A stretch of DNA of 64,000 bases, from positions 248,001-312,000 of the IMG/VR virus record IMGVR_UViG_3300043418_000072; one strand, written 5' to 3'. Shown piece by piece: positions 1 to 64,000 of this stretch. Every line of letters begins with the position of its first letter. Within the stretch, counting starts at the first letter, position 1. Under the pieces are notes generated by a model that worked only from the letters and a program-made list of their open reading frames with translations, was not told the origin of the DNA and did not search any database. A program made the position numbers and the translations under genes.

Positions 1-602
1 CTTGCTGTGTATCCAATTATCTGTCCTTTCCACTTAAATGGAACAATTACACGTTTGTGCAAATTGTATGCTTCGTTCTCTGTAGTGTAGAAATCGTACC
101 TGCTGTAATCAATTTTACGATTGTAAATGTAGTTAAATGCACTAGCAAATTGTGGATGCACAGGCTCATCGTCGTCTTGCAAACGCAGGAATGTCTCCCA
201 CTCCTTGAAACTCACTGCATCCTCTGGTAGTGCCCGTACCTTAAAAGAAACTTCTTCTCGCTCTTCTTTAATAGTCTCGGGTGCAACCAGATCTTTAACT
301 CGTAGTGCGTCAATAACCAAACGCTTTACTTCGTTCTCGCTTGCACCGAGCCAACCCAATAGCTTACGAAATTTATAGTTTAAGTGGCGACCCGGTGTGT
401 AGTTGGCTTTGAACCCACAGTTAAAACAGTGATAGCTAGTACCGCCATCTGCGTTCATTACAAGGCCGCCTCTGCCCCGTGTGTCTGCGCTTTCGCCATT
501 GTGAGTGCAACACACGCCGTTGAAACTGATCCAGCCATTGGAACTGGTTTTCTTTTTAGCAGGAAGTATTTGACGCACTGCGTCTTGGATGGTATTAAAC
601 AT
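1..602 (-). CDS. DNA primase (T4 gp61-like), N-terminal part; runs off window
   Basis: Manual translation from ATG 602: MFNTIQDAVRQILPAKRKTSSNGWISFNGVCCTHNGESADTRGRGG...YHCFNCGFKA, a Zn-ribbon typical of phage primases. Open to the window edge and absent from the ORF track. Confidence 0.75.
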   Translation of the reverse strand, partial: MFNTIQDAVRQILPAKKKTSSNGWISFNGVCCTHNGESADTRGRGGLVMNADGGTSYHCFNCGFKANYTPGRHLNYKFRKLLGWLGASENEVKRLVIDALRVKDLVAPETIKEEREEVSFKVRALPEDAVSFKEWETFLRLQDDDEPVHPQFASAFNYIYNRKIDYSRYDFYTTENEAYNLHKRVIVPFKWKGQIIGYTA

Positions 603-1564
603 TATCGTTGATCTTCTAAGTTAGCTGCTTCAATTTGCGCCAACTGTTCTCGCTCTACATCACTAACAGTAATATTGCTGCCATCTTTTGTGGGCAAGAC
701 ATTGCCTTGCACTGACCAGCATTTGGGTCGATCTAGGTTACAAAACAACCACACAAGGCGTTCAGCCGTTTCCCCAATCACTGCTCTTACTGCATCTCTA
801 TCGGATGTACTTGAGTATGTAAAGATACTAGTGCCATATACACTGTGGAACAATCCTGCTAGGCATACATCAATGTTTTGCTTTTTGTTTTGCAGAATCT
901 GATACGTGCCCATTAAATGACTTTTTAGTGTGCCTTTGGCGTGCTGTGTTTTATCTGCGCCAATTTGATTAAGCAAGGCTGTGTATTTTGCTTCAATGAT
1001 ATCTGGTGCAGAATCTAAACGTATCTTGTATACTAACACTTCTCTCAGCTCATTGCAAGTCTTACTAACAGGTCTGGCTGCATGTAATTGGTTGCAGGGG
1101 AATTTCACAATGCGCCTAAATCTTGGTATTACTGACTGCTGGATATCTTTACCCTCTATATCAAGGATAACGGTTTCTCCTGCCCAGTTCATTTGCCATT
1201 CTCTATTGAGATAGAGCATGACTGTGTATTCCCCATCTCGGTTGCTGTCTGTGTGCATTGCACCTTCGGTGCCAAACGTATATGCGTTTACGTAACATCG
1301 TAACAGTTTACATGGCTCTACAATAATGTCACGTTTGATAACGTCCCAAACTTGTGATTCTAATTCGTAGCCGGGCTTATTGTAAAACTTATGTGAAACG
1401 TCATCTACTCCGTTTAGTCCGCCATCAGCAATACCATGATGCCAATGGTTCAAGGAAGACTTGACGTTACCTGCCCAGTAGTAACTAAAACGAAATCGAC
1501 GATACTTGTTCCATAATTCAATGGCTGTTGTATCGTCGATTGCTGAATCAAAAACTTTAATCAT
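602..1564 (-). CDS. 2OG-Fe(II) oxygenase fused to DUF6817-like (HD-like) domain
   Basis: HTD...YLN..W...GET...H.AR oxygenase motif; C-terminal HLMGTYQIL...AGLFHSVYGT. Start moved to MIKVFD. Confidence 0.75.
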   Translation of the reverse strand: MIKVFDSAIDDTTAIELWNKYRRFRFSYYWAGNVKSSLNHWHHGIADGGLNGVDDVSHKFYNKPGYELESQVWDVIKRDIIVEPCKLLRCYVNAYTFGTEGAMHTDSNRDGEYTVMLYLNREWQMNWAGETVILDIEGKDIQQSVIPRFRRIVKFPCNQLHAARPVSKTCNELREVLVYKIRLDSAPDIIEAKYTALLNQIGADKTQHAKGTLKSHLMGTYQILQNKKQNIDVCLAGLFHSVYGTSIFTYSSTSDRDAVRAVIGETAERLVWLFCNLDRPKCWSVQGNVLPTKDGSNITVSDVEREQLAQIEAANLEDQR

Positions 1565-1599
1565 ATAGTAGTTTATACTAAATGACAACTTAAATCAAC

Positions 1600-1626
1600 A
1601 AAAAAGGACCAAAGTCCTTTTTGTTT
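1600..1626. terminator. Putative intrinsic terminator
   Basis: AAGGAC-CAAA-GTCCTT hairpin flanked by A and T tracts after the tail-fibre gene. Confidence 0.55.
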
Positions 1627-1635
1627 TATGCCATA

Positions 1636-4600
1636 TTATCCAACTGTCCAAGTTCCAATTGCTGTGTTACCACCAGTTGCACTGATTGGGTTGATACGCA
1701 TTAGTGAACCTGCTGGTACTGTTACAGTTCCCGGAGTCACGCCCCAGCCAATTTGTGGAATTAATGTGCCGCCTGTGGTTACATCAATTGTACCAAACAC
1801 TTCGATAATGTTCGGTGTTCCATTTGCACCACTTGCCGTAACGGCCGATCCTGTTGCAAAACCACTGGTGATGTTGGTATTATTCATTACCGGAGTTGTT
1901 ACTGAGTTAACGCTCACTGCAAAAAAGTTAACACGAGCCAAAGCTGCTGTTCCGGCAAAACCTAAACGCATAGTGCTTGACCCACCTGCACTGCGGCTTA
2001 CGGCTGTTTTAATAGCAAAGTGATAACGTGTTGCAGTGGTTACCCCAACACTTTGCCCGAACAAACTGGTTTGATTACCATTGCCTGGCACGTATGTTCT
2101 ATCTGCGTTAAGAACAAACAACTGTTCGGATATCACTAAACTGCGTTGGGCATCGCTTGGAGTAAAATACAATGCGTTGCCATCGTAGTTCATTGCACCC
2201 GGTACTGTTGTAGTCAACAAAGAACCAGCGGTAAACTTCAACGGACTAGTAGTGGCTGTGCCTGCTGCCAATGTCATTGTGCCAGCAGCGGCTAAACTGA
2301 TGTTGCCTGCACTCACGTTGCCTGCAACTGTTAACCCAGTTAACGTGCCAACCGAGGTTACGTTTGTCTGTGCTGGGGTCAATAATGTACCAGCTACGTT
2401 TGTAAATGTTCCATTAGTGCCGCTTACATTGCCTGTTAAGACGTTACCGGTTACAGCCAATGCACTCAATGTACCAACACTTGTGATGTTAGTTTGTGCT
2501 GCTGTAGTTAGCGTTCCGCCCAAGTTGCCAGCATAGGTTGGCAAATACGCAGATACGTTTGAGTTGGTGTAAACTTGCGATTGCAATGTTGTAATGTTTA
2601 CGTTAGCTGCTGTGATGTTGGCACGTAGTCCACTGATTGCTGTGTCTTGTGCTGCTGCGTTGGCCGTCCATGCACTAGTCATTGCAGAGTCTAACGAATT
2701 AACATAGCTGACCACTGCACTGTTTGCGGTTACAATAGCTGCATTGGCTGCTGTGATGTTGGCACGTAGTCCGGTGATTTCACTTTCTTGAGATGCGGCA
2801 TTGGCTGTCCACGCACCGTTTACTGATGTGATTTGATCATTGACATAGCCAACAACTGCACTGTTTGCTGTTACAATAGCTGCATTAGCTGCTGTTAGGC
2901 CAGACTGTATAGCGGTTATGTTTGTTGCGTTAACGTTGCCTGCTGTAACGTTGCCTGCTACTGCCAAACTAGTCAGTGTACCAAGACTTGTTACATTTGG
3001 TTGTGCTGCGGTCAACAACACTGCTGTGGTGTTTGGAGTAACCAAGTTGCCCATGATAGTGATGTTGCCTGCTGTAATGGTACCAGCAACCTTCATGTTG
3101 TCACCAACCTGTAGTCGAGTTACTCCGTCGTCTGCAGGCGTGCCAATCAACCAACGCTTCTGGTGAATACGACCAGCTTCGCGATCTGCTGTAGTGCCAT
3201 CAGTGAAGAATACCACATCAGTTTGAGTTGATTGTGTACCGATGGTCAAGTTACCGCCGTTGACATACATATAGCCATCGTTGGCTTTCTGGATGCTGTA
3301 CAATGGATCAGTGTTTTGACTTGAGTTAATGCCCACGTCAATGTAGTTGTTGGTGTCACTGCCAATGTCGTTTGCTGCGACCCAATCAGTACTTGCAGTT
3401 GTTCCGGCGTGCAAATTTTGATTAACAAGTTGGCTCCAACTGTTAAGGTTAGCAGTAAACTGGGCCACGGTATTGTAGTTTGTTAGTGCACCAGATCCAA
3501 CATTCAGTTTATGATATGCGTTAATATTTCCCGTAAACACATTCATCCAATTACGAGATTCGCTTCCAAGATTGGTCGTATCATCTTCTGATGGGACTAC
3601 GCTAATATTACTACGCCATGCGTGTTGGCCGTCATCGTACGTCCAATCTGCTGTAGCTTGCCCGCCAATGTTTCCAATCAAGAAGGCTGCACCATCCATT
3701 GCGACGGTGCTGACTGCATTGGCCGCAATAGTAAAAGTCTTGGTATCAACTGTGGTCACTACTGCTTGAGTTGTTACTGTTGTACCGACTACGTTTAAAT
3801 TGCCATACACAGTTAAACTGCCAGCAATACTACTATTGGCGCCAATGCTAGTTGTATTAAGAGTTGTAGCTGTTACATTGCCGACGGCAATATTACCTGA
3901 TGCACCACGACTTACAATAGTACCAGGAGTGTTAGTTGGAGTTGCATCACTAGACAAGTTAAGGATTTTTGAAGTCCCAACTACACTAAATGCACCAGTA
4001 ATGTGATCAAGGTTATTAGTGGTGCTTGCTGCGGCGCTTGATTGAACGGTACTATCGTTAAATGCAATAGTACCAGTTCCAGTAACATTAATTTGATTAT
4101 TAATAATCATAGCGCCATCAACGTTAATGTTACCAGTAAAGGTAGATAATCCAAAATTTGAAACCGCCCCTGTAGTATCAACATTGCCAGTGATATGTAC
4201 ATCCCCGGTTAATGTTGTGTTCCCTACAGTTGTTGTGTCGCCGATCATCTGAGTAGTACCACTAACAATTAAATTGCCCTGAACCGTAGCTCCTTCGGTT
4301 ATGTCTAATCCACCGTTAAATTGGGTAAACCCACTGTGAGTCACATTACCAATAAAGACACTGTTGCCAGTAATCAGCTGTGACCCAGTACTGATTTTTG
4401 TACCGTTGAAAGTAGTATCACCGTTAAAGATAGTGTCACCATCAATAGTTCTTGTGCCAAGAATAATACTGTTACCGGTTTGAGTAAAGTTGTGTACCGT
4501 TAGATTAGCTGTAGTTAGTTCACCAACTCCGCTAATAATTGCAGGGCTTGCTGTGAAGTTAATCGAACCATCGTAGTTAGCAAGATATTCTGCCACATTG

Positions 4601-5193
4601 GAATCAGTGTAGTTAGTTGCGTTTGGCACAACCGCTTGCCCGTCAACGTACAATGTGCCGCCGGTCGTGCTTAATGCCACTCCACCGATATTAACGGTAT
4701 TTCCACTAACATACAGTGAACGCCACTGGTTTGACGGGCTACCCAAATCATAAGTTGCATCAGTTGACGGAATTAGATTTCCGTCAACTGATCCCAGTAC
4801 ATCAAGTAAATCTCCAACAGTGATGTACCCGGCTTCTTGTAATACTGCAATAGAATTGCTTTGTGTAGCTGCATTAGAGGTTAGATAAGTAATAGCCGTT
4901 GCCTGGGATGATGCGTTTGCATATAGGGCATTTATGTTGGAGATGAATCCTGCATCCAATCCAGTAATAGTTGATACTACATTGGACAATGTTGATACGT
5001 TTGCTGCTAAATTAATCAATGATGTGGAGCTAGGCATTACCCAGCCACCTGCGGTTACCCCGTCATGAACGCGAATTGCGCGAAGGGTAGTGTCTACAGT
5101 AACTTCCCCTACTGGCCCAGTATATGTGGAACTGGCTGCGGTGTTGCCACGCTTTAATAATACTTGTCTAATGTTTACGTTTGCTACTGTCAT
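1636..5193 (-). CDS. Tail fibre / virion structural protein with Mtd-like N-terminus
   Basis: N-terminal LKRGNTAASSTYTGPVGEVTVDTTLRAIRVHDGVTAGG; G/T/N/A-rich beta repeats; TAAQPNVTSLGTL repeats; coiled-coil repeat GLRANITAAN. Confidence 0.75.
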   Translation of the reverse strand: MTVANVNIRQVLLKRGNTAASSTYTGPVGEVTVDTTLRAIRVHDGVTAGGWVMPSSTSLINLAANVSTLSNVVSTITGLDAGFISNINALYANASSQATAITYLTSNAATQSNSIAVLQEAGYITVGDLLDVLGSVDGNLIPSTDATYDLGSPSNQWRSLYVSGNTVNIGGVALSTTGGTLYVDGQAVVPNATNYTDSNVAEYLANYDGSINFTASPAIISGVGELTTANLTVHNFTQTGNSIILGTRTIDGDTIFNGDTTFNGTKISTGSQLITGNSVFIGNVTHSGFTQFNGGLDITEGATVQGNLIVSGTTQMIGDTTTVGNTTLTGDVHITGNVDTTGAVSNFGLSTFTGNINVDGAMIINNQINVTGTGTIAFNDSTVQSSAAASTTNNLDHITGAFSVVGTSKILNLSSDATPTNTPGTIVSRGASGNIAVGNVTATTLNTTSIGANSSIAGSLTVYGNLNVVGTTVTTQAVVTTVDTKTFTIAANAVSTVAMDGAAFLIGNIGGQATADWTYDDGQHAWRSNISVVPSEDDTTNLGSESRNWMNVFTGNINAYHKLNVGSGALTNYNTVAQFTANLNSWSQLVNQNLHAGTTASTDWVAANDIGSDTNNYIDVGINSSQNTDPLYSIQKANDGYMYVNGGNLTIGTQSTQTDVVFFTDGTTADREAGRIHQKRWLIGTPADDGVTRLQVGDNMKVAGTITAGNITIMGNLVTPNTTAVLLTAAQPNVTSLGTLTSLAVAGNVTAGNVNATNITAIQSGLTAANAAIVTANSAVVGYVNDQITSVNGAWTANAASQESEITGLRANITAANAAIVTANSAVVSYVNSLDSAMTSAWTANAAAQDTAISGLRANITAANVNITTLQSQVYTNSNVSAYLPTYAGNLGGTLTTAAQTNITSVGTLSALAVTGNVLTGNVSGTNGTFTNVAGTLLTPAQTNVTSVGTLTGLTVAGNVSAGNISLAAAGTMTLAAGTATTSPLKFTAGSLLTTTVPGAMNYDGNALYFTPSDAQRSLVISEQLFVLNADRTYVPGNGNQTSLFGQSVGVTTATRYHFAIKTAVSRSAGGSSTMRLGFAGTAALARVNFFAVSVNSVTTPVMNNTNITSGFATGSAVTASGANGTPNIIEVFGTIDVTTGGTLIPQIGWGVTPGTVTVPAGSLMRINPISATGGNTAIGTWTVG

Positions 5194-5194
5194 T

Positions 5195-5689
5195 TTAAAT
5201 TTCTCCGCCGTCAATTACGCTGTTGTCTACATCCGGGCTTGGCTCTGTGATAGAATAGTATGCTGGCAATACATGTAGATCCAATGGGGCGCCATAGTTG
5301 TCATCTACATACGCAGGTTTTTCTGCATTGGTGTTTAAGTTTATTGTTTTGAATGTTAGCTTGTAAAAACGTTGTTCTAAGCTGCTAACAGTATTCTTGT
5401 CTATTGTAAAGGTACCTTGTCCCAGCGACACATTAGAGAATGTAACCGCATAACTGTTGACTGTTACTTGATTTGTTGGGTCCTGTATATCAGCCTGGAC
5501 TGCATAGCCTGCAATGTTCGCAGCTTTCTGGTCCTGGTTCTTTACTAAAACTTGGATTGGGTTGTCTATACCCTGATAGACTTTAATAGGGCGACTGTAC
5601 ACAGGTCTGTTCCTTGTTGTGAAGATGGCTGGGTCCATTATTTGAACCGTCACCGTGTTATCATATAAATATATTTTGGTAGTCTGCAT
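5195..5689 (-). CDS. Hypothetical (probable structural) protein
   Basis: 164-aa ORF preceded by CTAAATA and directly upstream of the fibre gene. Confidence 0.6.
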   Translation of the reverse strand: MQTTKIYLYDNTVTVQIMDPAIFTTRNRPVYSRPIKVYQGIDNPIQVLVKNQDQKAANIAGYAVQADIQDPTNQVTVNSYAVTFSNVSLGQGTFTIDKNTVSSLEQRFYKLTFKTINLNTNAEKPAYVDDNYGAPLDLHVLPAYYSITEPSPDVDNSVIDGGEI

Positions 5690-5707
5690 TTCAGATTATC
5701 TTTAACA

Positions 5708-5714
5708 TATTTAG
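5708..5714 (-). promoter_or_regulatory. Putative late promoter (NTAAATA)
   Basis: CTAAATA about 20 nt before ATG; the same motif precedes the SSB gene (61286-61292) and 61350..62798 (62819-62825). Confidence 0.45.
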
Positions 5715-5723
5715 CGAAACACG

Positions 5724-6095
5724 GTGGAACAAATACAACAGCTATTAGAACAATATCCCTTTATAACGTATCTAGTATACGGTGGGAACGATTATATCGG
5801 GATCGTGCAGAACGCAGATGAGCAAATCACTACGATCTACGACTTCGGTAGCTTAAAAACGCCAGAACAAAAGGCCAAGTTCCTGGAACTAGGTGAGCAA
5901 TGGTGGTGGGAGAGTAATAGATTAATCCCAATCAACGTGTTTCTTAAAGCCGACTGGGTGGTATTCAAGCCTTGCGTTAAGACTATGAATAGCAAAGATG
6001 TGGAAATCAAAGTAGGTCCACAGACTAGCCTTAAAGAGATGGCTAGCAAGCGCTCAAAGCGCCGTAGTATTACATTAGTTAGACGCTTGAGCTAA
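5724..6095 (+). CDS. Hypothetical phage protein
   Basis: 123-aa ORF with GTG start, WWWESNRLIPI motif and basic C-terminus. Confidence 0.7.
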   Translation: MEQIQQLLEQYPFITYLVYGGNDYIGIVQNADEQITTIYDFGSLKTPEQKAKFLELGEQWWWESNRLIPINVFLKADWVVFKPCVKTMNSKDVEIKVGPQTSLKEMASKRSKRRSITLVRRLS

Positions 6096-6736
6096 TAACA
6101 ATAACTCATCAACAGTAAGGGTACTATTAGCTCCTTTACTGCAATTCTTCTTAGCCTCAATGATTTGTAAATTAGCAGGATGGTTTACAATCTCTTCCGA
6201 CAATCCTGCCTTCCATGCATCAAGTATGCTTAATTTATGATCCACATGATAGGTCTGCTGGCCTAATACATATCCTTGATCCTTGGCCCATCGTTGAGCT
6301 CGCTGTCTAATAAAACGAGCATAACGTCGGAACTCGGCTGCCTTATCTGGATCTAAGGTACCAAATTTTTTCGCTTGGTGTTGGACATCTTTTGTAAAAC
6401 TTCAGGCACACCGCAACAATGTTCTAAGAATCGTAGCTTGGTTTCTTGTTTCCGTTGGTCTGCTCCGACCCATTGCTCGGCTATACGGGCTGAATGTTGT
6501 TTAATATATTCCGGACAGTGCTGTGTTTTTGTTAAGCAAGTATATTTTCCGCGAGTATTTAATACCGTAGCTGGTTGTCCGCACCCTTGCCAACACAGAG
6601 TTCCGTCTGGGATAGAATTGTGGGTCTTTTTGTGATAGTGATACATTGACGGATTGTTTGACGTATAATCGCAATGCTCACATTTTCGGGGATAGTTTTG
6701 TTTGCCTTTAAGATTAGGCTTACCTTTACGGGACAT
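6075..6736 (-). CDS. HNH homing endonuclease with N-terminal Zn finger, split by a -1 frameshift
   Basis: Frame 0 (CEHC..H, CWQGC) stops at 6353. The -1 frame from A_AAA_AAT (6365-6371) continues KFGTLD...YHVDHKLSI...NHPANLQIIEAKKNCSKG to TAA at 6075. Confidence 0.75.
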
Positions 6737-6751
6737 ATAATTCCTTTAAAG

Positions 6752-6759
6752 TATTTATA
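6752..6759 (-). promoter_or_regulatory. T4-type late promoter TATAAATA
   Basis: Exact TATAAATA upstream of the HNH gene. Confidence 0.55.
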
Positions 6760-6772
6760 CTTTATTAAAAAA

Positions 6773-7351
6773 TCACACTCTGTTCACCAAAAGGTTCATA
6801 TGCACAACTACAAGATGACTATAAGCAATCGAATGACTTTTTTTAAATGCGTATGCCCCATTGGCGTCAGGTTCCCATACTGTTTCAGCAACTTCCTTCC
6901 AAGTTTTTCCGATCAAATGCCGTTTAGCAGGGCGAATCAATGCTAGAAACATGGCCATACGCGGAATAGTATTCACTGCTTCTGGCATCTTAATTAGCGT
7001 ATCGTAATGTGCGCCAATATGTATTAGCTTTGCACAAAACTCCGGATCATATAACGCTGCCCAGTCTGGCTCAATTGCTAATAGTTCTTGCAAATGTTGT
7101 TCACTCTTTATCTGCGTATATAAAGACACATTCAAAAAGTCTAGCTTGGCATAGCCGCGATCTTCTGCTGCTTTGTGATCAATGCCTGCAACGCACATAA
7201 ATGGATCCTCGGGTACGTCGGTTACGTAGATACCTGTATTATGCTTGATTAACTTGCCGTCACGGATAATGGCTGCTGGTGTGTGCTTTAGCAATGCCAA
7301 CGCTCTGTTGCGATCGCCAAAGTCGATGTCTACGTCACTTTTGAAAATCAT
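6773..7351 (-). CDS. Minimal DNA polymerase III alpha (DnaE)-like catalytic module
   Basis: DVDIDF, KHNTG, KLDFL and YAFKKSHSIAY motifs of family C polymerases in only 192 aa. Confidence 0.8.
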   Translation of the reverse strand: MIFKSDVDIDFGDRNRALALLKHTPAAIIRDGKLIKHNTGIYVTDVPEDPFMCVAGIDHKAAEDRGYAKLDFLNVSLYTQIKSEQHLQELLAIEPDWAALYDPEFCAKLIHIGAHYDTLIKMPEAVNTIPRMAMFLALIRPAKRHLIGKTWKEVAETVWEPDANGAYAFKKSHSIAYSHLVVVHMNLLVNRV

Positions 7352-8049
7352 AGTCCCGCTGCTTCCATAATCGATTTAACCCACGTTACGTCTTCTGGGT
7401 AATCTCTAAACTTCTTCTGCCAGTAATCGGGGTCAATGGCAGGCAAAATTATTTCCACTTGTTCATTAGATAACGTATCAAGAAAGGCAACCCCGCTCTC
7501 ACAATTAAAGACAACCCAAGGACTAATACGACCGGTGCTAATATGATGACAGATCCTATTACCATTAGCGTATCTGAAATAGTCTCTATAGCCGTTTTTA
7601 AGTTCTGGATGATCCTCTGCATAACTTGTTATTTCCTTTAATGCCCGCTCTAGTGCGTCTTGCGGGTTCTCTTTTTTCATGTACTCTGCCAACCACTCTG
7701 CATAAAACGCATCCTTGGTCCAGTAGTCTAACTTCTTATTGTTTTTAAGCAACCAGTCAATGAATACCAGTGGGTTAACTGCACGTATACCCACTAGGTG
7801 TCTACCAAACTTAACAAATGCTGTGTAGTATGGGCTACCAGCAAAGTCTTCGTATGTTTTGATCTTGCCTGCACCTTGTGTTGTTTGATAAAATCGCAGG
7901 TATGCTTTAAAGCCTAACTGTACGCCAGTTTCGTTTTGTTGCTGTGCTCTGCGCTTTTGTTCGCAGGCGTGACTTGCTAGAGTAGATTCCTTAGCAAATG
8001 ATTTGCCACAATACTGACATTTATAGGTCTGCTTTGATTCGCTTGTCAT
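7348..8049 (-). CDS. C2H2-like Zn-finger protein
   Basis: YKCQYCGKSFAKESTLASHAC; start moved to MTSESK. Confidence 0.7.
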   Translation of the reverse strand: MTSESKQTYKCQYCGKSFAKESTLASHACEQKRRAQQQNETGVQLGFKAYLRFYQTTQGAGKIKTYEDFAGSPYYTAFVKFGRHLVGIRAVNPLVFIDWLLKNNKKLDYWTKDAFYAEWLAEYMKKENPQDALERALKEITSYAEDHPELKNGYRDYFRYANGNRICHHISTGRISPWVVFNCESGVAFLDTLSNEQVEIILPAIDPDYWQKKFRDYPEDVTWVKSIMEAAGL

Positions 8050-8488
8050 CCCATCCGTGCTCTTTAGCCAGTCGTTTAAGATCGTCTTTACTGTTAAGTC
8101 GTCCGAGTAGCTCAATTTCATCTTCTTTCAAGTGCGGGTAAATTCCTCTAAGAAATTTAACTGCTTTGTTGTTGCTTTCTTTCTTCTTGCCTGCTAGCCA
8201 CTTGTGATACTGCTTGCCCAATCCCGGACTAACTGTAGTGGCCAGTAGCCACTGTAGCTTTTTGTGCTCACTTGTGCTTACATCGAAGAACTGTTTATTT
8301 AACTTCTCATTCAAGCTCATCAAGTAATAGGCCTGCATGTCTGCACTGCCTTCTACTGTGGCGCCCCAGCGAATCATTAGGAATGGGCTAAACTTTTTCT
8401 TTTCATCTTCGCTTAGGCTATCATAGAAGTCACGGTTCTTGTTATCAAACTGTGCCATCTCATTTGAAATGTTTAGTTTATCACTCAT
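8021..8488 (-). CDS. Clamp-loader small subunit (T4 gp62-like)
   Basis: FSPFLMIRW...LNE..N...LQWLL...HKW pattern recalled from the gp62 family; replication context. Confidence 0.55.
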   Translation of the reverse strand: MSDKLNISNEMAQFDNKNRDFYDSLSEDEKKKFSPFLMIRWGATVEGSADMQAYYLMSLNEKLNKQFFDVSTSEHKKLQWLLATTVSPGLGKQYHKWLAGKKKESNNKAVKFLRGIYPHLKEDEIELLGRLNSKDDLKRLAKEHGWDDKRIKADL

Positions 8489-8690
8489 CTATATAGGGTC
8501 TCCGGAGTACTATGTTTAAAAACGATCCAACCACATTAGAGGAATCCGGTGTTATAGTAACCACGTCCCATCCCTCTGCGCCAAGCTCGTTTAACTCAGC
8601 AGTGGTGTTTACCCACGACCCAATGGAATCAGTTTCTCTAATAAGGCTGGATACATAATGGTATTGATATTTTATCATACTGGATGCCAC
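8481..8690 (-). CDS. DUF4177-like small protein
   Basis: LNELGAEGWDVV...LRRP signature. Confidence 0.6.
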   Translation of the reverse strand: MASSMIKYQYHYVSSLIRETDSIGSWVNTTAELNELGAEGWDVVTITPDSSNVVGSFLNIVLRRPYIDE

Positions 8691-8962
8691 ATAACTTCGT
8701 TGCTGTCTTCAAGTAGTCGATAGAACATTATAACACGATCTAGCTCTTCTTGCAAACCGGGATGGGTCTTTGCCTTGCGGCGAATGTTGCCCCACAGTTT
8801 ATCCTCTTGGATTTCGTCCCATTTGCTCCTGGCTGTGTAACTTTGCCCAATCATCACACGCTCGTTAGTGCCTACTTCTCTAGCATAGGTTGTTTGACCA
8901 CCATCGGGGCTTTCGTAAACGTAAGTGGCTCCAGGTTTAAGCTGTCCCATACTTGTATCCAT
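8675..8962 (-). CDS. Hypothetical protein
   Basis: YVYESPDGGQTTYAR motif; may start at 8950. Confidence 0.65.
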   Translation of the reverse strand: MDTSMGQLKPGATYVYESPDGGQTTYAREVGTNERVMIGQSYTARSKWDEIQEDKLWGNIRRKAKTHPGLQEELDRVIMFYRLLEDSNEVMWHPV

Positions 8963-9086
8963 ATTGTAAGTGTGCCCAGCGCAAGAAACGTTCCAGTCCT
9001 TCCTTGTCGTCTGGGTAGCTTTCCAAATAGATTCTCGCGAGTCTATTCATTGTTTCAAAAATTTGTGGTTCTGTGTAATTTCCCAT
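8937..9086 (-). CDS. Small hypothetical protein (49 aa)
   Basis: MGNYTEPQIFETMNRLARIYLESYPDD...; fills the gap and overlaps the upstream stop (TGATG). Confidence 0.55.
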   Translation of the reverse strand: MGNYTEPQIFETMNRLARIYLESYPDDKEGLERFLRWAHLQYGYKYGTA

Positions 9087-9589
9087 CACCAGGCCTTACT
9101 GTAATCAACTACCTCACTTTGGCGACTGATGTCTTTTACAAAGTAAGCGCATAAGGGTTTCTCTGTTCCCGAGTCTAGAGGTACTGCTAGCATCTGCCCG
9201 GGTTTAAGTTTAGGAAAGTACCATTTAACATCTTGATAGATATCCACAATCTCAACAGACTTAAATTCAGGCTTAAAGCTGCTTAGTGGATTAAAGCAAA
9301 ATACCTTAAATCCCCTATCGTTAATGCTAGTAAGTGGCACAACCTCTAGGTCGCCTAGGTCTGGTTCGCCAATCAGCAGTTGCCAATCTACCGGCATCTT
9401 AATAACGCTGTCTCCAATTTTTAGTACAAGGGCGGGACTATTAAATGATTCCAAAAAGATTAAGGGAATGTAGAAGTAATCTGGGTTCTTGTTATCGCTG
9501 TTGTCAAGTACTGCGAATCGCAAGTCCTCAACTTCATCGGGGATTTCGTTAAGGTCGTATGCTGTATTATCCAGCGTTAATATTCTCAT
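9086..9589 (-). CDS. Hypothetical phage protein
   Basis: 167-aa ORF translationally coupled to its neighbours. Confidence 0.7.
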   Translation of the reverse strand: MRILTLDNTAYDLNEIPDEVEDLRFAVLDNSDNKNPDYFYIPLIFLESFNSPALVLKIGDSVIKMPVDWQLLIGEPDLGDLEVVPLTSINDRGFKVFCFNPLSSFKPEFKSVEIVDIYQDVKWYFPKLKPGQMLAVPLDSGTEKPLCAYFVKDISRQSEVVDYSKAW

Positions 9590-10362
9590 GTGGTAAGCTC
9601 TCTGTTAAAATAATTATAGTACACTTCTTTAGTACTTTGCAACCATATCGAGTGCAAAGTCTTAATCTGGTGCAGCGTGACTTCTAAATGTAAATTTGTC
9701 ACTATGTCATTGATAGTATTGTATCCGTTTGCAGCGTATAGCGTGTCTGCTGTGTAAATGTTTACATTACTGCCATTGGTGATTAGCGGGTCTACTAGAC
9801 TACTAAGACGATTAGACATGGCAGTTATGGCACCTAAGGCTGCTATTTGTTTCTCCTGCAGGCCACCGTTCAGTTGGTTTAGTGAGGGATTTTTGCTGTT
9901 ATATATTTCAGCTATCAGTTTAGTGTTGTTAGGCAAGAGAAACACATGGTTGCAGTCTTGCAGACACCACGGGCTTAGTTGTTCTGTACGCTCGCCTGTG
10001 GCAATGCGATGTCTGTCATAACATCGCAGGTGTTGGTTAGAAAGGATCGTGTCAATTTCATGCTCCTGTCCATGACAGTCGTATGCAACTAGTGCGTCAG
10101 GATTCCAGAACTCAATTTGATTGTTAGTATAATAGCAGGTGTGCAACTTTTGTCTAATACTCCACTCTCGCTGTAGCCACAGGCCAGGCGCCATTGGTCG
10201 TTGATAATATTCCAATAACCAGTTGTACCTGTCAGCGGATGTGGGGTAAGAATCTCTAAACTCCTTGTCGTCAAAGAAGTCAAAGCGCGGGTCAATGGTA
10301 ATTATGTTACGAACAAGATTACCAGCAGCGCCCCACGGAAAGTAAAGGATCACTCCCTTCAT
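9586..10362 (-). CDS. Hypothetical protein, possible sulfotransferase-like P-loop fold
   Basis: N-terminal ILYFPWGAAGN motif. Confidence 0.5.
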   Translation of the reverse strand: MKGVILYFPWGAAGNLVRNIITIDPRFDFFDDKEFRDSYPTSADRYNWLLEYYQRPMAPGLWLQREWSIRQKLHTCYYTNNQIEFWNPDALVAYDCHGQEHEIDTILSNQHLRCYDRHRIATGERTEQLSPWCLQDCNHVFLLPNNTKLIAEIYNSKNPSLNQLNGGLQEKQIAALGAITAMSNRLSSLVDPLITNGSNVNIYTADTLYAANGYNTINDIVTNLHLEVTLHQIKTLHSIWLQSTKEVYYNYFNRELTT

Positions 10363-11885
10363 TGCCAGTCAATCTTCTCTACTGTAAATGGGTAGTTGGC
10401 ATCTTTATAGAATTTCTTACGTGCTGTTAAGTGACGTTTAGAAAACTTGCAGGTACTAGTCACATCCCAAATCTCTACGTGGTCTTTGTCTTCCGCTTTT
10501 CTAATGCCTCGCCCAATACTTTGTATAACCCGCACAAAGCTCTTTCCGGGCTCCATAAGAACCAGATTAAAAATCCTAGGAATATTAATACCCACTGCGG
10601 CCACGCCATAAGTCGCCACAATAATCTTGTTAGTTGCTGTTGCAACATCGTCATATTCATCTTTCCGATCCTTTGCTTTAGTAGATCCATTGACAAACAT
10701 CACGTCCGGCTTGTCGCTTAGTAAACTAAACAATCCGCTCAGTTCCGCTTGCAGCATCTTGCCAGTTTCAATGCGGTCAACTAGAACAAGGGTATTACCG
10801 CCCTCTTTAATCTTGTCTACTAGCTTGGCAATATATGCAATACGTGCCGCTGTAGTAGTCAAGTACTTTAGTTCGCTTTGGTAGTCTGTATATTCTACGT
10901 GATCAATTAGCTGCACAACGTTAACGTGACACATAGCCAAATGTCCAGCTTCTTGCAATTCACTTGCACTTAGCTTGCCAACTACTGGACCAAGGCTACA
11001 GAAGATTGACACTGCTGCATACTCTTCTTTAGGTACTGTGCCAGTTAGGCCCCAACGAATAGGCACATGGGCAAACACACTTGTCAACAAAGTCTTTAAC
11101 GCATCTGCTTTAGCCATGTGTACTTCGTCTACCATAACCAATGCCACTCCGTCAACGAGATCGTCAATGATATAGTCTGTTGGATCCTTTAGTAAGCGAT
11201 GGCTAGCCGGTTCATCTTCGCCGCTGCGGCCTTCGCTGTTCTTCATTAGAATGTTTAAGCTCTGCCATGTGCAGATAGTATGAGTGCGACCAACTTCCTT
11301 ACGATCACCAAAGTAAACGCCAACGTCTAGGCCCAAGTTAATGTAGTCTAGCTCTGTTTGGCGCACCAAGTCCTTGTTAGGAACAATAACCACGCTCTTA
11401 CCATACTTCTCAGCACTCAACGATAACGCCGCGGTCATAATAGTCTTACCTGCGCCTGTGGCAATCTCTTGCAATGCCTGGGGATTCTGCAAAAAGTTGT
11501 TGATAATACCAACTTGATAGTCACGGAACATAACAGGCTGACCAGCTGCTGGGTGCCCAACAGGCCATGTCTTGTGTGCAAACGTGTCTTCTTTAAACTC
11601 GTCAAAAACAATAGTATTGGAGTATGTGCGACGATCGTCAATTTCAATGTCGTAACCTGCTGCATCAAGCACAGGCAAGATTTCGGGCAACAGGTTAATG
11701 TAGCTGCTGCCACCTAATTGGAAGTAACTGACTTTGCCGTCCCATCTGCCCAAGCGAACGCTCGGCTGATACCGCGCACCAGGGATTTCGTATTTGAACT
11801 TGTCTACAAGTTTCTTCCTAACCCCTACGTCAACGCCTTCAATCTTTACGTTAACTTCGTCTTTGATAATTAATTTAGCCTGCAA
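10359..11885 (-). CDS. uvsW: UvsW-like SF2 DNA helicase
   Basis: RDYQ, ATGAGKT, DEVH, GLTGT, GINIP, QSIGRGIR; probable TTG start at 11885. Confidence 0.9.
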   Translation of the reverse strand: MQAKLIIKDEVNVKIEGVDVGVRKKLVDKFKYEIPGARYQPSVRLGRWDGKVSYFQLGGSSYINLLPEILPVLDAAGYDIEIDDRRTYSNTIVFDEFKEDTFAHKTWPVGHPAAGQPVMFRDYQVGIINNFLQNPQALQEIATGAGKTIMTAALSLSAEKYGKSVVIVPNKDLVRQTELDYINLGLDVGVYFGDRKEVGRTHTICTWQSLNILMKNSEGRSGEDEPASHRLLKDPTDYIIDDLVDGVALVMVDEVHMAKADALKTLLTSVFAHVPIRWGLTGTVPKEEYAAVSIFCSLGPVVGKLSASELQEAGHLAMCHVNVVQLIDHVEYTDYQSELKYLTTTAARIAYIAKLVDKIKEGGNTLVLVDRIETGKMLQAELSGLFSLLSDKPDVMFVNGSTKAKDRKDEYDDVATATNKIIVATYGVAAVGINIPRIFNLVLMEPGKSFVRVIQSIGRGIRKAEDKDHVEIWDVTSTCKFSKRHLTARKKFYKDANYPFTVEKIDWQ

Positions 11886-13065
11886 TTTTAATAACTTTCT
11901 TTCCGGTATTGCCTTTAGTATACACATCTGCTGCGGTATATACTACCTTACTGGATCTTTGTAACATGGTTTGTTTGTCGCCACCGAAGATCATCCCCGA
12001 TGTGCTAATGAGCATGGGAATGTGTTCAAGGTCTTTAATGGGCTTAACTGTATATATGAACTTTGTCTCGGGTGTTATACGTTCTTGTACGCTTTTGCTA
12101 TTACCAACGTCAATGATTTGTTCTTCTGGGTACAATTCCTTTAATCGTTGGAGCAGACGAACACTCAAGTCTGGCTCATAAATTACCACTGGCAAGCGCC
12201 CGACCTTTACTGCATAATCTAAGACACTAGCTAAATGATCTTCGTCGATGCCTACATCACTGTTAATCTTAACTTCGCGGTGACTTGCAATGCGCAGGAA
12301 TCGTGTACCCCACTCTTGGATCACAGCTTGGCTCAAGTCTTCATCAATGGAGTACCCTAAATCGCTAGAGGCATCTACTAGACGTAGCAGATTATCAAAT
12401 GCAAATCCACCTAGTTTAGTTTCAATATATTCGCGCAGGCTGTCTGGGCAGTTTCTAATGTCTAGAGATGTACCGTTGCAAAACAACTCAATCGCATATG
12501 GCTGTTGTTCAACCTGCTCAATCTTGCCAGTCAACTCTACCACTTCATCGCCTATTGTGAATCCATTGGATGCAGCCCACGCATGACAATAGTTTAGATT
12601 GTATTCTGTTAGGGCAATATGCCATTGCTTCTTTTCTTTGTCAAATACGCATCGGCCCTGACTATCTTTCCTAAAAGCACGTAACCGTTCAATCAAGTCA
12701 GTTGAGTATGGAAATTGTAGAACAATAGTGTCATCCTTAATAGTAAGGGACTTGGTGTAATCCATCTTACGTAATTTATTTCTCCACACTGGCCGCTCGA
12801 CAGGACTTACATCAACGCCCTTTGCTGCAAGTTGCCGTTGGTATTTAAGAAGGATCTTACAAGCCAGTTCGCCCTGTCGTTCAGTTAGTGGCTTAGCTGT
12901 ATGTGTGGCTTCGCACATGCTGGTCAGCACACTGACATCGTATCTTGCTAGATTGATAATCGGATCAAAGCTAAACATCCACGAACTTTTGGGCTTGCCA
13001 GTGACAACGTCACGGTAGCCAGAAATAACTTCAATGTAATCTTCAACTGTATCGTATTTTTTCAT
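11875..13065 (-). CDS. Hypothetical protein upstream of uvsW
   Basis: Long ORF; start moved to MKKYDT. Confidence 0.7.
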   Translation of the reverse strand: MKKYDTVEDYIEVISGYRDVVTGKPKSSWMFSFDPIINLARYDVSVLTSMCEATHTAKPLTERQGELACKILLKYQRQLAAKGVDVSPVERPVWRNKLRKMDYTKSLTIKDDTIVLQFPYSTDLIERLRAFRKDSQGRCVFDKEKKQWHIALTEYNLNYCHAWAASNGFTIGDEVVELTGKIEQVEQQPYAIELFCNGTSLDIRNCPDSLREYIETKLGGFAFDNLLRLVDASSDLGYSIDEDLSQAVIQEWGTRFLRIASHREVKINSDVGIDEDHLASVLDYAVKVGRLPVVIYEPDLSVRLLQRLKELYPEEQIIDVGNSKSVQERITPETKFIYTVKPIKDLEHIPMLISTSGMIFGGDKQTMLQRSSKVVYTAADVYTKGNTGKKVIKIAG

Positions 13066-13115
13066 AGTGCATTGTAGCAGGAACAAATAATTTTTACGAG
13101 GCACATTTAACCATT

Positions 13116-13135
13116 AAAAAGCCCCTTGCGGGGCT
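13116..13135 (-). terminator. Intrinsic terminator
   Basis: AGCCCC-GCAA-GGGGCT followed by U tract. Confidence 0.7.
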
Positions 13136-13142
13136 CTTACTC

Positions 13143-13433
13143 TTACTCTGTATCACTGTTATGCGCACCAGAGTCTAGGTCTTGCATCAGTCTGCGTTCT
13201 TGTGCAGTCCTGCGTTCTTTCTTATTCCACTCATTGCGTCGTGGATTCCCACACATCAAGCATCCAGGCGTACCACAGTCCATGGCACGATGTTTAGCAA
13301 GTCGATGAGGCTGCTTATCCAACTTGGGATTATAGCTAGAACTCTGCTTGGCAATACGTAACTGCCTAGCAATAGTAACATCCGTCTTGTGGCGGCGTCG
13401 CGAGTTTAAGAACTTTGCTGTTTCGTTACTCAT
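13143..13433 (-). CDS. Small basic Cys-motif protein
   Basis: DCGTPGCLMCGNPRR motif. Confidence 0.65.
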   Translation of the reverse strand: MSNETAKFLNSRRRHKTDVTIARQLRIAKQSSSYNPKLDKQPHRLAKHRAMDCGTPGCLMCGNPRRNEWNKKERRTAQERRLMQDLDSGAHNSDTE

Positions 13434-13434
13434 A

Positions 13435-13605
13435 TTAGCGGCGACTCCAGAACATGTAGTTTACTACTACAAAGAACGCATCTAGTGCTGCGTTGCCGTA
13501 ATTGTGCAATGAGAGATTGGCAATACACGACATCAAACATACGCCAATAATGAACCATGTGATTTCGCTACTGTACTGTGTGTACCAAAGTTGAAACTTA
13601 TTCAT
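13435..13605 (-). CDS. Small membrane protein
   Basis: 56 aa with two hydrophobic segments (manual translation). Confidence 0.5.
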   Translation of the reverse strand: MNKFQLWYTQYSSEITWFIIGVCLMSCIANLSLHNYGNAALDAFFVVVNYMFWSRR

Positions 13606-13760
13606 TTACACACCTTTGCAATATCGTCTGTTGGCATGTGTGCAGCAATGCCTGCTAGCTTACACTGACTTTTTTGATAATCAGAATATGCAAGACCCGC
13701 AAATGGAACACCCATAACAAAAACCATAGCGATCATAAACCACTTCATATCATCGTCCAT
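13602..13760 (-). CDS. Small membrane protein
   Basis: 52 aa with N-terminal TM segment (manual translation). Confidence 0.5.
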   Translation of the reverse strand: MDDDMKWFMIAMVFVMGVPFAGLAYSDYQKSQCKLAGIAAHMPTDDIAKVCK

Positions 13761-13761
13761 A

Positions 13762-13962
13762 TCATTCCTCCCAGAATAATTTCATGTTAAAATACCGAGC
13801 AACAGGTTTAACTGTTAGTGGCAGTATCAAAGATACGATCCACAGCATTTGAATTAGTTCTGTTGGGCAGAACTTGTAGTAGATGTTCAACAGGCCCACC
13901 CAAAGGTAAACAAAGCCTGTCCAAAAAATATAGTAACCGCCCGAGCGTCCAAATAACTTCAT
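13762..13962 (-). CDS. Small membrane protein
   Basis: 66 aa, two TM segments. Confidence 0.55.
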   Translation of the reverse strand: MKLFGRSGGYYIFWTGFVYLWVGLLNIYYKFCPTELIQMLWIVSLILPLTVKPVARYFNMKLFWEE

Positions 13963-14267
13963 TTAGTATCTCCGTGTGCTGGCTTGTTCTTTTCATCTCG
14001 CCACTCTTGCTCGAGCTGTTCTTTTTCGCGAACAAACCTAACAGTTTCTAGTTCTATCCAGAACAAGGAGCTGATGGCCGCGATAACCACTACCGTAGCG
14101 GTGACCCACGGAAACTGAAATGCAAGTGTACCAACAACAAAACACACCAGTATAACCAACATTATATATCCAACAATCTTGGAAATATCCTTAATGCTGT
14201 CCCACATGTAGCGCGAAATGTTTTTGACTGCAACTTTTGCATCTTGAAAAAATTCTTTGTAAATCAT
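13959..14267 (-). CDS. Membrane protein
   Basis: 102 aa, two TM segments, ATGA overlap. Confidence 0.6.
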   Translation of the reverse strand: MIYKEFFQDAKVAVKNISRYMWDSIKDISKIVGYIMLVILVCFVVGTLAFQFPWVTATVVVIAAISSLFWIELETVRFVREKEQLEQEWRDEKNKPAHGDTK

Positions 14268-14530
14268 TCTTCAACTCCAAATTCACTTTTGATTGCTTCG
14301 TAGCAAAACGTAGCAGCCATTTCTGCTAGATCACGCTTATCATTATCTTCGATAGTAAATAAGTCTTCTTTAACCTCTGCACAAAGTTTCATACAGTCTA
14401 GAGCAATCAACTCGGCGAACTTTTCAATGTCCTTCAAGTTTGCTACAACAGCATGACCATCGTACCCGTCATATTCCCAAAGAATACTGATGCCAGCCTG
14501 CTTGGCAAGTTCTTGAATTCGCTCGTTCAT
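14264..14530 (-). CDS. Hypothetical phage protein
   Basis: MNERIQELA...EKFAELI...FGVEE pattern. Confidence 0.7.
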   Translation of the reverse strand: MNERIQELAKQAGISILWEYDGYDGHAVVANLKDIEKFAELIALDCMKLCAEVKEDLFTIEDNDKRDLAEMAATFCYEAIKSEFGVEE

Positions 14531-14895
14531 TTGATCCCCAATGCTGCACGTTCAGTCGGTGTTAACTTTTCAAGCGCTCGTTCTTTTGCTTCTGCTCCGG
14601 CCTTTTCTGCCTGCAACTTTTCGATCTCTTGTGTGATTACTGTGCTGCGACGAAACACTGTGGTCTTACCCGACTGCTCGGTATAGTTGCGAGTGAATGT
14701 AGTGGTATTACCACACTTGGCAATGTAGAAACTCTTGCTTTGGTAACCACGGTCCACATACTTAACTTCGCAGCCTTCGTAAATGCCAACTAAGTTGATT
14801 GCAGGATTTGCAAGCATTTCTTTTGCTTGATCATCTGTGCGCTCGCTGCAACCCACTAACAATACTGCCGCTAAAATACAAATTACTTTTTTCAT
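14527..14895 (-). CDS. Putative lipoprotein
   Basis: Lipobox LLVGC. Confidence 0.65.
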   Translation of the reverse strand: MKKVICILAAVLLVGCSERTDDQAKEMLANPAINLVGIYEGCEVKYVDRGYQSKSFYIAKCGNTTTFTRNYTEQSGKTTVFRRSTVITQEIEKLQAEKAGAEAKERALEKLTPTERAALGIK

Positions 14896-14926
14896 GTTAA
14901 CTCCAAAAAGGGCTGAAGCCCTTTCA

Positions 14927-15778
14927 TTATTTGCCCAAGTTAAGCATCATGTCCTTGCCACCGTTTACCACAGTGTCGGGCATTTTGCCATTCCACTTTT
15001 CAATCCATTGCAACTTAACATAGTTGTCACCGCCTTGGTGTTGAATAGCACTTGCTTGAATCTGAATAGCTTCAGCTTCACCTTTAGCCTGTGCAATCCG
15101 TGACTTGGCTTCAACTTGAATACGTTCGTAGTCTTGATCTGCTCGCAGTTTGGCCTGTTCTGCAATCACTTTGGCTTCAATAGAATCTTGGAACGCTTTA
15201 CTGAACCCAAAGTTAACCAAGCTCACGTTGTTGACCACAATGTTAAATGGTGCTAGCTTTTCGCTCAGTCGAGCCACAATGTCTGCATTAACTGCATCAC
15301 GTTTGGTAATCAGTTCTTCACTGGTATAATGCCCAACTGCGGACTTAAACGATTCGTTGATTGCTGGACCGAGCACCTTGGTGTCTACATCAAGACCAAA
15401 CTCTTTGTAAATGTGCGGCACCTTGTTTGGTGTCAAGCGATAGTTGACCACGATGTCTGTATGCACTTGTTGAGTGTTTTTAGTGCCAGCACTTGCGTTA
15501 TTCAAGTTAGCACGTTGAAGTCGAACATCAACATGCTTAACATCTGAAATTGGATTAACAAACTGAGCACCCTCATTCAGCACGGTTTGATTAACTTCGC
15601 CGAGTGTGATCTGTACACCTACATGACCCGCTGGCACGATAGTGAATGCACTATATACCACACCAGCAGCAAAAATTGCGATGCCTGCTACATTAGCAAG
15701 AGTTTTGCGTTGCAAGAACACATGAATTGCGGCAGATGCAACTACTGCCAGCAAGAAGAAAAATACGATTGAAAACAT
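14927..15778 (-). CDS. SPFH/band 7 (prohibitin-like) membrane protein
   Basis: VPAGHVGV, EELITKR, AIEAK-like, KWNG motifs. Confidence 0.9.
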   Translation of the reverse strand: MFSIVFFFLLAVVASAAIHVFLQRKTLANVAGIAIFAAGVVYSAFTIVPAGHVGVQITLGEVNQTVLNEGAQFVNPISDVKHVDVRLQRANLNNASAGTKNTQQVHTDIVVNYRLTPNKVPHIYKEFGLDVDTKVLGPAINESFKSAVGHYTSEELITKRDAVNADIVARLSEKLAPFNIVVNNVSLVNFGFSKAFQDSIEAKVIAEQAKLRADQDYERIQVEAKSRIAQAKGEAEAIQIQASAIQHQGGDNYVKLQWIEKWNGKMPDTVVNGGKDMMLNLGK

Positions 15779-15896
15779 TTGGATTATTCCTTTTTATCCG
15801 TTGTTGAACTTGCTTTACCTGCTTTGTAACCAGTGTAGATTAAACTACCCACAATCGCTACTAAGCCACATGCCATTAAAAACTCTACGATTAAAA

Positions 15897-16127
15897 TCAT
15901 AAATCATCATCCTCGTCATCAAACCTAAATCCACACTGCTCGAGATCTAAGTCTGCCGGGAAAGTTAGCACCATGCTAGGTGTACCTTCGTTGCCATACA
16001 TCATCTCATCCCAGTCCGGACTGTCTTCATCTAGTTTGGCATCAACGATTGCTTTGTTGCGATACCAACGCATACCAGCACTACCATCACCATAGTCGCA
16101 TGTTAGTCCGTAAATTGTTTGGGTCAT
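15897..16127 (-). CDS. Small acidic hypothetical protein
   Basis: 76-aa ORF with GAGGA RBS. Confidence 0.55.
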   Translation of the reverse strand: MTQTIYGLTCDYGDGSAGMRWYRNKAIVDAKLDEDSPDWDEMMYGNEGTPSMVLTFPADLDLEQCGFRFDDEDDDL

Positions 16128-16266
16128 TTCAAGTCCTCTACGTTAAACCGTTTACGAAGTTTTGTTGCAAAATAACCTTTAAGGATAACTTCATCAAACA
16201 TGAAGAACAGTCCAATCAACATTACAAACGTCATTGTAATCATAAAAAGGTCGGCAAACCACATAA

Positions 16267-17400
16267 TTAATCCCAGCTTGATGAACTGTCGCTGCTGCTA
16301 GAACTATCACTGCTGCTCCAGCTTGAGCTAGAGTCGCTGCTTGAACTAGACCAGCTTGAGCTACTCTTGCTTGAACTGTCGTCCCAGCTAGAGCTGCGTG
16401 ATGGTGCAGGTGTGTCCCATGTGCTAGACTTTTCTTCACGGATAGTAGTGTCATCCCATGTGCTAGACTTGCTAGGAGCAGGAACTTCACGCACAGTTTC
16501 ACGGATCACAGTGCGCTCAGTGTCATGGTGGTGACCACTGTTGCTCAACATGTTACCAATCAACACACCAGTCAGCATGTCGTTGCTACCCGAGCTAGTA
16601 TGCACCACTGTCTGAGTTGGCTGCACTGCTTGAGCTGGGGTGTAGTATCCGCGACCCCTTGCTTCTGCGGCATCTGCACGAGCTCGGGCTTCTGCTGCTT
16701 CTGCACGGGCCTTAGCTACCATTTCTTCTGCAAGTTTTTCTTCTTTGAACTGCTTAACTGTTTTCAACTTGTCAGGGTTAGCAGGATCGAAACGTTCGTG
16801 TCCGTAGTTCTTGTGAGCCTTCAATGCTGCTTCTGCGGCCAGTTCAGCTTTGCGTTCTTCATCTTGCTTGGCAAGCATTTCCATGTGTTCACGCTTGCGT
16901 ATAGCTTCACGTTCTTGACGAAGAGCTTCACGCTTCTCAGCATCAATTTTGTCTTGTGCGTCTTGGTTTGCTTTACGTTGCATTTCTTTGTGTGCATACC
17001 AAATAGCGAAGCCCACTACCCCAATCAGCAAGAGCAACATAACGTTTCGCACAGTATGCGATTCCTCAATCGACTCAATCTTCTTAGTTTGCGGAGTAAT
17101 TGCTTCCTTCAAACTTGCAACACTAGATGCCGGCGCAAAGTCCAACGCAGGGTTCAGCCCTGTTGCAATGTTAAGCGCCTTTTGTGCTTTTTCTTGATTG
17201 CCAAGACCTGCTTGTGCTTGCGCCATTGCATAAAATGCTTTAGCTGACTTGGGATGATTTTGGATAATCACTTCCAGTCCTTGTGCTGCTGCGGCATATT
17301 GTTGCTGCTGGATCAGTCCTTGGATCTGATCAAATGTTGCCTCAGCTTGAGCGGCAATTGCCATCAAACCAAACGCGAATGCTGCTAGAAACTTTTTCAT
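16267..17400 (-). CDS. Membrane-anchored TPR protein with Ser-rich tail
   Basis: Signal peptide, TPR (HPKSAKAFYAMAQA), TM helix, coiled coil and SSSSW repeats. Confidence 0.75.
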   Translation of the reverse strand: MKKFLAAFAFGLMAIAAQAEATFDQIQGLIQQQQYAAAAQGLEVIIQNHPKSAKAFYAMAQAQAGLGNQEKAQKALNIATGLNPALDFAPASSVASLKEAITPQTKKIESIEESHTVRNVMLLLLIGVVGFAIWYAHKEMQRKANQDAQDKIDAEKREALRQEREAIRKREHMEMLAKQDEERKAELAAEAALKAHKNYGHERFDPANPDKLKTVKQFKEEKLAEEMVAKARAEAAEARARADAAEARGRGYYTPAQAVQPTQTVVHTSSGSNDMLTGVLIGNMLSNSGHHHDTERTVIRETVREVPAPSKSSTWDDTTIREEKSSTWDTPAPSRSSSWDDSSSKSSSSWSSSSSDSSSSWSSSDSSSSSDSSSSWD

Positions 17401-17429
17401 ATATGTCCTTTGTTGCTGTCTATGTGTAT

Positions 17430-17458
17430 ATTATAACACCGTTTTCATTGAATGTCAA
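17430..17458 (-). promoter_or_regulatory. Early sigma70-type promoter
   Basis: TTGACA-17-TATAAT. Confidence 0.75.
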
Positions 17459-17711
17459 TGCCCATGCGCACAATGTCAAGATCTGCGTTTTTGCAGCTGG
17501 ACCCATCTGGGTACCAAACCAACGACCAACTTGGGGTGTGAAACATGGCTTCTTCGTCCCGCTTCTCGTTGGCAGGCTTGTATACTAAAGTAGTAATGAC
17601 CCCATTACGCAACTGCACACGAGTTGGACCAGTAACTTCGCACATACGGCGCAGGCTCATAGTGAACTCGTTAAACTGACTGCGATTGCGGAACATTGCT
17701 TCGTTAATCAT
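17445..17711 (-). CDS. Hypothetical protein
   Basis: 88-aa ORF behind a promoter. Confidence 0.6.
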   Translation of the reverse strand: MINEAMFRNRSQFNEFTMSLRRMCEVTGPTRVQLRNGVITTLVYKPANEKRDEEAMFHTPSWSLVWYPDGSSCKNADLDIVRMGIDIQ

Positions 17712-17737
17712 CGGGTACCTTTTGCTGCTATGTAGTT

Positions 17738-17766
17738 ATTATAACACCAAAATCATTTCGGGTCAA
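17738..17766 (-). promoter_or_regulatory. Early sigma70-type promoter
   Basis: TTGACC-17-TATAAT with shared AAATG spacer motif. Confidence 0.7.
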
Positions 17767-18122
17767 GCGTGGCCTTTCCCGAGTACTTCTTCGTTTTTAA
17801 GGCGGCGCATCATGTTTTCGTTGCGACGATCTTGTTCTTTGCGGGCACGTTTCTTTTCGTCGCTAACTTTGTTGAGCATGTCGTAGCCACGAGCCCATTC
17901 AATGCCAGTAATCCACACTTGTAACTGTTCAATGGTTCCGCTAAACAACATAGCGTCACGTGCGTACATGGGCAGTTCTTCATCACGCGGAAATACGCCA
18001 ACTCGATCTCCGTACTCGCCGCCCCATTGTCCGCCGTGCTTGTCGTGTCCCCAACGCATACCCATCTTGTGCAGGGTATCTTCGAGACGCTTAACTTTGA
18101 GAACTAAATCGTAACCCGCCAT
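17763..18122 (-). CDS. Hypothetical protein
   Basis: 119-aa ORF. Confidence 0.65.
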   Translation of the reverse strand: MAGYDLVLKVKRLEDTLHKMGMRWGHDKHGGQWGGEYGDRVGVFPRDEELPMYARDAMLFSGTIEQLQVWITGIEWARGYDMLNKVSDEKKRARKEQDRRNENMMRRLKNEEVLGKGHA

Positions 18123-18279
18123 TTTTCAGTACCTTCCAAATTTTCTTTGCTTCTTCCTGCGTTACTTGTTTGCAGGCCTTACTACAGAACTGTGCCCAAC
18201 CGCGTTTGCGGTCTGCTGTACGTGCTGTAAACAAATTATAACACGTTCGGCAATTATATTGTGCTGTTTGCCCGCGCAT
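18091..18279 (-). CDS. Small Zn-ribbon protein
   Basis: CRTC...FTAR.AD.KRGWAQFCSKAC. Confidence 0.6.
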   Translation of the reverse strand: MRGQTAQYNCRTCYNLFTARTADRKRGWAQFCSKACKQVTQEEAKKIWKVLKNGGLRFSSQS

Positions 18280-18281
18280 GG

Positions 18282-18611
18282 TTACCAACTAATCTGAATG
18301 CCGTAGTTTTGAATTGTGGGGCCGTTGCCGTTGTCGTCTGCTAGACCTCGTGGAACATATTTGTCCCCGTCTAACTTAATAACAGCACAATAACCCAATG
18401 TTTTGAGTTTGTCTACCACTGCTTGTTGTAAAGGTGTAGTTGTGTGATGTAGGTACTCAAACTGCTCCACGCTACCCAGATGGATAAACACATTACGCTT
18501 GCCACCTTCGGCAGCTTTTTTCACTCTTTGCTCAACGCTGTGCTTCAAGTAGTCTTCAACTTCTTGACCACTTTGGTCATACAGTTCTTTGGCTTCTTTT
18601 GCAGTAATCAT
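18282..18611 (-). CDS. Hypothetical protein
   Basis: MITAKEA...LGY...ISW pattern. Confidence 0.65.
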   Translation of the reverse strand: MITAKEAKELYDQSGQEVEDYLKHSVEQRVKKAAEGGKRNVFIHLGSVEQFEYLHHTTTPLQQAVVDKLKTLGYCAVIKLDGDKYVPRGLADDNGNGPTIQNYGIQISW

Positions 18612-18877
18612 ACAATCTCCACTCGACCTTCGTCAATAAATTTGTCCCATGCTTGGCAGCGATATCCGTTGTTGAAACTTTTATACACTGTGCCATCTTT
18701 TTTGATTTTCTCAAACTTATAGCTTTGGCGGCGCGGATCTTCTCGATCTTTGCCAACGCAGCCTAGAGCCCAGATGTTTGTTACACGATATAAACCGGTC
18801 TTCCAATCATCGCATTTATGAATGCCAGGAATGACTTCATTGAGTTTACAAACATCACCAACTTTAAGTTTAAACAC
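18608..18877 (-). CDS. Hypothetical protein
   Basis: 89 aa, GTG start after GAGGAG. Confidence 0.6.
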   Translation of the reverse strand: MFKLKVGDVCKLNEVIPGIHKCDDWKTGLYRVTNIWALGCVGKDREDPRRQSYKFEKIKKDGTVYKSFNNGYRCQAWDKFIDEGRVEIV

Positions 18878-19209
18878 GCCAACTCCTCAGTTGCTGGGAT
18901 AGAACATGCCAACAATCAGTGCAAGGGCTAGCCAAACACCCACAATCATTGCACACACTTTAAAAATTGTGATAATGAAAGTTGGAATAGCAAAGGCTGT
19001 CATTTCGATATACATTACAGTTTACCTTCCTTGGCCATACGAGCCCACTTGGCTTCAATTCGTGAACACTGTTCTTCAATTGCATCTTCGCGGCTTTGAC
19101 CCGGAACAAAGATGTTATAAGCAATGATTGCCAGTCCCATCAACAGGATTGGGCTCAACATAATCAGGGCGTTTACGCAGGCTTGCATAATGTTCCTTTA
19201 CTTACTGTA

Positions 19210-19626
19210 TTAGTCAATTGAACCAGGCAACATTTGTGTCACTTTTTGGATGCCTGTTACGCACAAGTCAGCCACTTCGCGCACAATAACAAATGCCAGT
19301 GCAACCAACAGGAACGGTACACGGATGGCCCAAGCAGCAAACTTGCCAGCGTCTGTTAAAGCATGGAAGTATGCTTTGCGCTTGTCAGTGTCACCAATTG
19401 CTTCGCGCAAGCCATCAACTGTCTTGTAGTCATGCACATAGGTAGCCAACGTGCAGTTAGCCCCAATGATGGTGTCTTTGTTAACAAAGAACATGCGGAA
19501 GTGAGCATAAGCCTTTTGGAACAGGTTAAACTTCACACCGTAAAACTGTTCGCGCCAGCGAATGTGCTGTGCTTGAACTTCCATGCGCTTGTCCCACTTT
19601 GGATCACGTTGTGTAGTAGTTGTCAT
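19210..19626 (-). CDS. Hypothetical membrane-associated protein
   Basis: Start moved to ATG 19626 (GGAG RBS, downstream of the promoter). Confidence 0.6.
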   Translation of the reverse strand: MTTTTQRDPKWDKRMEVQAQHIRWREQFYGVKFNLFQKAYAHFRMFFVNKDTIIGANCTLATYVHDYKTVDGLREAIGDTDKRKAYFHALTDAGKFAAWAIRVPFLLVALAFVIVREVADLCVTGIQKVTQMLPGSID

Positions 19627-19659
19627 TTTCTGCTCCTGTTGTTTGCTTGCTATGTAGTT

Positions 19660-19688
19660 ATTATACAACCAAAATCATTTCTGGACAA
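19660..19688 (-). promoter_or_regulatory. Early sigma70-type promoter
   Basis: TTGTCC-17-TATAAT. Confidence 0.65.
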
Positions 19689-19962
19689 CCAAATGATCGC
19701 CTGTGCCGTCAAAAAACAGGCCTTTTATGTGGGTTTTTTGGCGCATTTCGTGCCCTGTTTTGTACTGGCTGCACCAGCTTTGGCCCTTGACACCGTGTGT
19801 AGTAACGGCGCAGTAGCTATAAGACGCCAAGTAGGGCTCGCCAACTGGGGTTTCTGTGCCAAATACTTCGTTAATCATTAGCAGCATTAAGAAGCCTACA
19901 ACAAAAGTAGTAACTAATGTTACAGTCCAAATAATGATTTTAACTTTGGTTTCTACACGCAT
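19675..19962 (-). CDS. Membrane-anchored hypothetical protein
   Basis: N-terminal TM helix. Confidence 0.55.
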   Translation of the reverse strand: MRVETKVKIIIWTVTLVTTFVVGFLMLLMINEVFGTETPVGEPYLASYSYCAVTTHGVKGQSWCSQYKTGHEMRQKTHIKGLFFDGTGDHLVVQK

Positions 19963-19987
19963 TGCTGGCCCTTCTTGCTATGTGTAT

Positions 19988-20016
19988 ATTATAGCAAAAG
20001 GACCATTTTCGAGCAA
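19988..20016 (-). promoter_or_regulatory. Early sigma70-type promoter
   Basis: TTGCTC-17-TATAAT. Confidence 0.6.
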
Positions 20017-20046
20017 CCAAAATATCTAATACTCTAGTACTACTTT

Positions 20047-20571
20047 TTAAACTTCCAGTCCCAACATTTCCAAGCCCATGTTGTGCAGCTCACGGGTGCT
20101 TTCGATTGCATCCTCTGTGCTCATTGCTGCAAACGCTTTGGCGTGGAATTCTTCATCGGGCAGAATCTTTGCAAACACATCGCGAATGTCTTGTGCAATT
20201 TCTTCATCTGCTGCTAGTGCTCGGATACGAAGCAAGCGCATGGTTTCGGCGTGATGTCCTGCCCCTGCAATCTCTTCAAAAGAGTGCAAGTTATCCAGGA
20301 TAGGTTCCCAATAACGTGTGTCCTTCATTGAAACTTCGGGCAAAGTCATGCCACGATCGGTTAGCAACTTACCAACCCACTTAGAGTGGGTAAGCTCATC
20401 GATTGCAATGTTTTCCAGCACTCGGCCGTATCGGGTAGCACGTTGTTCGTGTGCGAGATCAGCAATGCGCTCTGCTGCCAAGTATTCGCCAATGTACTGA
20501 CGTTCAAGCCACTGCTTGAGTTTTGCTGGGTCTGCTTTGACTTGTGATAACCATTGTTTAGTTGTTTTCAT
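20047..20571 (-). CDS. Ferritin-like di-iron protein
   Basis: Paired GE..A/DE..H and E../DE.FH helices. Confidence 0.8.
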   Translation of the reverse strand: MKTTKQWLSQVKADPAKLKQWLERQYIGEYLAAERIADLAHEQRATRYGRVLENIAIDELTHSKWVGKLLTDRGMTLPEVSMKDTRYWEPILDNLHSFEEIAGAGHHAETMRLLRIRALAADEEIAQDIRDVFAKILPDEEFHAKAFAAMSTEDAIESTRELHNMGLEMLGLEV

Positions 20572-20580
20572 AGTGTTTCC

Positions 20581-20817
20581 TTATTTGCCCCACATCATTA
20601 AAAATCGCCAGATCACCAACTCATACATGGTCTGGCCCTTCATATTGCGTACTCGGCCAATATGAAAGTAACTGGTCTTTTCGTTTTCTCGATCAGTAAT
20701 CCAAGTCCAACAATCTTCTGCCCACGTGACAGAGAACAAGTAGCCAAAAAGCGTGAAATACTTTGGCTCATTCTTGCATGGATATGTGTTGAAATACTCT
20801 CTTGCTCGTTCACTCAT
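20581..20817 (-). CDS. Hypothetical protein
   Basis: 78 aa, overlapping stop/start. Confidence 0.5.
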   Translation of the reverse strand: MSERAREYFNTYPCKNEPKYFTLFGYLFSVTWAEDCWTWITDRENEKTSYFHIGRVRNMKGQTMYELVIWRFLMMWGK

Positions 20818-21257
20818 GCTAATCCCTCACCATCTTCACCGTTCCACATACGATCCAGAATCTCCGGAGTAACCATTGTTATTCCACCGTGCGTGTCCAT
20901 TGTCACTGCCCACTGGTCGCTGCTAGACTTCCTGGTCCGAGTTCTGCGAGTACCAGTAGAGATTCCCAACACCTTACGCTCTTCTGTGGACAGTTTAGCT
21001 AGTGCTTCTTCTCTTACACGGGCAACACGCTCTTTTTCCAATCGAGCTGCAAGTTTCCTGGCTTCGGCTTCTTTGTGCGCCTTCCACCACTCACGCAATT
21101 TGTCGTTCTTGAGCAACAAGAGGTCGGCCATACCATTTGCTTCAAGTTCTTCCATTGCCTCAACAGCAAACTTTTCAAACTTTGATTTGACTGGGCTCCG
21201 ATCGAACCCGCCCCACTCAACGTCATCATCTTCATTCTCAATATCCCATGATTTCAT
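20814..21257 (-). CDS. Hypothetical protein
   Basis: WWKAHKEAE...ALAKLSTEERKVLG motif. Confidence 0.65.
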   Translation of the reverse strand: MKSWDIENEDDDVEWGGFDRSPVKSKFEKFAVEAMEELEANGMADLLLLKNDKLREWWKAHKEAEARKLAARLEKERVARVREEALAKLSTEERKVLGISTGTRRTRTRKSSSDQWAVTMDTHGGITMVTPEILDRMWNGEDGEGLA

Positions 21258-21260
21258 CGT

Positions 21261-21485
21261 TTACTCCGCTAATGTGAACAAGAGGAACAAGTCCCGATGT
21301 TCGTGTTCAAATGGATTTCGCATGCCGACTGCTAGGTATCCAAATCGTGTATCCATATCGATTGTGTCTTGTCCTTTGATCTTGGCTTTGCCGCTAATGG
21401 ATTCTAGCTCAATGCCATCAGGTAGTTGCTCAAACTCTTTTTCTGTAAAGAGATACAACCTTGTTTCTGCGTCCCACAAAATCAT
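21261..21485 (-). CDS. Hypothetical protein
   Basis: 74 aa, IDMDTRFGYLAVG. Confidence 0.55.
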   Translation of the reverse strand: MILWDAETRLYLFTEKEFEQLPDGIELESISGKAKIKGQDTIDMDTRFGYLAVGMRNPFEHEHRDLFLLFTLAE

Positions 21486-22409
21486 TTTAATTCCTTATCG
21501 GAGGGGTCTTATTGACGTTGCCCCTACGCACACTGCGGGGTTACCCGTGAAGCCAAATCAAATCTTCAAGTATGGTTAGCAGATATTCGTCAGACTTTGA
21601 ATCAAACTCTGCAAACACATGATCTGCACCATGGCTATCTACAAATTCGTCTTCGCCGCCTACCAACTCTCTCATTCGGTTAATTACTAGTTCACGCATC
21701 ATTGTTCTCCTAAATAGAACTGTGTTTCACAATCGGCACACTTGAATGGCTCTGCTGCATCGTAAAATTCTGTGCAGCCTTCCATTTCCTCAGCTACATA
21801 AAGCTCGCCGCCATTTGTAGTTGGGTTGGGCTGAATGTGTTGCTTACCGCAATTTGGACAAAACATGATTAATCTTCTTCCAATTCAATATCGTCAGCAA
21901 TGTTAGCAATATCATCAGCCATGGTTTGCAGTTCTGCACGGAAATCAGGGTGTGCATGACCAACTACTTCTTGAATCAATGCTGCCGCTTGAGCCAGCTT
22001 ACCAATTTGTTCAAATTTATCCATTGTGTTATCCGTTGAATCCAATTATGTCTTCAAACAATGCCAGCAAGTCTGCATTGGACATTTGCTCTAATTTTGC
22101 AACAGGAAACTCTTCGCCGTAGCTGTCACAAATGATGCCATTGTGGGCACACTCTTGTAAACGTGCAATGACTAGATTACGCACCGTAGTATGCCTCTAG
22201 TTCAATTTGAAAACCAGCTTCGCTTTGCTCAAAAGCCTCGTCTGCTGTTTCCACGTTAAACAAAAACAAATCACCATCCCAAATTTGATACATAAAAATC
22301 CTTAAGACAACAATAAAAGAAAAGCCAACAACACCGCAAAGCCCGGGTGTCCGCAAATAGCTAACACTATAACTGCAATCCACCCAAGATCTTTACTCAT
22401 TATAACTCC

Positions 22410-23438
22410 TTAGTTAGGCTTCATGCAAGTGGTACGAGCCATTGCAGTCCAGTTATTAGGAAAGCTCTTGCGCAAGTCTGCAATCTTAAGAGCCATGCGC
22501 AAACTCATTTCACGCAACTTGTTCTTGTTAGCGTCCATGAAATCAATGATCTCATCTTGGGCAATCTGATCAAACTCGTAGTCTGCAAACAACTCGCCAT
22601 CTGCTGCAATTTGACGGATGCGAAGCATCTTGTCACGCATGGTATCCAGTGTCAAGTCCAGATAATGACAGCGTGATTGCAGTGCATCAAGGTGATCACG
22701 GAGCTTCTGGCTCTTCATAGTGTCAAACTTCAAGTTGGTGATAAAAATCACAGAACCGTTGAAGTTAAAGCTGTCTGGGATACCTTCGCGGCGCAGAGCA
22801 CTTGACTCGCTCAACCAAGAAATCTTACGCTTCTTGCCCGAGTCCAATGCACCTTTCAGCAAGTTAAGCGACACGTCATCAAGCAAGATGCCGTCGCAGT
22901 CATCAAACACCAGCACACAATTTGCGTCACTGTACTTGTACAGAGTTTGGTACAAGCCGATTGGGGTAGCAGAGCCCTTAACAACTTCTGCACGGAGACG
23001 ATTGCCTGCAATTTGATCTAGCAGTGTTGCCTTTTCAATTTCTTGCTCAACACCGTAGCTCTTACCAACGCCAGGAGGGCCGCTAACAATCATAGCACGA
23101 ATGTCGCCGTTGGTTGCAGCCTTAGTCATCTCGTGCAAGATTTCAAAGCGCTCGCGGATACGTGTAATTGCTTCCTCATCAGATTCTACAACTACCTCTG
23201 CATGGGCTTGCACTGCGGCAACGCCTGCATCACCTTCAGTCACAAACTCGTAATCAAACGGACCAGTGACCTTGATGCGAATGTCTTCCGGAAAGCCAGG
23301 AAAAGCACCACCATTTTTAACAGTAACGTAACCACCTTTGGCGCTGGTCTTAAACTGCTCTACAAGCTCAAATGTTTGACCTGAGACATCAGTGGTACGA
23401 TAGGCGCCGCTGCGGATACGAACAAAACTGTTTGACAT
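22410..23438 (-). CDS. AAA+ ATPase
   Basis: Walker A GPPGVGKS, Walker B VLVFDD, ALQSRC. Confidence 0.85.
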   Translation of the reverse strand: MSNSFVRIRSGAYRTTDVSGQTFELVEQFKTSAKGGYVTVKNGGAFPGFPEDIRIKVTGPFDYEFVTEGDAGVAAVQAHAEVVVESDEEAITRIRERFEILHEMTKAATNGDIRAMIVSGPPGVGKSYGVEQEIEKATLLDQIAGNRLRAEVVKGSATPIGLYQTLYKYSDANCVLVFDDCDGILLDDVSLNLLKGALDSGKKRKISWLSESSALRREGIPDSFNFNGSVIFITNLKFDTMKSQKLRDHLDALQSRCHYLDLTLDTMRDKMLRIRQIAADGELFADYEFDQIAQDEIIDFMDANKNKLREMSLRMALKIADLRKSFPNNWTAMARTTCMKPN

Positions 23439-23467
23439 GCTTTTTCCTTTTTGCTGTTTAAGTGTGT

Positions 23468-23496
23468 ATTATACGATGGATTTCATTTCGGGTCAA
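23468..23496 (-). promoter_or_regulatory. Early sigma70-type promoter
   Basis: TTGACC-17-TATAAT. Confidence 0.7.
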
Positions 23497-23502
23497 CCGA
23501 AA

Positions 23503-23784
23503 TTACATGCTCCAATAAGTTTCGCTAGCAGGGTTGCAGCACCAAGGAGTGTCATGTGCAATTTCCACATCCTTGCCAGTCATCAAGTTCTTTACTACTT
23601 TAGTAGTAGAAACATACTCGATACGATACTGATCTACAGTATACATTCCCGAAAGCAAGAGCTCAGCAACTTCGCGCTTGATGCCTGCTTCGTCGCGGTG
23701 CCAAACAGTGGTACTAACCAAACGTTCGCCAGTTTTGCAACGACGATCCAGTTTGTAGATGTACATGGTGTAAGATTGCTTCAT
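23503..23784 (-). CDS. Hypothetical protein
   Basis: VKNLMTGKDVEI..DTPWCCNPASETYWSM motif. Confidence 0.7.
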   Translation of the reverse strand: MKQSYTMYIYKLDRRCKTGERLVSTTVWHRDEAGIKREVAELLLSGMYTVDQYRIEYVSTTKVVKNLMTGKDVEIAHDTPWCCNPASETYWSM

Positions 23785-23814
23785 ACCAACTCCTGTTTTG
23801 CTTGCTATGTATCT

Positions 23815-23843
23815 ATTATACTGCTTCTGCCATTTTCGGGCAA
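23815..23843 (-). promoter_or_regulatory. Early sigma70-type promoter
   Basis: TTGCCC-17-TATAAT. Confidence 0.65.
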
Positions 23844-23995
23844 ATTGAGTCTAATACTTGTTGTGTAAAAACAACACCACCATACGCTTGCTGGTACGTG
23901 TCTGCAACAGATTTCAAGAAGAAAGTGTAAACTTTGCCCTTGCTAGTGATTAGCGTGTACTTCATTGAAAAAGCCCTGTTTGCTGCAATACATGT

Positions 23996-24024
23996 ATTAT
24001 AGCAAAAGGGCCTTTATTGGGCAA
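23996..24024 (-). promoter_or_regulatory. Early sigma70-type promoter
   Basis: TTGCCC-17-TATAAT. Confidence 0.6.
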
Positions 24025-24030
24025 CCAAAA

Positions 24031-24858
24031 TTATGTTGCTGCGGCCCAGAATTTGCTATGTCTTGCAAGCCATTCCATTACCGGGAGCACCAGCTCAGGA
24101 CTGTGTTGTGTAATCTGCTGCATCACAAACGGCATATGGTGGTGTGCTTCTGCACGTTCACCTAGCTCGTACAAGAAATGATGCCATTTATGTATGTTCC
24201 ACCCTTTGTAGTCCATCCTAGGAATAAAATAATCAACTACGTCCAAGTCAGCCAACTTAACCACATTCCATTGTCCGTGAAATCCAAATCCCGGTTTGTA
24301 TTCATATGAGCCTTCTTGTATCTCGTGACTAAACTGCTGTGCCAATTCGGTTGGAGCAAATTTAATACCGTACTTGCTTTCTAAGAGCTGCTTATGGTCA
24401 ACACACTGGACTGCGTCTTCTTCAATGAACTTACGTTGTTCGTGCAACTGAATTGCAGGATCCTTGCAGGCCAATAAGAGTTTACGTGAGCGTAGAGAGA
24501 ACCCACCGTTACCCATGTTTTGGCCTTCGGGAGCCCATGGCCAAACTGCACCAATGTAATCATACTCAAGAAACTGATCGGACCACTTGGTACCGTCGTA
24601 TGCCATTGCATCCCACTGTGCAAACAAGATATGGTCAGTGTCAATGAACGGCCACATGTTTTTAAGCATAATCTCGTTGTAGTCCCTAAAGCTCTTAATA
24701 GGCTTGGTAAGCACTGTTGTGCTGCCGGGTAGGATCTCCCTGTCACTGAATACTACAACTTCCTTAACGTCAATGTGTTTAAGAGTTTCCTCTAATGCAC
24801 GACGAGCTAAGTCGTGGTACATGGTTTCCACCGTGACTAACGTGATGCTTTTACTCAT
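24031..24858 (-). CDS. DUF5672 family (glycosyltransferase-like) protein
   Basis: QWDA...YDYIGAVW...GNGGFSLRS...ED...FGFH; start MSKSIT. Confidence 0.8.
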   Translation of the reverse strand: MSKSITLVTVETMYHDLARRALEETLKHIDVKEVVVFSDREILPGSTTVLTKPIKSFRDYNEIMLKNMWPFIDTDHILFAQWDAMAYDGTKWSDQFLEYDYIGAVWPWAPEGQNMGNGGFSLRSRKLLLACKDPAIQLHEQRKFIEEDAVQCVDHKQLLESKYGIKFAPTELAQQFSHEIQEGSYEYKPGFGFHGQWNVVKLADLDVVDYFIPRMDYKGWNIHKWHHFLYELGERAEAHHHMPFVMQQITQHSPELVLPVMEWLARHSKFWAAAT

Positions 24859-25225
24859 AACTCTTCTCTTCAGTAATGCTGCTACCGCAGATGGTGTTGA
24901 TTGCTTTCTTAATAGCTGCACGTTTGTCGTTTTTAAGATACACCTGCCTAGCTGCATTAACAAACTCGTCGTTAAACAACTGCTTCTTTTCACATGCACG
25001 TTTAAAGTCTTCGATGTCCCACAGCTCATTGTTAATGGCTTTTAGTTCAGCCACATGACTATCTACGTCAGGTAGTGATAGTTCATTTAGCGATACATAG
25101 AGATGATACAGTTCAGTCTTAACATTTTCCAACTTAGTTGCATCCTTGATACGCTCACTTTTGATCTGGAGAATTGTAATCTTGTCAAGTAGTTCGCCGA
25201 TACTGACCGGAATAGACACGATCAT
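24851..25225 (-). CDS. DUF6165 family protein
   Basis: SIGELLDKITILQIK...LWDIED...NDKRA..K..IN...EEKSY. Confidence 0.8.
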   Translation of the reverse strand: MIVSIPVSIGELLDKITILQIKSERIKDATKLENVKTELYHLYVSLNELSLPDVDSHVAELKAINNELWDIEDFKRACEKKQLFNDEFVNAARQVYLKNDKRAAIKKAINTICGSSITEEKSYE

Positions 25226-26109
25226 AATTGTTTAACTACTGCGTCCACGATTGCAGCAATATCCCATAATTTATTACAAGCGTAGTCGCTGCGCTCGCAT
25301 ACAATTTGTCGAACTGGGCGTTGTTGTCTAGCATGACATCCAACACATGGCACACTGGCTTGAATGACTGTGCAGTTATCTCCCATTACTCCGTTTCGGA
25401 ATGGCAGCACACGGTCTGGATACATGTGGCTTAGTAATGCCACAATGTGTGTTTCACTTGCTCCAGCAATGTGGAATGGTGCTGAGTCAATGCCTACAAA
25501 GCACTTGGCACTATCCATTAGGTAACACGTTGATCCTGCGTCAAGGCCTCTAGCATCAATGACTCTAGGATTACCTTCGGGTGCATAATCAGTTGGGCCA
25601 CCTGTACACACAATCTTAACAGAAGGATCTGCTGCAAGGATTTTGTTAATAACGTCTATCCACACTTCCACTGCAATGTTTTTCAATTCCCAGTGCCAAC
25701 GGCGCATATGAATTACAACAAATGGACTGTCAATTGATGCAACAAGTTTATCAACTTCTGCAACTTGCGCATCTCCGATGAATAATTCCATACTCTTGTC
25801 CATGTTTGTGTTACCAAACACACGATAGAAGTAATTGTCAACAAAATGACCATCCGGGTTATACTCGTATGTGTCATCTAAGTTATAGAACACATCGTAT
25901 ACTGCTGCATCAACTTCGGTGTCTGTGTGGATCACATTACGCACATGAGGATTGTGTTTGAACACTTGTGGATACTCAGTATGCACATCAATCACACAGT
26001 TGTCACCGTACATGTTTTTTAGTTCACGCACAACTCCTGTGGTAATAATCACATCACCGAGTGCTGCTCGGCGGCGCAGTAGGATCCCAATCGGCACTTC
26101 TAGTTTCAT
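25222..26109 (-). CDS. Glycosyltransferase family 9 (heptosyltransferase-like)
   Basis: ALGDVI, FVGIDSAPFHIAGA and C-terminal CxxC. Confidence 0.85.
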   Translation of the reverse strand: MKLEVPIGILLRRRAALGDVIITTGVVRELKNMYGDNCVIDVHTEYPQVFKHNPHVRNVIHTDTEVDAAVYDVFYNLDDTYEYNPDGHFVDNYFYRVFGNTNMDKSMELFIGDAQVAEVDKLVASIDSPFVVIHMRRWHWELKNIAVEVWIDVINKILAADPSVKIVCTGGPTDYAPEGNPRVIDARGLDAGSTCYLMDSAKCFVGIDSAPFHIAGASETHIVALLSHMYPDRVLPFRNGVMGDNCTVIQASVPCVGCHARQQRPVRQIVCERSDYACNKLWDIAAIVDAVVKQL

Positions 26110-27332
26110 TGTTCTATCTCCACTTTGGGGAAATATTTAACATATCGGTCTCCGCGATTGTTACGCTTCTGTTGAATACGGGTGCGAATCTCTTCGTAGA
26201 AATTCCATGCCAGCGGTATAAAGATAATTGTATCATCTTCGCCGAACTGATCCAAGTAGTCAATTGGCACAATAGGAATATTTGCACCGGGGCTGTACAG
26301 ACCTTGCTTCAGAGGATTGTCATCAATGATGGCTTCCAGCTCGAGTCCACTAAACTGTAGCAGAGTATTGCCTTTGGCTGCTGCTCCATATCCAATAGCT
26401 CTATAGCCGTACTTTTCTACGTATACTTCAACACTCCCGACTAATTCTTCTACTAGCTCTTTAGCATTAAACGCCCAACGGTTGTAAGTGTCTGCTGTTA
26501 GCAGTCCTTTACTGGCTTCGCTTGCAATCAAGTTCTTGATGTGCCCGGGACGTTGTTTGTCTTTGCTAACAATAAAGATATAGCTTGTGCCATGGATAGG
26601 GCACTTGACCACATCCTCTAGATACAGTCCAGCACGTTTGCACAACTCATTCATGCTGTTGATGTTATAGAAGTTTACATGCTCGTGATAGATAGTATCA
26701 AACTCGTTGTTTACAACCATATCAGCTTGGCTTGTCTGGATAAAGAACTTGCTGCCATTACGCATCAATCTCTTGATGTTCTTCATGTAAGTTAGTGGAT
26801 CCGGATTGTGAGCAAAGCTGTTCTGCGCTGTAATGATGTCAAAGAATATTTCGTCCTTAGATAGTTGTTCAGTTAACGTTGAGCTAAAGAAGTCGCAGTA
26901 GATATTGTGATTCTTGCTGCTAACAGGATACAGGTTTTCAGCAGGGTCAACACCGGTAGTTCTCAATCCCAACTGTTTGAAGTAATCCAATTGTGTACCG
27001 TCATTGCAACCAATATCCAATACCGTCATTGGATAGTTACCCATGTACTCAACTGCAAACTTAGAGAACCACTCAAAGTGATCGCGCCCAGTTTTACTTG
27101 TTCCGCTTACGTAGAGATAGTGTGTGTAAATTAGTGCAGGGTCAACTGCGTGAGTCAATTGCAAATGATTGCAGTGCTCGCATCTGTTAACTGCCAACGG
27201 GAACTTTGGCTCATCAACTTGTAAATTATCAATACAGTTGTTTGCGAGAGCTTGGGTTCCTAGGTCTAGTTCAAGCGTTAGATGGCTACTGCCGCAAGCG
27301 AGACAGGCATCAATTGATTTGCAAGATGTCAT
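26106..27332 (-). CDS. NDP-hexose C-methyltransferase
   Basis: N-terminal CLAC..CEHC Zn site, LDIGCNDG, FDTIYHEH, GYGAAAKGNTLL. Confidence 0.9.
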   Translation of the reverse strand: MTSCKSIDACLACGSSHLTLELDLGTQALANNCIDNLQVDEPKFPLAVNRCEHCNHLQLTHAVDPALIYTHYLYVSGTSKTGRDHFEWFSKFAVEYMGNYPMTVLDIGCNDGTQLDYFKQLGLRTTGVDPAENLYPVSSKNHNIYCDFFSSTLTEQLSKDEIFFDIITAQNSFAHNPDPLTYMKNIKRLMRNGSKFFIQTSQADMVVNNEFDTIYHEHVNFYNINSMNELCKRAGLYLEDVVKCPIHGTSYIFIVSKDKQRPGHIKNLIASEASKGLLTADTYNRWAFNAKELVEELVGSVEVYVEKYGYRAIGYGAAAKGNTLLQFSGLELEAIIDDNPLKQGLYSPGANIPIVPIDYLDQFGEDDTIIFIPLAWNFYEEIRTRIQQKRNNRGDRYVKYFPKVEIEQ

Positions 27333-28054
27333 TATTCGGTTCTGTAGTTAGAAGAAGGATATTCGTTGTTGTAGTGGAAGCTAGGGTCTCCCTTACCGTG
27401 ACTTGAGTGTATGGTTACTTGCAGAGGTTTTCCACTGCCAATCCATGCCTCGTGCTCAAATCTAAAGTTACCCGGATCTAGTTTAACTCCCGGCAAGTAT
27501 AAACTTTCCTTGCCCCACTCAATTGTAGCAGGGTCTGACAATTTACGCAAGCGACGGATGTAGTTATTGGTTGTCCACCAAAAGTTGCCCGAGAAGTGGG
27601 GAAACGGATGGTCTAACCAGTTAACTCCAACTACGTCAACCCCTTTAGACAATTCGTCGAGAGATTTTTCCCATTGCTCGATTGCCCAGTATGTTAGATA
27701 GTTGCGCCAATCCGCAGCCTTTTGGTCTGCAACATTTTCTCTGCTGAGTCCTTTAAGGTGTGCGTAACCAATTGTGTACTCGTCTTCACTAGAATCAGCA
27801 TCCTGCTTGATTTTATTGATAGTAGGCCATTCCCACTTAGTGGCATCACCATGGACTTGCACTGCTGTAAATTTAGGATTAGAGTTAAGGATGGGCAACA
27901 AGAACATTTCCATATTACTCTTAACGCCGTTTAAGCAGAAGATGATTTCGTCTGCGCGATTGATTAAGCCGCTGTTGTCCATTTTCTCTAGCATCTCAAC
28001 TAGAACTGATTGCCAACCAGTTAATTCCGGTACGTGTAAATAAAATTTAATCAT
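27332..28054 (-). CDS. Putative glycosyltransferase-like protein
   Basis: YAHLKG...HFSGNFWW...E.WI motif; cluster context. Confidence 0.55.
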   Translation of the reverse strand: MIKFYLHVPELTGWQSVLVEMLEKMDNSGLINRADEIIFCLNGVKSNMEMFLLPILNSNPKFTAVQVHGDATKWEWPTINKIKQDADSSEDEYTIGYAHLKGLSRENVADQKAADWRNYLTYWAIEQWEKSLDELSKGVDVVGVNWLDHPFPHFSGNFWWTTNNYIRRLRKLSDPATIEWGKESLYLPGVKLDPGNFRFEHEAWIGSGKPLQVTIHSSHGKGDPSFHYNNEYPSSNYRTE

Positions 28055-28830
28055 GATTTGTAAACTCCGGGTGCGTTTGTAACGTTGCTACGTTTTTTAA
28101 TTAGTTCGATCACATCTGGATCGTTTACTTGGTCGCCGTACGGTGCAAATAATGCTTTACCGCGTGGGTCTGCGTTTGTCAATGGCTCAGTAACATAATA
28201 TGCTGCTAGGCTACAACGAATACTGCCATCTGGGCAGTTGAGTTCTTTTGGTAAACCGTGCCATGAATTTTGTGTGGTATCAAAAATTACAGCCCTGTTA
28301 AAACGATTTTCAACAGTAGTTACACATTGTCTAGGGCCACCAGTTTCTTCGTTGTGATCCCAAATCTCTAGGCCGCCGCCCCATGCAGTATCCCATTCAG
28401 GACTGATGTAAATGATGATGTTGAGCTTGCGTTGTAATTCCAATTTGGGATGAATACTATAGTCCAAGTGGATGTTGTTCTTGCCACCCTTAGTGTGGGC
28501 GTGCCATCCGCCGCCGTGTAGGCCAGCATCTGCTGCAAGGTTAGGATCGCTTAATATCTGTTGTAGATAGAACGTAAATGCCTCACCAGTTAGGTAGGAA
28601 AATGCCTTGTATGTGGTTGCAGGAAAGTTGTCCCAACGATTACATGCTTTCTTATCTTCAAGTGCATTGTGATAGTGGGCGTTCCATACTGCACTGTCGT
28701 ACGATGGAAATTCTGCAACCAATTGTTTAGCAACATCATCTGTAAAGAAGTCGTCAATTACTGCATAGTTAAACGGCTTGGCATTTAGAAAATTTCTCTG
28801 GATTTGATTCCAGTTGTGATTGTTTATCAT
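28051..28830 (-). CDS. 2OG-Fe(II) oxygenase
   Basis: LHGGG..HLD...WGGGLE...SWHG...R.S. Confidence 0.85.
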   Translation of the reverse strand: MINNHNWNQIQRNFLNAKPFNYAVIDDFFTDDVAKQLVAEFPSYDSAVWNAHYHNALEDKKACNRWDNFPATTYKAFSYLTGEAFTFYLQQILSDPNLAADAGLHGGGWHAHTKGGKNNIHLDYSIHPKLELQRKLNIIIYISPEWDTAWGGGLEIWDHNEETGGPRQCVTTVENRFNRAVIFDTTQNSWHGLPKELNCPDGSIRCSLAAYYVTEPLTNADPRGKALFAPYGDQVNDPDVIELIKKRSNVTNAPGVYKS

Positions 28831-29540
28831 TAGTTTTTAATATATGAACCGTTAGGTGCAATGGCCCCTTCTACGCCAACTTGATCTACTTCCACTACAT
28901 GAGCAGGGTTGAGGAATTTAGCAAGCACATGCTCAATGTCTGTGTAGCCACCATTTGTAACTCGTTCGTTGAAGTGTGCAAAACTGTAGTCGTATACGCT
29001 AATGACTTCGTCTAGTAGTGCAATAGGCCACGACCATAGTCGTGCCATGTATTGCCAAGGCTGCTGCGTTACCTCAACAGGGAATTGACTCTTATGCTTA
29101 CGCCCGATAATGATTTTGTCTGCTTCAGTTTTGTATAACTCAGGATCAAACAAGTCATTGATTACGTAACGACCCGACATCTTGTGGATACGATCAATGC
29201 CCGCAAACTCGCCGTCTTCTTTAAGCAATTTCAGTGCTTGACCGAAGCACATGATCTCAGTACCATTCTTTACCACATCCCAGTTGTCTGTACTGTGATA
29301 AAGTTTCTGAACCTCTGCTTCATCTGTGAAGTCCAAGAACACATCGCATACGCTAGACAAGATTGCAGTCTGTTCTGCTGTAACAGGAACTCCTGTTACC
29401 TCCATAATAACAATCTTAGCATCCGGAACATGCTTGCGAATACTAGCAACGGTAGTCACTGTTTGCTCTAGCCGCTCAATTGGAGAGTATACCCCAAAGC
29501 GGCTGTTAACTGCGCTGGTTACAATAAAGCAGTGTTTCAT
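28830..29540 (-). CDS. Putative glycosyltransferase-like protein
   Basis: ERLEQT..T..SIR, KMSGRY and DIEH motifs. Confidence 0.55.
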   Translation of the reverse strand: MKHCFIVTSAVNSRFGVYSPIERLEQTVTTVASIRKHVPDAKIVIMEVTGVPVTAEQTAILSSVCDVFLDFTDEAEVQKLYHSTDNWDVVKNGTEIMCFGQALKLLKEDGEFAGIDRIHKMSGRYVINDLFDPELYKTEADKIIIGRKHKSQFPVEVTQQPWQYMARLWSWPIALLDEVISVYDYSFAHFNERVTNGGYTDIEHVLAKFLNPAHVVEVDQVGVEGAIAPNGSYIKN

Positions 29541-30580
29541 TTACGCAACCAGCGGTTATTTGCTAAGGTCCACTCAACTACTTCCTTAACACGTTCGCTA
29601 AGTTTGATCTTAGGAGTCCATCCTAGCTCTGCTAGTAATCCGCCATCAAGTGCATAACGTAGATCGTGCCCAGGGCGGCTGCTGTGGAAGTCAGTCATTT
29701 CGTACACCAACTCGTTACCAACTGCTGCTGCAATCATTTTAGCAAGGGTAAGGTTATCAATTTCTTCTGGTCCAACAAGATTAAACTTAGGACATTTAGC
29801 ACCACCATAATCACCTGTGTGCGTATAGTCTTTGAGATTTTCAAGGATAAACATTAAGCCATCTGCTACATCCTTGGCATGGATATAGTGACGTGACCCT
29901 GCAATGGTCTTGCTTGGGTCGCTATGAACTGTTACTACTTCACCGTCGCGGGCTTTTTGTATTACCATTGGGATAAACTTCTCAGGATGCTGACGTTCGC
30001 CAAACACGTTCATAGTGTGTGTAACTACGATAGGAAGTTTGTAAGTGTTTTCAAATGCAACACAAATTTCCTCAGCTGCGGCCTTACTTGCAGAGTATGG
30101 GTTGGTGCTATTGTAGCGATCGTATTCTTTGTAGCTAACGCCGTTTGGTGCTGGACCAAACACTTCGTCTGTTGAGAAATATACAAAGCGATCAAGATTT
30201 GGCAGAGTGCGGGCATACTGCAAGAGATTGGTTGTGCCCACAACGTTATCCATTACAAACTCCATAGGGAATTCAATAGAACGATCCACGTGTGAACCAG
30301 CAGCCAAGTGCAACACAATGTTCACATCACCAATCATACTAGTAGTCAATGGATTAATCTCTGCTTTAAGATCATGCCACACAATGCGTAGGCGTTTACG
30401 CTGGTCCGGTGCAATCTCTTCCATCATGTCATGCAAACGGTTTAGATTGCCCGAATAGTCTAAACGATCTAAGCTAACAATATTCCAATCTGTAGTTTTT
30501 AGGATGCGCTCAATAACGTGATGAGCAATGAAACCGGCTCCGCCGGTGATAAGTACGGTCTTTGACAAGTAATTCTCCAA
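29537..30580 (-). CDS. rmlB: dTDP-glucose 4,6-dehydratase
   Basis: TGGAGFI, AAGSHVDRSI, STDEVFG, YSASK, RPGHDLRYA. Confidence 0.9.
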   Translation of the reverse strand: MENYLSKTVLITGGAGFIAHHVIERILKTTDWNIVSLDRLDYSGNLNRLHDMMEEIAPDQRKRLRIVWHDLKAEINPLTTSMIGDVNIVLHLAAGSHVDRSIEFPMEFVMDNVVGTTNLLQYARTLPNLDRFVYFSTDEVFGPAPNGVSYKEYDRYNSTNPYSASKAAAEEICVAFENTYKLPIVVTHTMNVFGERQHPEKFIPMVIQKARDGEVVTVHSDPSKTIAGSRHYIHAKDVADGLMFILENLKDYTHTGDYGGAKCPKFNLVGPEEIDNLTLAKMIAAAVGNELVYEMTDFHSSRPGHDLRYALDGGLLAELGWTPKIKLSERVKEVVEWTLANNRWLRK

Positions 30581-30665
30581 TGATAGTTGATAATGTATTT
30601 ATTTTAGCTATTTTACAAGAGTCAACTTTTAAAAGCAAGAGCAAGACCACCGAATAAATATTTGT

Positions 30666-31421
30666 ATGAAAATTGTAATTGTAACCGGTGGGTTTGATCC
30701 TATCCATAGTGGGCATATTGCCTATCTTAAAGCAGCAAGTCAACTCGGCGATATCTTAGTCGTTGGACTAAACAGTGACGATTGGCTACAACGTAAAAAG
30801 GGTGCAGCATTTATGCCTTGGGACGAACGGTATGCTATTGTAAGCAAGATCAAGTATGTTAATCAAACCACTTATTGGGATGACAGCGACGGTAGTGCCA
30901 TTAAGTTGCTAGAAGAGTTTAAAGCACAATATCCTAACGATGAAATCATCTTTGCCAATGGTGGAGATAGAACACAAGACAACATTCCCGAAATGTCAGT
31001 TACCGGTGTAGAGTTTGTGTTTGGTGTTGGTGGTGAGAATAAGGCCAACAGTTCAAGCTGGATTCTACAAGAATGGAAAGCACCTAAAACTGAACGCCCA
31101 TGGGGTTACTACCGAGTCCTGCATGATGTACCGGGTACCAAGGTTAAAGAACTAACCATCAATCCAGGGCAAAGTCTCAGTCTACAAAGGCATCAGCACC
31201 GTGCAGAATATTGGCACGTTAGCGAAGGACAATGTATTGCCGAGCAGCAAATGGAAAATGGATACCATATGCCAGCTCAACAATTAAGCGAACACATGAG
31301 TATCCATATACCCAAAGACGGATGGCATCAATTGCACAATCCGTTTACTGCACCGTGTCGCATTGTAGAGATACAATACGGCAAACACTGCACCGAAGAA
31401 GATATTGAGCGTAGAGATTAA
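30666..31421 (+). CDS. Cytidylyltransferase fused to mannose-6-phosphate isomerase-type cupin
   Basis: GGFDPIHSGH, FANGGDR; RPWG..SLSLQRHQHRAEYW..EIQYG..EEDIER. Confidence 0.85.
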   Translation: MKIVIVTGGFDPIHSGHIAYLKAASQLGDILVVGLNSDDWLQRKKGAAFMPWDERYAIVSKIKYVNQTTYWDDSDGSAIKLLEEFKAQYPNDEIIFANGGDRTQDNIPEMSVTGVEFVFGVGGENKANSSSWILQEWKAPKTERPWGYYRVLHDVPGTKVKELTINPGQSLSLQRHQHRAEYWHVSEGQCIAEQQMENGYHMPAQQLSEHMSIHIPKDGWHQLHNPFTAPCRIVEIQYGKHCTEEDIERRD

Positions 31422-31579
31422 TCTTGGTCGTCGGCTGTGATCTTTTGACCCAGCTGCGATTTAAGAGATCGCATCAGCTTGCGTTCAGTATCGTACACAA
31501 ATTCTTTTGTTTCGTCTTCGGTATGCACGATAAGGATAAAGCCGTTTGCTGCTTTGCGGATTTCAATTGATTCAAACAT
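31418..31579 (-). CDS. Small hypothetical protein
   Basis: MFESIEIRKAANGFIL; downstream of a promoter. Confidence 0.55.
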   Translation of the reverse strand: MFESIEIRKAANGFILIVHTEDETKEFVYDTERKLMRSLKSQLGQKITADDQD

Positions 31580-31610
31580 TAAAGTATTCCATTGGGTTAG
31601 TTGAACTACT

Positions 31611-31639
31611 ATTATAGCAGAGCATGAAAGTATAGTCAA
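31611..31639 (-). promoter_or_regulatory. sigma70-type promoter
   Basis: TTGACT-17-TATAAT. Confidence 0.65.
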
Positions 31640-31640
31640 G

Positions 31641-31662
31641 AAAAAGCCCACCGAAGTGGGCT
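31641..31662 (-). terminator. Intrinsic terminator
   Basis: AGCCCAC-TTCG-GTGGGCT plus U tract. Confidence 0.75.
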
Positions 31663-31664
31663 AG

Positions 31665-32120
31665 TTATTCTTCAATTTGTGTAACTGTTATGCCCGAACT
31701 CCTTAGGAATTGGACTCCTGCATCATCGCGATAGTTTGCACCATAAAATACACGACGAATGCCTGACTGAAAAATGAGCTTGGCACAGTGGATACAAGGA
31801 CTGTGAGTAACAAATAAGTCAGCCCCGTTGCCAACGTTAGGAGACTTCGCCAGTTTTGCAATAGCGTTTGATTCAGCATGTAATACCTCAGGTCGTGTTA
31901 CTAATCTAGTTGTATCTTCTTCAATGGCATAGGTTTGTTTGTTAACAACCTTGGGATGTTCTTCACAGTTGTTATCCCATCCCGCCGGCATGCCATTGTA
32001 TCCGTAAATAACCACATCGTCTTTGACAATAACTGCCCCTACCTTGAGCCTACGTGCATGACTTAGTTCAGCTGCACGATGTGCCCAGTCCATATATAGT
32101 TGTTGATATTTTGTTTTCAT
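31665..32120 (-). CDS. dCMP deaminase
   Basis: GYNG, HAESNAI, PCIHC. Confidence 0.9.
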   Translation of the reverse strand: MKTKYQQLYMDWAHRAAELSHARRLKVGAVIVKDDVVIYGYNGMPAGWDNNCEEHPKVVNKQTYAIEEDTTRLVTRPEVLHAESNAIAKLAKSPNVGNGADLFVTHSPCIHCAKLIFQSGIRRVFYGANYRDDAGVQFLRSSGITVTQIEE

Positions 32121-32155
32121 AAATGGCAAACCCCGCACAAGGCGGGGTAATGTTA

Positions 32156-32229
32156 TGGAGCGGGATAGCGGAATCGAACCGCTGACTTGAACTTGGAAGG
32201 ATCTCGTTTTACCATTAAACTAATCCCGC
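32156..32229 (-). tRNA. tRNA-Gly(TCC)
   Basis: Cloverleaf with CCA; loop CT-TCC-AA. Confidence 0.9.
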
Positions 32230-32237
32230 ATTTCCTT

Positions 32238-32312
32238 TGGTACCTTGTGACGGTTTCGAACCGCCGACCCTCTCCGTGTAAAGGAGACGCTCTACCCCTG
32301 AGCTAACAAGGC
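32238..32312 (-). tRNA. tRNA-Val(TAC)
   Basis: Cloverleaf with CCA. Confidence 0.9.
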
Positions 32313-32318
32313 ATGTAT

Positions 32319-32393
32319 TGGTTGCAAAGGCCGGAATCGAACCAACTGTCTCCAGGTTATGAGCCTGGTGAGATACCATTTCTCTACTCTGCT
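32319..32393 (-). tRNA. tRNA-Met(CAT), initiator-like
   Basis: 1:72 mismatch, CTCATAA loop, CCA. Confidence 0.8.
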
Positions 32394-32400
32394 TCAATAT

Positions 32401-32967
32401 TTATACCAGTTGCTCTGCTTGTAGCAAAGAAACTGTGTCTGCATCCAACTCAATTGATGTCTGAACATTGAGTTCCAACACCCGATCGTTGATGCTTTGT
32501 TTTTGTTTCTTCAGGTCACGCATTTCTGCTTTGTAACCTTCAATCTGGCCTGCTTCAAGCACGCCAGTATCAACTGTGTCGTTGTAACCGTAAATGCGGC
32601 TATTTTTGTCCTGTGTACGAAGCTTCTCTAGCTTGCCTTCAATGACTTCTGTAGCTTCAACTACCTTGCTTTCAGTTAGGCCTTTCAAGAAGCCCAGACG
32701 CTTGTCAATGAATGCTGCGTCTGTCAGCAAGTCTGCAACACCAGCTTCTGTGTTGGCGCGACCAACCTTTGCACGGATGCCGTACAATGCTCGAGTCAAC
32801 TGTGTGCGCTTGGCATCATTGCGGACCAGTGCGTCACGTGCTGTAGTCAGCACCGAAGTGGTGCTTTGGAACTCGTTAAGGGAAACTGTCAATGCGATGT
32901 CGATCGTCTTGATGTGTTCCTGGATTGTGTTTTGTAGGGCGTTTGCTTTGCGAAGTGTAAATTTCAT
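32401..32967 (-). CDS. Coiled-coil protein, DIP1984/DUF6847-like
   Basis: MKFTLRKANALQ... helical pattern ending LELNVQTSI; family recalled from memory. Confidence 0.55.
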   Translation of the reverse strand: MKFTLRKANALQNTIQEHIKTIDIALTVSLNEFQSTTSVLTTARDALVRNDAKRTQLTRALYGIRAKVGRANTEAGVADLLTDAAFIDKRLGFLKGLTESKVVEATEVIEGKLEKLRTQDKNSRIYGYNDTVDTGVLEAGQIEGYKAEMRDLKKQKQSINDRVLELNVQTSIELDADTVSLLQAEQLV

Positions 32968-33002
32968 AATCGAGTTCCTTTCTGTTTGAATTTAATAGGG
33001 GG

Positions 33003-33239
33003 GTAACGTATGGCAAGTCAATTGCGGGACAATGTGCAATGTACATTAGATAGAGTCGATTTTCAAGGCAACCTTTTTCTAAAGCAAAATACAACAAGCA
33101 GAGGATACCAATATTGCCGAGCATCAATAAACAAGCAACTTAATGCCATTTCATCTCGGAGCACTGGATCACGATTGTATATTCCAGTAAGCGTTTCAAG
33201 TGCTAACTAGATGTGCAATCTCTCATCTCCACACGCTAC
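33003..33239 (-). ncRNA. Putative ~237-nt structured RNA upstream of the DIP1984-like gene
   Basis: Ends form an 11-bp helix GUAGCGUGUGG/CCAUACGUUAC with two G-U pairs; U-rich interior. Confidence 0.5.
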
Positions 33240-33265
33240 AGCTAGTTTTGAGAAACTAGCAAAAA

Positions 33266-33341
33266 TGGAGGACGGTGTAGGAGTTTAACCTACCTTATAC
33301 CGAGTTTGCAATCCGGCGCATAAACGCTCTGCCAACCGTCC
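33266..33341 (-). tRNA. tRNA-Cys(GCA)
   Basis: U73, CCA, atypical T-loop TTAAACT. Confidence 0.8.
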
Positions 33342-33347
33342 ATAAAT

Positions 33348-33434
33348 CTTATATGTAAACACACTAACACGGCTACCACACCTTACGATGCCCTGTGACC
33401 GCACTCCAGGTTAGATAATGTGTTTGCATATAAG
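33348..33434 (-). ncRNA. Stem-closed small RNA (TATATG..ACACA terminal duplex)
   Basis: ~16-bp terminal inverted repeat, nearly identical to that at 51285-51367. Confidence 0.45.
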
Positions 33435-34336
33435 TGGAGGACTGAGAATACATCTCTCCCAACAACACCTCGGACATTATTACGATCCTTGCGAGACCGC
33501 TTTCTTCCGACTTCCACTAAACCCTACTTGCATAGTAGTCTAGTCTGCTGTCAGCATCGCCGTTTTTAAAGACAGGCAGTAGTCTTGTCGCCATATGCTA
33601 TTCTACGCTTTCTATCCCGTTGACCTTTAGAGCCATTCACCACCGCTAAGTAGCTACGAAACTTCCTGCATAAACAGATTTCACCTTGCGAGTTACGTCT
33701 GACTTAGTTAGCTTGCGCCCTAAGTATTAGATGCTTTTCACATATGACCGAGTCAGTCTTTGCGTTTTGTAATGATAGCGGGAATTGAACCCGCCGCATT
33801 CTGTTTAAGAGACAGACGTTCTACCAATGAACTATATCAACCTACTGCGATGTGCTGACTCAGTTGCTGCATACTCTTTTGGAATACACAATACAACACA
33901 CCACGTACCTTTTGCCTTGCGAGCTACTCAGTCGTCTTTTGCGACCAATGTTCGTATTACTACGTCCACCAACCACTAAAACTGCATACGAGCTCTTAGG
34001 TGCAACCCTTCGAACCAATACACTACCCTTTCTCATACCAATTAACAAAGTTGGTTTCGCATAGAAGTCAGCACCACCTGTTACTTTCCATCTACTCAAG
34101 TTCCCCTTGATGCAATCTCAGGCTTGTAAGCAAACGTTCTTCCCTATGCACTTTGCGTCACTGTTACAACCACCCGTCGCTGAGTGATCGCTCCCTCACA
34201 GGAGTGAGCAGGCTTGTCTAAACGAACTATTGCTAGCGGAGTTATGTAGGCATACCTCCTTTGGCTGTGTCACCACAGTTATTCTTCGCATCAAGCTGGG
34301 CGAACCATACTCTTTGCAGGACATTAAACTGCCCCA
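33435..34336 (-). ncRNA. Probable GOLLD large ncRNA with embedded tRNA
   Basis: ~900 nt without a credible ORF inside a phage tRNA island; several GCAA-capped hairpins; 3' TGTATTCTCAG end recalled from GOLLD; internal tRNA. Confidence 0.7.
33770..33841 (-). tRNA. tRNA-Lys(CTT) embedded in GOLLD, no CCA
   Basis: Normal D, anticodon and T arms; weak acceptor terminus; no encoded CCA. Confidence 0.7.
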
Positions 34337-34338
34337 AA

Positions 34339-34451
34339 TTCTTATACAACTGCACACTCACAGGATTCGAACCTGCGACCCGGGCAATAGCCCGAGCTAT
34401 GATCCAACCATATCAGCGTGGCCTACGCCTTTATGTGCATGTGTATAAGAA
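34339..34451 (-). ncRNA. tRNA mimic on long stem (anticodon loop replaced by tetraloop)
   Basis: D arm TATG/CATA, CGGGC-TATT-GCCCG, T arm GCAGG-TTCGAAT-CCTGT, terminal stem TTCTTATAC/GTATAAGAA. Confidence 0.55.
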
Positions 34452-34468
34452 CTTCTTATACGTATCTA

Positions 34469-34479
34469 TTTTAAAGAAC
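34469..34479 (-). promoter_or_regulatory. boxA-like antitermination element
   Basis: GTTCTTTAAAA about 30 nt downstream of the promoter. Confidence 0.55.
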
Positions 34480-34512
34480 TTGCTTGTTAGCACTATCACT
34501 AACTAAGCTGCT

Positions 34513-34541
34513 ATTGTAGCAAACTTTTCATTTGCTGTCAA
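34513..34541 (-). promoter_or_regulatory. sigma70 promoter for the GOLLD unit
   Basis: TTGACA-17-TACAAT. Confidence 0.75.
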
Positions 34542-34554
34542 CAGTTATTTAGAA

Positions 34555-34840
34555 ATTTATTTTGATGCCTCTTTCGCCTGCTTACAAGGCTACGGGTAAG
34601 ACTTGCGTCTTTTGGTTGACCCTCATGCAACCAGCGGAGCGTTACTCTACTTTATTGCAATCCTTCTTCCTGCGTATTGCTACGTGGAATAGATCGTTTC
34701 TAACTCATAGGTGTTAGACGCCACTGTAGTCTCTTACAAACTACACAAGAGTGCCCAGCTTTCTTTCTGGACCAAATTTTCAACAAGACTCACGCAACCT
34801 AATAGCGTGGTAGGCCTGTTTACTTTACATCAAAACAAAT
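34555..34840 (-). ncRNA. Unidentified ~285-nt structured RNA
   Basis: Closing stem TTTGATG/CATCAAA, two GCAA tetraloop hairpins, own promoter and boxA, no ORF. Confidence 0.55.
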
Positions 34841-34851
34841 TTTTAAAGAAC
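34841..34851 (-). promoter_or_regulatory. boxA-like element
   Basis: GTTCTTTAAAA, same as 34469-34479. Confidence 0.55.
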
Positions 34852-34877
34852 GTTTGTTAATTGCTTAACATGTATCT

Positions 34878-34906
34878 ATTATAACAAGAGTTTCATTAAG
34901 TGTCAA
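34878..34906 (-). promoter_or_regulatory. Consensus sigma70 promoter
   Basis: TTGACA-17-TATAAT. Confidence 0.8.
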
Positions 34907-34935
34907 GTACTTTTAGAAAAACTTAAAATAATAAA

Positions 34936-35019
34936 TGGTGCGTAAGGAGAGACTCGAACTCTCAATCCTCGCGGCGCTGGCTTCTAAGACCAGAGTGTAT
35001 ACCATTCCACCACTTACGC
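34936..35019 (-). tRNA. tRNA-Leu(TAG), long variable arm
   Basis: Cloverleaf with CCA. Confidence 0.9.
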
Positions 35020-35030
35020 ATTGTGATAAA

Positions 35031-36206
35031 TTACTTATCATCTAAGCTGTTATTATAAACAAATTTGACTTGCTTGTCAACTATGTGTTTATCCATAATA
35101 GCTTCAAAATCTTTTGGGTCTTGTGCTTTTGGGGCACAGTAACCGCATATACATCTTGTTCTAGCACATTGTATAACAGGCATGGCTTTGTTGTCAATGT
35201 TTTTCTGCACTTGTTCTAGTATAAGATTACCATTTGACAAATTACCAATTGGACCAACTGTGCCGTTAAAGCGCATACGGCAATCCTTGTTTGTGTACAC
35301 ATCGCCATTGATCTGTTTAATGTACAAGAAGTACCAATTAACACTACAACTCCATCCCATGAAATCTGCATGTGGCACAAAGGCTGTTGGGTGTTGTAAG
35401 TCTTGGTTAGTGCATAGCTTTCGACCACCACAACAACCACGACCTACCTTACCCATGCCAACTGTGTCTGTTGACACTGCATCTAATGCCTTTGTTAGCG
35501 CATCTCTACTCTTAGCAGGGGTACGCGACTTGTAGTAATCTTGAAAGTAAATAAACTGTTCTTTGTTATATTGCCACTGTGGTGTAGGAGTGTCGTTTGC
35601 TTTAACTACATAGTCAACACTGTGTGTCTTGCAAAACTCGATAGCTTGTTGGCTAATATCCCACAAAACAGGATCGTTGTGCATCACAAACACCACCTTT
35701 TGGCGCCTGCCGATGGCCTTATTATAAAGTATGTTGTCTAGTACTTGCTGTCTCTGTTTAGGCAATGCACTGCTGTGAAAACTAACTGTAAACTCATCAA
35801 TTAAGTTTGCAACCTTTTCCCAAAGATTCTTGCCAGCCACTGCATTACTTGTGCATGTAACAGTTAATGGCCATTCGTATGTGTGTCTTGCACGAACCTG
35901 TTCAAGGATCTCAACAATGTCTGGATGAAAGATGCTTTCGCCGCCGTAGACATTAAGAACAACCATGCGCTGCCATTTAGGCTTTAGCTGCATGTACTTG
36001 TCTGCATAAGCAAACATGAAGTCAATGGTCTTTAAGCATTCGTCTTTAGGAGGATGCGCTGTGCTATTGTCGTGGCCACCATACTCAATGCCAGTTGAGC
36101 AGTAGTCGCAATCCAAATTGCACTTCATTGTCAATTCCCAGTCCAACAAAAATGTGGGACGGTTAACTGGATCGATTGCAGGCTCAATTGAGATAATTTT
36201 ATTCAT
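35031..36206 (-). CDS. Radical SAM enzyme with Cys-rich C-terminal domain
   Basis: CNLDCDYC, GGE, C-terminal CARTRCICGYC. Confidence 0.9.
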   Translation of the reverse strand: MNKIISIEPAIDPVNRPTFLLDWELTMKCNLDCDYCSTGIEYGGHDNSTAHPPKDECLKTIDFMFAYADKYMQLKPKWQRMVVLNVYGGESIFHPDIVEILEQVRARHTYEWPLTVTCTSNAVAGKNLWEKVANLIDEFTVSFHSSALPKQRQQVLDNILYNKAIGRRQKVVFVMHNDPVLWDISQQAIEFCKTHSVDYVVKANDTPTPQWQYNKEQFIYFQDYYKSRTPAKSRDALTKALDAVSTDTVGMGKVGRGCCGGRKLCTNQDLQHPTAFVPHADFMGWSCSVNWYFLYIKQINGDVYTNKDCRMRFNGTVGPIGNLSNGNLILEQVQKNIDNKAMPVIQCARTRCICGYCAPKAQDPKDFEAIMDKHIVDKQVKFVYNNSLDDK

Positions 36207-36795
36207 AAGTTAATACCAAATGATCTGCAAACCAATCTCTGCAATAGGCAAAGGGTTTACCAAATCTAAGGTTAAACCAAATTCGTTCGTTTGTATTTGA
36301 GATGCTGTGTAGTTGTTGGATATCAAGGATCCATCCTGTGTCTTTTACACTACGATAGGATTCGCAGATGTCTGCGTTTCTTGCGTAGGTAGTGCTGTCA
36401 CAATCAGCGAAGAAATAATTAAACCCAGTTTGCTGACTTTCGTGATCCTTATGCTCTGCACCATCGCCTACCATGTAGTTAATGCTAGCAAAAGTAGGAC
36501 CAAGCTCTGCAAGATCATCTAGCATCATTGGCAAAAAGCGCATGGTAGATTCAATTAGCTTGCCTGTTACTGAATACCATTCTGCACTACCATTAGTAAT
36601 GTGACTAACTGTGCCCGATGATCCTAGCTCATAGTGATATCCGTAATCACTGTATTTGTATTCCCTAGTAATACCAGTTGATTGACTCTTTACTAGATCA
36701 ATGCAGTGCTTTGCCACTTGAGCTGTTTTATCCCAGTTATTAACTATACGCACTGGGGTTTGAAACGTTAATGTATTCATAAAAGGGTTAGCCAT
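36199..36795 (-). CDS. Hypothetical protein, cupin/2OG-like
   Basis: HKD...WILDIQQLHSI...R; start uncertain (36795 or 36780). Confidence 0.55.
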   Translation of the reverse strand: MANPFMNTLTFQTPVRIVNNWDKTAQVAKHCIDLVKSQSTGITREYKYSDYGYHYELGSSGTVSHITNGSAEWYSVTGKLIESTMRFLPMMLDDLAELGPTFASINYMVGDGAEHKDHESQQTGFNYFFADCDSTTYARNADICESYRSVKDTGWILDIQQLHSISNTNERIWFNLRFGKPFAYCRDWFADHLVLTYE

Positions 36796-37104
36796 GTAAT
36801 TCTGTTTTTCAACCGCGGACCACTTGGTCCCCATTGATCAGATGGGCAACCATGATCTAGATCAAGCAGCATCTTGCGAATGCCTACCTAGACCACACGT
36901 TGTGGGCTCGAAACGGTTCTCAATTTTAAAATCGTTTTGTTGCCTCGGGGGTTCCCGATACTTAAACACAGGCCACTAATTGCAAGATTATTGATACTAC
37001 GCCTACCACTGGTAACAGAAAGCTGCCCTGCTCATGGCTAACTCTTTTATGAACAGTTTGTATTATACAGACTGCTAGTAGATAAGTCAATAAATATTGA
37101 ACAA

Positions 37105-38007
37105 ATGCTATACGGTTTTTCAAATAATAAATTTTACATTGACATCCCTGCTTGCACACGCACGGTGGGCAACATGCGTGAAGAAAGCGATCGCCATGCT
37201 CGAGATTTAGCTAGCCAATCCAATAAACTGTTGCTAACCATTAGCTCAGGAATTGACAGCCAAAGTGTGTTACATAGTTTTGTTACACAAGGCATACCAA
37301 TTGAAACTGCATTTATGTACCTTCCCGGATACAATGATCACGAATATCGCAATCTTCAGTTAGTCGACAAAAAGTACGGAATCAAAACTCGCATTGTAGA
37401 TCTTGATCCGCTAGCACTTGCTGATGAACTAATTGCCGAAGATGAAGCTACCGGCATCCATCGATTCTTTTTGCTTAGTAAACGGTTTATAAGTCTACTA
37501 CCGGACTCTGCAGATGTAGTGCAAATTATCCACGACCCACAAGTGTTAGTTAACAACGGCGTTCCGTACTATCACATGGGGCTCCACTATTGCGAAATCG
37601 AAAAGCCACGTGCATTTGAATTAGCAAAGCGATCTGGGCGCAACATCTTCTTTGGCGACACCACCGAATTCATGTATAGTTTTTTAAACGATCCGGTGTA
37701 CAGAGCTGTTGCAACGGCTGGCCAATTATACAATGCTAACGGACTATCTAAGCGTATGTTTAATGTCTATCGCGGAGACAACTGGGACTTTTATGTAAAG
37801 CCATTTATCTATGGTCAATACTGGAAGGACGAACTCATGTACTTCCCGAAGTATAACGGATCTGAACGTATGCCATTTATTCGTCGACCATTTGATACTG
37901 TATCTCATTCGCTAGCAATTCCATTTACAGAACTGCTAGACCATATGGGCAACATCGGGGGCGGAGTTAAACGTTACGCATCCGACCAACAAAATACGAA
38001 TGCTTAA
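37105..38007 (+). CDS. PP-loop (adenine nucleotide alpha-hydrolase-like) protein
   Basis: LLTISSGIDS motif; ends PKYNGSE like asparagine-synthase-like phage proteins. Confidence 0.65.
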   Translation: MLYGFSNNKFYIDIPACTRTVGNMREESDRHARDLASQSNKLLLTISSGIDSQSVLHSFVTQGIPIETAFMYLPGYNDHEYRNLQLVDKKYGIKTRIVDLDPLALADELIAEDEATGIHRFFLLSKRFISLLPDSADVVQIIHDPQVLVNNGVPYYHMGLHYCEIEKPRAFELAKRSGRNIFFGDTTEFMYSFLNDPVYRAVATAGQLYNANGLSKRMFNVYRGDNWDFYVKPFIYGQYWKDELMYFPKYNGSERMPFIRRPFDTVSHSLAIPFTELLDHMGNIGGGVKRYASDQQNTNA

Positions 38008-39115
38008 ACCCTTTTAGTCCGTCTGCGACACCGTTTTTGTATTCGATGTAGTCCCCGGCACTCTGTGCCACGTACTCAAGCCCACGTTTCCATTGTGTTA
38101 ACTCTCTAGACAAGGTGGGGTCGTTGTGGAACCATGCGTCAAACTCACTGTTCCAGTAACTAGTACCTTTGTCAGCTTGGAACCATGTGTCATCCCATGT
38201 AGTGTATAAGATATTGCGTAAAAATCTTTCGTGGTACAAGCGAACCATTTCTTTAGTTACGTTGCGCCACATACGTTGTCTCACAGGATTGGCTTCTAGC
38301 CAATGTTTAACCACGTGTGCTTGCTTGCAAATTAGTGGTGCCGTGTCCTTGGACCAGTAGAACAACTCTGTTTTAATATTCGAGTATTCTGTGTTAAAGT
38401 CATTGACACTTGCAATATTAGCAGTCGCATCTGTGAAGTATAACACAAACTCATCATTTGGCGAAATTACTGTTCGTGGCTTATCTACCCCGACGATGAT
38501 TGCAACCTTCTTGTCTTTATCAAATTGCTTTTTCAATTCAGCAAAATGAAAATAATTGTATCTAAACAGTTGCCCAATTGACAGATAATCATTGCGCTCG
38601 TGTACCCATTCAACATCGTCGAACTGGCTCATTGAATTCAAGACTACGTCACTTACATCCAGGACTGTAATCTTAGTTTTAGGCAACTTATCATAAATGT
38701 ATTGCAAACGTGGAATCGCTTGCAGTTGATGTTCTGCTGCAAAGTTAGAAGCTAACTTGTTACTAGGATCGATGATTGTGAATTTTTCAGTTGCTTTAGT
38801 AATGTGATTAGTAACAATCTCATCTATGTGCAGATCCTGCCTAATAAAACTTTCAAGAATATTATTTGTATCCGAGCCGCCGCTGTAGCTGAGAATCAAG
38901 TAGTCGTACTGTTCGCGAAGTTGTCTAGCTCGGGCGTCGTAGAGTTCGTCTAGTGTCTGCTCTGGCTCAATTTGCCACGGATATGCTGAGTACACATCGT
39001 TGTGAAACATCCATTCAACTGGCTTGTTAACTGTCTGGGAATATATGCAAGCATTAACCTTTGAGGAAAACTCTATCCCATTGCAGGTGTAATAGCTTAG
39101 ATCTTTATCTATCAT
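37967..39115 (-). CDS. PP-loop ATPase family protein (paralog 1)
   Basis: ILSYSGGSDT, GVDKP. Confidence 0.75.
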   Translation of the reverse strand: MIDKDLSYYTCNGIEFSSKVNACIYSQTVNKPVEWMFHNDVYSAYPWQIEPEQTLDELYDARARQLREQYDYLILSYSGGSDTNNILESFIRQDLHIDEIVTNHITKATEKFTIIDPSNKLASNFAAEHQLQAIPRLQYIYDKLPKTKITVLDVSDVVLNSMSQFDDVEWVHERNDYLSIGQLFRYNYFHFAELKKQFDKDKKVAIIVGVDKPRTVISPNDEFVLYFTDATANIASVNDFNTEYSNIKTELFYWSKDTAPLICKQAHVVKHWLEANPVRQRMWRNVTKEMVRLYHERFLRNILYTTWDDTWFQADKGTSYWNSEFDAWFHNDPTLSRELTQWKRGLEYVAQSAGDYIEYKNGVADGLKGFKHSYFVGRMRNV

Positions 39116-39128
39116 TTATGTACTTATG

Positions 39129-39203
39129 TGGCCGGTCTTGAGAGGATCGAACTCCCACCCTCTGTTTCGAAGACAGAGATGATATCCATTTCACCAAAGA
39201 CCG
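39129..39203 (-). tRNA. tRNA-Arg(TCG)
   Basis: Cloverleaf with CCA. Confidence 0.85.
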
Positions 39204-39207
39204 AAAT

Positions 39208-39284
39208 TGGCGACCCCCGAGGGATTCGAACCCCCAACACTCGGATTTGGAATCCGATGTTCTGCCAATTGGAACTAGAGAGCC
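39208..39284 (-). tRNA. tRNA-Trp(CCA) with U11-A24
   Basis: D stem GTTC/GAAC; loop TT-CCA-AA. Confidence 0.9.
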
Positions 39285-39289
39285 ATTTA

Positions 39290-39365
39290 TGGAGCGGATG
39301 ATCGGGTTCGAACCGACGACCTCGACGTTGGCAACGTTGTGCTCTACCAGCTGAGCTACATCCGC
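39290..39365 (-). tRNA. tRNA-Gly(GCC)
   Basis: Canonical cloverleaf. Confidence 0.9.
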
Positions 39366-39383
39366 ATTATACTTACTTATCAC

Positions 39384-39471
39384 TGGCGGAGCGTGTAGGA
39401 ATCGAACCTACTCACCTCTTTCGAAATGACGGCTTAGCAAGCCGCTGCCTTAACCGGTCGGCCAACGCTCC
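39384..39471 (-). tRNA. tRNA-Ser(GCT)
   Basis: Long variable arm, G73, CCA. Confidence 0.9.
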
Positions 39472-39477
39472 GTATTC

Positions 39478-39618
39478 TTATCTAGTGAAAAACCTTACTA
39501 GACGGATCCAGTAATATCTAACACCTCTAAACTCTGGAATCCAACTTAGGTCTATTGGATTCACAACTTCTTTTGGAACGTTGCTGTATGCTTTTTCGAT
39601 AGTCTCTTTAGGCTTCAT
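39478..39618 (-). CDS. Small hypothetical protein (46 aa)
   Basis: MKPKETIEKAYSNVPKEV... (manual translation). Confidence 0.45.
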   Translation of the reverse strand: MKPKETIEKAYSNVPKEVVNPIDLSWIPEFRGVRYYWIRLVRFFTR

Positions 39619-39651
39619 TGCATCGTCCCTTCTGTGTATTATACACTATAG

Positions 39652-40860
39652 TTATTTATTTCGCAAGCGATTGTACAGTTTATTCTTCAACTCTGGGCAG
39701 AGATTTTTTACTGGGCCAATTGAGTACTCTTTGACAAATATCTCAAGTCCATCAGTTTGGCCGTCTACCAGATGAGTGGTGTTTATGTATGGATGTAAAA
39801 TATTACGCACATAATCAATGCCTTCAGCCCATACACGATACGCACGGGTATCGCTGTAGCCATCTTTAAACCACTGATCAAACTCGCTTGTCCAGTCGTT
39901 AACTGCTTTATTCGATTGCCACCAACTGTTGTTCCATGTAGAGTACAGTAGCGGACGGTAGATCCGTTCGTGTACTAATCTAATCATCTCGGGTGTTAGT
40001 GTGTCGACGTCCCATAGATGCTGCTTATCCGGGTTAGCTTCAAGCCATCGCTTAATAGTATGCGCTTGCTTGATAATAATAGGTACTGCGTCGGGACTCC
40101 AGTAGAAAAACTCCACTGTGCTGTTTGTGTATTCTTTAATGTGTTCTGCTACTGTGACGATGTTTGCAGCTCTGTCAATGAACCGCAGTATCAATTGGCC
40201 ATATCTAATAAACACTCGAGGCTTTTCGATCCCTAGTACTAATGCAATTTTCTTATCTTTATCAAACTGCTTACGTAATTGATCAAAGTGGAGATAATTA
40301 AATCTCGTCACCCCTGCTGGGTTTAAACTTTCACGTTTTTCTAGCACCCAACTTGCATCATCTGCCTTTGAAAAACTTTCAAACAAATGATCAGACAGAT
40401 CCATTACACTAATCTTAGTCCTGGGAATCTGGTCTTGTATTTCTCTCAGTCTCGGCAGAGTTTGGAACACATGTTCCGCTGCTGCATTACGGGGATCTAG
40501 ATTATTCTTATCTAACTCAGTGAACTTAGCACTGGCTTTTTCTGTAGTGTTCACTACAATCTCATCTATATGCAACCCTTGTCGGATAAAGCTCATTAAG
40601 ATATTGTGGCTGTCTGATCCGCCGCTATAACTCAATATAACATAGTCGTACTGTTCTCTTATTTGCTTAGATCTAAGATCGTACAGCTGATCGAGAGTCT
40701 GTTCAGGCTCTCGGGTCCAATCGTACTGGTTAAATTCTCGATCATTGAAGGTCCAGGTAACTGGTGCATTGTTGTGCTGCACCGAGTGTACACACGCTGC
40801 GATCTTAGAATCAAATGAGATTCCGTTGCATAAGTAATATCCTAATTTTACATTGATCAT
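39652..40860 (-). CDS. PP-loop ATPase family protein (paralog 2)
   Basis: ILSYSGGSDS, GIEKP; collinear similarity to 37967..39115. Confidence 0.75.
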   Translation of the reverse strand: MINVKLGYYLCNGISFDSKIAACVHSVQHNNAPVTWTFNDREFNQYDWTREPEQTLDQLYDLRSKQIREQYDYVILSYSGGSDSHNILMSFIRQGLHIDEIVVNTTEKASAKFTELDKNNLDPRNAAAEHVFQTLPRLREIQDQIPRTKISVMDLSDHLFESFSKADDASWVLEKRESLNPAGVTRFNYLHFDQLRKQFDKDKKIALVLGIEKPRVFIRYGQLILRFIDRAANIVTVAEHIKEYTNSTVEFFYWSPDAVPIIIKQAHTIKRWLEANPDKQHLWDVDTLTPEMIRLVHERIYRPLLYSTWNNSWWQSNKAVNDWTSEFDQWFKDGYSDTRAYRVWAEGIDYVRNILHPYINTTHLVDGQTDGLEIFVKEYSIGPVKNLCPELKNKLYNRLRNK

Positions 40861-40868
40861 GTGTGGTT

Positions 40869-40876
40869 TATAAATA
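40869..40876 (+). promoter_or_regulatory. T4-type late promoter TATAAATA
   Basis: Exact motif 6 nt before ATG 40883. Confidence 0.5.
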
Positions 40877-40882
40877 TATTAA

Positions 40883-41587
40883 ATGGGTTACACAGCACAC
40901 TTCACTTCTCCGGGACGCCTTGTTGGCAGCATGAAGGACGAATTAGATGTAGCCGTTGCTAACATTGTAGCAAACAATTCGTCAATTGTCATTGATGATA
41001 ACTCCACACTATCTAGCCAAATTCTAGTAGACAGTTTCCGTAGACAACAACTGCCATTTATCCCAAAAAATACTACACTACCAATGGGTAGCACATATCT
41101 CCACGGGGTGTATGGTCCAACCGTTGCGTTACAAACTGTGAACAACAAACGTGCAATGTACTACGTAGATAGTGCGTGGGACCAAGAATCGATCAATCAA
41201 CGTGCATATGAATCTGCATATCCGAAAAACAAAATATTAAGCATAGGCAAAAAATCTTCTGCCTTTCTGTTAAGTATACTTATCGATCCAATATATGAGG
41301 GCTTCGTATATAGTTTCGAATACCTAAAGCACAATCAATTAATCACTGCTGATGAAAAGACTCTAAACGATATAGAATTTTGGATGTACTATGCAGAACC
41401 GTTATTAGTTGCACACCACTGGCGTAGCGCAATCGATTACACAAATGTGTTGTTTAATCACTCGTCTCCCGACTTCACTAAAGACACCGTCTATGTAAAT
41501 CTCAAGGTGTTAACTAAGTTTTTGTCCAGACCAGCTGTATCCACTCTCGCAGTGCCAGACAATTCTAATCTATTAGAGTTTACCTAA
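40883..41587 (+). CDS. Hypothetical protein, degenerate relative of 37105..38007
   Basis: Shared VGxMxEE, SQ.V..SF..Q..P, FL.S.L.DP.Y and W..Y..P motifs; SGxDS lost. Confidence 0.55.
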   Translation: MGYTAHFTSPGRLVGSMKDELDVAVANIVANNSSIVIDDNSTLSSQILVDSFRRQQLPFIPKNTTLPMGSTYLHGVYGPTVALQTVNNKRAMYYVDSAWDQESINQRAYESAYPKNKILSIGKKSSAFLLSILIDPIYEGFVYSFEYLKHNQLITADEKTLNDIEFWMYYAEPLLVAHHWRSAIDYTNVLFNHSSPDFTKDTVYVNLKVLTKFLSRPAVSTLAVPDNSNLLEFT

Positions 41588-42412
41588 TAGGAATTTCCGC
41601 TGCTCAACAGTATGCAATGACAGATACTGAATTATAAACTTTTGCACTTCAATATTAGTAGTTATACCCAGCTGATCAAACAACACACGGCCTTGAGTTT
41701 TTATTAAGTCTTGTAGTTTAACCACTATGTCCATTTCGGGAATAACGTCTACCACTTTCTTATACACAAGATCTCCGTTATAGATTACACCAGGAGGGCG
41801 GTAATCCTCATTATCAAATTTTCCAATATCCAACACTTCCCACATACTGTGCTCAGTTATACACTTGTCTTGTATTGCTTGCGGGAGTGAATAAAAATCA
41901 TCGGCCTTTGTGATCAAGGGCCAATTGGCTTGTTTAATGTTGTTGTACCATATAAGCACTTGTTCTTCACGATACTCGGGTGTTTGCCAATTTGGGCCGT
42001 GGCCGTTTAGCTGCTGACCTGGTTGGAACCAATATGCACGTTTGGTTTTTGTTAAATGCCACTGTGTTGCTAGGTCTGTGTATAACAAGATTTTCTTTCC
42101 CGGATACTTGGCAAGTATGTTATCCTGCGGTCCAGGTTTTTGCGTTATCGGTATTGGGTTGCAGAGAAAAAATACTTTACTAACATCAAAACTAGTTGCC
42201 CGTGTGCCACTATTATTAGGCCATATTTCGTTGTCTTTCCACGCCGAAACATTTTGTATATTCCATTGCGTGGACTTTGTTTTGTGTACGTTGATTGTTC
42301 CGTTTTCGAAGCAACACTTATATTGGCCGCTGAGTAGCAACAGGTACAAACAAAAGAATCCGCCACTACCTCCAAAATAACAAATAGTTACATCAGCTGG
42401 CTTCTGCGTCAT
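41573..42412 (-). CDS. Hypothetical protein (sulfotransferase-like N-terminus)
   Basis: ICYFGGSGGF; WYNNIKQANWP motif. Confidence 0.55.
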   Translation of the reverse strand: MTQKPADVTICYFGGSGGFFCLYLLLLSGQYKCCFENGTINVHKTKSTQWNIQNVSAWKDNEIWPNNSGTRATSFDVSKVFFLCNPIPITQKPGPQDNILAKYPGKKILLYTDLATQWHLTKTKRAYWFQPGQQLNGHGPNWQTPEYREEQVLIWYNNIKQANWPLITKADDFYSLPQAIQDKCITEHSMWEVLDIGKFDNEDYRPPGVIYNGDLVYKKVVDVIPEMDIVVKLQDLIKTQGRVLFDQLGITTNIEVQKFIIQYLSLHTVEQRKFLLGKL

Positions 42413-43305
42413 CGGGCAACCCCAGTTAACTCTGATACAATAGTTTGTACTGTCTTAATTGAACTAATGTAATCAATTGCTTTGCCCGCAAATACATGCC
42501 CAGCAGTCGGACTCTTGATTCCCAGTTCTAGTCCCATTGTGTGATTACCATCTACGTCAGGCTCTGAAGAAAATACCAAAGCATTTTGATGAGCTTCGCC
42601 AATATTCTTTACTTGATCAAATGACGATTCGATCATTTTCAGTTTGGTTTCAGTTGAAATAGATGATTCTTCTGATACTGCAAATATTGTTCCCAACCCA
42701 ACTGCACATGCTCCTGCATCCAAGCAGTCTTGTATATCTTGTGCCGACGTTACGCCGCCCGATGCGATAATATTTAGATTGCTGTGGGTCGATTTTAGTT
42801 GCTTGATTCTATCCACTAGACTAATTGACACGTCTGCAACACGGGACGCAGCATCTGGTCCCTTTATATCAATTGCATCAATGTAATTAACTAAGTCCCC
42901 AATAGGGCGTGTGCTCAATACTTTGTAGATTATCTTAATTTTATATTTTCTAAAAAGTTTAATGATATTTGTTAAACGAATGTTTGTTAAGTCTACATCA
43001 TCAAACAATTCCAAGTAATTTGGATGGTATTTTAGAATAGCTTCAACCAGCGTTGTATCTTTTAATAAAAAATCCGATCGCAGTGCAAGAATAAAATCAC
43101 GAGACCCAGATTGCTCAGTGAATTCTTTCATCTCCGACACAATCTTTGTTACGTCAAGAGTCAATCGAGACTCAATATAATTGTGTACTACCAGGCTTGG
43201 CAGACAGCCTGCGTTGTGAACCGCGAGAGCCAACTTAACGTCGGACACTCTATTCATTGGCGCACAAATAATAGGATGTGTACAAGATAAAAAATTGTTT
43301 TGCAT
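42409..43305 (-). CDS. Nitronate monooxygenase/FabK-like FMN oxidoreductase
   Basis: PIICAPMNRVS, IIASGGV, GACAVGLGTIFAVSEES. Confidence 0.8.
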   Translation of the reverse strand: MQNNFLSCTHPIICAPMNRVSDVKLALAVHNAGCLPSLVVHNYIESRLTLDVTKIVSEMKEFTEQSGSRDFILALRSDFLLKDTTLVEAILKYHPNYLELFDDVDLTNIRLTNIIKLFRKYKIKIIYKVLSTRPIGDLVNYIDAIDIKGPDAASRVADVSISLVDRIKQLKSTHSNLNIIASGGVTSAQDIQDCLDAGACAVGLGTIFAVSEESSISTETKLKMIESSFDQVKNIGEAHQNALVFSSEPDVDGNHTMGLELGIKSPTAGHVFAGKAIDYISSIKTVQTIVSELTGVAR

Positions 43306-43320
43306 CAGATACTTATCTTA

Positions 43321-43394
43321 TGGTGCTCCCACTAAGAATCGAACTTAGGACTGCGCTATACCACAGCGCCGATATACCATTTACCTATGAGAGC
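43321..43394 (-). tRNA. tRNA-Thr(GGT)
   Basis: Cloverleaf; unusual G32. Confidence 0.85.
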
Positions 43395-43400
43395 AGGTGT

Positions 43401-44609
43401 TTATTTTGTTTGTATAGAGAATACGTCTGTAAACGATTCGCCCCTAATAACATCATACTTCTTTGTATAGTCAAAGAATGCAGATGGCATATTTGGCGTT
43501 AATGTTGATAACGCTTGTTTCACATTTAGTAGCTCAGTAACCAATACTACATAATTTGGTGCAGTTAGTATTTCAACTGCTTTGTTAATTTGCTCAATTG
43601 CCCGGCCCCGCAGTTGATTAGGCAAGTTGTTAAAGTTCATGCCTGGCGGAGAAGTTACGTTATAGCACTTCACGCCAATGGTGTTGTTTTCGTTATATAG
43701 CCGCATCAGGAACGTTGCTGTTTCTGCAAAATCCATTAAACTATATGCAGATATTGCTGTTGTAACTTCCATCTTAAACGGCGATTGAAGTTGGTTAAGT
43801 CTAAGTACGTTACTTTCAACTTTTGGCCAATCTGTTCCGCTGCGAATATATTCTGCCGATTTACCCACTGCGTCAATGCTCATTACCATCTGCACTGTTT
43901 TAAATTTACTAAGACGGTCAACAAACAATGGGTTATACACACTGCAATTGGTGTATAGCTCTAGGTTAATTTCTTTGTTGAATCCGTTATCTATTAGATA
44001 ATCAAGGTAGTCGTAATATTCTTTTATTAAGAATGGTTCCCCACCCGTTAAGCATACTTTCCATACTGAGGCCAAGAAGGCAGGGTCCTTAAGACCCTCA
44101 ATAGAATTGCTTTCAATTTTTGTAATAGGTATCACACTGTACTCAATGTGGCTACCTTCTTTATCTGGTTTAATGTTGTGCTGAATCTTTTCTGCTGCAA
44201 AGCTAGAGCTAGATGTTTCATCGCACATTCTGCATTTCATGTTACACAGATTACTAAATCTAAGTTCAATGCGGCCCGGTACTGTCGGTGTGTCGGCTGT
44301 AAATTTATTTGCAAACCATTGATCTTCGTACTCGGGTTCTGGGCCTACATTATAGTAATTCCAAATTGCGCCGCGTGTGCTTTTTAGCCCCATGTCTTCT
44401 TTTGTCTTGCAGCCGCCACATGCAGTTGGGGCAGTGCCACTCAGCATATCTGTCTTCATCTGCTTGAGCCAATCACTGTTGATATACTCAGCGGGTGTCA
44501 TGCCAGACTCTAAGTTCTTGATGTAATGACACGGACTAGGAGAGTTGGCGTGATAGTACATCATTGTCCACGGTGCTGGGCAAAAGAACTTCTCAGAAAA
44601 CTTTGCCAT
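43401..44609 (-). CDS. Radical SAM enzyme with N-terminal twitch-like domain
   Basis: FCPAPW..PC..CGGC, CNMKCRMC, TGGEP. Confidence 0.9.
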   Translation of the reverse strand: MAKFSEKFFCPAPWTMMYYHANSPSPCHYIKNLESGMTPAEYINSDWLKQMKTDMLSGTAPTACGGCKTKEDMGLKSTRGAIWNYYNVGPEPEYEDQWFANKFTADTPTVPGRIELRFSNLCNMKCRMCDETSSSSFAAEKIQHNIKPDKEGSHIEYSVIPITKIESNSIEGLKDPAFLASVWKVCLTGGEPFLIKEYYDYLDYLIDNGFNKEINLELYTNCSVYNPLFVDRLSKFKTVQMVMSIDAVGKSAEYIRSGTDWPKVESNVLRLNQLQSPFKMEVTTAISAYSLMDFAETATFLMRLYNENNTIGVKCYNVTSPPGMNFNNLPNQLRGRAIEQINKAVEILTAPNYVVLVTELLNVKQALSTLTPNMPSAFFDYTKKYDVIRGESFTDVFSIQTK

Positions 44610-44625
44610 TATGGCTCCTGTATTA

Positions 44626-44701
44626 TGGTGCCTCTAACCGGATTCGAACCAGTGACACAAGGATTTTCAATCCTCTGCTCTACCAACTGAGCTATAAAGG
44701 C
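44626..44701 (-). tRNA. tRNA-Phe(GAA)
   Basis: Canonical cloverleaf. Confidence 0.9.
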
Positions 44702-44801
44702 AAATTTAAATGGCATTGTGGGTTCCTACCACACCTGAACCTTGTTCCACCGCTCGTTCAAAGACTTATGTGGCGATCCCGTGCATTCGCATTACACCAT
44801 A

Positions 44802-44920
44802 CCATATAGAAGCACTCTCAAATGCAGGCATAGGAGGAGTCAAGCTCTGAAACTTTCGCATCTGCAGATACTAGGCTTCTTCTCCCGCTTTGACTTATGC
44901 CAAGAATACTTCTATATAGG
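44802..44920 (-). ncRNA. Stem-closed small RNA
   Basis: ~15-bp terminal duplex ATATAGAAG.A.TCT; inner GGCATA/TATGCC helix. Confidence 0.4.
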
Positions 44921-45142
44921 CTCCACCGTTAACGACAGCATTCGTCCTGGCTTTATTTTATGTCGGTTAATGCACGGTGGACACACATGCCGACGGGGTT
45001 ACAGTTTCAATGATGGGATTCGAACCCACTAACTACCCGTGCGCTGCGGGTTGTGCTACGCTCAATATAAAACTGGTTTACTCTGTTTCGAACCAGACCA
45101 ACAGTATATCTTTGCACTATCTTTCCATGTCGTCTTCATTGT

Positions 45143-45245
45143 TACCATATAGAAACACACTATGTGGAATCGAACCACTGACCCTTTCACTCCGTAGAGA
45201 CCGTGCAATACGCTTAGTCGCCGACTAGTATGTTTTTATATGGTA
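45143..45245 (-). ncRNA. T-arm-containing RNA on long stem
   Basis: 20-bp imperfect terminal inverted repeat; GTGG-TTCGATT-CCAC. Confidence 0.5.
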
Positions 45246-45318
45246 GAAGCACTGGGGCTCGAACCCAGGACCCTCGGATTAAAAGTCCGATGCTCTAAAC
45301 CAACTGAGCTATACTTCC
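45241..45318 (-). tRNA. tRNA-Lys(TTT)
   Basis: Canonical cloverleaf. Confidence 0.9.
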
Positions 45319-45325
45319 ATGACCT

Positions 45326-45456
45326 TACCATATCAAAGTACGCTACGGAATCGAACCGCAGTCGTCAACCTTTCCCTCCAGGGCAATTGATACAATTATA
45401 GCTTCCACAGGAGCGACCTGATTCACTATAATGCACTAGCGTACTTTGATATGGTA
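45326..45456 (-). ncRNA. T-arm-containing RNA on perfect 20-bp stem
   Basis: TACCATATCAAAGTACGCTA perfect inverted repeat; CGG-TTCGATT-CCG. Confidence 0.5.
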
Positions 45457-45526
45457 GGGGCACAGAGAATCGAACTCTGGTTCTCTGGTTAAAAGCCAGA
45501 TACTTTAGCCGCTAAGTTATACCCCC
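45452..45526 (-). tRNA. tRNA-Lys(TTT), second copy
   Basis: Cloverleaf with CCA. Confidence 0.9.
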
Positions 45527-45529
45527 ATA

Positions 45530-45604
45530 TGGTCCACAGCCAGAGAATCGAACTCTGTTAGCCCGGGTAAGAGCCGGGTACTTCGCCAGCAAAGTTTGCT
45601 GTGG
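45530..45604 (-). tRNA. tRNA-Lys(CTT), atypical
   Basis: A8 instead of U8; loop CT-CTT-AC; CCA. Confidence 0.75.
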
Positions 45605-45617
45605 ATGGATTCGTAAA

Positions 45618-45692
45618 TTACTTTTCTTTTACGTGCCATCCAGGACCATACGGGGGTCTAGGATGACACTATCGTTTACCTGAACGTTTCAT
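45618..45692 (-). promoter_or_regulatory. Mini-ORF MKRSGKR-UAG followed by a strong hairpin
   Basis: AAGGA RBS, ATG 45692, TAG 45669-45671, hairpin 45633-45669, in-frame TAA at 45618. Confidence 0.45.
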
Positions 45693-45706
45693 GACATTTT
45701 TCCTTT

Positions 45707-46378
45707 TTAATTCCAAAGTAAGTCAAAGTTGCCAGCTAACACTTTCTTAACGCTTGCAGTCTTGTCACTTACGTGATCTTTAACTGTATCGTCTTGAAAG
45801 CGGTATGTGCGAATTTTGTCTCCTCGCATCCCTGAACCAACTTGTTGCTTTCTGTTGCTTGCTAAGTTGTTATTATAACAGTCTTTTGTTATCTTGTCAA
45901 CTCTTTCTCTAATAGTTTGCATGGCTTCTGCCAAACTATTTTCCCTACTGCGGCACTGTGCTGTTACTACTGTGCCGCTAGGTACGTGCGTAACACGGGC
46001 ACTGTTTTGGTGCTTGTTACGGTGTTGTCCTCCTGCGCCTGTTCCGCTGTACCATTCAATCTTCAGATCTGAGTCAAGAATAGCAGTGGTCGGCACACTT
46101 GGATCAACGACAGCGACAGTAACGGTACTAGTATGTACTCGTCCTTTTCGCTCAGTTGGTGGTACACGCTGTATTCGGTGTCCACCTGGCTCGTTGTATA
46201 AGCCAGATAAATCAGCACCCTCGACTAAGATATGAACTTCGCCAAGATACTCATTTATCAGGCGGCTAGTTCAGCCCTTGCTGTGTGCAAATTTAATGTA
46301 GGCTTGCGCCAAGTCTTTTACAAATAGTTTACTGTCTTCGCCACCTTCTGCGGCACGGACTTCAATTACACGTTTCAT
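45707..46378 (-). CDS. RF1-like peptide chain release factor lacking domain 1, with in-frame UGA at codon 36
   Basis: EVRAAEGG, KG*T, GGHRIQRVPPTERKGRVHTS (PxT), GAGGQH, KIRTY; the frame is continuous across TGA 46271-46273. Confidence 0.85.
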
Positions 46379-46703
46379 ATTCATTTTTCTCTTTTAATCG
46401 CATAGCTTCTAATCTTGCTTTCAAGAATAGTTCAACTACATCTTTATTTAACTTAGTAAATCCTGTCTTGATTAGAAAGAACAATTCGTCTTTTTCTGAC
46501 TCAAGCCATACCACGTGAGCATCACCTGTATTGCCCACTGCCCCAAGTCCTTCGGGGTTGCTGAATCTCTGTGCCGCGTTACAAATGAACGCAAACTTTA
46601 CCCCAAAGTCCCTTGATAGTACTTCTGGACCAGTGGCCTCACCTTGGGCAATCCGGTACACATAGTTGTACTCGTACGGAACGTCAACGTAGACTTTGTG
46701 CAT
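46362..46703 (-). CDS. Hypothetical protein
   Basis: 113-aa coupled ORF. Confidence 0.55.
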   Translation of the reverse strand: MHKVYVDVPYEYNYVYRIAQGEATGPEVLSRDFGVKFAFICNAAQRFSNPEGLGAVGNTGDAHVVWLESEKDELFFLIKTGFTKLNKDVVELFLKARLEAMRLKEKNEYETCN

Positions 46704-47206
46704 TAGATATCACCTTCGTGGCTTGGGGGTAAAATGATACCACCTGCGCTGTATTGGTATGGTTGACCATTGATTGTTGGCTCTTCGTTCTCATCGTATG
46801 TCCATCCCAGATGCTTCATCATGCGATGCTTGACTAGCAAGTTAGGAGCACGAAATGCTTCAGTGTCATCAAACCCAAGCATGACCCCAACTTCACAAAC
46901 TGCACCACTGCGGCAAACACCGGCATGGCAGTGAACAATCACGTTCATGCGATTCTCTAGTGCATGTTGCAACAAACGAACTAGCTCCGCAGCTTGCTCG
47001 TGACTGCAACGCATTTCTTCTTCAAGAACGTAGTCCTTTTCCTCTACATCGAGGAACTCAAATTGATGAACTTCTCTAAACTTGTAAAGGGGGGTAGGAC
47101 ACTCGCTCCCGCAGTCAACAATTTGAATCAACATAGCGTTATCACCGGGGTTTATGTGAAACCCTTTAGTGACATCGCTACGTGCTACGTTTTGGATCCA
47201 GGGCAT
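46703..47206 (-). CDS. Cys-based tyrosine/dual-specificity phosphatase
   Basis: VHCHAGVCRS (CX5R); start MPWIQN. Confidence 0.85.
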   Translation of the reverse strand: MPWIQNVARSDVTKGFHINPGDNAMLIQIVDCGSECPTPLYKFREVHQFEFLDVEEKDYVLEEEMRCSHEQAAELVRLLQHALENRMNVIVHCHAGVCRSGAVCEVGVMLGFDDTEAFRAPNLLVKHRMMKHLGWTYDENEEPTINGQPYQYSAGGIILPPSHEGDI

Positions 47207-47231
47207 TTTGTTTCCTTGTGTTAAATACAGT

Positions 47232-47408
47232 ATGAGCAAACCCAATCCTGGATTCGATGAATTACTTAAACTCGGCAACGGAACTTATTCCAATGCTAAG
47301 AGCTTCTCTTGTGTTAAACATTTTACACGAGATTATCCTGAAAAGCAAGATTTGCCTTTTGTACAGGATATGAAATTCTGGCAGAGGATAGTGGAATCGA
47401 ACCACTAA
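47232..47408 (+). CDS. Possible small late protein (58 aa)
   Basis: TAAATA just upstream of the ATG; overlaps the tRNA remnant. Confidence 0.25.
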   Translation: MSKPNPGFDELLKLGNGTYSNAKSFSCVKHFTRDYPEKQDLPFVQDMKFWQRIVESNH

Positions 47409-47412
47409 TGAC
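47379..47412 (-). pseudogene. 3' half of a tRNA (Gln-like remnant)
   Basis: T arm, acceptor 3' strand and CCA only, abutting the intact tRNA-Gln. Confidence 0.6.
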
Positions 47413-47490
47413 TGGCAGGGGTTATCGGATTCGAACCGATGATACTAATTTCAAAGACTAGTGCTTTAGGCCAAACTAAGCTAAACCCCA
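47413..47490 (-). tRNA. tRNA-Gln(TTG)
   Basis: Loop CT-TTG-AA, G73, CCA. Confidence 0.85.
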
Positions 47491-47494
47491 ACAA

Positions 47495-47896
47495 TTATCT
47501 ATATTTTTCCAAGTTGTTTAATGTCCATCTACCGACATTTTTACCTTTATTTCTACCAGCAAATGTATCTGTTTGACTATGGCAGTTAGGACATAATAAT
47601 CTTAGATTATCTAGTTTATTATTACTTGAGTCACCGTTTATGTGGTCCACTTGACACTTAATTGGACGACTGGCCCATTCGGATATTCCGCAAGTGGAAC
47701 ACTTGTTACCAAATAAACTCATTAACACACTGTATATTGTTGGCCGATTTGTTATTTGCCCATCAACAATAAGTTTTTTATTTTCTGCTAATACCATACT
47801 AGATTTATGCTGACTCTGGCATGCGTGATTACAATAAACTCTCTCTTGTGTTGAATATCTTGGTATGATTTCTTTTTTACAATTTAAGCATAACAT
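47495..47896 (-). CDS. HNH endonuclease
   Basis: CSTCG...QVDHING..NN...NLRLLCPNCHS; preceded by TATAAATA at 47917-47924. Confidence 0.9.
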   Translation of the reverse strand: MLCLNCKKEIIPRYSTQERVYCNHACQSQHKSSMVLAENKKLIVDGQITNRPTIYSVLMSLFGNKCSTCGISEWASRPIKCQVDHINGDSSNNKLDNLRLLCPNCHSQTDTFAGRNKGKNVGRWTLNNLEKYR

Positions 47897-47958
47897 AGTG
47901 TTATTCTCCTTAATTGTATTTATAACGTTGGCTTGATTGTGCCAACGTTATACCAAAT

Positions 47959-48021
47959 TGGTGGACAACCGTTTAACGTCCGATCGCCCAAAGACGGGGT
48001 CTGTGTGCTAACAATTTATCC
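47959..48021 (-). ncRNA. Degenerate 63-nt tRNA-like element
   Basis: GGATAA/TTGTCC-A-CCA acceptor with shrunken arms. Confidence 0.3.
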
Positions 48022-48051
48022 TATTATACGCCGCTAGCAAAGGCGAGGCTC

Positions 48052-48126
48052 TGGGGAGAAGTACGGGAATCGAACCCGTGATAGCGGAATCACAACCCGC
48101 GGTTTTGCCACTAAACTAACGACTCC
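48052..48126 (-). tRNA. tRNA-His(GTG)
   Basis: G-1:C73, CCA. Confidence 0.85.
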
Positions 48127-48133
48127 ATAACTC

Positions 48134-48343
48134 TTAGTCGCGCAACTTTTTCAAGTACTCGCGGCCAATTTTTCCTTCTTCAATTTCTTTCAACACTGTT
48201 GCAGTGATGCCACCAGCGCCACTTACTTTTGCAGCATGTCCTCGCTTGAGTTCACGTGCTCGTGCGCTTGCAATAAGCACTAGATCAAAACGATTACCAA
48301 CTTGGTCTACTGCTGCTGCTGAAGTGTTTCTACTATTTGACAT
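48134..48343 (-). CDS. rpoZ: RNA polymerase omega subunit homolog
   Basis: VGNRFDLVLIASARAREL..G...LKEIEEGKIG. Confidence 0.85.
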   Translation of the reverse strand: MSNSRNTSAAAVDQVGNRFDLVLIASARARELKRGHAAKVSGAGGITATVLKEIEEGKIGREYLKKLRD

Positions 48344-48353
48344 AACTACCCTT

Positions 48354-48782
48354 TTAAAAATCTTCCGTAACTTGCTTTAAGCCTTCAATTTGGTCAAGCT
48401 CAAAGTCTTCAATGTGCTTAACTGATCCGCCATAGTAGCCATTGTGGCTGTTACGCACTTCAATGTCAATGTAGCCGCGGTCGGTTTTGATAGTCCAGAA
48501 CCCGTCTTGAACTACTTCGTATCCGTCTTCTTCGCGATTATCGCCCCAGCCTTTGTCTTCTGTTTCAGTCACCAATGCGCCACGCAATAGATCAAAGCTG
48601 TTACCTTCACCTAGGATAGTAGCACCATTGATGTGATTGAACCACACGCTGTTGCAACAATCGTTCTGTGTATCAAAACGAAAATACTTGCCGCTAACTG
48701 TACGGAATACCAATGCCCAGCTGTCGTTGCCTAGAAAGATTCCGTTAATGCGCTCACCGCGCAATACTTTGAATGCTGACAT
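48354..48782 (-). CDS. Hypothetical phage protein
   Basis: DCCNSVW...TDRG...HNGYYGG; start moved out of the tRNA to MSAFKV. Confidence 0.7.
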   Translation of the reverse strand: MSAFKVLRGERINGIFLGNDSWALVFRTVSGKYFRFDTQNDCCNSVWFNHINGATILGEGNSFDLLRGALVTETEDKGWGDNREEDGYEVVQDGFWTIKTDRGYIDIEVRNSHNGYYGGSVKHIEDFELDQIEGLKQVTEDF

Positions 48783-48800
48783 TGTATTTCCTTTGTTGAT

Positions 48801-48875
48801 TGGTGCGTCTGGATGGAATCGAACCACCATTCCTAAGTTCGTAGCCTAGTGTACTTTCCATTGTACTACAGACGC
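48801..48875 (-). tRNA. tRNA-Arg(ACG)
   Basis: Cloverleaf with CCA. Confidence 0.85.
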
Positions 48876-48879
48876 AAAT

Positions 48880-48956
<77 letters not shown>

Positions 48957-49067
48957 AATATGCTTTACAACACTGTGGGCTGTCCACTCAAGTCCGTGTC
49001 AGACATATAGCAGTACACTAAATCTCGTCTACTATACATTCCAGTTTACTGCTGGTTCAGTTAAAAT

Positions 49068-49143
49068 TGGTGGAGAATATCGGACTCGAACCGATCACCT
49101 ACAGCTTGCAAAGCTGCCGCTCTCCCAGATGAGCTAATTCCCC
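49068..49143 (-). tRNA. tRNA-Ala(TGC)
   Basis: G3-U70, canonical. Confidence 0.9.
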
Positions 49144-49147
49144 AATT

Positions 49148-49221
49148 TGGATGCGGGTGCAAGATTTGAACTTGCGATGCTCCGAGCTTATGAGACTGGA
49201 GTGGTGGCCGCCCTACCCGCT
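49148..49221 (-). tRNA. Atypical tRNA-Met(CAT)-like
   Basis: 1:72 mismatch, reduced D arm, bulged anticodon stem, CCA. Confidence 0.6.
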
Positions 49222-49228
49222 ATAACCT

Positions 49229-49302
49229 TGGTGCCCCATAACAGAATCGAACTGCTATCCCCGGATTACAAAACCGGTGTTCTACCATTTAACTAATGGG
49301 GC
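49229..49302 (-). tRNA. tRNA-Thr(TGT)
   Basis: Cloverleaf with CCA. Confidence 0.9.
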
Positions 49303-49308
49303 GAAATT

Positions 49309-49384
49309 TGGCTGGCAAACCTGGGCTCGAACCAGGGACATCTTGATTAACAGTCAAGCGCTCTACCGACTGAGCTATATGCCA
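49309..49384 (-). tRNA. tRNA-Asn(GTT)
   Basis: Canonical. Confidence 0.9.
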
Positions 49385-49392
49385 ATAACACT

Positions 49393-49421
49393 ATTATATA
49401 TGACACGCACATGCTTGTCAA
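49393..49421 (-). promoter_or_regulatory. Consensus sigma70 promoter within the tRNA array
   Basis: TTGACA-17-TATAAT. Confidence 0.75.
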
Positions 49422-49428
49422 TAAATTT

Positions 49429-49503
49429 TGGTACCCGATGCAAGATTTGAACTTGCGACCAACGGCTTATCAAGCCGCTGCTCTACCACTGAGCTAACCG
49501 GGT
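49429..49503 (-). tRNA. tRNA-Ile(GAT)
   Basis: Cloverleaf with CCA. Confidence 0.9.
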
Positions 49504-49511
49504 AAATTAAA

Positions 49512-49716
49512 TTTGTAAGTAGTTGAGCCGCTGTTATCTCAACGCTTCACCCGAATTAACTAGTCCGGACGGGGGCAGTCTGCCACTAGGAATACTTGTC
49601 CAGTACAGCCTCCAAATGGCCCGCGCACGGTGGGATTCGAACCCATTAACCTTTTACTAAACAACACCTTCGAAGAATATTGAATAGCGTGACGTTCTCT
49701 TGCTGACACTTACAAA
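49512..49716 (-). ncRNA. ~205-nt stem-closed RNA with internal T arm
   Basis: TTTGTAAGT/ACTTACAAA closing stem; central TGGG-TTCGAAT-CCCA. Confidence 0.5.
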
Positions 49717-49718
49717 AC

Positions 49719-49794
49719 TGGCGCCGTGGACGGGAATCGAACCCGCCTAGGTCTCATCGACAGTGAGGTGCCCTACCCAGAGAGCTACCACGGC
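49719..49794 (-). tRNA. tRNA-Asp(GTC), G37 variant
   Basis: Loop CT-GTC-GA. Confidence 0.85.
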
Positions 49795-49801
49795 ATTAAC
49801 T

Positions 49802-49876
49802 TGGAGCGGGTAGTCGGTATCGAGCCGACTACTCAAGTTTGGAAGACTAGTGTGTATCCGTAAACACCTTACCCGC
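49802..49876 (-). tRNA. tRNA-Gly(TCC), divergent
   Basis: T-loop CTCGATA, CCA. Confidence 0.8.
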
Positions 49877-49883
49877 TAAAACT

Positions 49884-49970
49884 TGGAGGATAGAAACAGA
49901 ATCGAACTGTTACCGCTTTCGCAGTAGATCGGTTTAGCAAACCAACTCGGCACCATGCACACTACTATCC
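49884..49970 (-). tRNA. tRNA-Ser(GCT), divergent (U73)
   Basis: Long variable arm, CCA. Confidence 0.7.
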
Positions 49971-49975
49971 ATAAC

Positions 49976-50051
49976 TGGCATCCTGTACGGGAATCGAACC
50001 CGTCTCTACAACTTGAAAGGCTGTTGATCTAAACCGATAATCTAACAGGAT
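49976..50051 (-). tRNA. tRNA-Glu(TTC)
   Basis: Loop CT-TTC-AA. Confidence 0.85.
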
Positions 50052-50058
50052 ATAAAAC

Positions 50059-50135
50059 TGGCGCCTCGTATCGGGCTCGAACCGACGGCCTCAACAGTGA
50101 CAGTGTTGCGCTCTAACCAACTGAGCTAACGAAGC
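50059..50135 (-). tRNA. tRNA-Asp(GTC)
   Basis: Canonical. Confidence 0.9.
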
Positions 50136-50142
50136 ATAAATT

Positions 50143-50460
50143 TCGAGGAGCATCATTCTTGAGGACTCTTACCCCACCCTTTTGCTCACGCTGTTGTTCA
50201 CTGCGATTGCCACCATGCTCCCTCGCTGGCGGGTGTTTACTTTGTGGCTCTTGCTTTCCACTTGATTCTGTTAGTTCAAGGAATACACGGCGTTAAACTA
50301 ACCCACAAACTAGATGTGGTGATTAACTTCTGTCCTTGTTGCAGTCTTTCCGCTAACAATACTTTTCCTTACCCTACTGGACCGACTTTGCTTATCGTTC
50401 GTCACTTTCGTGAAGCCCGGGAAGTCTCTCCCGGGTCGGTTTCCGTCTACTCTAGTACTC
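50143..50460 (-). ncRNA. Block of unidentified structured RNA(s)
   Basis: CCCGGGA/TCCCGGG, TCAC-GAAA-GTGA, CCGAC/GTCGG and GAGCAT/ATGCTC helices; no credible ORF. Confidence 0.4.
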
Positions 50461-50478
50461 ACTATTGTCTTAGTGTTT

Positions 50479-50564
50479 TGGTGGGGATAGTTAGATTCGA
50501 ACCAACTCATCCAGTGGAAACAGATTTACAGTCTGCCGCGCCTCTCCAACTGCGCCGTATCCCC
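50479..50564 (-). tRNA. tRNA-Tyr(GTA)
   Basis: Long variable arm, CCA. Confidence 0.9.
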
Positions 50565-50576
50565 ATTATTTCTTTA

Positions 50577-50756
50577 TGCTGTTAAGGCTGATATCTAATA
50601 AACCCTACTAGGAATCGAACCTAGGCCCCCGACGGATTATGCCGGTGTGCGTCCACTACACTATAGAGACTCCCTCCTCTTTCGCTCGGCAAAGCTACAC
50701 GAATTGAGGTTAGATTTCAGACTGCTTTCAGATTGCCGTCATCAGCCTTAACAACA
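50577..50756 (-). ncRNA. tRNA-like domain on long closing stem (Y-RNA-like architecture)
   Basis: ~16-bp terminal duplex TGTTAAGGCTGAT; D arm, CTAGG-TTCGATT-CCTAG; no CCA. Confidence 0.55.
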
Positions 50757-50762
50757 CAAACT

Positions 50763-50832
50763 TGGCGCCCCTAACAGGAATCGAACCTGTCTACGTTCGG
50801 CTTCAAATCCGACTCGCAACTCAGTCCGGGGC
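50763..50832 (-). tRNA. D-armless tRNA-like RNA with 8-nt anticodon loop
   Basis: GCCCC/GGGGC-G-CCA, T arm, TCGG-ATTTGAAG-CCGA. Confidence 0.55.
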
Positions 50833-50842
50833 ATAAACTTAT

Positions 50843-50987
50843 GTACATCAGCGGGATTCGAACCCGCACACATCACCCGAACATACCGCATTGTTAGCGG
50901 CTTACACATCCTAGGCCACTGGCCTTTACTGTCGATGTCCTACTTAGTGTTATGGGTAATGCTCTCCCAATTGATAGTATGACGCAC
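50843..50987 (-). ncRNA. tRNA-like RNA with ~75-nt anticodon-arm insertion
   Basis: 8-bp acceptor, D arm, CATTACCC/GGGTGATG stem, T arm; no CCA. Confidence 0.55.
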
Positions 50988-51061
50988 GAAATAGAAACAC
51001 ATTGCTAGTTTCGCCTTGAGCCGACTTTAAAATCAGATGCGGTTTAAGCAATGTGAAAACT

Positions 51062-51201
51062 TGGTGTAGTAATTGGGACTTGAACCCAACTAGTTATCTG
51101 TTTTTACAAACGGGTGATATCACTTCCCATCGCCATATGCCCCTCGGGTTTGCAATCCTGCTACGCACACAGTCAAATAACCTGTCAACCTAACTTACCA
51201 C
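51062..51201 (-). ncRNA. 140-nt tmRNA-like RNA (Ala-identity tRNA-like domain)
   Basis: GTGGTAA/TTACTAC-A-CCA with G3-U70, stemless D loop ending GAC, 9-bp P2-like helix, T arm. Confidence 0.5.
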
Positions 51202-51208
51202 AAAAACT

Positions 51209-51283
51209 TGGAAGAGCTACGGGGAATCGAACCCCGCTTGCCTGGATGAAAACCAGATGTCCTAACCGATAGACGATAGCTCC
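51209..51283 (-). tRNA. tRNA-Glu(TTC), divergent
   Basis: Loop TT-TTC-AT, U73. Confidence 0.8.
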
Positions 51284-51284
51284 A

Positions 51285-51367
51285 CTATATGTAAACACAA
51301 TACTCATCCGCTTTACGCTAATATCACTTTAGGCGATTTGATTGTTCGGCATTGTGTTTGCATATAG
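51285..51367 (-). ncRNA. Stem-closed small RNA
   Basis: Terminal duplex matches 33348-33434. Confidence 0.45.
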
Positions 51368-51404
51368 AGCCCTGTAACTTGTACAGGGATATATGACAGT
51401 ATCT

Positions 51405-51414
51405 TTTTAAAGAC
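51405..51414 (-). promoter_or_regulatory. boxA-like element followed by a CCTGTA hairpin
   Basis: GTCTTTAAAA downstream of tandem promoters. Confidence 0.4.
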
Positions 51415-51467
51415 TGTTAGCATTACAGTACGATCACTGCGCTGCGTTGTTTGTTTAACATGTATGT

Positions 51468-51496
51468 ATTATAGTACCAATTTCTTTATTGGACAA
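51468..51496 (-). promoter_or_regulatory. sigma70-type promoter
   Basis: TTGTCC-17-TATAAT. Confidence 0.6.
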
Positions 51497-51562
51497 CTGT
51501 TATTTTCTAACTGTTGTTTTTATGCTACTCTACACTTTATGCTAATTTCTTAACATGTGTGT

Positions 51563-51591
51563 ATTATAGCACCCATTTCATTAAGTGTCAA
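51563..51591 (-). promoter_or_regulatory. Consensus sigma70 promoter
   Basis: TTGACA-17-TATAAT; spacer start CTTAATGAAA shared with the 34878 promoter. Confidence 0.8.
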
Positions 51592-51594
51592 ATT

Positions 51595-51671
51595 TGGTAC
51601 CCCTGGCTGGATTCGAACCTGCAACCAAAAGATTTTAAGTCTGTCCGCACTACCAATTAGCGTACAGGGGC
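51595..51671 (-). tRNA. tRNA-Leu(TAA), short variable loop
   Basis: 77 nt, loop CT-TAA-AA, A73. Confidence 0.8.
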
Positions 51672-51674
51672 ATA

Positions 51675-51751
51675 TGGTACCTTCGGGCGGATTCGAACCC
51701 CCAACCAACAGTTTCTAAAACTATCCGCACTACCAATTAGCGTACGAAGGC
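51675..51751 (-). tRNA. tRNA-Leu(TAG), short variable loop
   Basis: 77 nt, loop TT-TAG-AA. Confidence 0.8.
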
Positions 51752-51759
51752 ATTGTATG

Positions 51760-52016
51760 TGGCTTCGTTAGCAGGACTCGAACCTGCGACCCGGGGCTTA
51801 AATCGCGTATGCTGGGTGCCCCGTGAGTTTCCAAAAGTTACCCTCACATCCCCTCAATGCCTTATCTCACTTTTCACACATTTCAACCTGTCCCGCACTT
51901 CCCGGGCTCACAGTGTTTGGTTTTAAAGCCTACGCGATTGTTATCTACTTTGTGCTACTAGATGTATTATCTCATCTACTCAATGCTGCTCTACCTTCTC
52001 TCTACTCTATAACGAA
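51760..52016 (-). ncRNA. 257-nt tRNA-like RNA with large internal domain
   Basis: TTCGTTA/TAACGAA-G-CCA, T arm, internal AATCGCGTA/TACGCGATT helix. Confidence 0.55.
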
Positions 52017-52023
52017 ATAAACT

Positions 52024-52100
52024 TGGTACCCCGTGTCTGATTCGAACAGACAGCCAACTCCTTTTGAGAGAATCCGCACTACCAATTAGCGTAACGGGGC
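52024..52100 (-). tRNA. tRNA-Leu(CAA), short variable loop
   Basis: 77 nt, loop CT-CAA-AA. Confidence 0.8.
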
Positions 52101-52110
52101 ATTTAAATTT

Positions 52111-52186
52111 TGGTGCAACCTCCAGGGATCGAACCTGGTTCAATGGCTCTTCAGACCACCGCTATGACCACATCAGCTAAAGTTGC
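52111..52186 (-). tRNA. tRNA-Phe(GAA), G37 variant
   Basis: Loop CT-GAA-GA. Confidence 0.85.
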
Positions 52187-52189
52187 ATT

Positions 52190-52264
52190 TGGTAGTTCCT
52201 AGTGGTGTCGAACCACCGACCTCTACAATGTCAATGTAGCGTTCTACCGCTGAACTAAGGAACT
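52190..52264 (-). tRNA. tRNA-Val(GAC)
   Basis: Cloverleaf with CCA. Confidence 0.9.
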
Positions 52265-52271
52265 ATAAAAC

Positions 52272-52345
52272 TGGCACGGGAACCGGGGCTCGAACCCGGA
52301 ACGACAGAGTCAAAGTCTGTTGTGTTACCATTACACCATCCCCGA
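52272..52345 (-). tRNA. tRNA-Gln(TTG)
   Basis: Loop CT-TTG-AC. Confidence 0.9.
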
Positions 52346-52353
52346 ACAAAAAT

Positions 52354-52432
52354 TGGACACTGTGGTGTAAGTTGCAGTACACATTACTAACTATTTGCAA
52401 GGCTACACATAGCGGCCCCGCTTAACACAGTG
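52354..52432 (-). tRNA. Highly atypical tRNA-like RNA, possibly Cys (GCA + U73)
   Basis: Perfect 7-bp acceptor CACTGTG/CACAGTG-U-CCA, non-canonical T loop, TTGCAAA in the central loop. Confidence 0.45.
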
Positions 52433-52440
52433 ATAAAAAT

Positions 52441-52612
52441 TGGAGTCTAGTGCTGTTGTGACACAGCAACATCCCTTGAGCGAGAGCGTAGGAACTAAAT
52501 CTACGGGTTTAACACCTCTTGGGTTGAACAGTCAGGACAATTACTTTGTAAGCGTACTAAACAGCGCCTGTTCAGAGCGCTCCCTTTGGGTTACTTTCAT
52601 TTCCAACTAGAC
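52441..52612 (-). ncRNA. 172-nt tRNA-like RNA (acceptor + CCA, large interior)
   Basis: GTCTAGT/ACTAGAC-U-CCA and a GCTGT/ACAGC arm in the T-arm position. Confidence 0.5.
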
Positions 52613-52617
52613 ATAAT

Positions 52618-52696
52618 TGGCTCCGAGTGTGGGAATCGAACCCACCTAACCACTGATTAACAGTCAGGTCCCTGCACCTTGCTTGGATTTCTCGGA
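52618..52696 (-). tRNA. tRNA-Asn(GTT), divergent
   Basis: Altered D arm, CCA. Confidence 0.8.
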
Positions 52697-52702
52697 ATAA
52701 CT

Positions 52703-52778
52703 TGGTGCCCCAGTCCGGAATCGAACCGACTTCTCCTGCTTACAAGACAGGACCTCATCCATTAAAGGTTTCAAGGGC
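52703..52778 (-). tRNA. tRNA-Thr(TGT), divergent
   Basis: Loop CT-TGT-AA, CCA. Confidence 0.8.
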
Positions 52779-52783
52779 ATATA

Positions 52784-52860
52784 TGGCATACCAGGAGAGA
52801 TTCGAACTCCCATCACGCAATTTTGGAGACTGCTGTTCTGCCAATTGGAACTACTGGTAT
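52784..52860 (-). tRNA. tRNA-Trp(CCA) with U11-A24
   Basis: D stem GTTC/GAAC; loop CT-CCA-AA. Confidence 0.9.
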
Positions 52861-52867
52861 ATAAACT

Positions 52868-52951
52868 TGGTGGATACTGTAGGAATCGAACCTACTCACT
52901 TTACGAACTGGGTTACAGCCAGCCACACCTCTCCAACTGTGTCGAGTATCC
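52868..52951 (-). tRNA. tRNA-Tyr(GTA)
   Basis: Loop CT-GTA-AC, long variable arm. Confidence 0.85.
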
Positions 52952-52959
52952 ATTAACTT

Positions 52960-53033
52960 TGGTACCTGGTACAAGAATCGAACTTGTGATAAAGGCTTAT
53001 CAAGCCTCCGTTATACCATTTAACTAACCAGGT
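52960..53033 (-). tRNA. tRNA-Ile(GAT)
   Basis: Cloverleaf with CCA. Confidence 0.9.
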
Positions 53034-53039
53034 AAAATT

Positions 53040-53128
53040 TGGCGGGGAGATAGTAGAATCGAACTCTAACCACTTTCGCAGTCCATCGGTTTTCAAGACC
53101 GTGACAGGCCCAGCCTGCATAACTCCCC
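53040..53128 (-). tRNA. tRNA-Ser(TGA), divergent
   Basis: Long variable arm, G73, bulged T stem. Confidence 0.75.
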
Positions 53129-53133
53129 GTGAT

Positions 53134-53207
53134 TGGTCTGGGTAGCTGGAATCGAACCAGCGCCTCGAGTATCCAAGACTCGTCGACTACCATTATCCTA
53201 TACCCAG
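53134..53207 (-). tRNA. tRNA-Pro(TGG), A37 variant
   Basis: Loop CT-TGG-AT. Confidence 0.85.
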
Positions 53208-53214
53208 ATTATTT

Positions 53215-53289
53215 TGGTGGAGGCCGGGGGTATCGAACCCCTCTAGACAATCTACGTGCAAGGCAGATCCGCAGCCCTCTGCTGCCCCC
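53215..53289 (-). tRNA. tRNA-Ala(TGC), atypical D arm
   Basis: G3-U70; D arm GCAG-AGGG-CTGC. Confidence 0.7.
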
Positions 53290-53296
53290 ATAAAAG

Positions 53297-53446
53297 GTTT
53301 TTGAGAGCCCAACTATCCTCCTGGGAGGACTCACTGGATTGTCTCGTATGGACGAGTTTATCAACCACTATAGCAGCCTGGCGTTATCATGTAGTAGACA
53401 CTACACTATGCTATGTGGGACTCAAGTCCTACGTCTATCTCAAAAC
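53297..53446 (-). ncRNA. Stem-closed structured RNA
   Basis: TTTTGAGA/TCTCAAAA closure with several internal hairpins. Confidence 0.35.
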
Positions 53447-53447
53447 T

Positions 53448-53522
53448 TGGTGGATGTAGCTAGATTCGAACTAGCGATAGTTACCGTATGAAGGTAGTGC
53501 ATTACCACTTTGCTATACATCC
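53448..53522 (-). tRNA. tRNA-Met(CAT), elongator-like
   Basis: Loop TT-CAT-AC, CCA. Confidence 0.8.
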
Positions 53523-53844
53523 AAATATATTCCTTAAGGTTTCCGGCGCTGGGCTCGGACATAGTATAGAATCAGAATCTATCTATCATCGTCATCCTTA
53601 AGGTATTCATAAACAAACTAGTGGGTCGCTGCCAAAAAATATGTTTCAAATATATTCTAGTCTTCTAGTTTGTTTGTGAATACCCTGTATTGCTACAGGA
53701 TATGTTAGGGTCGATACCCTAACCAGTTATTTGTACTCTGCTGTTACCGCCAGCATTTCATCCAACTGTCCGCCCGTTTAAAGATTATTATAGTGTTCTT
53801 TCAGGTCCTCGTTACCTGGGCATATAGCACTTATCTAACACTGT

Positions 53845-53997
53845 CTATGCGTGAAGTGAAAACTTTTTACGGCTTTCTAGTTCCTTCCTTGCACGTTCTA
53901 ACTTTTCTTGAATCAACGTATTACGTTGTTCTGTTGTTAGCGTATGCTCGGCAGTAAACTTTACTTCACGAATTCTTTTATTAAAGTCTACCTTCAA
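53845..53997 (-). CDS. Small basic protein (50 aa)
   Basis: AAGGA RBS, TTG start just after the terminator: MKVDFNKRIREVKF... Confidence 0.4.
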   Translation of the reverse strand: MKVDFNKRIREVKFTAEHTLTTEQRNTLIQEKLERARKELESRKKFSLHA

Positions 53998-54010
53998 AAA
54001 TTTCTTCCTT

Positions 54011-54045
54011 AAAACAAAAAACCCTAGGGTTTTTAATCCTAGGGT
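54011..54045 (-). terminator. Intrinsic terminator of putative attenuator
   Basis: ACCCTAGG/CCTAGGGT followed by TTTTTGTTTT. Confidence 0.75.
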
Positions 54046-54071
54046 CCTTTAAGTTTGTTAGCTACTACTTG

Positions 54072-54221
54072 TTAAGCGTAACCACTTCCCTCTAAGAACC
54101 CTAAACTAATCTCCGGTGCGCGATCATTCGTATTCAAACTAAACGACATCCCTGACCAATAGGCCACTGTGCCTAAGGTAGACTGTTGTTGTTTAAGTGA
54201 ATGAAGAATGTTTTGCATCAT
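54072..54221 (-). CDS. Putative leaderless leader peptide (49 aa)
   Basis: ATG 6 nt after the -10 box; contains the antiterminator strand 54094-54103. Confidence 0.6.
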   Translation of the reverse strand: MMQNILHSLKQQQSTLGTVAYWSGMSFSLNTNDRAPEISLGFLEGSGYA

Positions 54222-54227
54222 GTTAGT

Positions 54228-54256
54228 ATTGTATGTTTATTTACCTTTGTTGTCAA
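54228..54256 (-). promoter_or_regulatory. sigma70 promoter for the leader/tRNA operon
   Basis: TTGACA-17-TACAAT. Confidence 0.75.
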
Positions 54257-54331
54257 CCTCTTTAACAACATCTGGTAAATTTATTTATCTTTTTGTTTAA
54301 ACTTTCGTTTCTTTGTTTGTTACAAGCCTCA

Positions 54332-54360
54332 ATTGTATGACACTTGTCTTTCTGTGTCAA
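54332..54360 (-). promoter_or_regulatory. sigma70 promoter
   Basis: TTGACA-17-TACAAT. Confidence 0.65.
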
Positions 54361-54377
54361 CTACAACTTTTACCATT

Positions 54378-54461
54378 TGGTGCGAGAGACGGGACTCGAA
54401 CCCGTAAGCCTTTCGGCGGCAGATTTTAAGTCTGCTGTGTATACCATTCCACCACTCTCGC
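54378..54461 (-). tRNA. tRNA-Leu(TAA), long variable arm
   Basis: Canonical. Confidence 0.9.
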
Positions 54462-54470
54462 GATACTTCT

Positions 54471-54499
54471 ATTATATATGCTTAACACAAGAGTGTCAA
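54471..54499 (-). promoter_or_regulatory. Consensus sigma70 promoter
   Basis: TTGACA-17-TATAAT. Confidence 0.75.
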
Positions 54500-54509
54500 G
54501 CAATTTGTT

Positions 54510-54584
54510 TGGTCCGGCGTGCAGGAATCGAACCCACATTCGCAAGGTAGAAGCTTGCTGTACTATCCATTGTACTAACGCCAG
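54510..54584 (-). tRNA. tRNA-Arg(TCT)
   Basis: Loop CT-TCT-AC. Confidence 0.85.
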
Positions 54585-54589
54585 AAATT

Positions 54590-54664
54590 TGGTGCACCAA
54601 CTTGGAATTGAACCAAGACTCAACCGATTATGAGTCGGCTGCTTTACCATTAAGCTATTGGTGC
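54590..54664 (-). tRNA. tRNA-Ile2/Met(CAT)
   Basis: GCCGA-CTCATAA-TCGG arm typical of lysidine tRNA-Ile2. Confidence 0.8.
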
Positions 54665-54673
54665 ATAACGAAC

Positions 54674-54702
54674 ATTATAACTAATTGATCATTGCGTGTC
54701 AA
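54674..54702 (-). promoter_or_regulatory. Consensus sigma70 promoter
   Basis: TTGACA-17-TATAAT. Confidence 0.7.
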
Positions 54703-55462
54703 CTGTGTTTAGCGTCTCGTTAAGAAAAATTTTAACTCTGTCCCTTGATACGGCATTTGCATCTGCGTTATACCCATAGGCACATTGTGTTCCCTTCCAG
54801 CACACTGCACTTCCGCTACCATAGCTGTCAAATGCGTGGTGTGTATTTTCGTAATAATTGTACTTAGCATCTTTAAAGTTTTCAGACTGGGCTAATGCTT
54901 TGCAGCGATCTGCCGCTGCCCATTCGTCGCTAAGACCTATATGTATTTGCAGCGGTATTGCTAGTTTGCGTTCAGCAATCGGTTCTCTACAGGTCGGATA
55001 GTAGGCCACTGCACTTGCAAATACGCCCGAATCGTCTGATGCAATCAGCAACGAAGTTATGCCACCTAAGGAAAACCCGATCACCGACACCTTCCCGTTG
55101 CTCCACGGTTGCTGTTTAACCCACTTGCCAACTGCTATTGCATCTTGTACTGTATTGTAGGAATATGACGAGTTACCCTTAATTGAGCATATATTCGACA
55201 GTCCGCGGGTGCTAAATGAGTCAATCACTATTGCATTGTACCCTGCATCGTCAATGTATCGTGCCCAGTCATGATAGTGCATGTTTCGCGGGCCGTTGCA
55301 TCCATTCAGTAGGAGCACTGTGCCCCGTTTGGCTTTTTCGTTGACTCGCAGAGACAGGCTAGCTTCGTAGTCGGTGTTATCAACCTGCACTGATACCGCA
55401 TTGCAATAAGTTGCAAATAAGGCTAGCGAAAGTAATACTAAAGTTTTACGCATTTTGATCAT
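54689..55462 (-). CDS. Secreted dienelactone-hydrolase-family alpha/beta hydrolase
   Basis: Signal peptide, GFSLGG, G..DEW, HAFD. Confidence 0.85.
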   Translation of the reverse strand: MIKMRKTLVLLSLALFATYCNAVSVQVDNTDYEASLSLRVNEKAKRGTVLLLNGCNGPRNMHYHDWARYIDDAGYNAIVIDSFSTRGLSNICSIKGNSSYSYNTVQDAIAVGKWVKQQPWSNGKVSVIGFSLGGITSLLIASDDSGVFASAVAYYPTCREPIAERKLAIPLQIHIGLSDEWAAADRCKALAQSENFKDAKYNYYENTHHAFDSYGSGSAVCWKGTQCAYGYNADANAVSRDRVKIFLNETLNTVDTQ

Positions 55463-55468
55463 CCATTA

Positions 55469-55507
55469 AAAAACGGTACACTGCATTTTAGCACAGGTAC
55501 CGTTTTT
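55469..55507. terminator. Putative bidirectional terminator
   Basis: AAAAACGGTAC...GTACCGTTTTT. Confidence 0.45.
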
Positions 55508-55536
55508 GGGTTAGCTAATGTTGTTTTATCGTAACA

Positions 55537-56667
55537 TCATCGTTTGGCTCTCATCCCAGTGTCGGCACTAGCTGGCGCAGATCTCTTACCAGGAGGGGTT
55601 ATCTTAGTGTGTCCGCCAACAATAGACTTTGGTGCAGCAACAGGTGCAGCCGGTGCAGCATCTGCTGCGCCCATATCATATCCAGCATCGCCTAGTAGTA
55701 ATGTTACTTTTGGCATACCTTCGCTCTCGGGACCATAGATGTACGGCATATCGCTCTTGATCTTGCCAATCATTGAGTCGTAATCTTCGAAGTATTGAGC
55801 AGACTCAGTCTTTACATCCATTAGCAACATTCCGTCAAACTTACTATACTCTTTGTAGTTATCAAAACCAACTGCTAGGATAGCTTCACGGATGTCGGCG
55901 GCTGCTCCACCTTCAAGGGCTTGCTGGTAACGAGAGTTATCAACCGCATTAAACAGTCCATCGGCCATTACTTTAGTAACTGCATTAAGCTGTGTTGGCT
56001 CAATAACTGGGCGGATCTTGTTTACCCAGTAGTCTGGGTTGATACGCTCGGGCAATGCTTCAATTTGACCATTTGGTCCCGGAACCATTGCTCCTTGAAT
56101 TGCCTTAAGAATGCCTTGCATGTTCATGTTAGCTTTGCGAGTGTTGATCCAACGGCCGCCGCTGCTAATGCTGGTTTTAACTTCAACTGCTTTGTTGCCA
56201 ACTTGGATGTCACCACCGCCAACTGCACGTCCACTCCAGGAAATGTCTGGGCTCATTACTGCAAGAGCAACTTCGCCGGGGCCCACGCCTTGTGATGTTA
56301 GAGTTTTGGATAGCACAATAAACAACTCTTTTGCAAAGTCGTCGCCCCTAATCAAGTCGTCAAACGAATGAGCATTGCCATCCATTAACTTTCCAGTATC
56401 AATGATACCTTGCTTGTATTGTTTAAGGAACGCATCCTTACTCTCCACTGGAGCATCAATATGCACAATCACTTGTGCAATTTGTTTAATGAAGCGTGAT
56501 GCATCAGCATCCTTGGATAGAACGCTGGTGATACGTTCCTCAATGTTGCCGGCTTTTAGGGTGTTAAGTACTTTCTGCAATACTGCTGCATCGTCCGTGG
56601 ATTTTACCACGTCAATGACTTGCTTCTTTAATGCAGGGTCTTCAAAGATGTTAATTAAATTTCGCAT
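55537..56667 (-). CDS. Hypothetical protein with PD-(D/E)xK-like motif
   Basis: GPGE...GDIQVGNKAVEVK; N-terminal MRNLINIFE. Confidence 0.6.
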   Translation of the reverse strand: MRNLINIFEDPALKKQVIDVVKSTDDAAVLQKVLNTLKAGNIEERITSVLSKDADASRFIKQIAQVIVHIDAPVESKDAFLKQYKQGIIDTGKLMDGNAHSFDDLIRGDDFAKELFIVLSKTLTSQGVGPGEVALAVMSPDISWSGRAVGGGDIQVGNKAVEVKTSISSGGRWINTRKANMNMQGILKAIQGAMVPGPNGQIEALPERINPDYWVNKIRPVIEPTQLNAVTKVMADGLFNAVDNSRYQQALEGGAAADIREAILAVGFDNYKEYSKFDGMLLMDVKTESAQYFEDYDSMIGKIKSDMPYIYGPESEGMPKVTLLLGDAGYDMGAADAAPAAPVAAPKSIVGGHTKITPPGKRSAPASADTGMRAKR

Positions 56668-56674
56668 GAAGTAT

Positions 56675-57427
56675 TTATTCTTTTATACGGTAGAAATCTT
56701 TGTCTAGCCACGTTACTATTAAGTCTTCTTGCCTTACGTGCCCGTGCGCATTAAGGCTTGCAATAGTGCTGTCATTGACTAGATTCTGCTCCGCAAGGGT
56801 GTACCAAGTGGTGGTTTTGGCGTCTAAAGGATCGCTTGTTTTGTACACAGCCGCATATAGCCACGGATCGTTTGCTTCTTTGTAAAAGTAAGCATCTCTG
56901 CAATCAAATCCACTTACTGCTAGCATATACATGAGATTAACAAGAGTGTAGTTATAGTAGACTCCGTTATAACTATGAGATTGCGGCCGGTTGTATTGAC
57001 TAAAGGTGTTTTGTGGAATACTTAGAACCAACATTCCGTTTAGATTAATTTGCTGGTTCCAATACCGTAGCGTCTGTATTGGGCTAAGGCAGTATTGGAA
57101 ACTGTCGTGTGCCCACAATAGGTCACAAGCTCTAGGAATAACATGGTCGTGCTCAAAGTTTGCTTCTATAGTTTTTACATTGTGCAGATTACGTACACGT
57201 TGATCCACTTGCGATATAGTTTGATCAACTGCATATACAATAAGATTGCGTGGCTCAGGCGGGTCATCACGTGTTTGTAATGCTGCCCACCACGCTGCAT
57301 CTAATCCTGCGCCACACCCAAAGTCTGCAACTACAGTTAAGCTATCTAGAAAACTATCGTATTCGTATAGTAAATCTAAAACTCGTCTGCTATGCTCGTG
57401 ACTTGCTTGGGCGTTTTTAAATGCCAT
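56675..57427 (-). CDS. Class I SAM-dependent methyltransferase
   Basis: VADFGCGAG; start MAFKNA. Confidence 0.75.
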   Translation of the reverse strand: MAFKNAQASHEHSRRVLDLLYEYDSFLDSLTVVADFGCGAGLDAAWWAALQTRDDPPEPRNLIVYAVDQTISQVDQRVRNLHNVKTIEANFEHDHVIPRACDLLWAHDSFQYCLSPIQTLRYWNQQINLNGMLVLSIPQNTFSQYNRPQSHSYNGVYYNYTLVNLMYMLAVSGFDCRDAYFYKEANDPWLYAAVYKTSDPLDAKTTTWYTLAEQNLVNDSTIASLNAHGHVRQEDLIVTWLDKDFYRIKE

Positions 57428-57882
57428 TATTGAATTACAATATCTTCCATGCCCGCTGTGCGTAAACGAACAACGTGTCCCATCATGAAGTTTTTGCTTT
57501 CCAGACCCTTCATCACACCAAGCCACTTATTTCTTAATAGTGCAACTTCGTTAATGATGGTTTCCGTATCAACTACTTCATCTTCTGCTTCTGCGTACTT
57601 CTCAGCATCACGACTTGTTAGGGCACGGTTATACCCTTCAAGGTATTTCTTGTAATGCTTTTGACGAATCTTGCGTAACTGAATGTTAAGGAAGTTTAAG
57701 ATAGCTTCAATCTCTTGCAGTTGGTTGAATCTATACTCTGTTACGCCCGGTAAGTTGCTGATGCTTTTCTCAACGTTTCCGCGGATAGCAATCTCCCCAC
57801 GTGCATTGATCAACTCTTTTTCAAAGTATTCGATGCAATCGGGAATTTTACTTAGGTCGCTAACAACACGGTTATACCACAT
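57427..57882 (-). CDS. uvsY: UvsY-like recombination mediator
   Basis: All-helical, KY.E.Y...DAEKY.EAEDE..., near uvsX. Confidence 0.7.
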   Translation of the reverse strand: MWYNRVVSDLSKIPDCIEYFEKELINARGEIAIRGNVEKSISNLPGVTEYRFNQLQEIEAILNFLNIQLRKIRQKHYKKYLEGYNRALTSRDAEKYAEAEDEVVDTETIINEVALLRNKWLGVMKGLESKNFMMGHVVRLRTAGMEDIVIQ

Positions 57883-57884
57883 AA

Positions 57885-58121
57885 TTAATCTTCGTACCCA
57901 GAATCAATGTCGTCTTCGTCGTCCTCAAACCCTGCTGCATATTCTTTATATGCACGGCCGAGTGCTGCATCTGTGCCGCTAAACTCTTTCAGCGAAACGT
58001 CGTCGAGTGCGTCAACTAGCAACCCCATAAGATTATCTGCTGCTTCCTGGCGATCCTTAACAGGAATGTACTGTTTTAAAATTGTGTACACTTCACTTAG
58101 TACATCTGCTTCAATGCTCAT
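57885..58121 (-). CDS. Small acidic hypothetical protein
   Basis: 78 aa with acidic tail. Confidence 0.65.
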   Translation of the reverse strand: MSIEADVLSEVYTILKQYIPVKDRQEAADNLMGLLVDALDDVSLKEFSGTDAALGRAYKEYAAGFEDDEDDIDSGYED

Positions 58122-59049
58122 TTGATTTCCTTAATTTTGTTAACGGTATTAGTTTACGATCCATCTTTAGTCCGGCACATGCAAAAACACATAACGGTCT
58201 AGGCTGGGTATTTATTTCACTAGCGATATCCAGTTGTTCTGTTTCTTCAATGGTGTCAAATCCAATAGGATCAAACCTATCATCAAAAGGATCAAAGTGG
58301 CAGCACAAAGTGTACTTTCCGCTAGCTGTTATATATAGCCCAGGAGCCTCAAGGTGGGCACAATTCTTTGTACTTAGCTTTTGCTCATGGTTCACTCTGA
58401 AGTTAAAGGTTTGATCTTTTGTCCAAGGCTCAAGAATAAACTCTTCGCCTGTACGGTAGTTTCGTGCCGTTTCAACATTGCGCACTCCTTCAACTAATTC
58501 AAAGTCTGCAAATTTTAACTGATTCGCTAGCTTAATGCAAGCATTAAGTTGGTGCTCGTTGTGCTTGAATGGAATAAATTGCCAAACTGCTTTGCCGCCT
58601 GCGTTGATAAATGCTGTTGCGTTTTCAATTACTTTGTTAAAGTCAGTGCCCTGTCTATATATCTCGTGGACTCCTGCTAGGCCATCAATCCCAAACCAGA
58701 CTCTATGATCTGTATTGCTTAACTTGCGGCCGATTTCCGCCCACCAGTCTGCATTTCGCACACTTCCATTTGTGTGGATCGTAATCTGTTTCACTCGCGG
58801 GATAGTCCAGTCAAGGATTTCACTCAAGTCTGGGTGAATAGCCGGATCTCCGTAGCGACCGCAGAACTGTACTTTGGTCAAACCAGGCAATGCGTCAATT
58901 GCAGTGCGTAGCTTGTCAACTACTAGATTCTGCGGTACCAGGCCGTCTTTGAGGCCAAATCCATTTTTATTTCGAGCACAACTAGGACACCAAGCATTAC
59001 ATTTTGAGCTTAGTTCGACATGTAAGCTCTTGATGTCCTTTAGTAGCAT
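58111..59049 (-). CDS. Radical SAM enzyme
   Basis: CNAWCPSC, GDP, HTNG, C-terminal Cys cluster. Confidence 0.9.
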   Translation of the reverse strand: MLLKDIKSLHVELSSKCNAWCPSCARNKNGFGLKDGLVPQNLVVDKLRTAIDALPGLTKVQFCGRYGDPAIHPDLSEILDWTIPRVKQITIHTNGSVRNADWWAEIGRKLSNTDHRVWFGIDGLAGVHEIYRQGTDFNKVIENATAFINAGGKAVWQFIPFKHNEHQLNACIKLANQLKFADFELVEGVRNVETARNYRTGEEFILEPWTKDQTFNFRVNHEQKLSTKNCAHLEAPGLYITASGKYTLCCHFDPFDDRFDPIGFDTIEETEQLDIASEINTQPRPLCVFACAGLKMDRKLIPLTKLRKSNEH

Positions 59050-60128
59050 TACTCTACTGCTTCTTCAATAACAGGAGCGTCTTCTGCAACACTCTTGTCA
59101 AAGATGTGTGGATTGTTTGTAATGTCTGACATTACGGTATCCAAGCATCCATCATCGTTGCGTTCCCATGCCTTGCGGAATTTCTTGATGATTTCACCGT
59201 CGACTGTTGTGTACACAAGACTGTTGCCTTCTTTCTTCAACATGCCCTTAGCTTCAATCAAGTCAGTTAACCCGCTGTAAGGGTTCATACCTGTTTCGTA
59301 CGGGATCTTAACTTGCACTGACTCAAACGGCTTTGCGTAACGTGTCTTCATGATCTTACATGCAGCACGGATACCCTTAACTTCAGATACCTTGTTACCA
59401 TCTTCGTCTTCCTTCAACTTCAACTTGCGCATAGCAACTACGATAGAGCTAGCATAGATAAAGCCTTGACCGCCGGAGATCTTGTCGTCCGGGTCAAACA
59501 TGTCTTGCGATGCGTATGTGTGGTTAGTTGCAACTAGACCCAAGTTCAAGTCACCAAACATGTTTACACAGTTACGAACCAATGCAGTCAATGCCTTTGG
59601 CTTACGACCCATGTCACCCTTCATGTCACCTGCGTTAAACTGGTTAACGTCTGTTGGTGTTAGCAACATCCCCAAGCTGTCCAATACAAACAAGACTTTA
59701 GGGCGTTGGTCTTCTGGCATGGTTTTGTATTCCTTAACGAACTCACTAATCATTTTAGCGACGTCGTCGATCATGGCCATGTTCAGCTTTAGCAGCTTGT
59801 CTTCACTTGTGTCTACGTTTAGTGCGTGTAGCCACTTTTCATCAAGAGCGTTTTCAGTATCAATTAAGATAGGGAAAATGCCTTGCTTTTGTGCGTTAGC
59901 AACTAAGTTGCCACTACAGATAAAACTTTTGCCTGCGCCGGACTCACCAGCAAACACTGTAACCTTGCCCATTGGGATACCTTTTGTGAAGTCCCCGCTG
60001 ATCAAGTAGTTAAGTGCGAAATTGTTTGTTGATACCCAATCGGTTGGGTCGTTGAAGCCTACACTTAGGCCTTCGATGCTTTTCGTAAGAGTCTTACGAA
60101 ATTTACTTACGTCAAATGGTTTTGCCAT
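59049..60128 (-). CDS. uvsX: UvsX/RecA-like recombinase
   Basis: GESGAGKS, DTENA, LDSLG, TNHTY, SGGQG. Confidence 0.92.
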   Translation of the reverse strand: MAKPFDVSKFRKTLTKSIEGLSVGFNDPTDWVSTNNFALNYLISGDFTKGIPMGKVTVFAGESGAGKSFICSGNLVANAQKQGIFPILIDTENALDEKWLHALNVDTSEDKLLKLNMAMIDDVAKMISEFVKEYKTMPEDQRPKVLFVLDSLGMLLTPTDVNQFNAGDMKGDMGRKPKALTALVRNCVNMFGDLNLGLVATNHTYASQDMFDPDDKISGGQGFIYASSIVVAMRKLKLKEDEDGNKVSEVKGIRAACKIMKTRYAKPFESVQVKIPYETGMNPYSGLTDLIEAKGMLKKEGNSLVYTTVDGEIIKKFRKAWERNDDGCLDTVMSDITNNPHIFDKSVAEDAPVIEEAVE

Positions 60129-60148
60129 ATTATTGTTCCTTGAAAAAT

Positions 60149-60183
60149 AAAGGAGAGCTAGAGCAATGTCTAGTCTCTCCCTT
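60149..60183 (-). terminator. Hairpin between SSB and uvsX
   Basis: AAGGAG/CTCCTT and CTAGA/TCTAG stems followed by TATTTTT. Confidence 0.5.
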
Positions 60184-60190
60184 GAGCAGA

Positions 60191-61204
60191 TTACTGCTTA
60201 CGGTTGCGAATCATCGCAAGGATGTCTTCAGCTTTTTGGCTGCTTGGCTTAGCTGCTGCTGGTGCAACAACTGGAGCCGATGCTGCTTCTGCTGCGTCGT
60301 CTTCCCATGCTGGTGTCTCATTAACCACCGGAGCTGCAACAGGAGCTGCAACTGCTGGGCGAGCTTGTGGTACAGGTTTAGCTGCCACCTCATCACCAGT
60401 GGAACCAGAACCAACTTGCAAGCCAGCTGGCTTGAAGTAGTTAGCCCAACGATCTGCATCGTACGGTTGACCATCAACAGATGCTTCAAACATTTCTTTC
60501 ATGACTTGCAACGCTGTAGCGTCAGGACGCTTTGGCAAGAAGTCTGCCAAGTTGTACAAGCCGTGAGTCTCAATGGCTTCAGCTTCTGTGGAGTTCAATG
60601 AACTCTCTTTACGTGCCCATGTGCTGCTGTTGTAGTCAGCATAACCACCCTTGCTGGTCTTCTTGATGTTGAAGTCAAGACCACCTGCGTAGTCAGTTGG
60701 CAAGTTTTCCATTTCTGGATCCATCAATGCGTTCTTTACCAAAGTAAAGATTTGTGGGCTGATGATGAATCGACGGATTGGGTTCTCAGGGGTTTTGTCA
60801 TCGCTCAGTGGGTTTTCACGAACGAAACCTTGGAACAAGTAGCTGCGCTTTTTCCAGTACTTGCGACCCATTTCTTCCATTGCTGGGTCTTTGAACCATG
60901 TACGTACTTCTGCTAAGATTGGGCAAGCATCGCCCCACATCTCAACGCAAGGTACTTGAACTACAACAGGCTTGCTGTCGCTTTGACCTTTAATGCCAGC
61001 GAATGGCAATTTGATCATAGCACGTTCAACCCAAAAGAATGAGTTTTTAGTGTCTGCGTCTGGGAGGAATCGAACACGGGATGTCGTGTTTTCTGGAATG
61101 TTCCAGTGTGCGTAAATGGCGTTGTCGCCTTGGGGACGATTACCGCCTGTGCGGTTCTCTTGTGATTGTAGTTTTGCGCGAATTTCTGCAAGTGTCATAG
61201 CCAT
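60191..61204 (-). CDS. T4 gp32-like single-stranded DNA-binding protein
   Basis: VRFLP, C...CPI, KKRSY, DF.IKKTSKGGYADY.SS, acidic C-terminal region. Confidence 0.88.
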   Translation of the reverse strand: MAMTLAEIRAKLQSQENRTGGNRPQGDNAIYAHWNIPENTTSRVRFLPDADTKNSFFWVERAMIKLPFAGIKGQSDSKPVVVQVPCVEMWGDACPILAEVRTWFKDPAMEEMGRKYWKKRSYLFQGFVRENPLSDDKTPENPIRRFIISPQIFTLVKNALMDPEMENLPTDYAGGLDFNIKKTSKGGYADYNSSTWARKESSLNSTEAEAIETHGLYNLADFLPKRPDATALQVMKEMFEASVDGQPYDADRWANYFKPAGLQVGSGSTGDEVAAKPVPQARPAVAAPVAAPVVNETPAWEDDAAEAASAPVVAPAAAKPSSQKAEDILAMIRNRKQ

Positions 61205-61305
61205 GATGTATTTCCTTTATATAAATTAAGATGGTCTTTTAATGTGCCTAATCGTATACAGCACAGTGTGTAGTATACGATAATGTATTTAGCTAAGTCA
61301 AAAGA

Positions 61306-61329
61306 AAAGGCACAAATTTCTGTGCCTTT
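61306..61329 (-). terminator. Intrinsic terminator
   Basis: AAAGGCACA/TGTGCCTTT plus U tract. Confidence 0.55.
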
Positions 61330-61349
61330 GGCTAAACAAGTTCGAACTG

Positions 61350-62798
61350 TTATCGAACTAGTCTTGCAAGACGTTTCATAACATCAAGTGGGTCATGGGA
61401 CTCATTTGTTGGTACTTCGTCTGTTGTGGTTGCTGCCATTGGTTGCGATCCTGCTACAGGGGCAGGTGCTGCTGGCGCTGTTCCGTCCATTGGGGCGGTG
61501 TTTTCTGGTGCAATCTCTGCTTGGATCTTGTCGGCCACGATGGTCATACCATTTGCTCTCATCCAATCCAAAATTGTTTGGCGAGCATCTGTATCTGGTC
61601 CCGAGGTACGACCTAAGTCAGTTAACTTCTCTTCCAAACTCTCTTCACCGAAAATATGGGCAATAGCTTGTGCTGCATCTAGTCCGTCCATGCCAGCATT
61701 AATTGGTTTGCTCATCACTCTAGACAGTGCTTCGTACTCTTCGTCGTCGGACTCAAATGTATCTTCGGTGATGTCATTTGCCCACTGTTCAAATTCTTCG
61801 CCCATTGGTGTGTGCATACGCTTTTGTTGATCCTTGTAGGCTTTGTACACAAACGGCAATGCTTCGGTGAAACGATCATCGTAAACTTTTTTAACAAAGC
61901 GTTCGCGTAATGCGTCTACATCAATTTCTTCTTCAATGTTGTGTGCTGGATGATACGATTGCTTGTAGCTGTCGTAACCTCTGCGTCCGCCCAAGTGTTT
62001 TAGTTGATTCTTTAGTTCGCCGTAACGCTGCACCGCTGCTTGAGCCATGCTGCTGGTTTCAGTATCTTCAAACTGGCGACGTTTAGCTTCGCGAACAAAA
62101 TGGCTCATTGCGCCCATTTCTTTCACAATGCTAGTAATGCTTTCGCCTAACTCATCATCAACTGACCCACCTTGTGAGCAATGTTGTGCCATTGCACGGG
62201 CACCATGTAGATTTTTAAAGTCTAGCAATCTACGTTCACCAACGTGGTTTTCAATGAATACTGCTTCAATGTTACGGCTACGGCTTCCGCGTTTTTCTTC
62301 GTCTACATTGTTATTGTGACGAACAATAATGCGAGCAGGGCCCATTTCTTGATAGCTGCTGCGGCTAGTGCCCCACATCTTGCTTTCGTTCATTGTAACT
62401 TCATCATCGGTGTATGTGCTGTCCGATTTACTTTGTTGCTTTAGGTCACGTAGGTCTAAGTTGCTCTTGGTAATGTCACGAACGTCAAAGCTCAATAGGT
62501 TAGCTTTGGCAAATCGACGGATACCTTTAAGGAAGTTAAACCAATTATCTTGTTCTTCACCCTCAAGTGCATCAGTAATGTGCTTGCTGAAATAGATCTT
62601 TAAACCTGTTTCGTCAATGATACTGATTGTGATGTTACCGTAGTTCTTACCAGCTGAATCAACGTAATCAAAGTTAATGAAACGTGCTTGTGCCGGATCT
62701 TCAGTGTGTTTGGCGTTTTCGTCGCCCAAGTTCACGTTCTCAAAACGAGTACGGATCTTGTTAAATAAATTCTCTGCAATCTTGTCTAATTCGCGCAT
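61350..62798 (-). CDS. Hypothetical protein, probably virion/head-associated
   Basis: 482 aa after the terminase, own TAAATA motif, ends MKRLARL. Confidence 0.65.
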   Translation of the reverse strand: MRELDKIAENLFNKIRTRFENVNLGDENAKHTEDPAQARFINFDYVDSAGKNYGNITISIIDETGLKIYFSKHITDALEGEEQDNWFNFLKGIRRFAKANLLSFDVRDITKSNLDLRDLKQQSKSDSTYTDDEVTMNESKMWGTSRSSYQEMGPARIIVRHNNNVDEEKRGSRSRNIEAVFIENHVGERRLLDFKNLHGARAMAQHCSQGGSVDDELGESITSIVKEMGAMSHFVREAKRRQFEDTETSSMAQAAVQRYGELKNQLKHLGGRRGYDSYKQSYHPAHNIEEEIDVDALRERFVKKVYDDRFTEALPFVYKAYKDQQKRMHTPMGEEFEQWANDITEDTFESDDEEYEALSRVMSKPINAGMDGLDAAQAIAHIFGEESLEEKLTDLGRTSGPDTDARQTILDWMRANGMTIVADKIQAEIAPENTAPMDGTAPAAPAPVAGSQPMAATTTDEVPTNESHDPLDVMKRLARLVR

Positions 62799-62821
62799 AG
62801 TTAAACCTGTTATTTGTATAT

Positions 62822-64000
62822 TTAGCCCATAGACATAATGAAGGGCATAGGTTGTATGTACTCATCCATGTCCTTAACATGATCATCTAACTGTGCATCA
62901 AAGCTCTGTAGTGCTTGTACCATTCTAACTGCTAGCAGCATAGCCATTACCAAGTCGTCTGTTTCACCAATTTTGGCTTTAAAACTGTTTTCCATTGCCA
63001 CAAAAGTTTTGAGCTCACCAATTAAATTGCGTGATGCAATAAACAGCTTCTTCTGCTCAACCAAACTCTTAAACTTAGCACACACTGCAATCTTGCTCTT
63101 GCTTGTGGTAGTAAAGCCCTTACGTGATCTACGGCCGCCACCGCTCTTGTACGGCTCAGACAAGAATAGTCCACGGATATTTTCTTCGCCCACTTCTGCA
63201 ATAGCAACTAATGCTGCTTCGCCTAATGTATTGTTTTCAACACTGTAGTAAATAGAGTTTTCAGTTCCTGTTACTTCGTATAGATAATTGCAAATCTCTT
63301 TGAGGATAACAACTTGGCGCTGAACAGGGGTTTTGTTGTGCTGCCATTCCCCTACTTGTTTAAGTGTGGGTAGCTCCAAAATTTGGATAGCAGCAGGGTC
63401 TCCACCTGTGCCTAAACTTGGATCAAGCGCAACCACGTAAGTCTTATCGCGTTGTGGCTTTGCATACCACCGCACCTGCCCTTGTCTCTCAATTGGATCA
63501 ATGCTTGCCATTTCGATTAGAGTGGTAGCGTTGATTAAGGTTTCGTCATAGATCAAGAACTCGCAACCGTGTTCACGACGGAAACGTTCTTCACCAATGC
63601 GTCCAATTTCCTCTGCTTTCCATTGTTCGTCACGATCTGGATGTTCCCACCAGTTAGCTTGGTAAGCACGGAAACCGTTTGTGCCCAATGCTGTTTCATT
63701 CCCAAACTCGTCGATGCACTTGTTAGCGCCTTTCCAGAGTAGTGCAAACTGGTCTTCGTCACTGTTCGGAGTTGATGTAATAATTGCTTTACCACCAGTG
63801 CTTAACGTAGGAGAAATAGAAGTCCAAAACTCTTTAGCAATACCCGGTCTAACGAATGCAAATTCGTCAGCGTATAGTAGGGAAATAGACATACCACGCC
63901 CAGTTGTTTCTGTTGTGGTTTGTGATACTAGTCGTGAGCCGTTTTCAAAGTCAATTGATCCTTTGTTGTAACTGGTTGCACCTGCTCTAATAAAGTCTGG
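62822..64000 (-). CDS. Terminase large subunit (T4 gp17-like), partial
   Basis: GRG, LLYADEFAF, TSTPN, DPSLGTGGD, DDLVMA; frame open to the window edge. Confidence 0.92.
   Translation of the reverse strand, partial: PDFIRAGATSYNKGSIDFENGSRLVSQTTTETTGRGMSISLLYADEFAFVRPGIAKEFWTSISPTLSTGGKAIITSTPNSDEDQFALLWKGANKCIDEFGNETALGTNGFRAYQANWWEHPDRDEQWKAEEIGRIGEERFRREHGCEFLIYDETLINATTLIEMASIDPIERQGQVRWYAKPQRDKTYVVALDPSLGTGGDPAAIQILELPTLKQVGEWQHNKTPVQRQVVILKEICNYLYEVTGTENSIYYSVENNTLGEAALVAIAEVGEENIRGLFLSEPYKSGGGRRSRKGFTTTSKSKIAVCAKFKSLVEQKKLFIASRNLIGELKTFVAMENSFKAKIGETDDLVMAMLLAVRMVQALQSFDAQLDDHVKDMDEYIQPMPFIMSMG

What the first reader, a model, noticed from the sequence alone, without database searches (positions are those of the whole stretch)
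50843..52612. tRNA scaffolds carrying large inserted domains
Seen: three RNAs keep tRNA termini but have an enlarged interior. 51760-52016 is 257 nt with CCA and G73. 52441-52612 is 172 nt with a perfect acceptor and U73-CCA. 50843-50987 is 145 nt with an insertion exactly at the anticodon loop. I see no group I or II intron cores, and two of the inserts are too short for them. Inference: tRNA ends let RNase P and 3' trimming release stable cargo RNAs, such as decoys, antitoxin mimics or guides. This may be an undescribed phage RNA class.
Basis: partly seen in the sequence, partly recalled or inferred. Interest (0 to 1): 0.68.

Follow-up and report, generated by a model that had tools for sequence, protein, structure and literature searches.

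The report
tRNA-framed structured RNAs in phage array
A huge uncultivated phage carries, inside its tRNA operons, at least three conserved structured RNAs that keep tRNA-type ends around a large non-decoding interior; none matches a catalogued RNA family and their function is unknown.

Summary
All three RNAs lie on the minus strand at the stated coordinates, inside a 48-tRNA array of a 354-kb phage contig.

RNA a (51760-52016) has 42 distinct homologs. All sit in same-strand phage tRNA arrays and all encode CCA. Covariation supports all four cloverleaf stems, and the tRNA core nucleotides are invariant. A ~168-nt rod-like domain sits in the D loop. The anticodon loop is replaced by 20 nt, 12 of which can pair with the insert in an invariant pseudoknot, so a cannot decode.

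RNA b (52441-52612, 15 homologs) has only a 7-bp acceptor stem plus a T-like hairpin around a conserved core. RNA c (50843-50987, 3 homologs) has an acceptor stem, a canonical T arm and a long, branched anticodon arm, with no encoded CCA.

No Rfam family matches, including group I and II introns. No insert-free alleles exist. They are not introns, pseudogenes or tmRNAs.

The most likely reading is stable non-decoding RNAs cut out of σ70-driven tRNA precursors by the host tRNA-processing enzymes. This is inferred, not shown. T4 species 1 RNA (rnaC) has the same layout but no sequence similarity, so the idea is not wholly new. Function is unknown.

The parts
51760..52016 (-). RNA a, 257 nt: a complete tRNA core with a D-loop domain insert and an enlarged, pseudoknotted anticodon loop. 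It ends in G73-CCA.
   Evidence: Covariance-model match 304 bits with exact ends. 42 distinct homologs. Structure statistics exceed all 500 shuffles.
52010..52016 (-). a: acceptor stem, 5' strand (RNA positions 1-7). It pairs with window 51764-51770. G73 is 51763 and CCA is 51760-51762.
   Evidence: 99.6% of cells paired; 4 of 7 pairs change on both sides. CCA present in 40 of 40 sequences.
51825..52007 (-). a: D arm. The D stem is 52004-52007 with 51825-51828. It encloses the ~168-nt insert (about 51833-52001), which forms a segmented rod.
   Evidence: D stem 100% paired, 4 of 4 pairs change on both sides. Rod stem at RNA 19-22/180-183 is 99% paired. Rod stems 31-35/167-171 and 41-44/158-161 covary at every pair. 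A14, R15 and the G19 equivalent are kept on either side of the insert.
51927..51939 (-). a: pseudoknot strand 1 (RNA 78-90), inside the invariant core of the insert.
   Evidence: Complementary over 12 bp to RNA 204-216. Identical in 40 of 40 aligned sequences. RNAalifold on 40 sequences selects this pairing.
51801..51813 (-). a: pseudoknot strand 2 (RNA 204-216), inside the 20-nt loop that replaces the anticodon loop.
   Evidence: One compensatory change (U90-A204 to G-C) in the divergent copy L053.
51792..51823 (-). a: anticodon-type stem (RNA 194-199 with 220-225) closing a 20-nt loop.
   Evidence: 93% paired; 5 of 7 model pairs change on both sides.
51771..51787 (-). a: canonical T arm (5-bp stem, loop UUCGAGU).
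   Evidence: 100% paired, 4 of 5 pairs change on both sides. G53, U54, U55, C56, R57, A58 and C61 invariant.
52441..52612 (-). RNA b, 172 nt. 7-bp acceptor stem (52606-52612 with 52445-52451), U73 (52444), CCA (52441-52443), T-like hairpin (52452-52467, 6-nt loop NUCRYA) and a highly conserved core (about 52470-52543).
   Evidence: 15 distinct homologs. 17 of 37 consensus pairs covary, including the acceptor and all 5 pairs of the 3' hairpin. Four-sequence consensus.
50843..50987 (-). RNA c, 145 nt. 8-bp terminal stem (50980-50987 with 50843-50850), weak D arm, canonical T arm (50851-50867) and an anticodon arm lengthened to 9+4 bp that ends in two hairpins (50870-50962). No CCA encoded.
   Evidence: 10 of 45 pairs show compensatory changes among 3 sequences. 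MFE z = -2.0. The L040 copy keeps the terminal stem, with one bulge.
51062..51164 (-). RNA d, about 103 nt: a fourth tRNA-framed RNA. It has a covarying T arm, A73-CCA, a terminal stem with a conserved mismatch and a conserved non-tRNA interior.
   Evidence: 7 homologs; the T stem covaries at 4 pairs.
51563..51591 (-). Perfect σ70-type promoter (12 of 12, with an extended -10 TG) upstream of the operon section that holds d and c. A second 10-of-12 copy lies at 51468-51496.
   Evidence: The direct repeat of the promoter block was seen.
54228..54256 (-). Promoter-like site (11 of 12) upstream of the section that holds b and a. Perfect sites also lie at 54674-54702 and 54471-54499.
   Evidence: No terminator-like site on the minus strand between it and a.

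Best explanation
The three elements, plus a fourth (d), are genes for stable, non-decoding structured RNAs. They belong to unrelated families and are embedded in the phage's σ70-transcribed tRNA operons.

Each keeps the part of a tRNA that the host processing enzymes read: an acceptor stem stacked on a T or T-like hairpin, usually with CCA. The inferred pathway is as follows. RNase P cuts the 5' end. An endonuclease cuts in the short A/U-rich spacer. Exonucleases then trim back to the CCA or to the stem. This releases the RNAs from the same precursors as the neighbouring tRNAs, with protected ends.

The function lies in the interior, not in decoding. RNA a is the extreme case. It is a full L-shaped tRNA core: four stems, U8, A14, the R15:Y48 pair, G18/G19 equivalents and a T loop. 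A ~168-nt rod-and-junction domain grows out of the variable pocket of its D loop. Its anticodon loop is replaced by 20 nt, 12 of which pair with an invariant stretch of that domain. This masks the anticodon end.

My preferred mechanism, held at about 0.3, is that these RNAs are tRNA mimics. They would occupy a tRNA-binding partner, such as a host tRNA-cleaving defence nuclease or a tRNA enzyme, without being usable in translation.

Shown here: the structures, their conservation, their array context and the absence of an intron core. Inferred: processing, stability and function.
For: Existence and structure:
- For a, 91.9% of cells are paired against 36-43% when partners are slid by 1-3 columns. 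37 pairs change on both sides. 0 of 500 shuffles reach any measure.
- tRNA core nucleotides and CCA are invariant in 40 sequences. The 15:48 pair is GC in 38 and AU in 1.
- Further covarying rod stems were found.
- The 12-bp long-range pairing is identical in 40 of 40 sequences.
- b: 17 of 37 pairs covary in 14 sequences.
- c: 10 of 45 pairs are compensatory in 3 sequences.

Context:
- a lies in a same-strand tRNA array in 39 of 39 loci.
- A canonical tRNA of 12 different identities ends 6-10 nt upstream in 25 of those loci.
- Perfect σ70 promoters lie on the same strand.
- There is no ORF of 85 aa or more on the minus (gene) strand across 49.9-54.7 kb; the longest ORF there on either strand is 113 aa.
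- The spacer word CCAAGTTT is enriched at tRNA 3' ends.

Not introns or known families:
- No Rfam match at E<=10.
- ARAGORN calls a as an intron-bearing tRNA only at a 70% threshold, and with a non-pairing anticodon stem.
- No insert-free allele exists in about 100 loci.
- The insert core is invariant while the stems vary.

Precedent:
- T4 rnaC has a T arm plus terminal stem around a 139-nt body in the T4 tRNA cluster.
Against: - There are no expression, end-mapping or RNase P data.
- Single-sequence folding energies of a (z = +0.3) and b (z = -1.3) do not stand out from shuffles.
- The pseudoknot in a is invariant, so covariation supports it only through one change in one divergent copy. It could form between molecules rather than within one.
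- The 3' hairpin loop of b has 6 nt, not the 7-nt T loop, and some b copies lack CCA.
- c lacks CCA, and only three copies are known.
- Nothing points to a specific partner. No RNA-specific protein gene (Ro/TROVE, RtcB, ligase) was found among the 40 ORFs scanned.
Confidence: 0.72

Rival explanations
1. They are ordinary tRNA genes interrupted by introns, either self-splicing or protein-spliced. The mature products would be normal decoding tRNAs.
For: a keeps a full tRNA core. Removing RNA positions 16-184 would leave a normal-length D loop. The insert in c sits at the anticodon arm. ARAGORN at a 70% threshold calls a as tRNA-Lys with a 180-nt intron.
Against: - No group I or II match at E<=10.
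- a would need two separate excisions, from the D loop and the anticodon loop, and these two parts pair with each other.
- Neither a nor c would end up with a 7-nt U33 anticodon loop.
- The ARAGORN intron model gives a non-pairing anticodon stem.
- The inserts (about 70 nt in c, 168 nt in a) are below known group I sizes (my own knowledge).
- No insert-free allele exists.
- The insert core is more conserved than the 'exons'.
- b has no tRNA body at all.
Confidence: 0.05
2. They are decayed tRNA pseudogenes, or chance tRNA-like ends around junk sequence.
For: Standard tRNA finders reject them. The folding energy of a is no better than that of shuffles.
Against: There are 42, 15 and 3 distinct homologs from marine, freshwater and other metagenomes, with compensatory changes in every stem and invariant cores.
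Confidence: 0.02
3. They are aminoacylated special-purpose tRNA relatives. Examples would be a tmRNA-like ribosome-rescue RNA, or an amino-acid donor for a non-ribosomal reaction, with the anticodon end replaced because it is not needed.
For: CCA and the discriminator base are conserved in a (G73 in 38 of 40), as is the U1-A72 pair. The full L-shaped core is kept. Several radical SAM and methyltransferase genes lie in and beside the array.
Against: - No G3-U70 pair and no conserved tag reading frame. A frame GCA UAC GCG AUU UAA exists in the window copy, but the stop is lost in L004 and others (my reading).
- ARAGORN finds no tmRNA at default settings.
- Rfam tmRNA gives only local T-arm matches of 9-16 bits.
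- Synthetases for tRNAs with U1-A72 and G73 (Gln, Asn) need the anticodon (my own knowledge).
Confidence: 0.08
4. They are cis-acting parts of the tRNA precursor rather than stable RNAs with a function of their own. They might act as processing timers, transcription or decay regulators, or spacers protecting neighbouring tRNAs.
For: They always occur inside arrays. Other ORF-free conserved blocks without tRNA ends lie in the same array, at 50136-50478, 53290-53447 and 53523-54377.
Against: The neighbouring tRNAs of a differ from phage to phage (12 identities), and a is absent from the closest relative L003 with no other change. So a is a free-standing module. Encoded CCA and a complete tRNA core are not needed for a spacer.
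Confidence: 0.1

Closest known systems
Phage T4 species 1 RNA (rnaC, 139 nt) and species 2 RNA (rnaD, 119 nt)
   Same: They are encoded in the phage tRNA cluster on the tRNA strand, immediately after a tRNA. rnaC ends in a canonical T arm plus a terminal stem around an enlarged interior, the same layout as c and d. Their function was still called unknown in 2022 (PMC9697503).
   Different: nhmmer finds no sequence similarity at E<=10. rnaC has no full cloverleaf, no D-loop domain and no pseudoknotted anticodon loop like a. rnaD has no T arm.
tmRNA (RF00023)
   Same: tRNA-like acceptor and T arm with CCA, enclosing a large pseudoknotted interior of similar overall size (about 260-400 nt).
   Different: a, b and c have no G3-U70 pair and no conserved tag ORF. 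a keeps D and anticodon stems, which tmRNA lacks. Rfam gives only 9-16-bit local matches in a and c, and ARAGORN makes no tmRNA call at default settings.
GOLLD and ROOL RNAs of phage tRNA islands
   Same: Large, ornate RNAs of unknown function encoded next to or around phage tRNAs (PMC12286853). A GOLLD with an embedded tRNA-Lys lies in this same array.
   Different: The topology is the reverse. GOLLD carries a tRNA in a linker, whereas a is a tRNA carrying the ornate domain. There is no sequence or model match. a, b and c are much smaller.
Bacterial Y RNA-like YrlA (RF02553)
   Same: A non-decoding RNA with a tRNA-mimicking module (T arm, D arm, acceptor-like stem) (PMC4201824).
   Different: In YrlA the RNA termini form the Ro-binding stem, not the acceptor stem. 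The match here is 18 bits against a threshold of 69, and it spans a neighbouring tRNA. No TROVE/Ro gene was seen among the ORFs scanned.
tRNA genes with group I introns (e.g. tRNA-Leu UAA)
   Same: A tRNA frame with a structured insert of a few hundred nucleotides.
   Different: Those introns sit in the anticodon loop, have the group I core and leave a normal tRNA. Here there is no core, the D loop is the insertion site in a, and no normal anticodon loop can be restored.
Engineered 'tRNA scaffold' for recombinant RNA expression (my own knowledge; not checked in the paper library)
   Same: Cargo replaces the anticodon stem-loop while the acceptor, T and D arms ensure processing and stability. 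This is the design of c.
   Different: It is man-made. Natural counterparts have not been reported as a class, as far as my searches went.

Membership tests
Canonical tRNA (RF00005) | Four-stem cloverleaf with conserved tertiary nucleotides | tested here: met
   Met for a only. All four stems covary. U8, A14, R15:Y48, the T loop and CCA are invariant. c has acceptor, T and anticodon stems but a weak D arm. b has only the acceptor and a T-like hairpin.
Canonical tRNA (RF00005) | 7-nt anticodon loop with U33 and a readable anticodon; score at or above the Rfam threshold | tested here: not met
   a has a 20-nt loop, c has a branched arm and b has none. There is no RF00005 match to a, b or c even at E<=10. 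ARAGORN makes no call at default settings.
Group I or II intron in a tRNA gene | Intron catalytic core detectable by the family model | tested here: not met
   No Intron_gpI or group II match at E<=10 over 50000-53600.
Group I or II intron in a tRNA gene | Excision restores a normal tRNA; intron-free alleles occur | tested here: not met
   Two separate enlargements in a pair with each other. All 53 acceptor-matched copies are 250-269 nt and none is tRNA-sized.
tmRNA (RF00023) | G3-U70 alanine identity pair and a tag ORF ending in a stop codon | tested here: not met
   Position 3:70 is C-G (U-A in L022) in a and C-G in b. No conserved reading frame (my reading of the alignment). Rfam score 9-16 bits against a threshold of 47.
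T4 rnaC-type stable RNAs of phage tRNA clusters | Encoded within a phage tRNA cluster on the tRNA strand; T arm plus terminal stem around an enlarged interior | tested here: met
T4 rnaC-type stable RNAs of phage tRNA clusters | Sequence homology to rnaC or rnaD | tested here: not met
   nhmmer of a to k against T4 69000-74000 gave nothing at E<=10. blastn of a and b against 50,697 phage records gave no match.
T4 rnaC-type stable RNAs of phage tRNA clusters | Accumulates as a discrete stable RNA processed from the tRNA precursor | not testable with these tools
   Needs RNA data from an infected host or a metatranscriptome.
YrlA / Y RNA | Ro60-binding terminal helix and a linked Ro (TROVE) gene | tested here: not met
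   18.4 bits against a threshold of 69. No TROVE domain in the 40 ORFs scanned.

The most novel reading that the evidence does not exclude
RNA a would define a new class: a complete tRNA body that carries its own anticodon-capping domain. The invariant 12-bp pairing between the D-loop domain and the anticodon loop might form within one molecule or reciprocally between two molecules, giving a symmetric dimer. Either way it would make a tRNA-shaped particle built to be bound by tRNA-recognising proteins, but not decoded or cut in the anticodon loop. It would act as a phage counter-defence decoy against tRNA-cleaving immunity, or the invariant core would be a catalytic or ligand-binding site. Together with b, c, d and the ORF-free blocks, huge-phage tRNA arrays would then be operons for a whole suite of undescribed functional RNAs.
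Probability: 0.2. Interest if true: 0.85.

Novelty: new variant of a known kind. Interest (0 to 1): 0.64.

Why it matters
Why phages carry tRNA arrays is an open question. Current thinking links them to codon supply and to escape from tRNA-cleaving defences (PMC10264068, PMC13056530).

This window shows that such arrays in huge aquatic phages also hold several conserved, highly structured RNAs that are not tRNAs but use tRNA ends. One of them (a) is found in dozens of metagenome contigs. It has a 60-nt core that is invariant between copies whose stems have diverged.

These are concrete, well-delimited candidates for structure determination and for tests of tRNA mimicry in phage-host conflict. 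They also offer a route to the 50-year-old puzzle of T4 species 1 and 2 RNAs. On the practical side, they are missing from Rfam and are skipped by tRNA finders.

Tried and rejected
- **Group I/II intron, ribozyme, riboswitch or any other Rfam family.** Nothing at E<=10.
- **ARAGORN intron mode.** No call at default settings. At 70-80% thresholds the calls are spurious, including a 'tRNA-Thr' that joins the 5' half of d to the 3' half of c.
- **tmRNA.** No G3-U70 pair and no conserved tag.
- **First consensus structure from 3 sequences.** It paired RNA 80-94 of a with 160-173. On 42 sequences these helices show no double changes and many mismatches, so I replaced them with the invariant pseudoknot.
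- **Guide hypothesis.** The reverse complement of the invariant single-stranded stretch of a matches only itself in the window. One 2-mismatch site is within chance.
- **Homologs in cultured phages or cellular genomes.** None for a or b in GenBank phages. The 6 pattern matches in GTDB species genomes and 8 of the 45 metagenome matches are high-GC chance hits that the model rejects.
- **Homology to T4 rnaC/rnaD.** None.
- **More c homologs.** A scan of viral contigs with a 20-mer found only the already known copies.
- **Linked RNA-binding protein.** Pfam scans of 40 ORFs found no Ro, RtcB, ligase or nuclease candidate next to the elements.
- **Literature.** Seven searches found no description of these families.
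Full report
**Setting**

The window is part of a 354-kb viral contig, IMGVR_UViG_3300043418_000072. It encodes a T4-type terminase, a UvsW-like helicase and a UvsX/RecA-like protein. The helicase is about 50% identical to those of the Atu_ph07, PA5oct and Phosso group of jumbo phages.

From 32156 to 54664 the minus strand carries 48 ARAGORN tRNAs and a GOLLD RNA. Between 49.9 and 54.7 kb the longest ORF on either strand is 113 aa, and none on the minus (gene) strand reaches 85 aa. The minus strand has perfect 12-of-12 σ70 promoters at 54702, 54499, 51591 and 49421, and 11-of-12 sites at 54360 and 54256. The three reported elements lie on this strand, between ordinary tRNAs.

**Checking the observation**

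| RNA | Window | Length | Ends |
|---|---|---|---|
| a | 51760-52016 | 257 nt | 7-bp acceptor stem, canonical T arm, G73, CCA |
| b | 52441-52612 | 172 nt | perfect 7-bp terminal stem, U73, CCA |
| c | 50843-50987 | 145 nt | 8-bp terminal stem, canonical T arm, no CCA |

In c the enlarged interior sits at the anticodon arm. Neither ARAGORN at default settings nor the Rfam tRNA model calls any of them. A permissive Rfam scan (E<=10) of 50000-53600 finds no intron, ribozyme or other family. The only matches in a and c are local tmRNA-model matches to the T arm, plus a sub-threshold YrlA match that spans a neighbouring tRNA.

**RNA a is a large, real family**

- *Homologs found.* Protein-anchored loci gave two relatives of 88-90% identity. 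Exact-word scans with the conserved core then gave more viral contigs and 45 metagenome stretches. A covariance model recovers 50 copies, of which 42 are distinct. Eight metagenome matches and all six matches in GTDB species genomes are high-GC chance hits that the model rejects. No GenBank phage has it.
- *Overall statistics.* On the 42 sequences the model structure is 91.9% paired, against 36-43% when partners are slid by 1-3 columns. 37 pairs change on both sides, and no shuffle out of 500 reaches any measure.
- *Helix by helix.* The acceptor (99.6% paired), D stem (100%, all four pairs with double changes), anticodon-type stem (93%), T stem (100%), an inner stem and a CCCG/CGGG hairpin (100%) are all supported.
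- *The insert.* Two further long-range stems, at RNA 31-35/167-171 and 41-44/158-161, covary at every pair. The insert is therefore a segmented rod growing out of the D stem and ending in a junction.
- *tRNA core.* U8, A14, R15, the G19 equivalent, the T-loop nucleotides (G53, U54, U55, C56, R57, A58) together with C61, and CCA are invariant or nearly so. The 15:48 pair is G-C in 38 sequences and A-U in one. The insert sits between D-loop positions 15/16 and 18, in the pocket that points to solvent in a tRNA (established tRNA structure, my own knowledge).

**The anticodon end of a**

The anticodon-type stem closes a 20-nt loop. Twelve of its nucleotides (RNA 204-216) are complementary to RNA 78-90, inside the most conserved part of the insert. 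All 12 pairs are identical in 40 of 40 aligned sequences.

RNAalifold on the 40 sequences prefers this pairing. The alternative local helices of my first three-sequence model have no double changes and many mismatches. One divergent copy (L053) changes U90-A204 to G-C.

The pairing crosses the D stem, so it is a pseudoknot if it forms within one molecule. It could equally form between two molecules. Either way, no 7-nt anticodon loop exists and a cannot decode.

The core of the insert (about 60 nt) and this loop are invariant even in copies whose acceptor, T and anticodon stems have changed completely, such as L022 and L061. Selection therefore acts on the insert.

**a is an independent array module**

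- In all 39 loci examined, a sits in a same-strand tRNA array.
- In 25 of them a canonical tRNA ends 6-10 nt upstream. That tRNA has 12 different identities across the loci.
- The closest relative of the window (L003, flanking protein 99% identical) lacks a. The two flanking tRNA-Leu genes are simply adjacent there.
- No tRNA-sized copy with the same acceptor ends exists in about 100 loci. All 53 acceptor-matched copies are 250-269 nt.

**RNA b**

There are 15 distinct homologs. The 7-bp terminal stem and the adjacent 5-bp hairpin covary strongly, and 17 of 37 consensus pairs do so overall.

The hairpin loop has 6 nt, with the pattern N-U-C-R-Y-A. It resembles a T loop but is one nucleotide short. 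Most copies encode CCA, but some do not.

Between these ends lies a ~75-nt core that is almost invariant, preceded by variable hairpins that covary. b therefore has only the 'minihelix' part of a tRNA. No GenBank phage has it.

**RNA c**

Three copies are known: the window, L003 and L040. Among them 10 of 45 pairs show compensatory changes. These include pairs in the T stem, the 9-bp 'anticodon' stem and both distal hairpins. L040 keeps the terminal stem, with one bulge. The folding energy is modestly better than that of shuffles (z = -2.0). CCA is not encoded.

**A fourth example**

Element d (about 51062-51164), between a and c, has a covarying T arm, A73-CCA and a conserved non-tRNA interior in seven loci.

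**How they most likely work**

*Shown.* Four unrelated, conserved structured RNAs keep the acceptor and T(-like) stack. They sit at tRNA spacing in σ70-driven tRNA operons.

*Inferred from established tRNA maturation in bacteria.* RNase P recognises the acceptor/T stack and the elbow. Endonuclease cuts in the A/U-rich spacers separate the units. Exonucleases then stop at CCA or at the stem. The spacer word CCAAGTTT recurs at 3' ends in this array: 7 of 10 window matches, against 3.0 expected. The RNAs would then accumulate like tRNAs, with their function in the interior.

For a, the intact L-shaped core with a masked anticodon end suggests a tRNA mimic that is bound but not used. A decoy or inhibitor of a tRNA-binding protein fits current ideas on phage tRNAs and tRNA-cleaving defences (PMC10264068, PMC13056530). 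Nothing here tests that idea.

**Rivals**

- *Intron-bearing tRNAs.* Contradicted by the missing core, the two interacting enlargements, the lack of a restorable anticodon loop, the absence of intron-free alleles and the higher conservation of the insert.
- *Pseudogenes.* Excluded by the covariation.
- *tmRNA-like or charged special-purpose RNAs.* They lack the G3-U70 pair and a conserved tag. Charging as such is untested.
- *A purely cis-acting role in the precursor.* This is hard to reconcile with the changing neighbours of a and with its presence or absence as a unit.

**Comparison with known RNAs**

T4 species 1 RNA (rnaC) lies directly after tRNA-Arg in the T4 tRNA cluster. It folds with a canonical T arm and a terminal stem around a 139-nt body, which is the same design as c and d. 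Its function is still called unknown (PMC9697503). There is no sequence similarity to any element here.

GOLLD and ROOL are likewise tied to phage tRNA islands (PMC12286853). One GOLLD with an embedded tRNA lies in this array, with the reverse topology to a.

The general idea, stable RNAs with tRNA-like ends in phage tRNA clusters, is therefore old. Families a, b and c are not catalogued, and I know of no precedent for the architecture of a.

**Verdict**

I rate the novelty as a new variant of a known kind and the interest at about 0.64. The elements are real, widespread, structurally unusual and experimentally tractable, but their function is unknown and the concept has a T4 precedent.

Noticed in passing
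window 33439-33904 (-): GOLLD RNA (196 bits, Rfam threshold 150) with a tRNA-Lys(CUU) gene (33769-33841) embedded in it, in the same tRNA array.
   Followed up: partly
window 51062-51164 (-): Fourth tRNA-framed RNA (d, about 103 nt). It has a covarying T arm, A73-CCA, a terminal stem with a conserved mismatch and a conserved interior. Homologs in 7 loci.
   Followed up: partly
window 53523-54377 (-): An 855-nt block whose longest minus-strand ORF is 50 aa (54 aa on the plus strand). It is 98% identical in L003 and 77-79% in L004-L007, which is as conserved as the flanking proteins. It contains two 11-of-12 promoter-like sites and has no Rfam match at E<=10. It may be another large non-coding RNA.
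   Followed up: partly
window 50136-50478 (-): A 343-nt block with no T arm between tRNA-Tyr and tRNA-Asp; its longest minus-strand ORF is 66 aa, and a 113-aa ORF overlaps it on the opposite strand. It is conserved in at least 8 other loci by nhmmer, down to E about 1e-20.
   Followed up: no
window 53290-53447 (-): A 158-nt conserved element closed by an 8-bp terminal stem, just upstream of a tRNA-Ala. In many other phages (L004, L005, L036, L045) it follows RNA a directly.
   Followed up: partly
window 53215-53289, 53041-53129, 52618-52697, 50763-50835 (-): tRNA genes or tRNA-like sequences that ARAGORN misses at default settings. The first reads as a tRNA-Ala(UGC) with G3-U70. The second is a long-arm Ser(UGA)/Sec-like tRNA (Rfam tRNA-Sec 42.9 bits, below the threshold of 47). 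The third is a tRNA-Asn(GUU) (31.7 bits). The fourth is a 70-nt tRNA-like sequence with a poor D arm.
   Followed up: partly
window 51595-51751 and 52024-52100 (-): Three 77-nt tRNAs with leucine anticodons (UAA, UAG, CAA) share a D arm and have no long variable arm. Two 84-nt tRNA-Leu genes elsewhere in the array do have one. Their aminoacylation identity is unclear.
   Followed up: no
window 51284-51594 (-): An AT-rich gap holding a direct repeat of a promoter block: TTGACA-17-TATAAT with an extended -10 TG at 51591-51563, and a 10-of-12 copy at 51496-51468. The array is therefore split into several σ70 transcription units.
   Followed up: partly
window 49879-53450 (-): The word CCAAGTTT (CCA end plus an A/U-rich spacer) occurs 7 times at tRNA 3' ends in this stretch. 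There are 10 in the whole window, against 3.0 expected. It may be an endonuclease processing site.
   Followed up: no
window 31665-32138, 35031-36206, 42409-43305, 43401-44609, 46703-47278 (-): Protein genes interspersed in the tRNA array: a cytidine/dCMP-type deaminase next to the first tRNA, two radical SAM proteins, an NMO/FMN-oxidoreductase-like protein with a faint Dus match, and a dual-specificity phosphatase. They are possible RNA-modifying enzymes, but this was not tested.
   Followed up: no
window 34350-34439 (-): ARAGORN calls an 88-nt 'tRNA-Pro(UGG)' here. On folding, the anticodon-type stem is long and GC-rich and closes a 4-nt loop. The 168-nt stretch folds far better than shuffles (z = -4.5).
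   Followed up: no
window 1636-5214 (-): A 1192-aa protein with an N-terminal Mtd_N (major tropism determinant) domain. This hints at a target protein of a diversity-generating retroelement.
   Followed up: no
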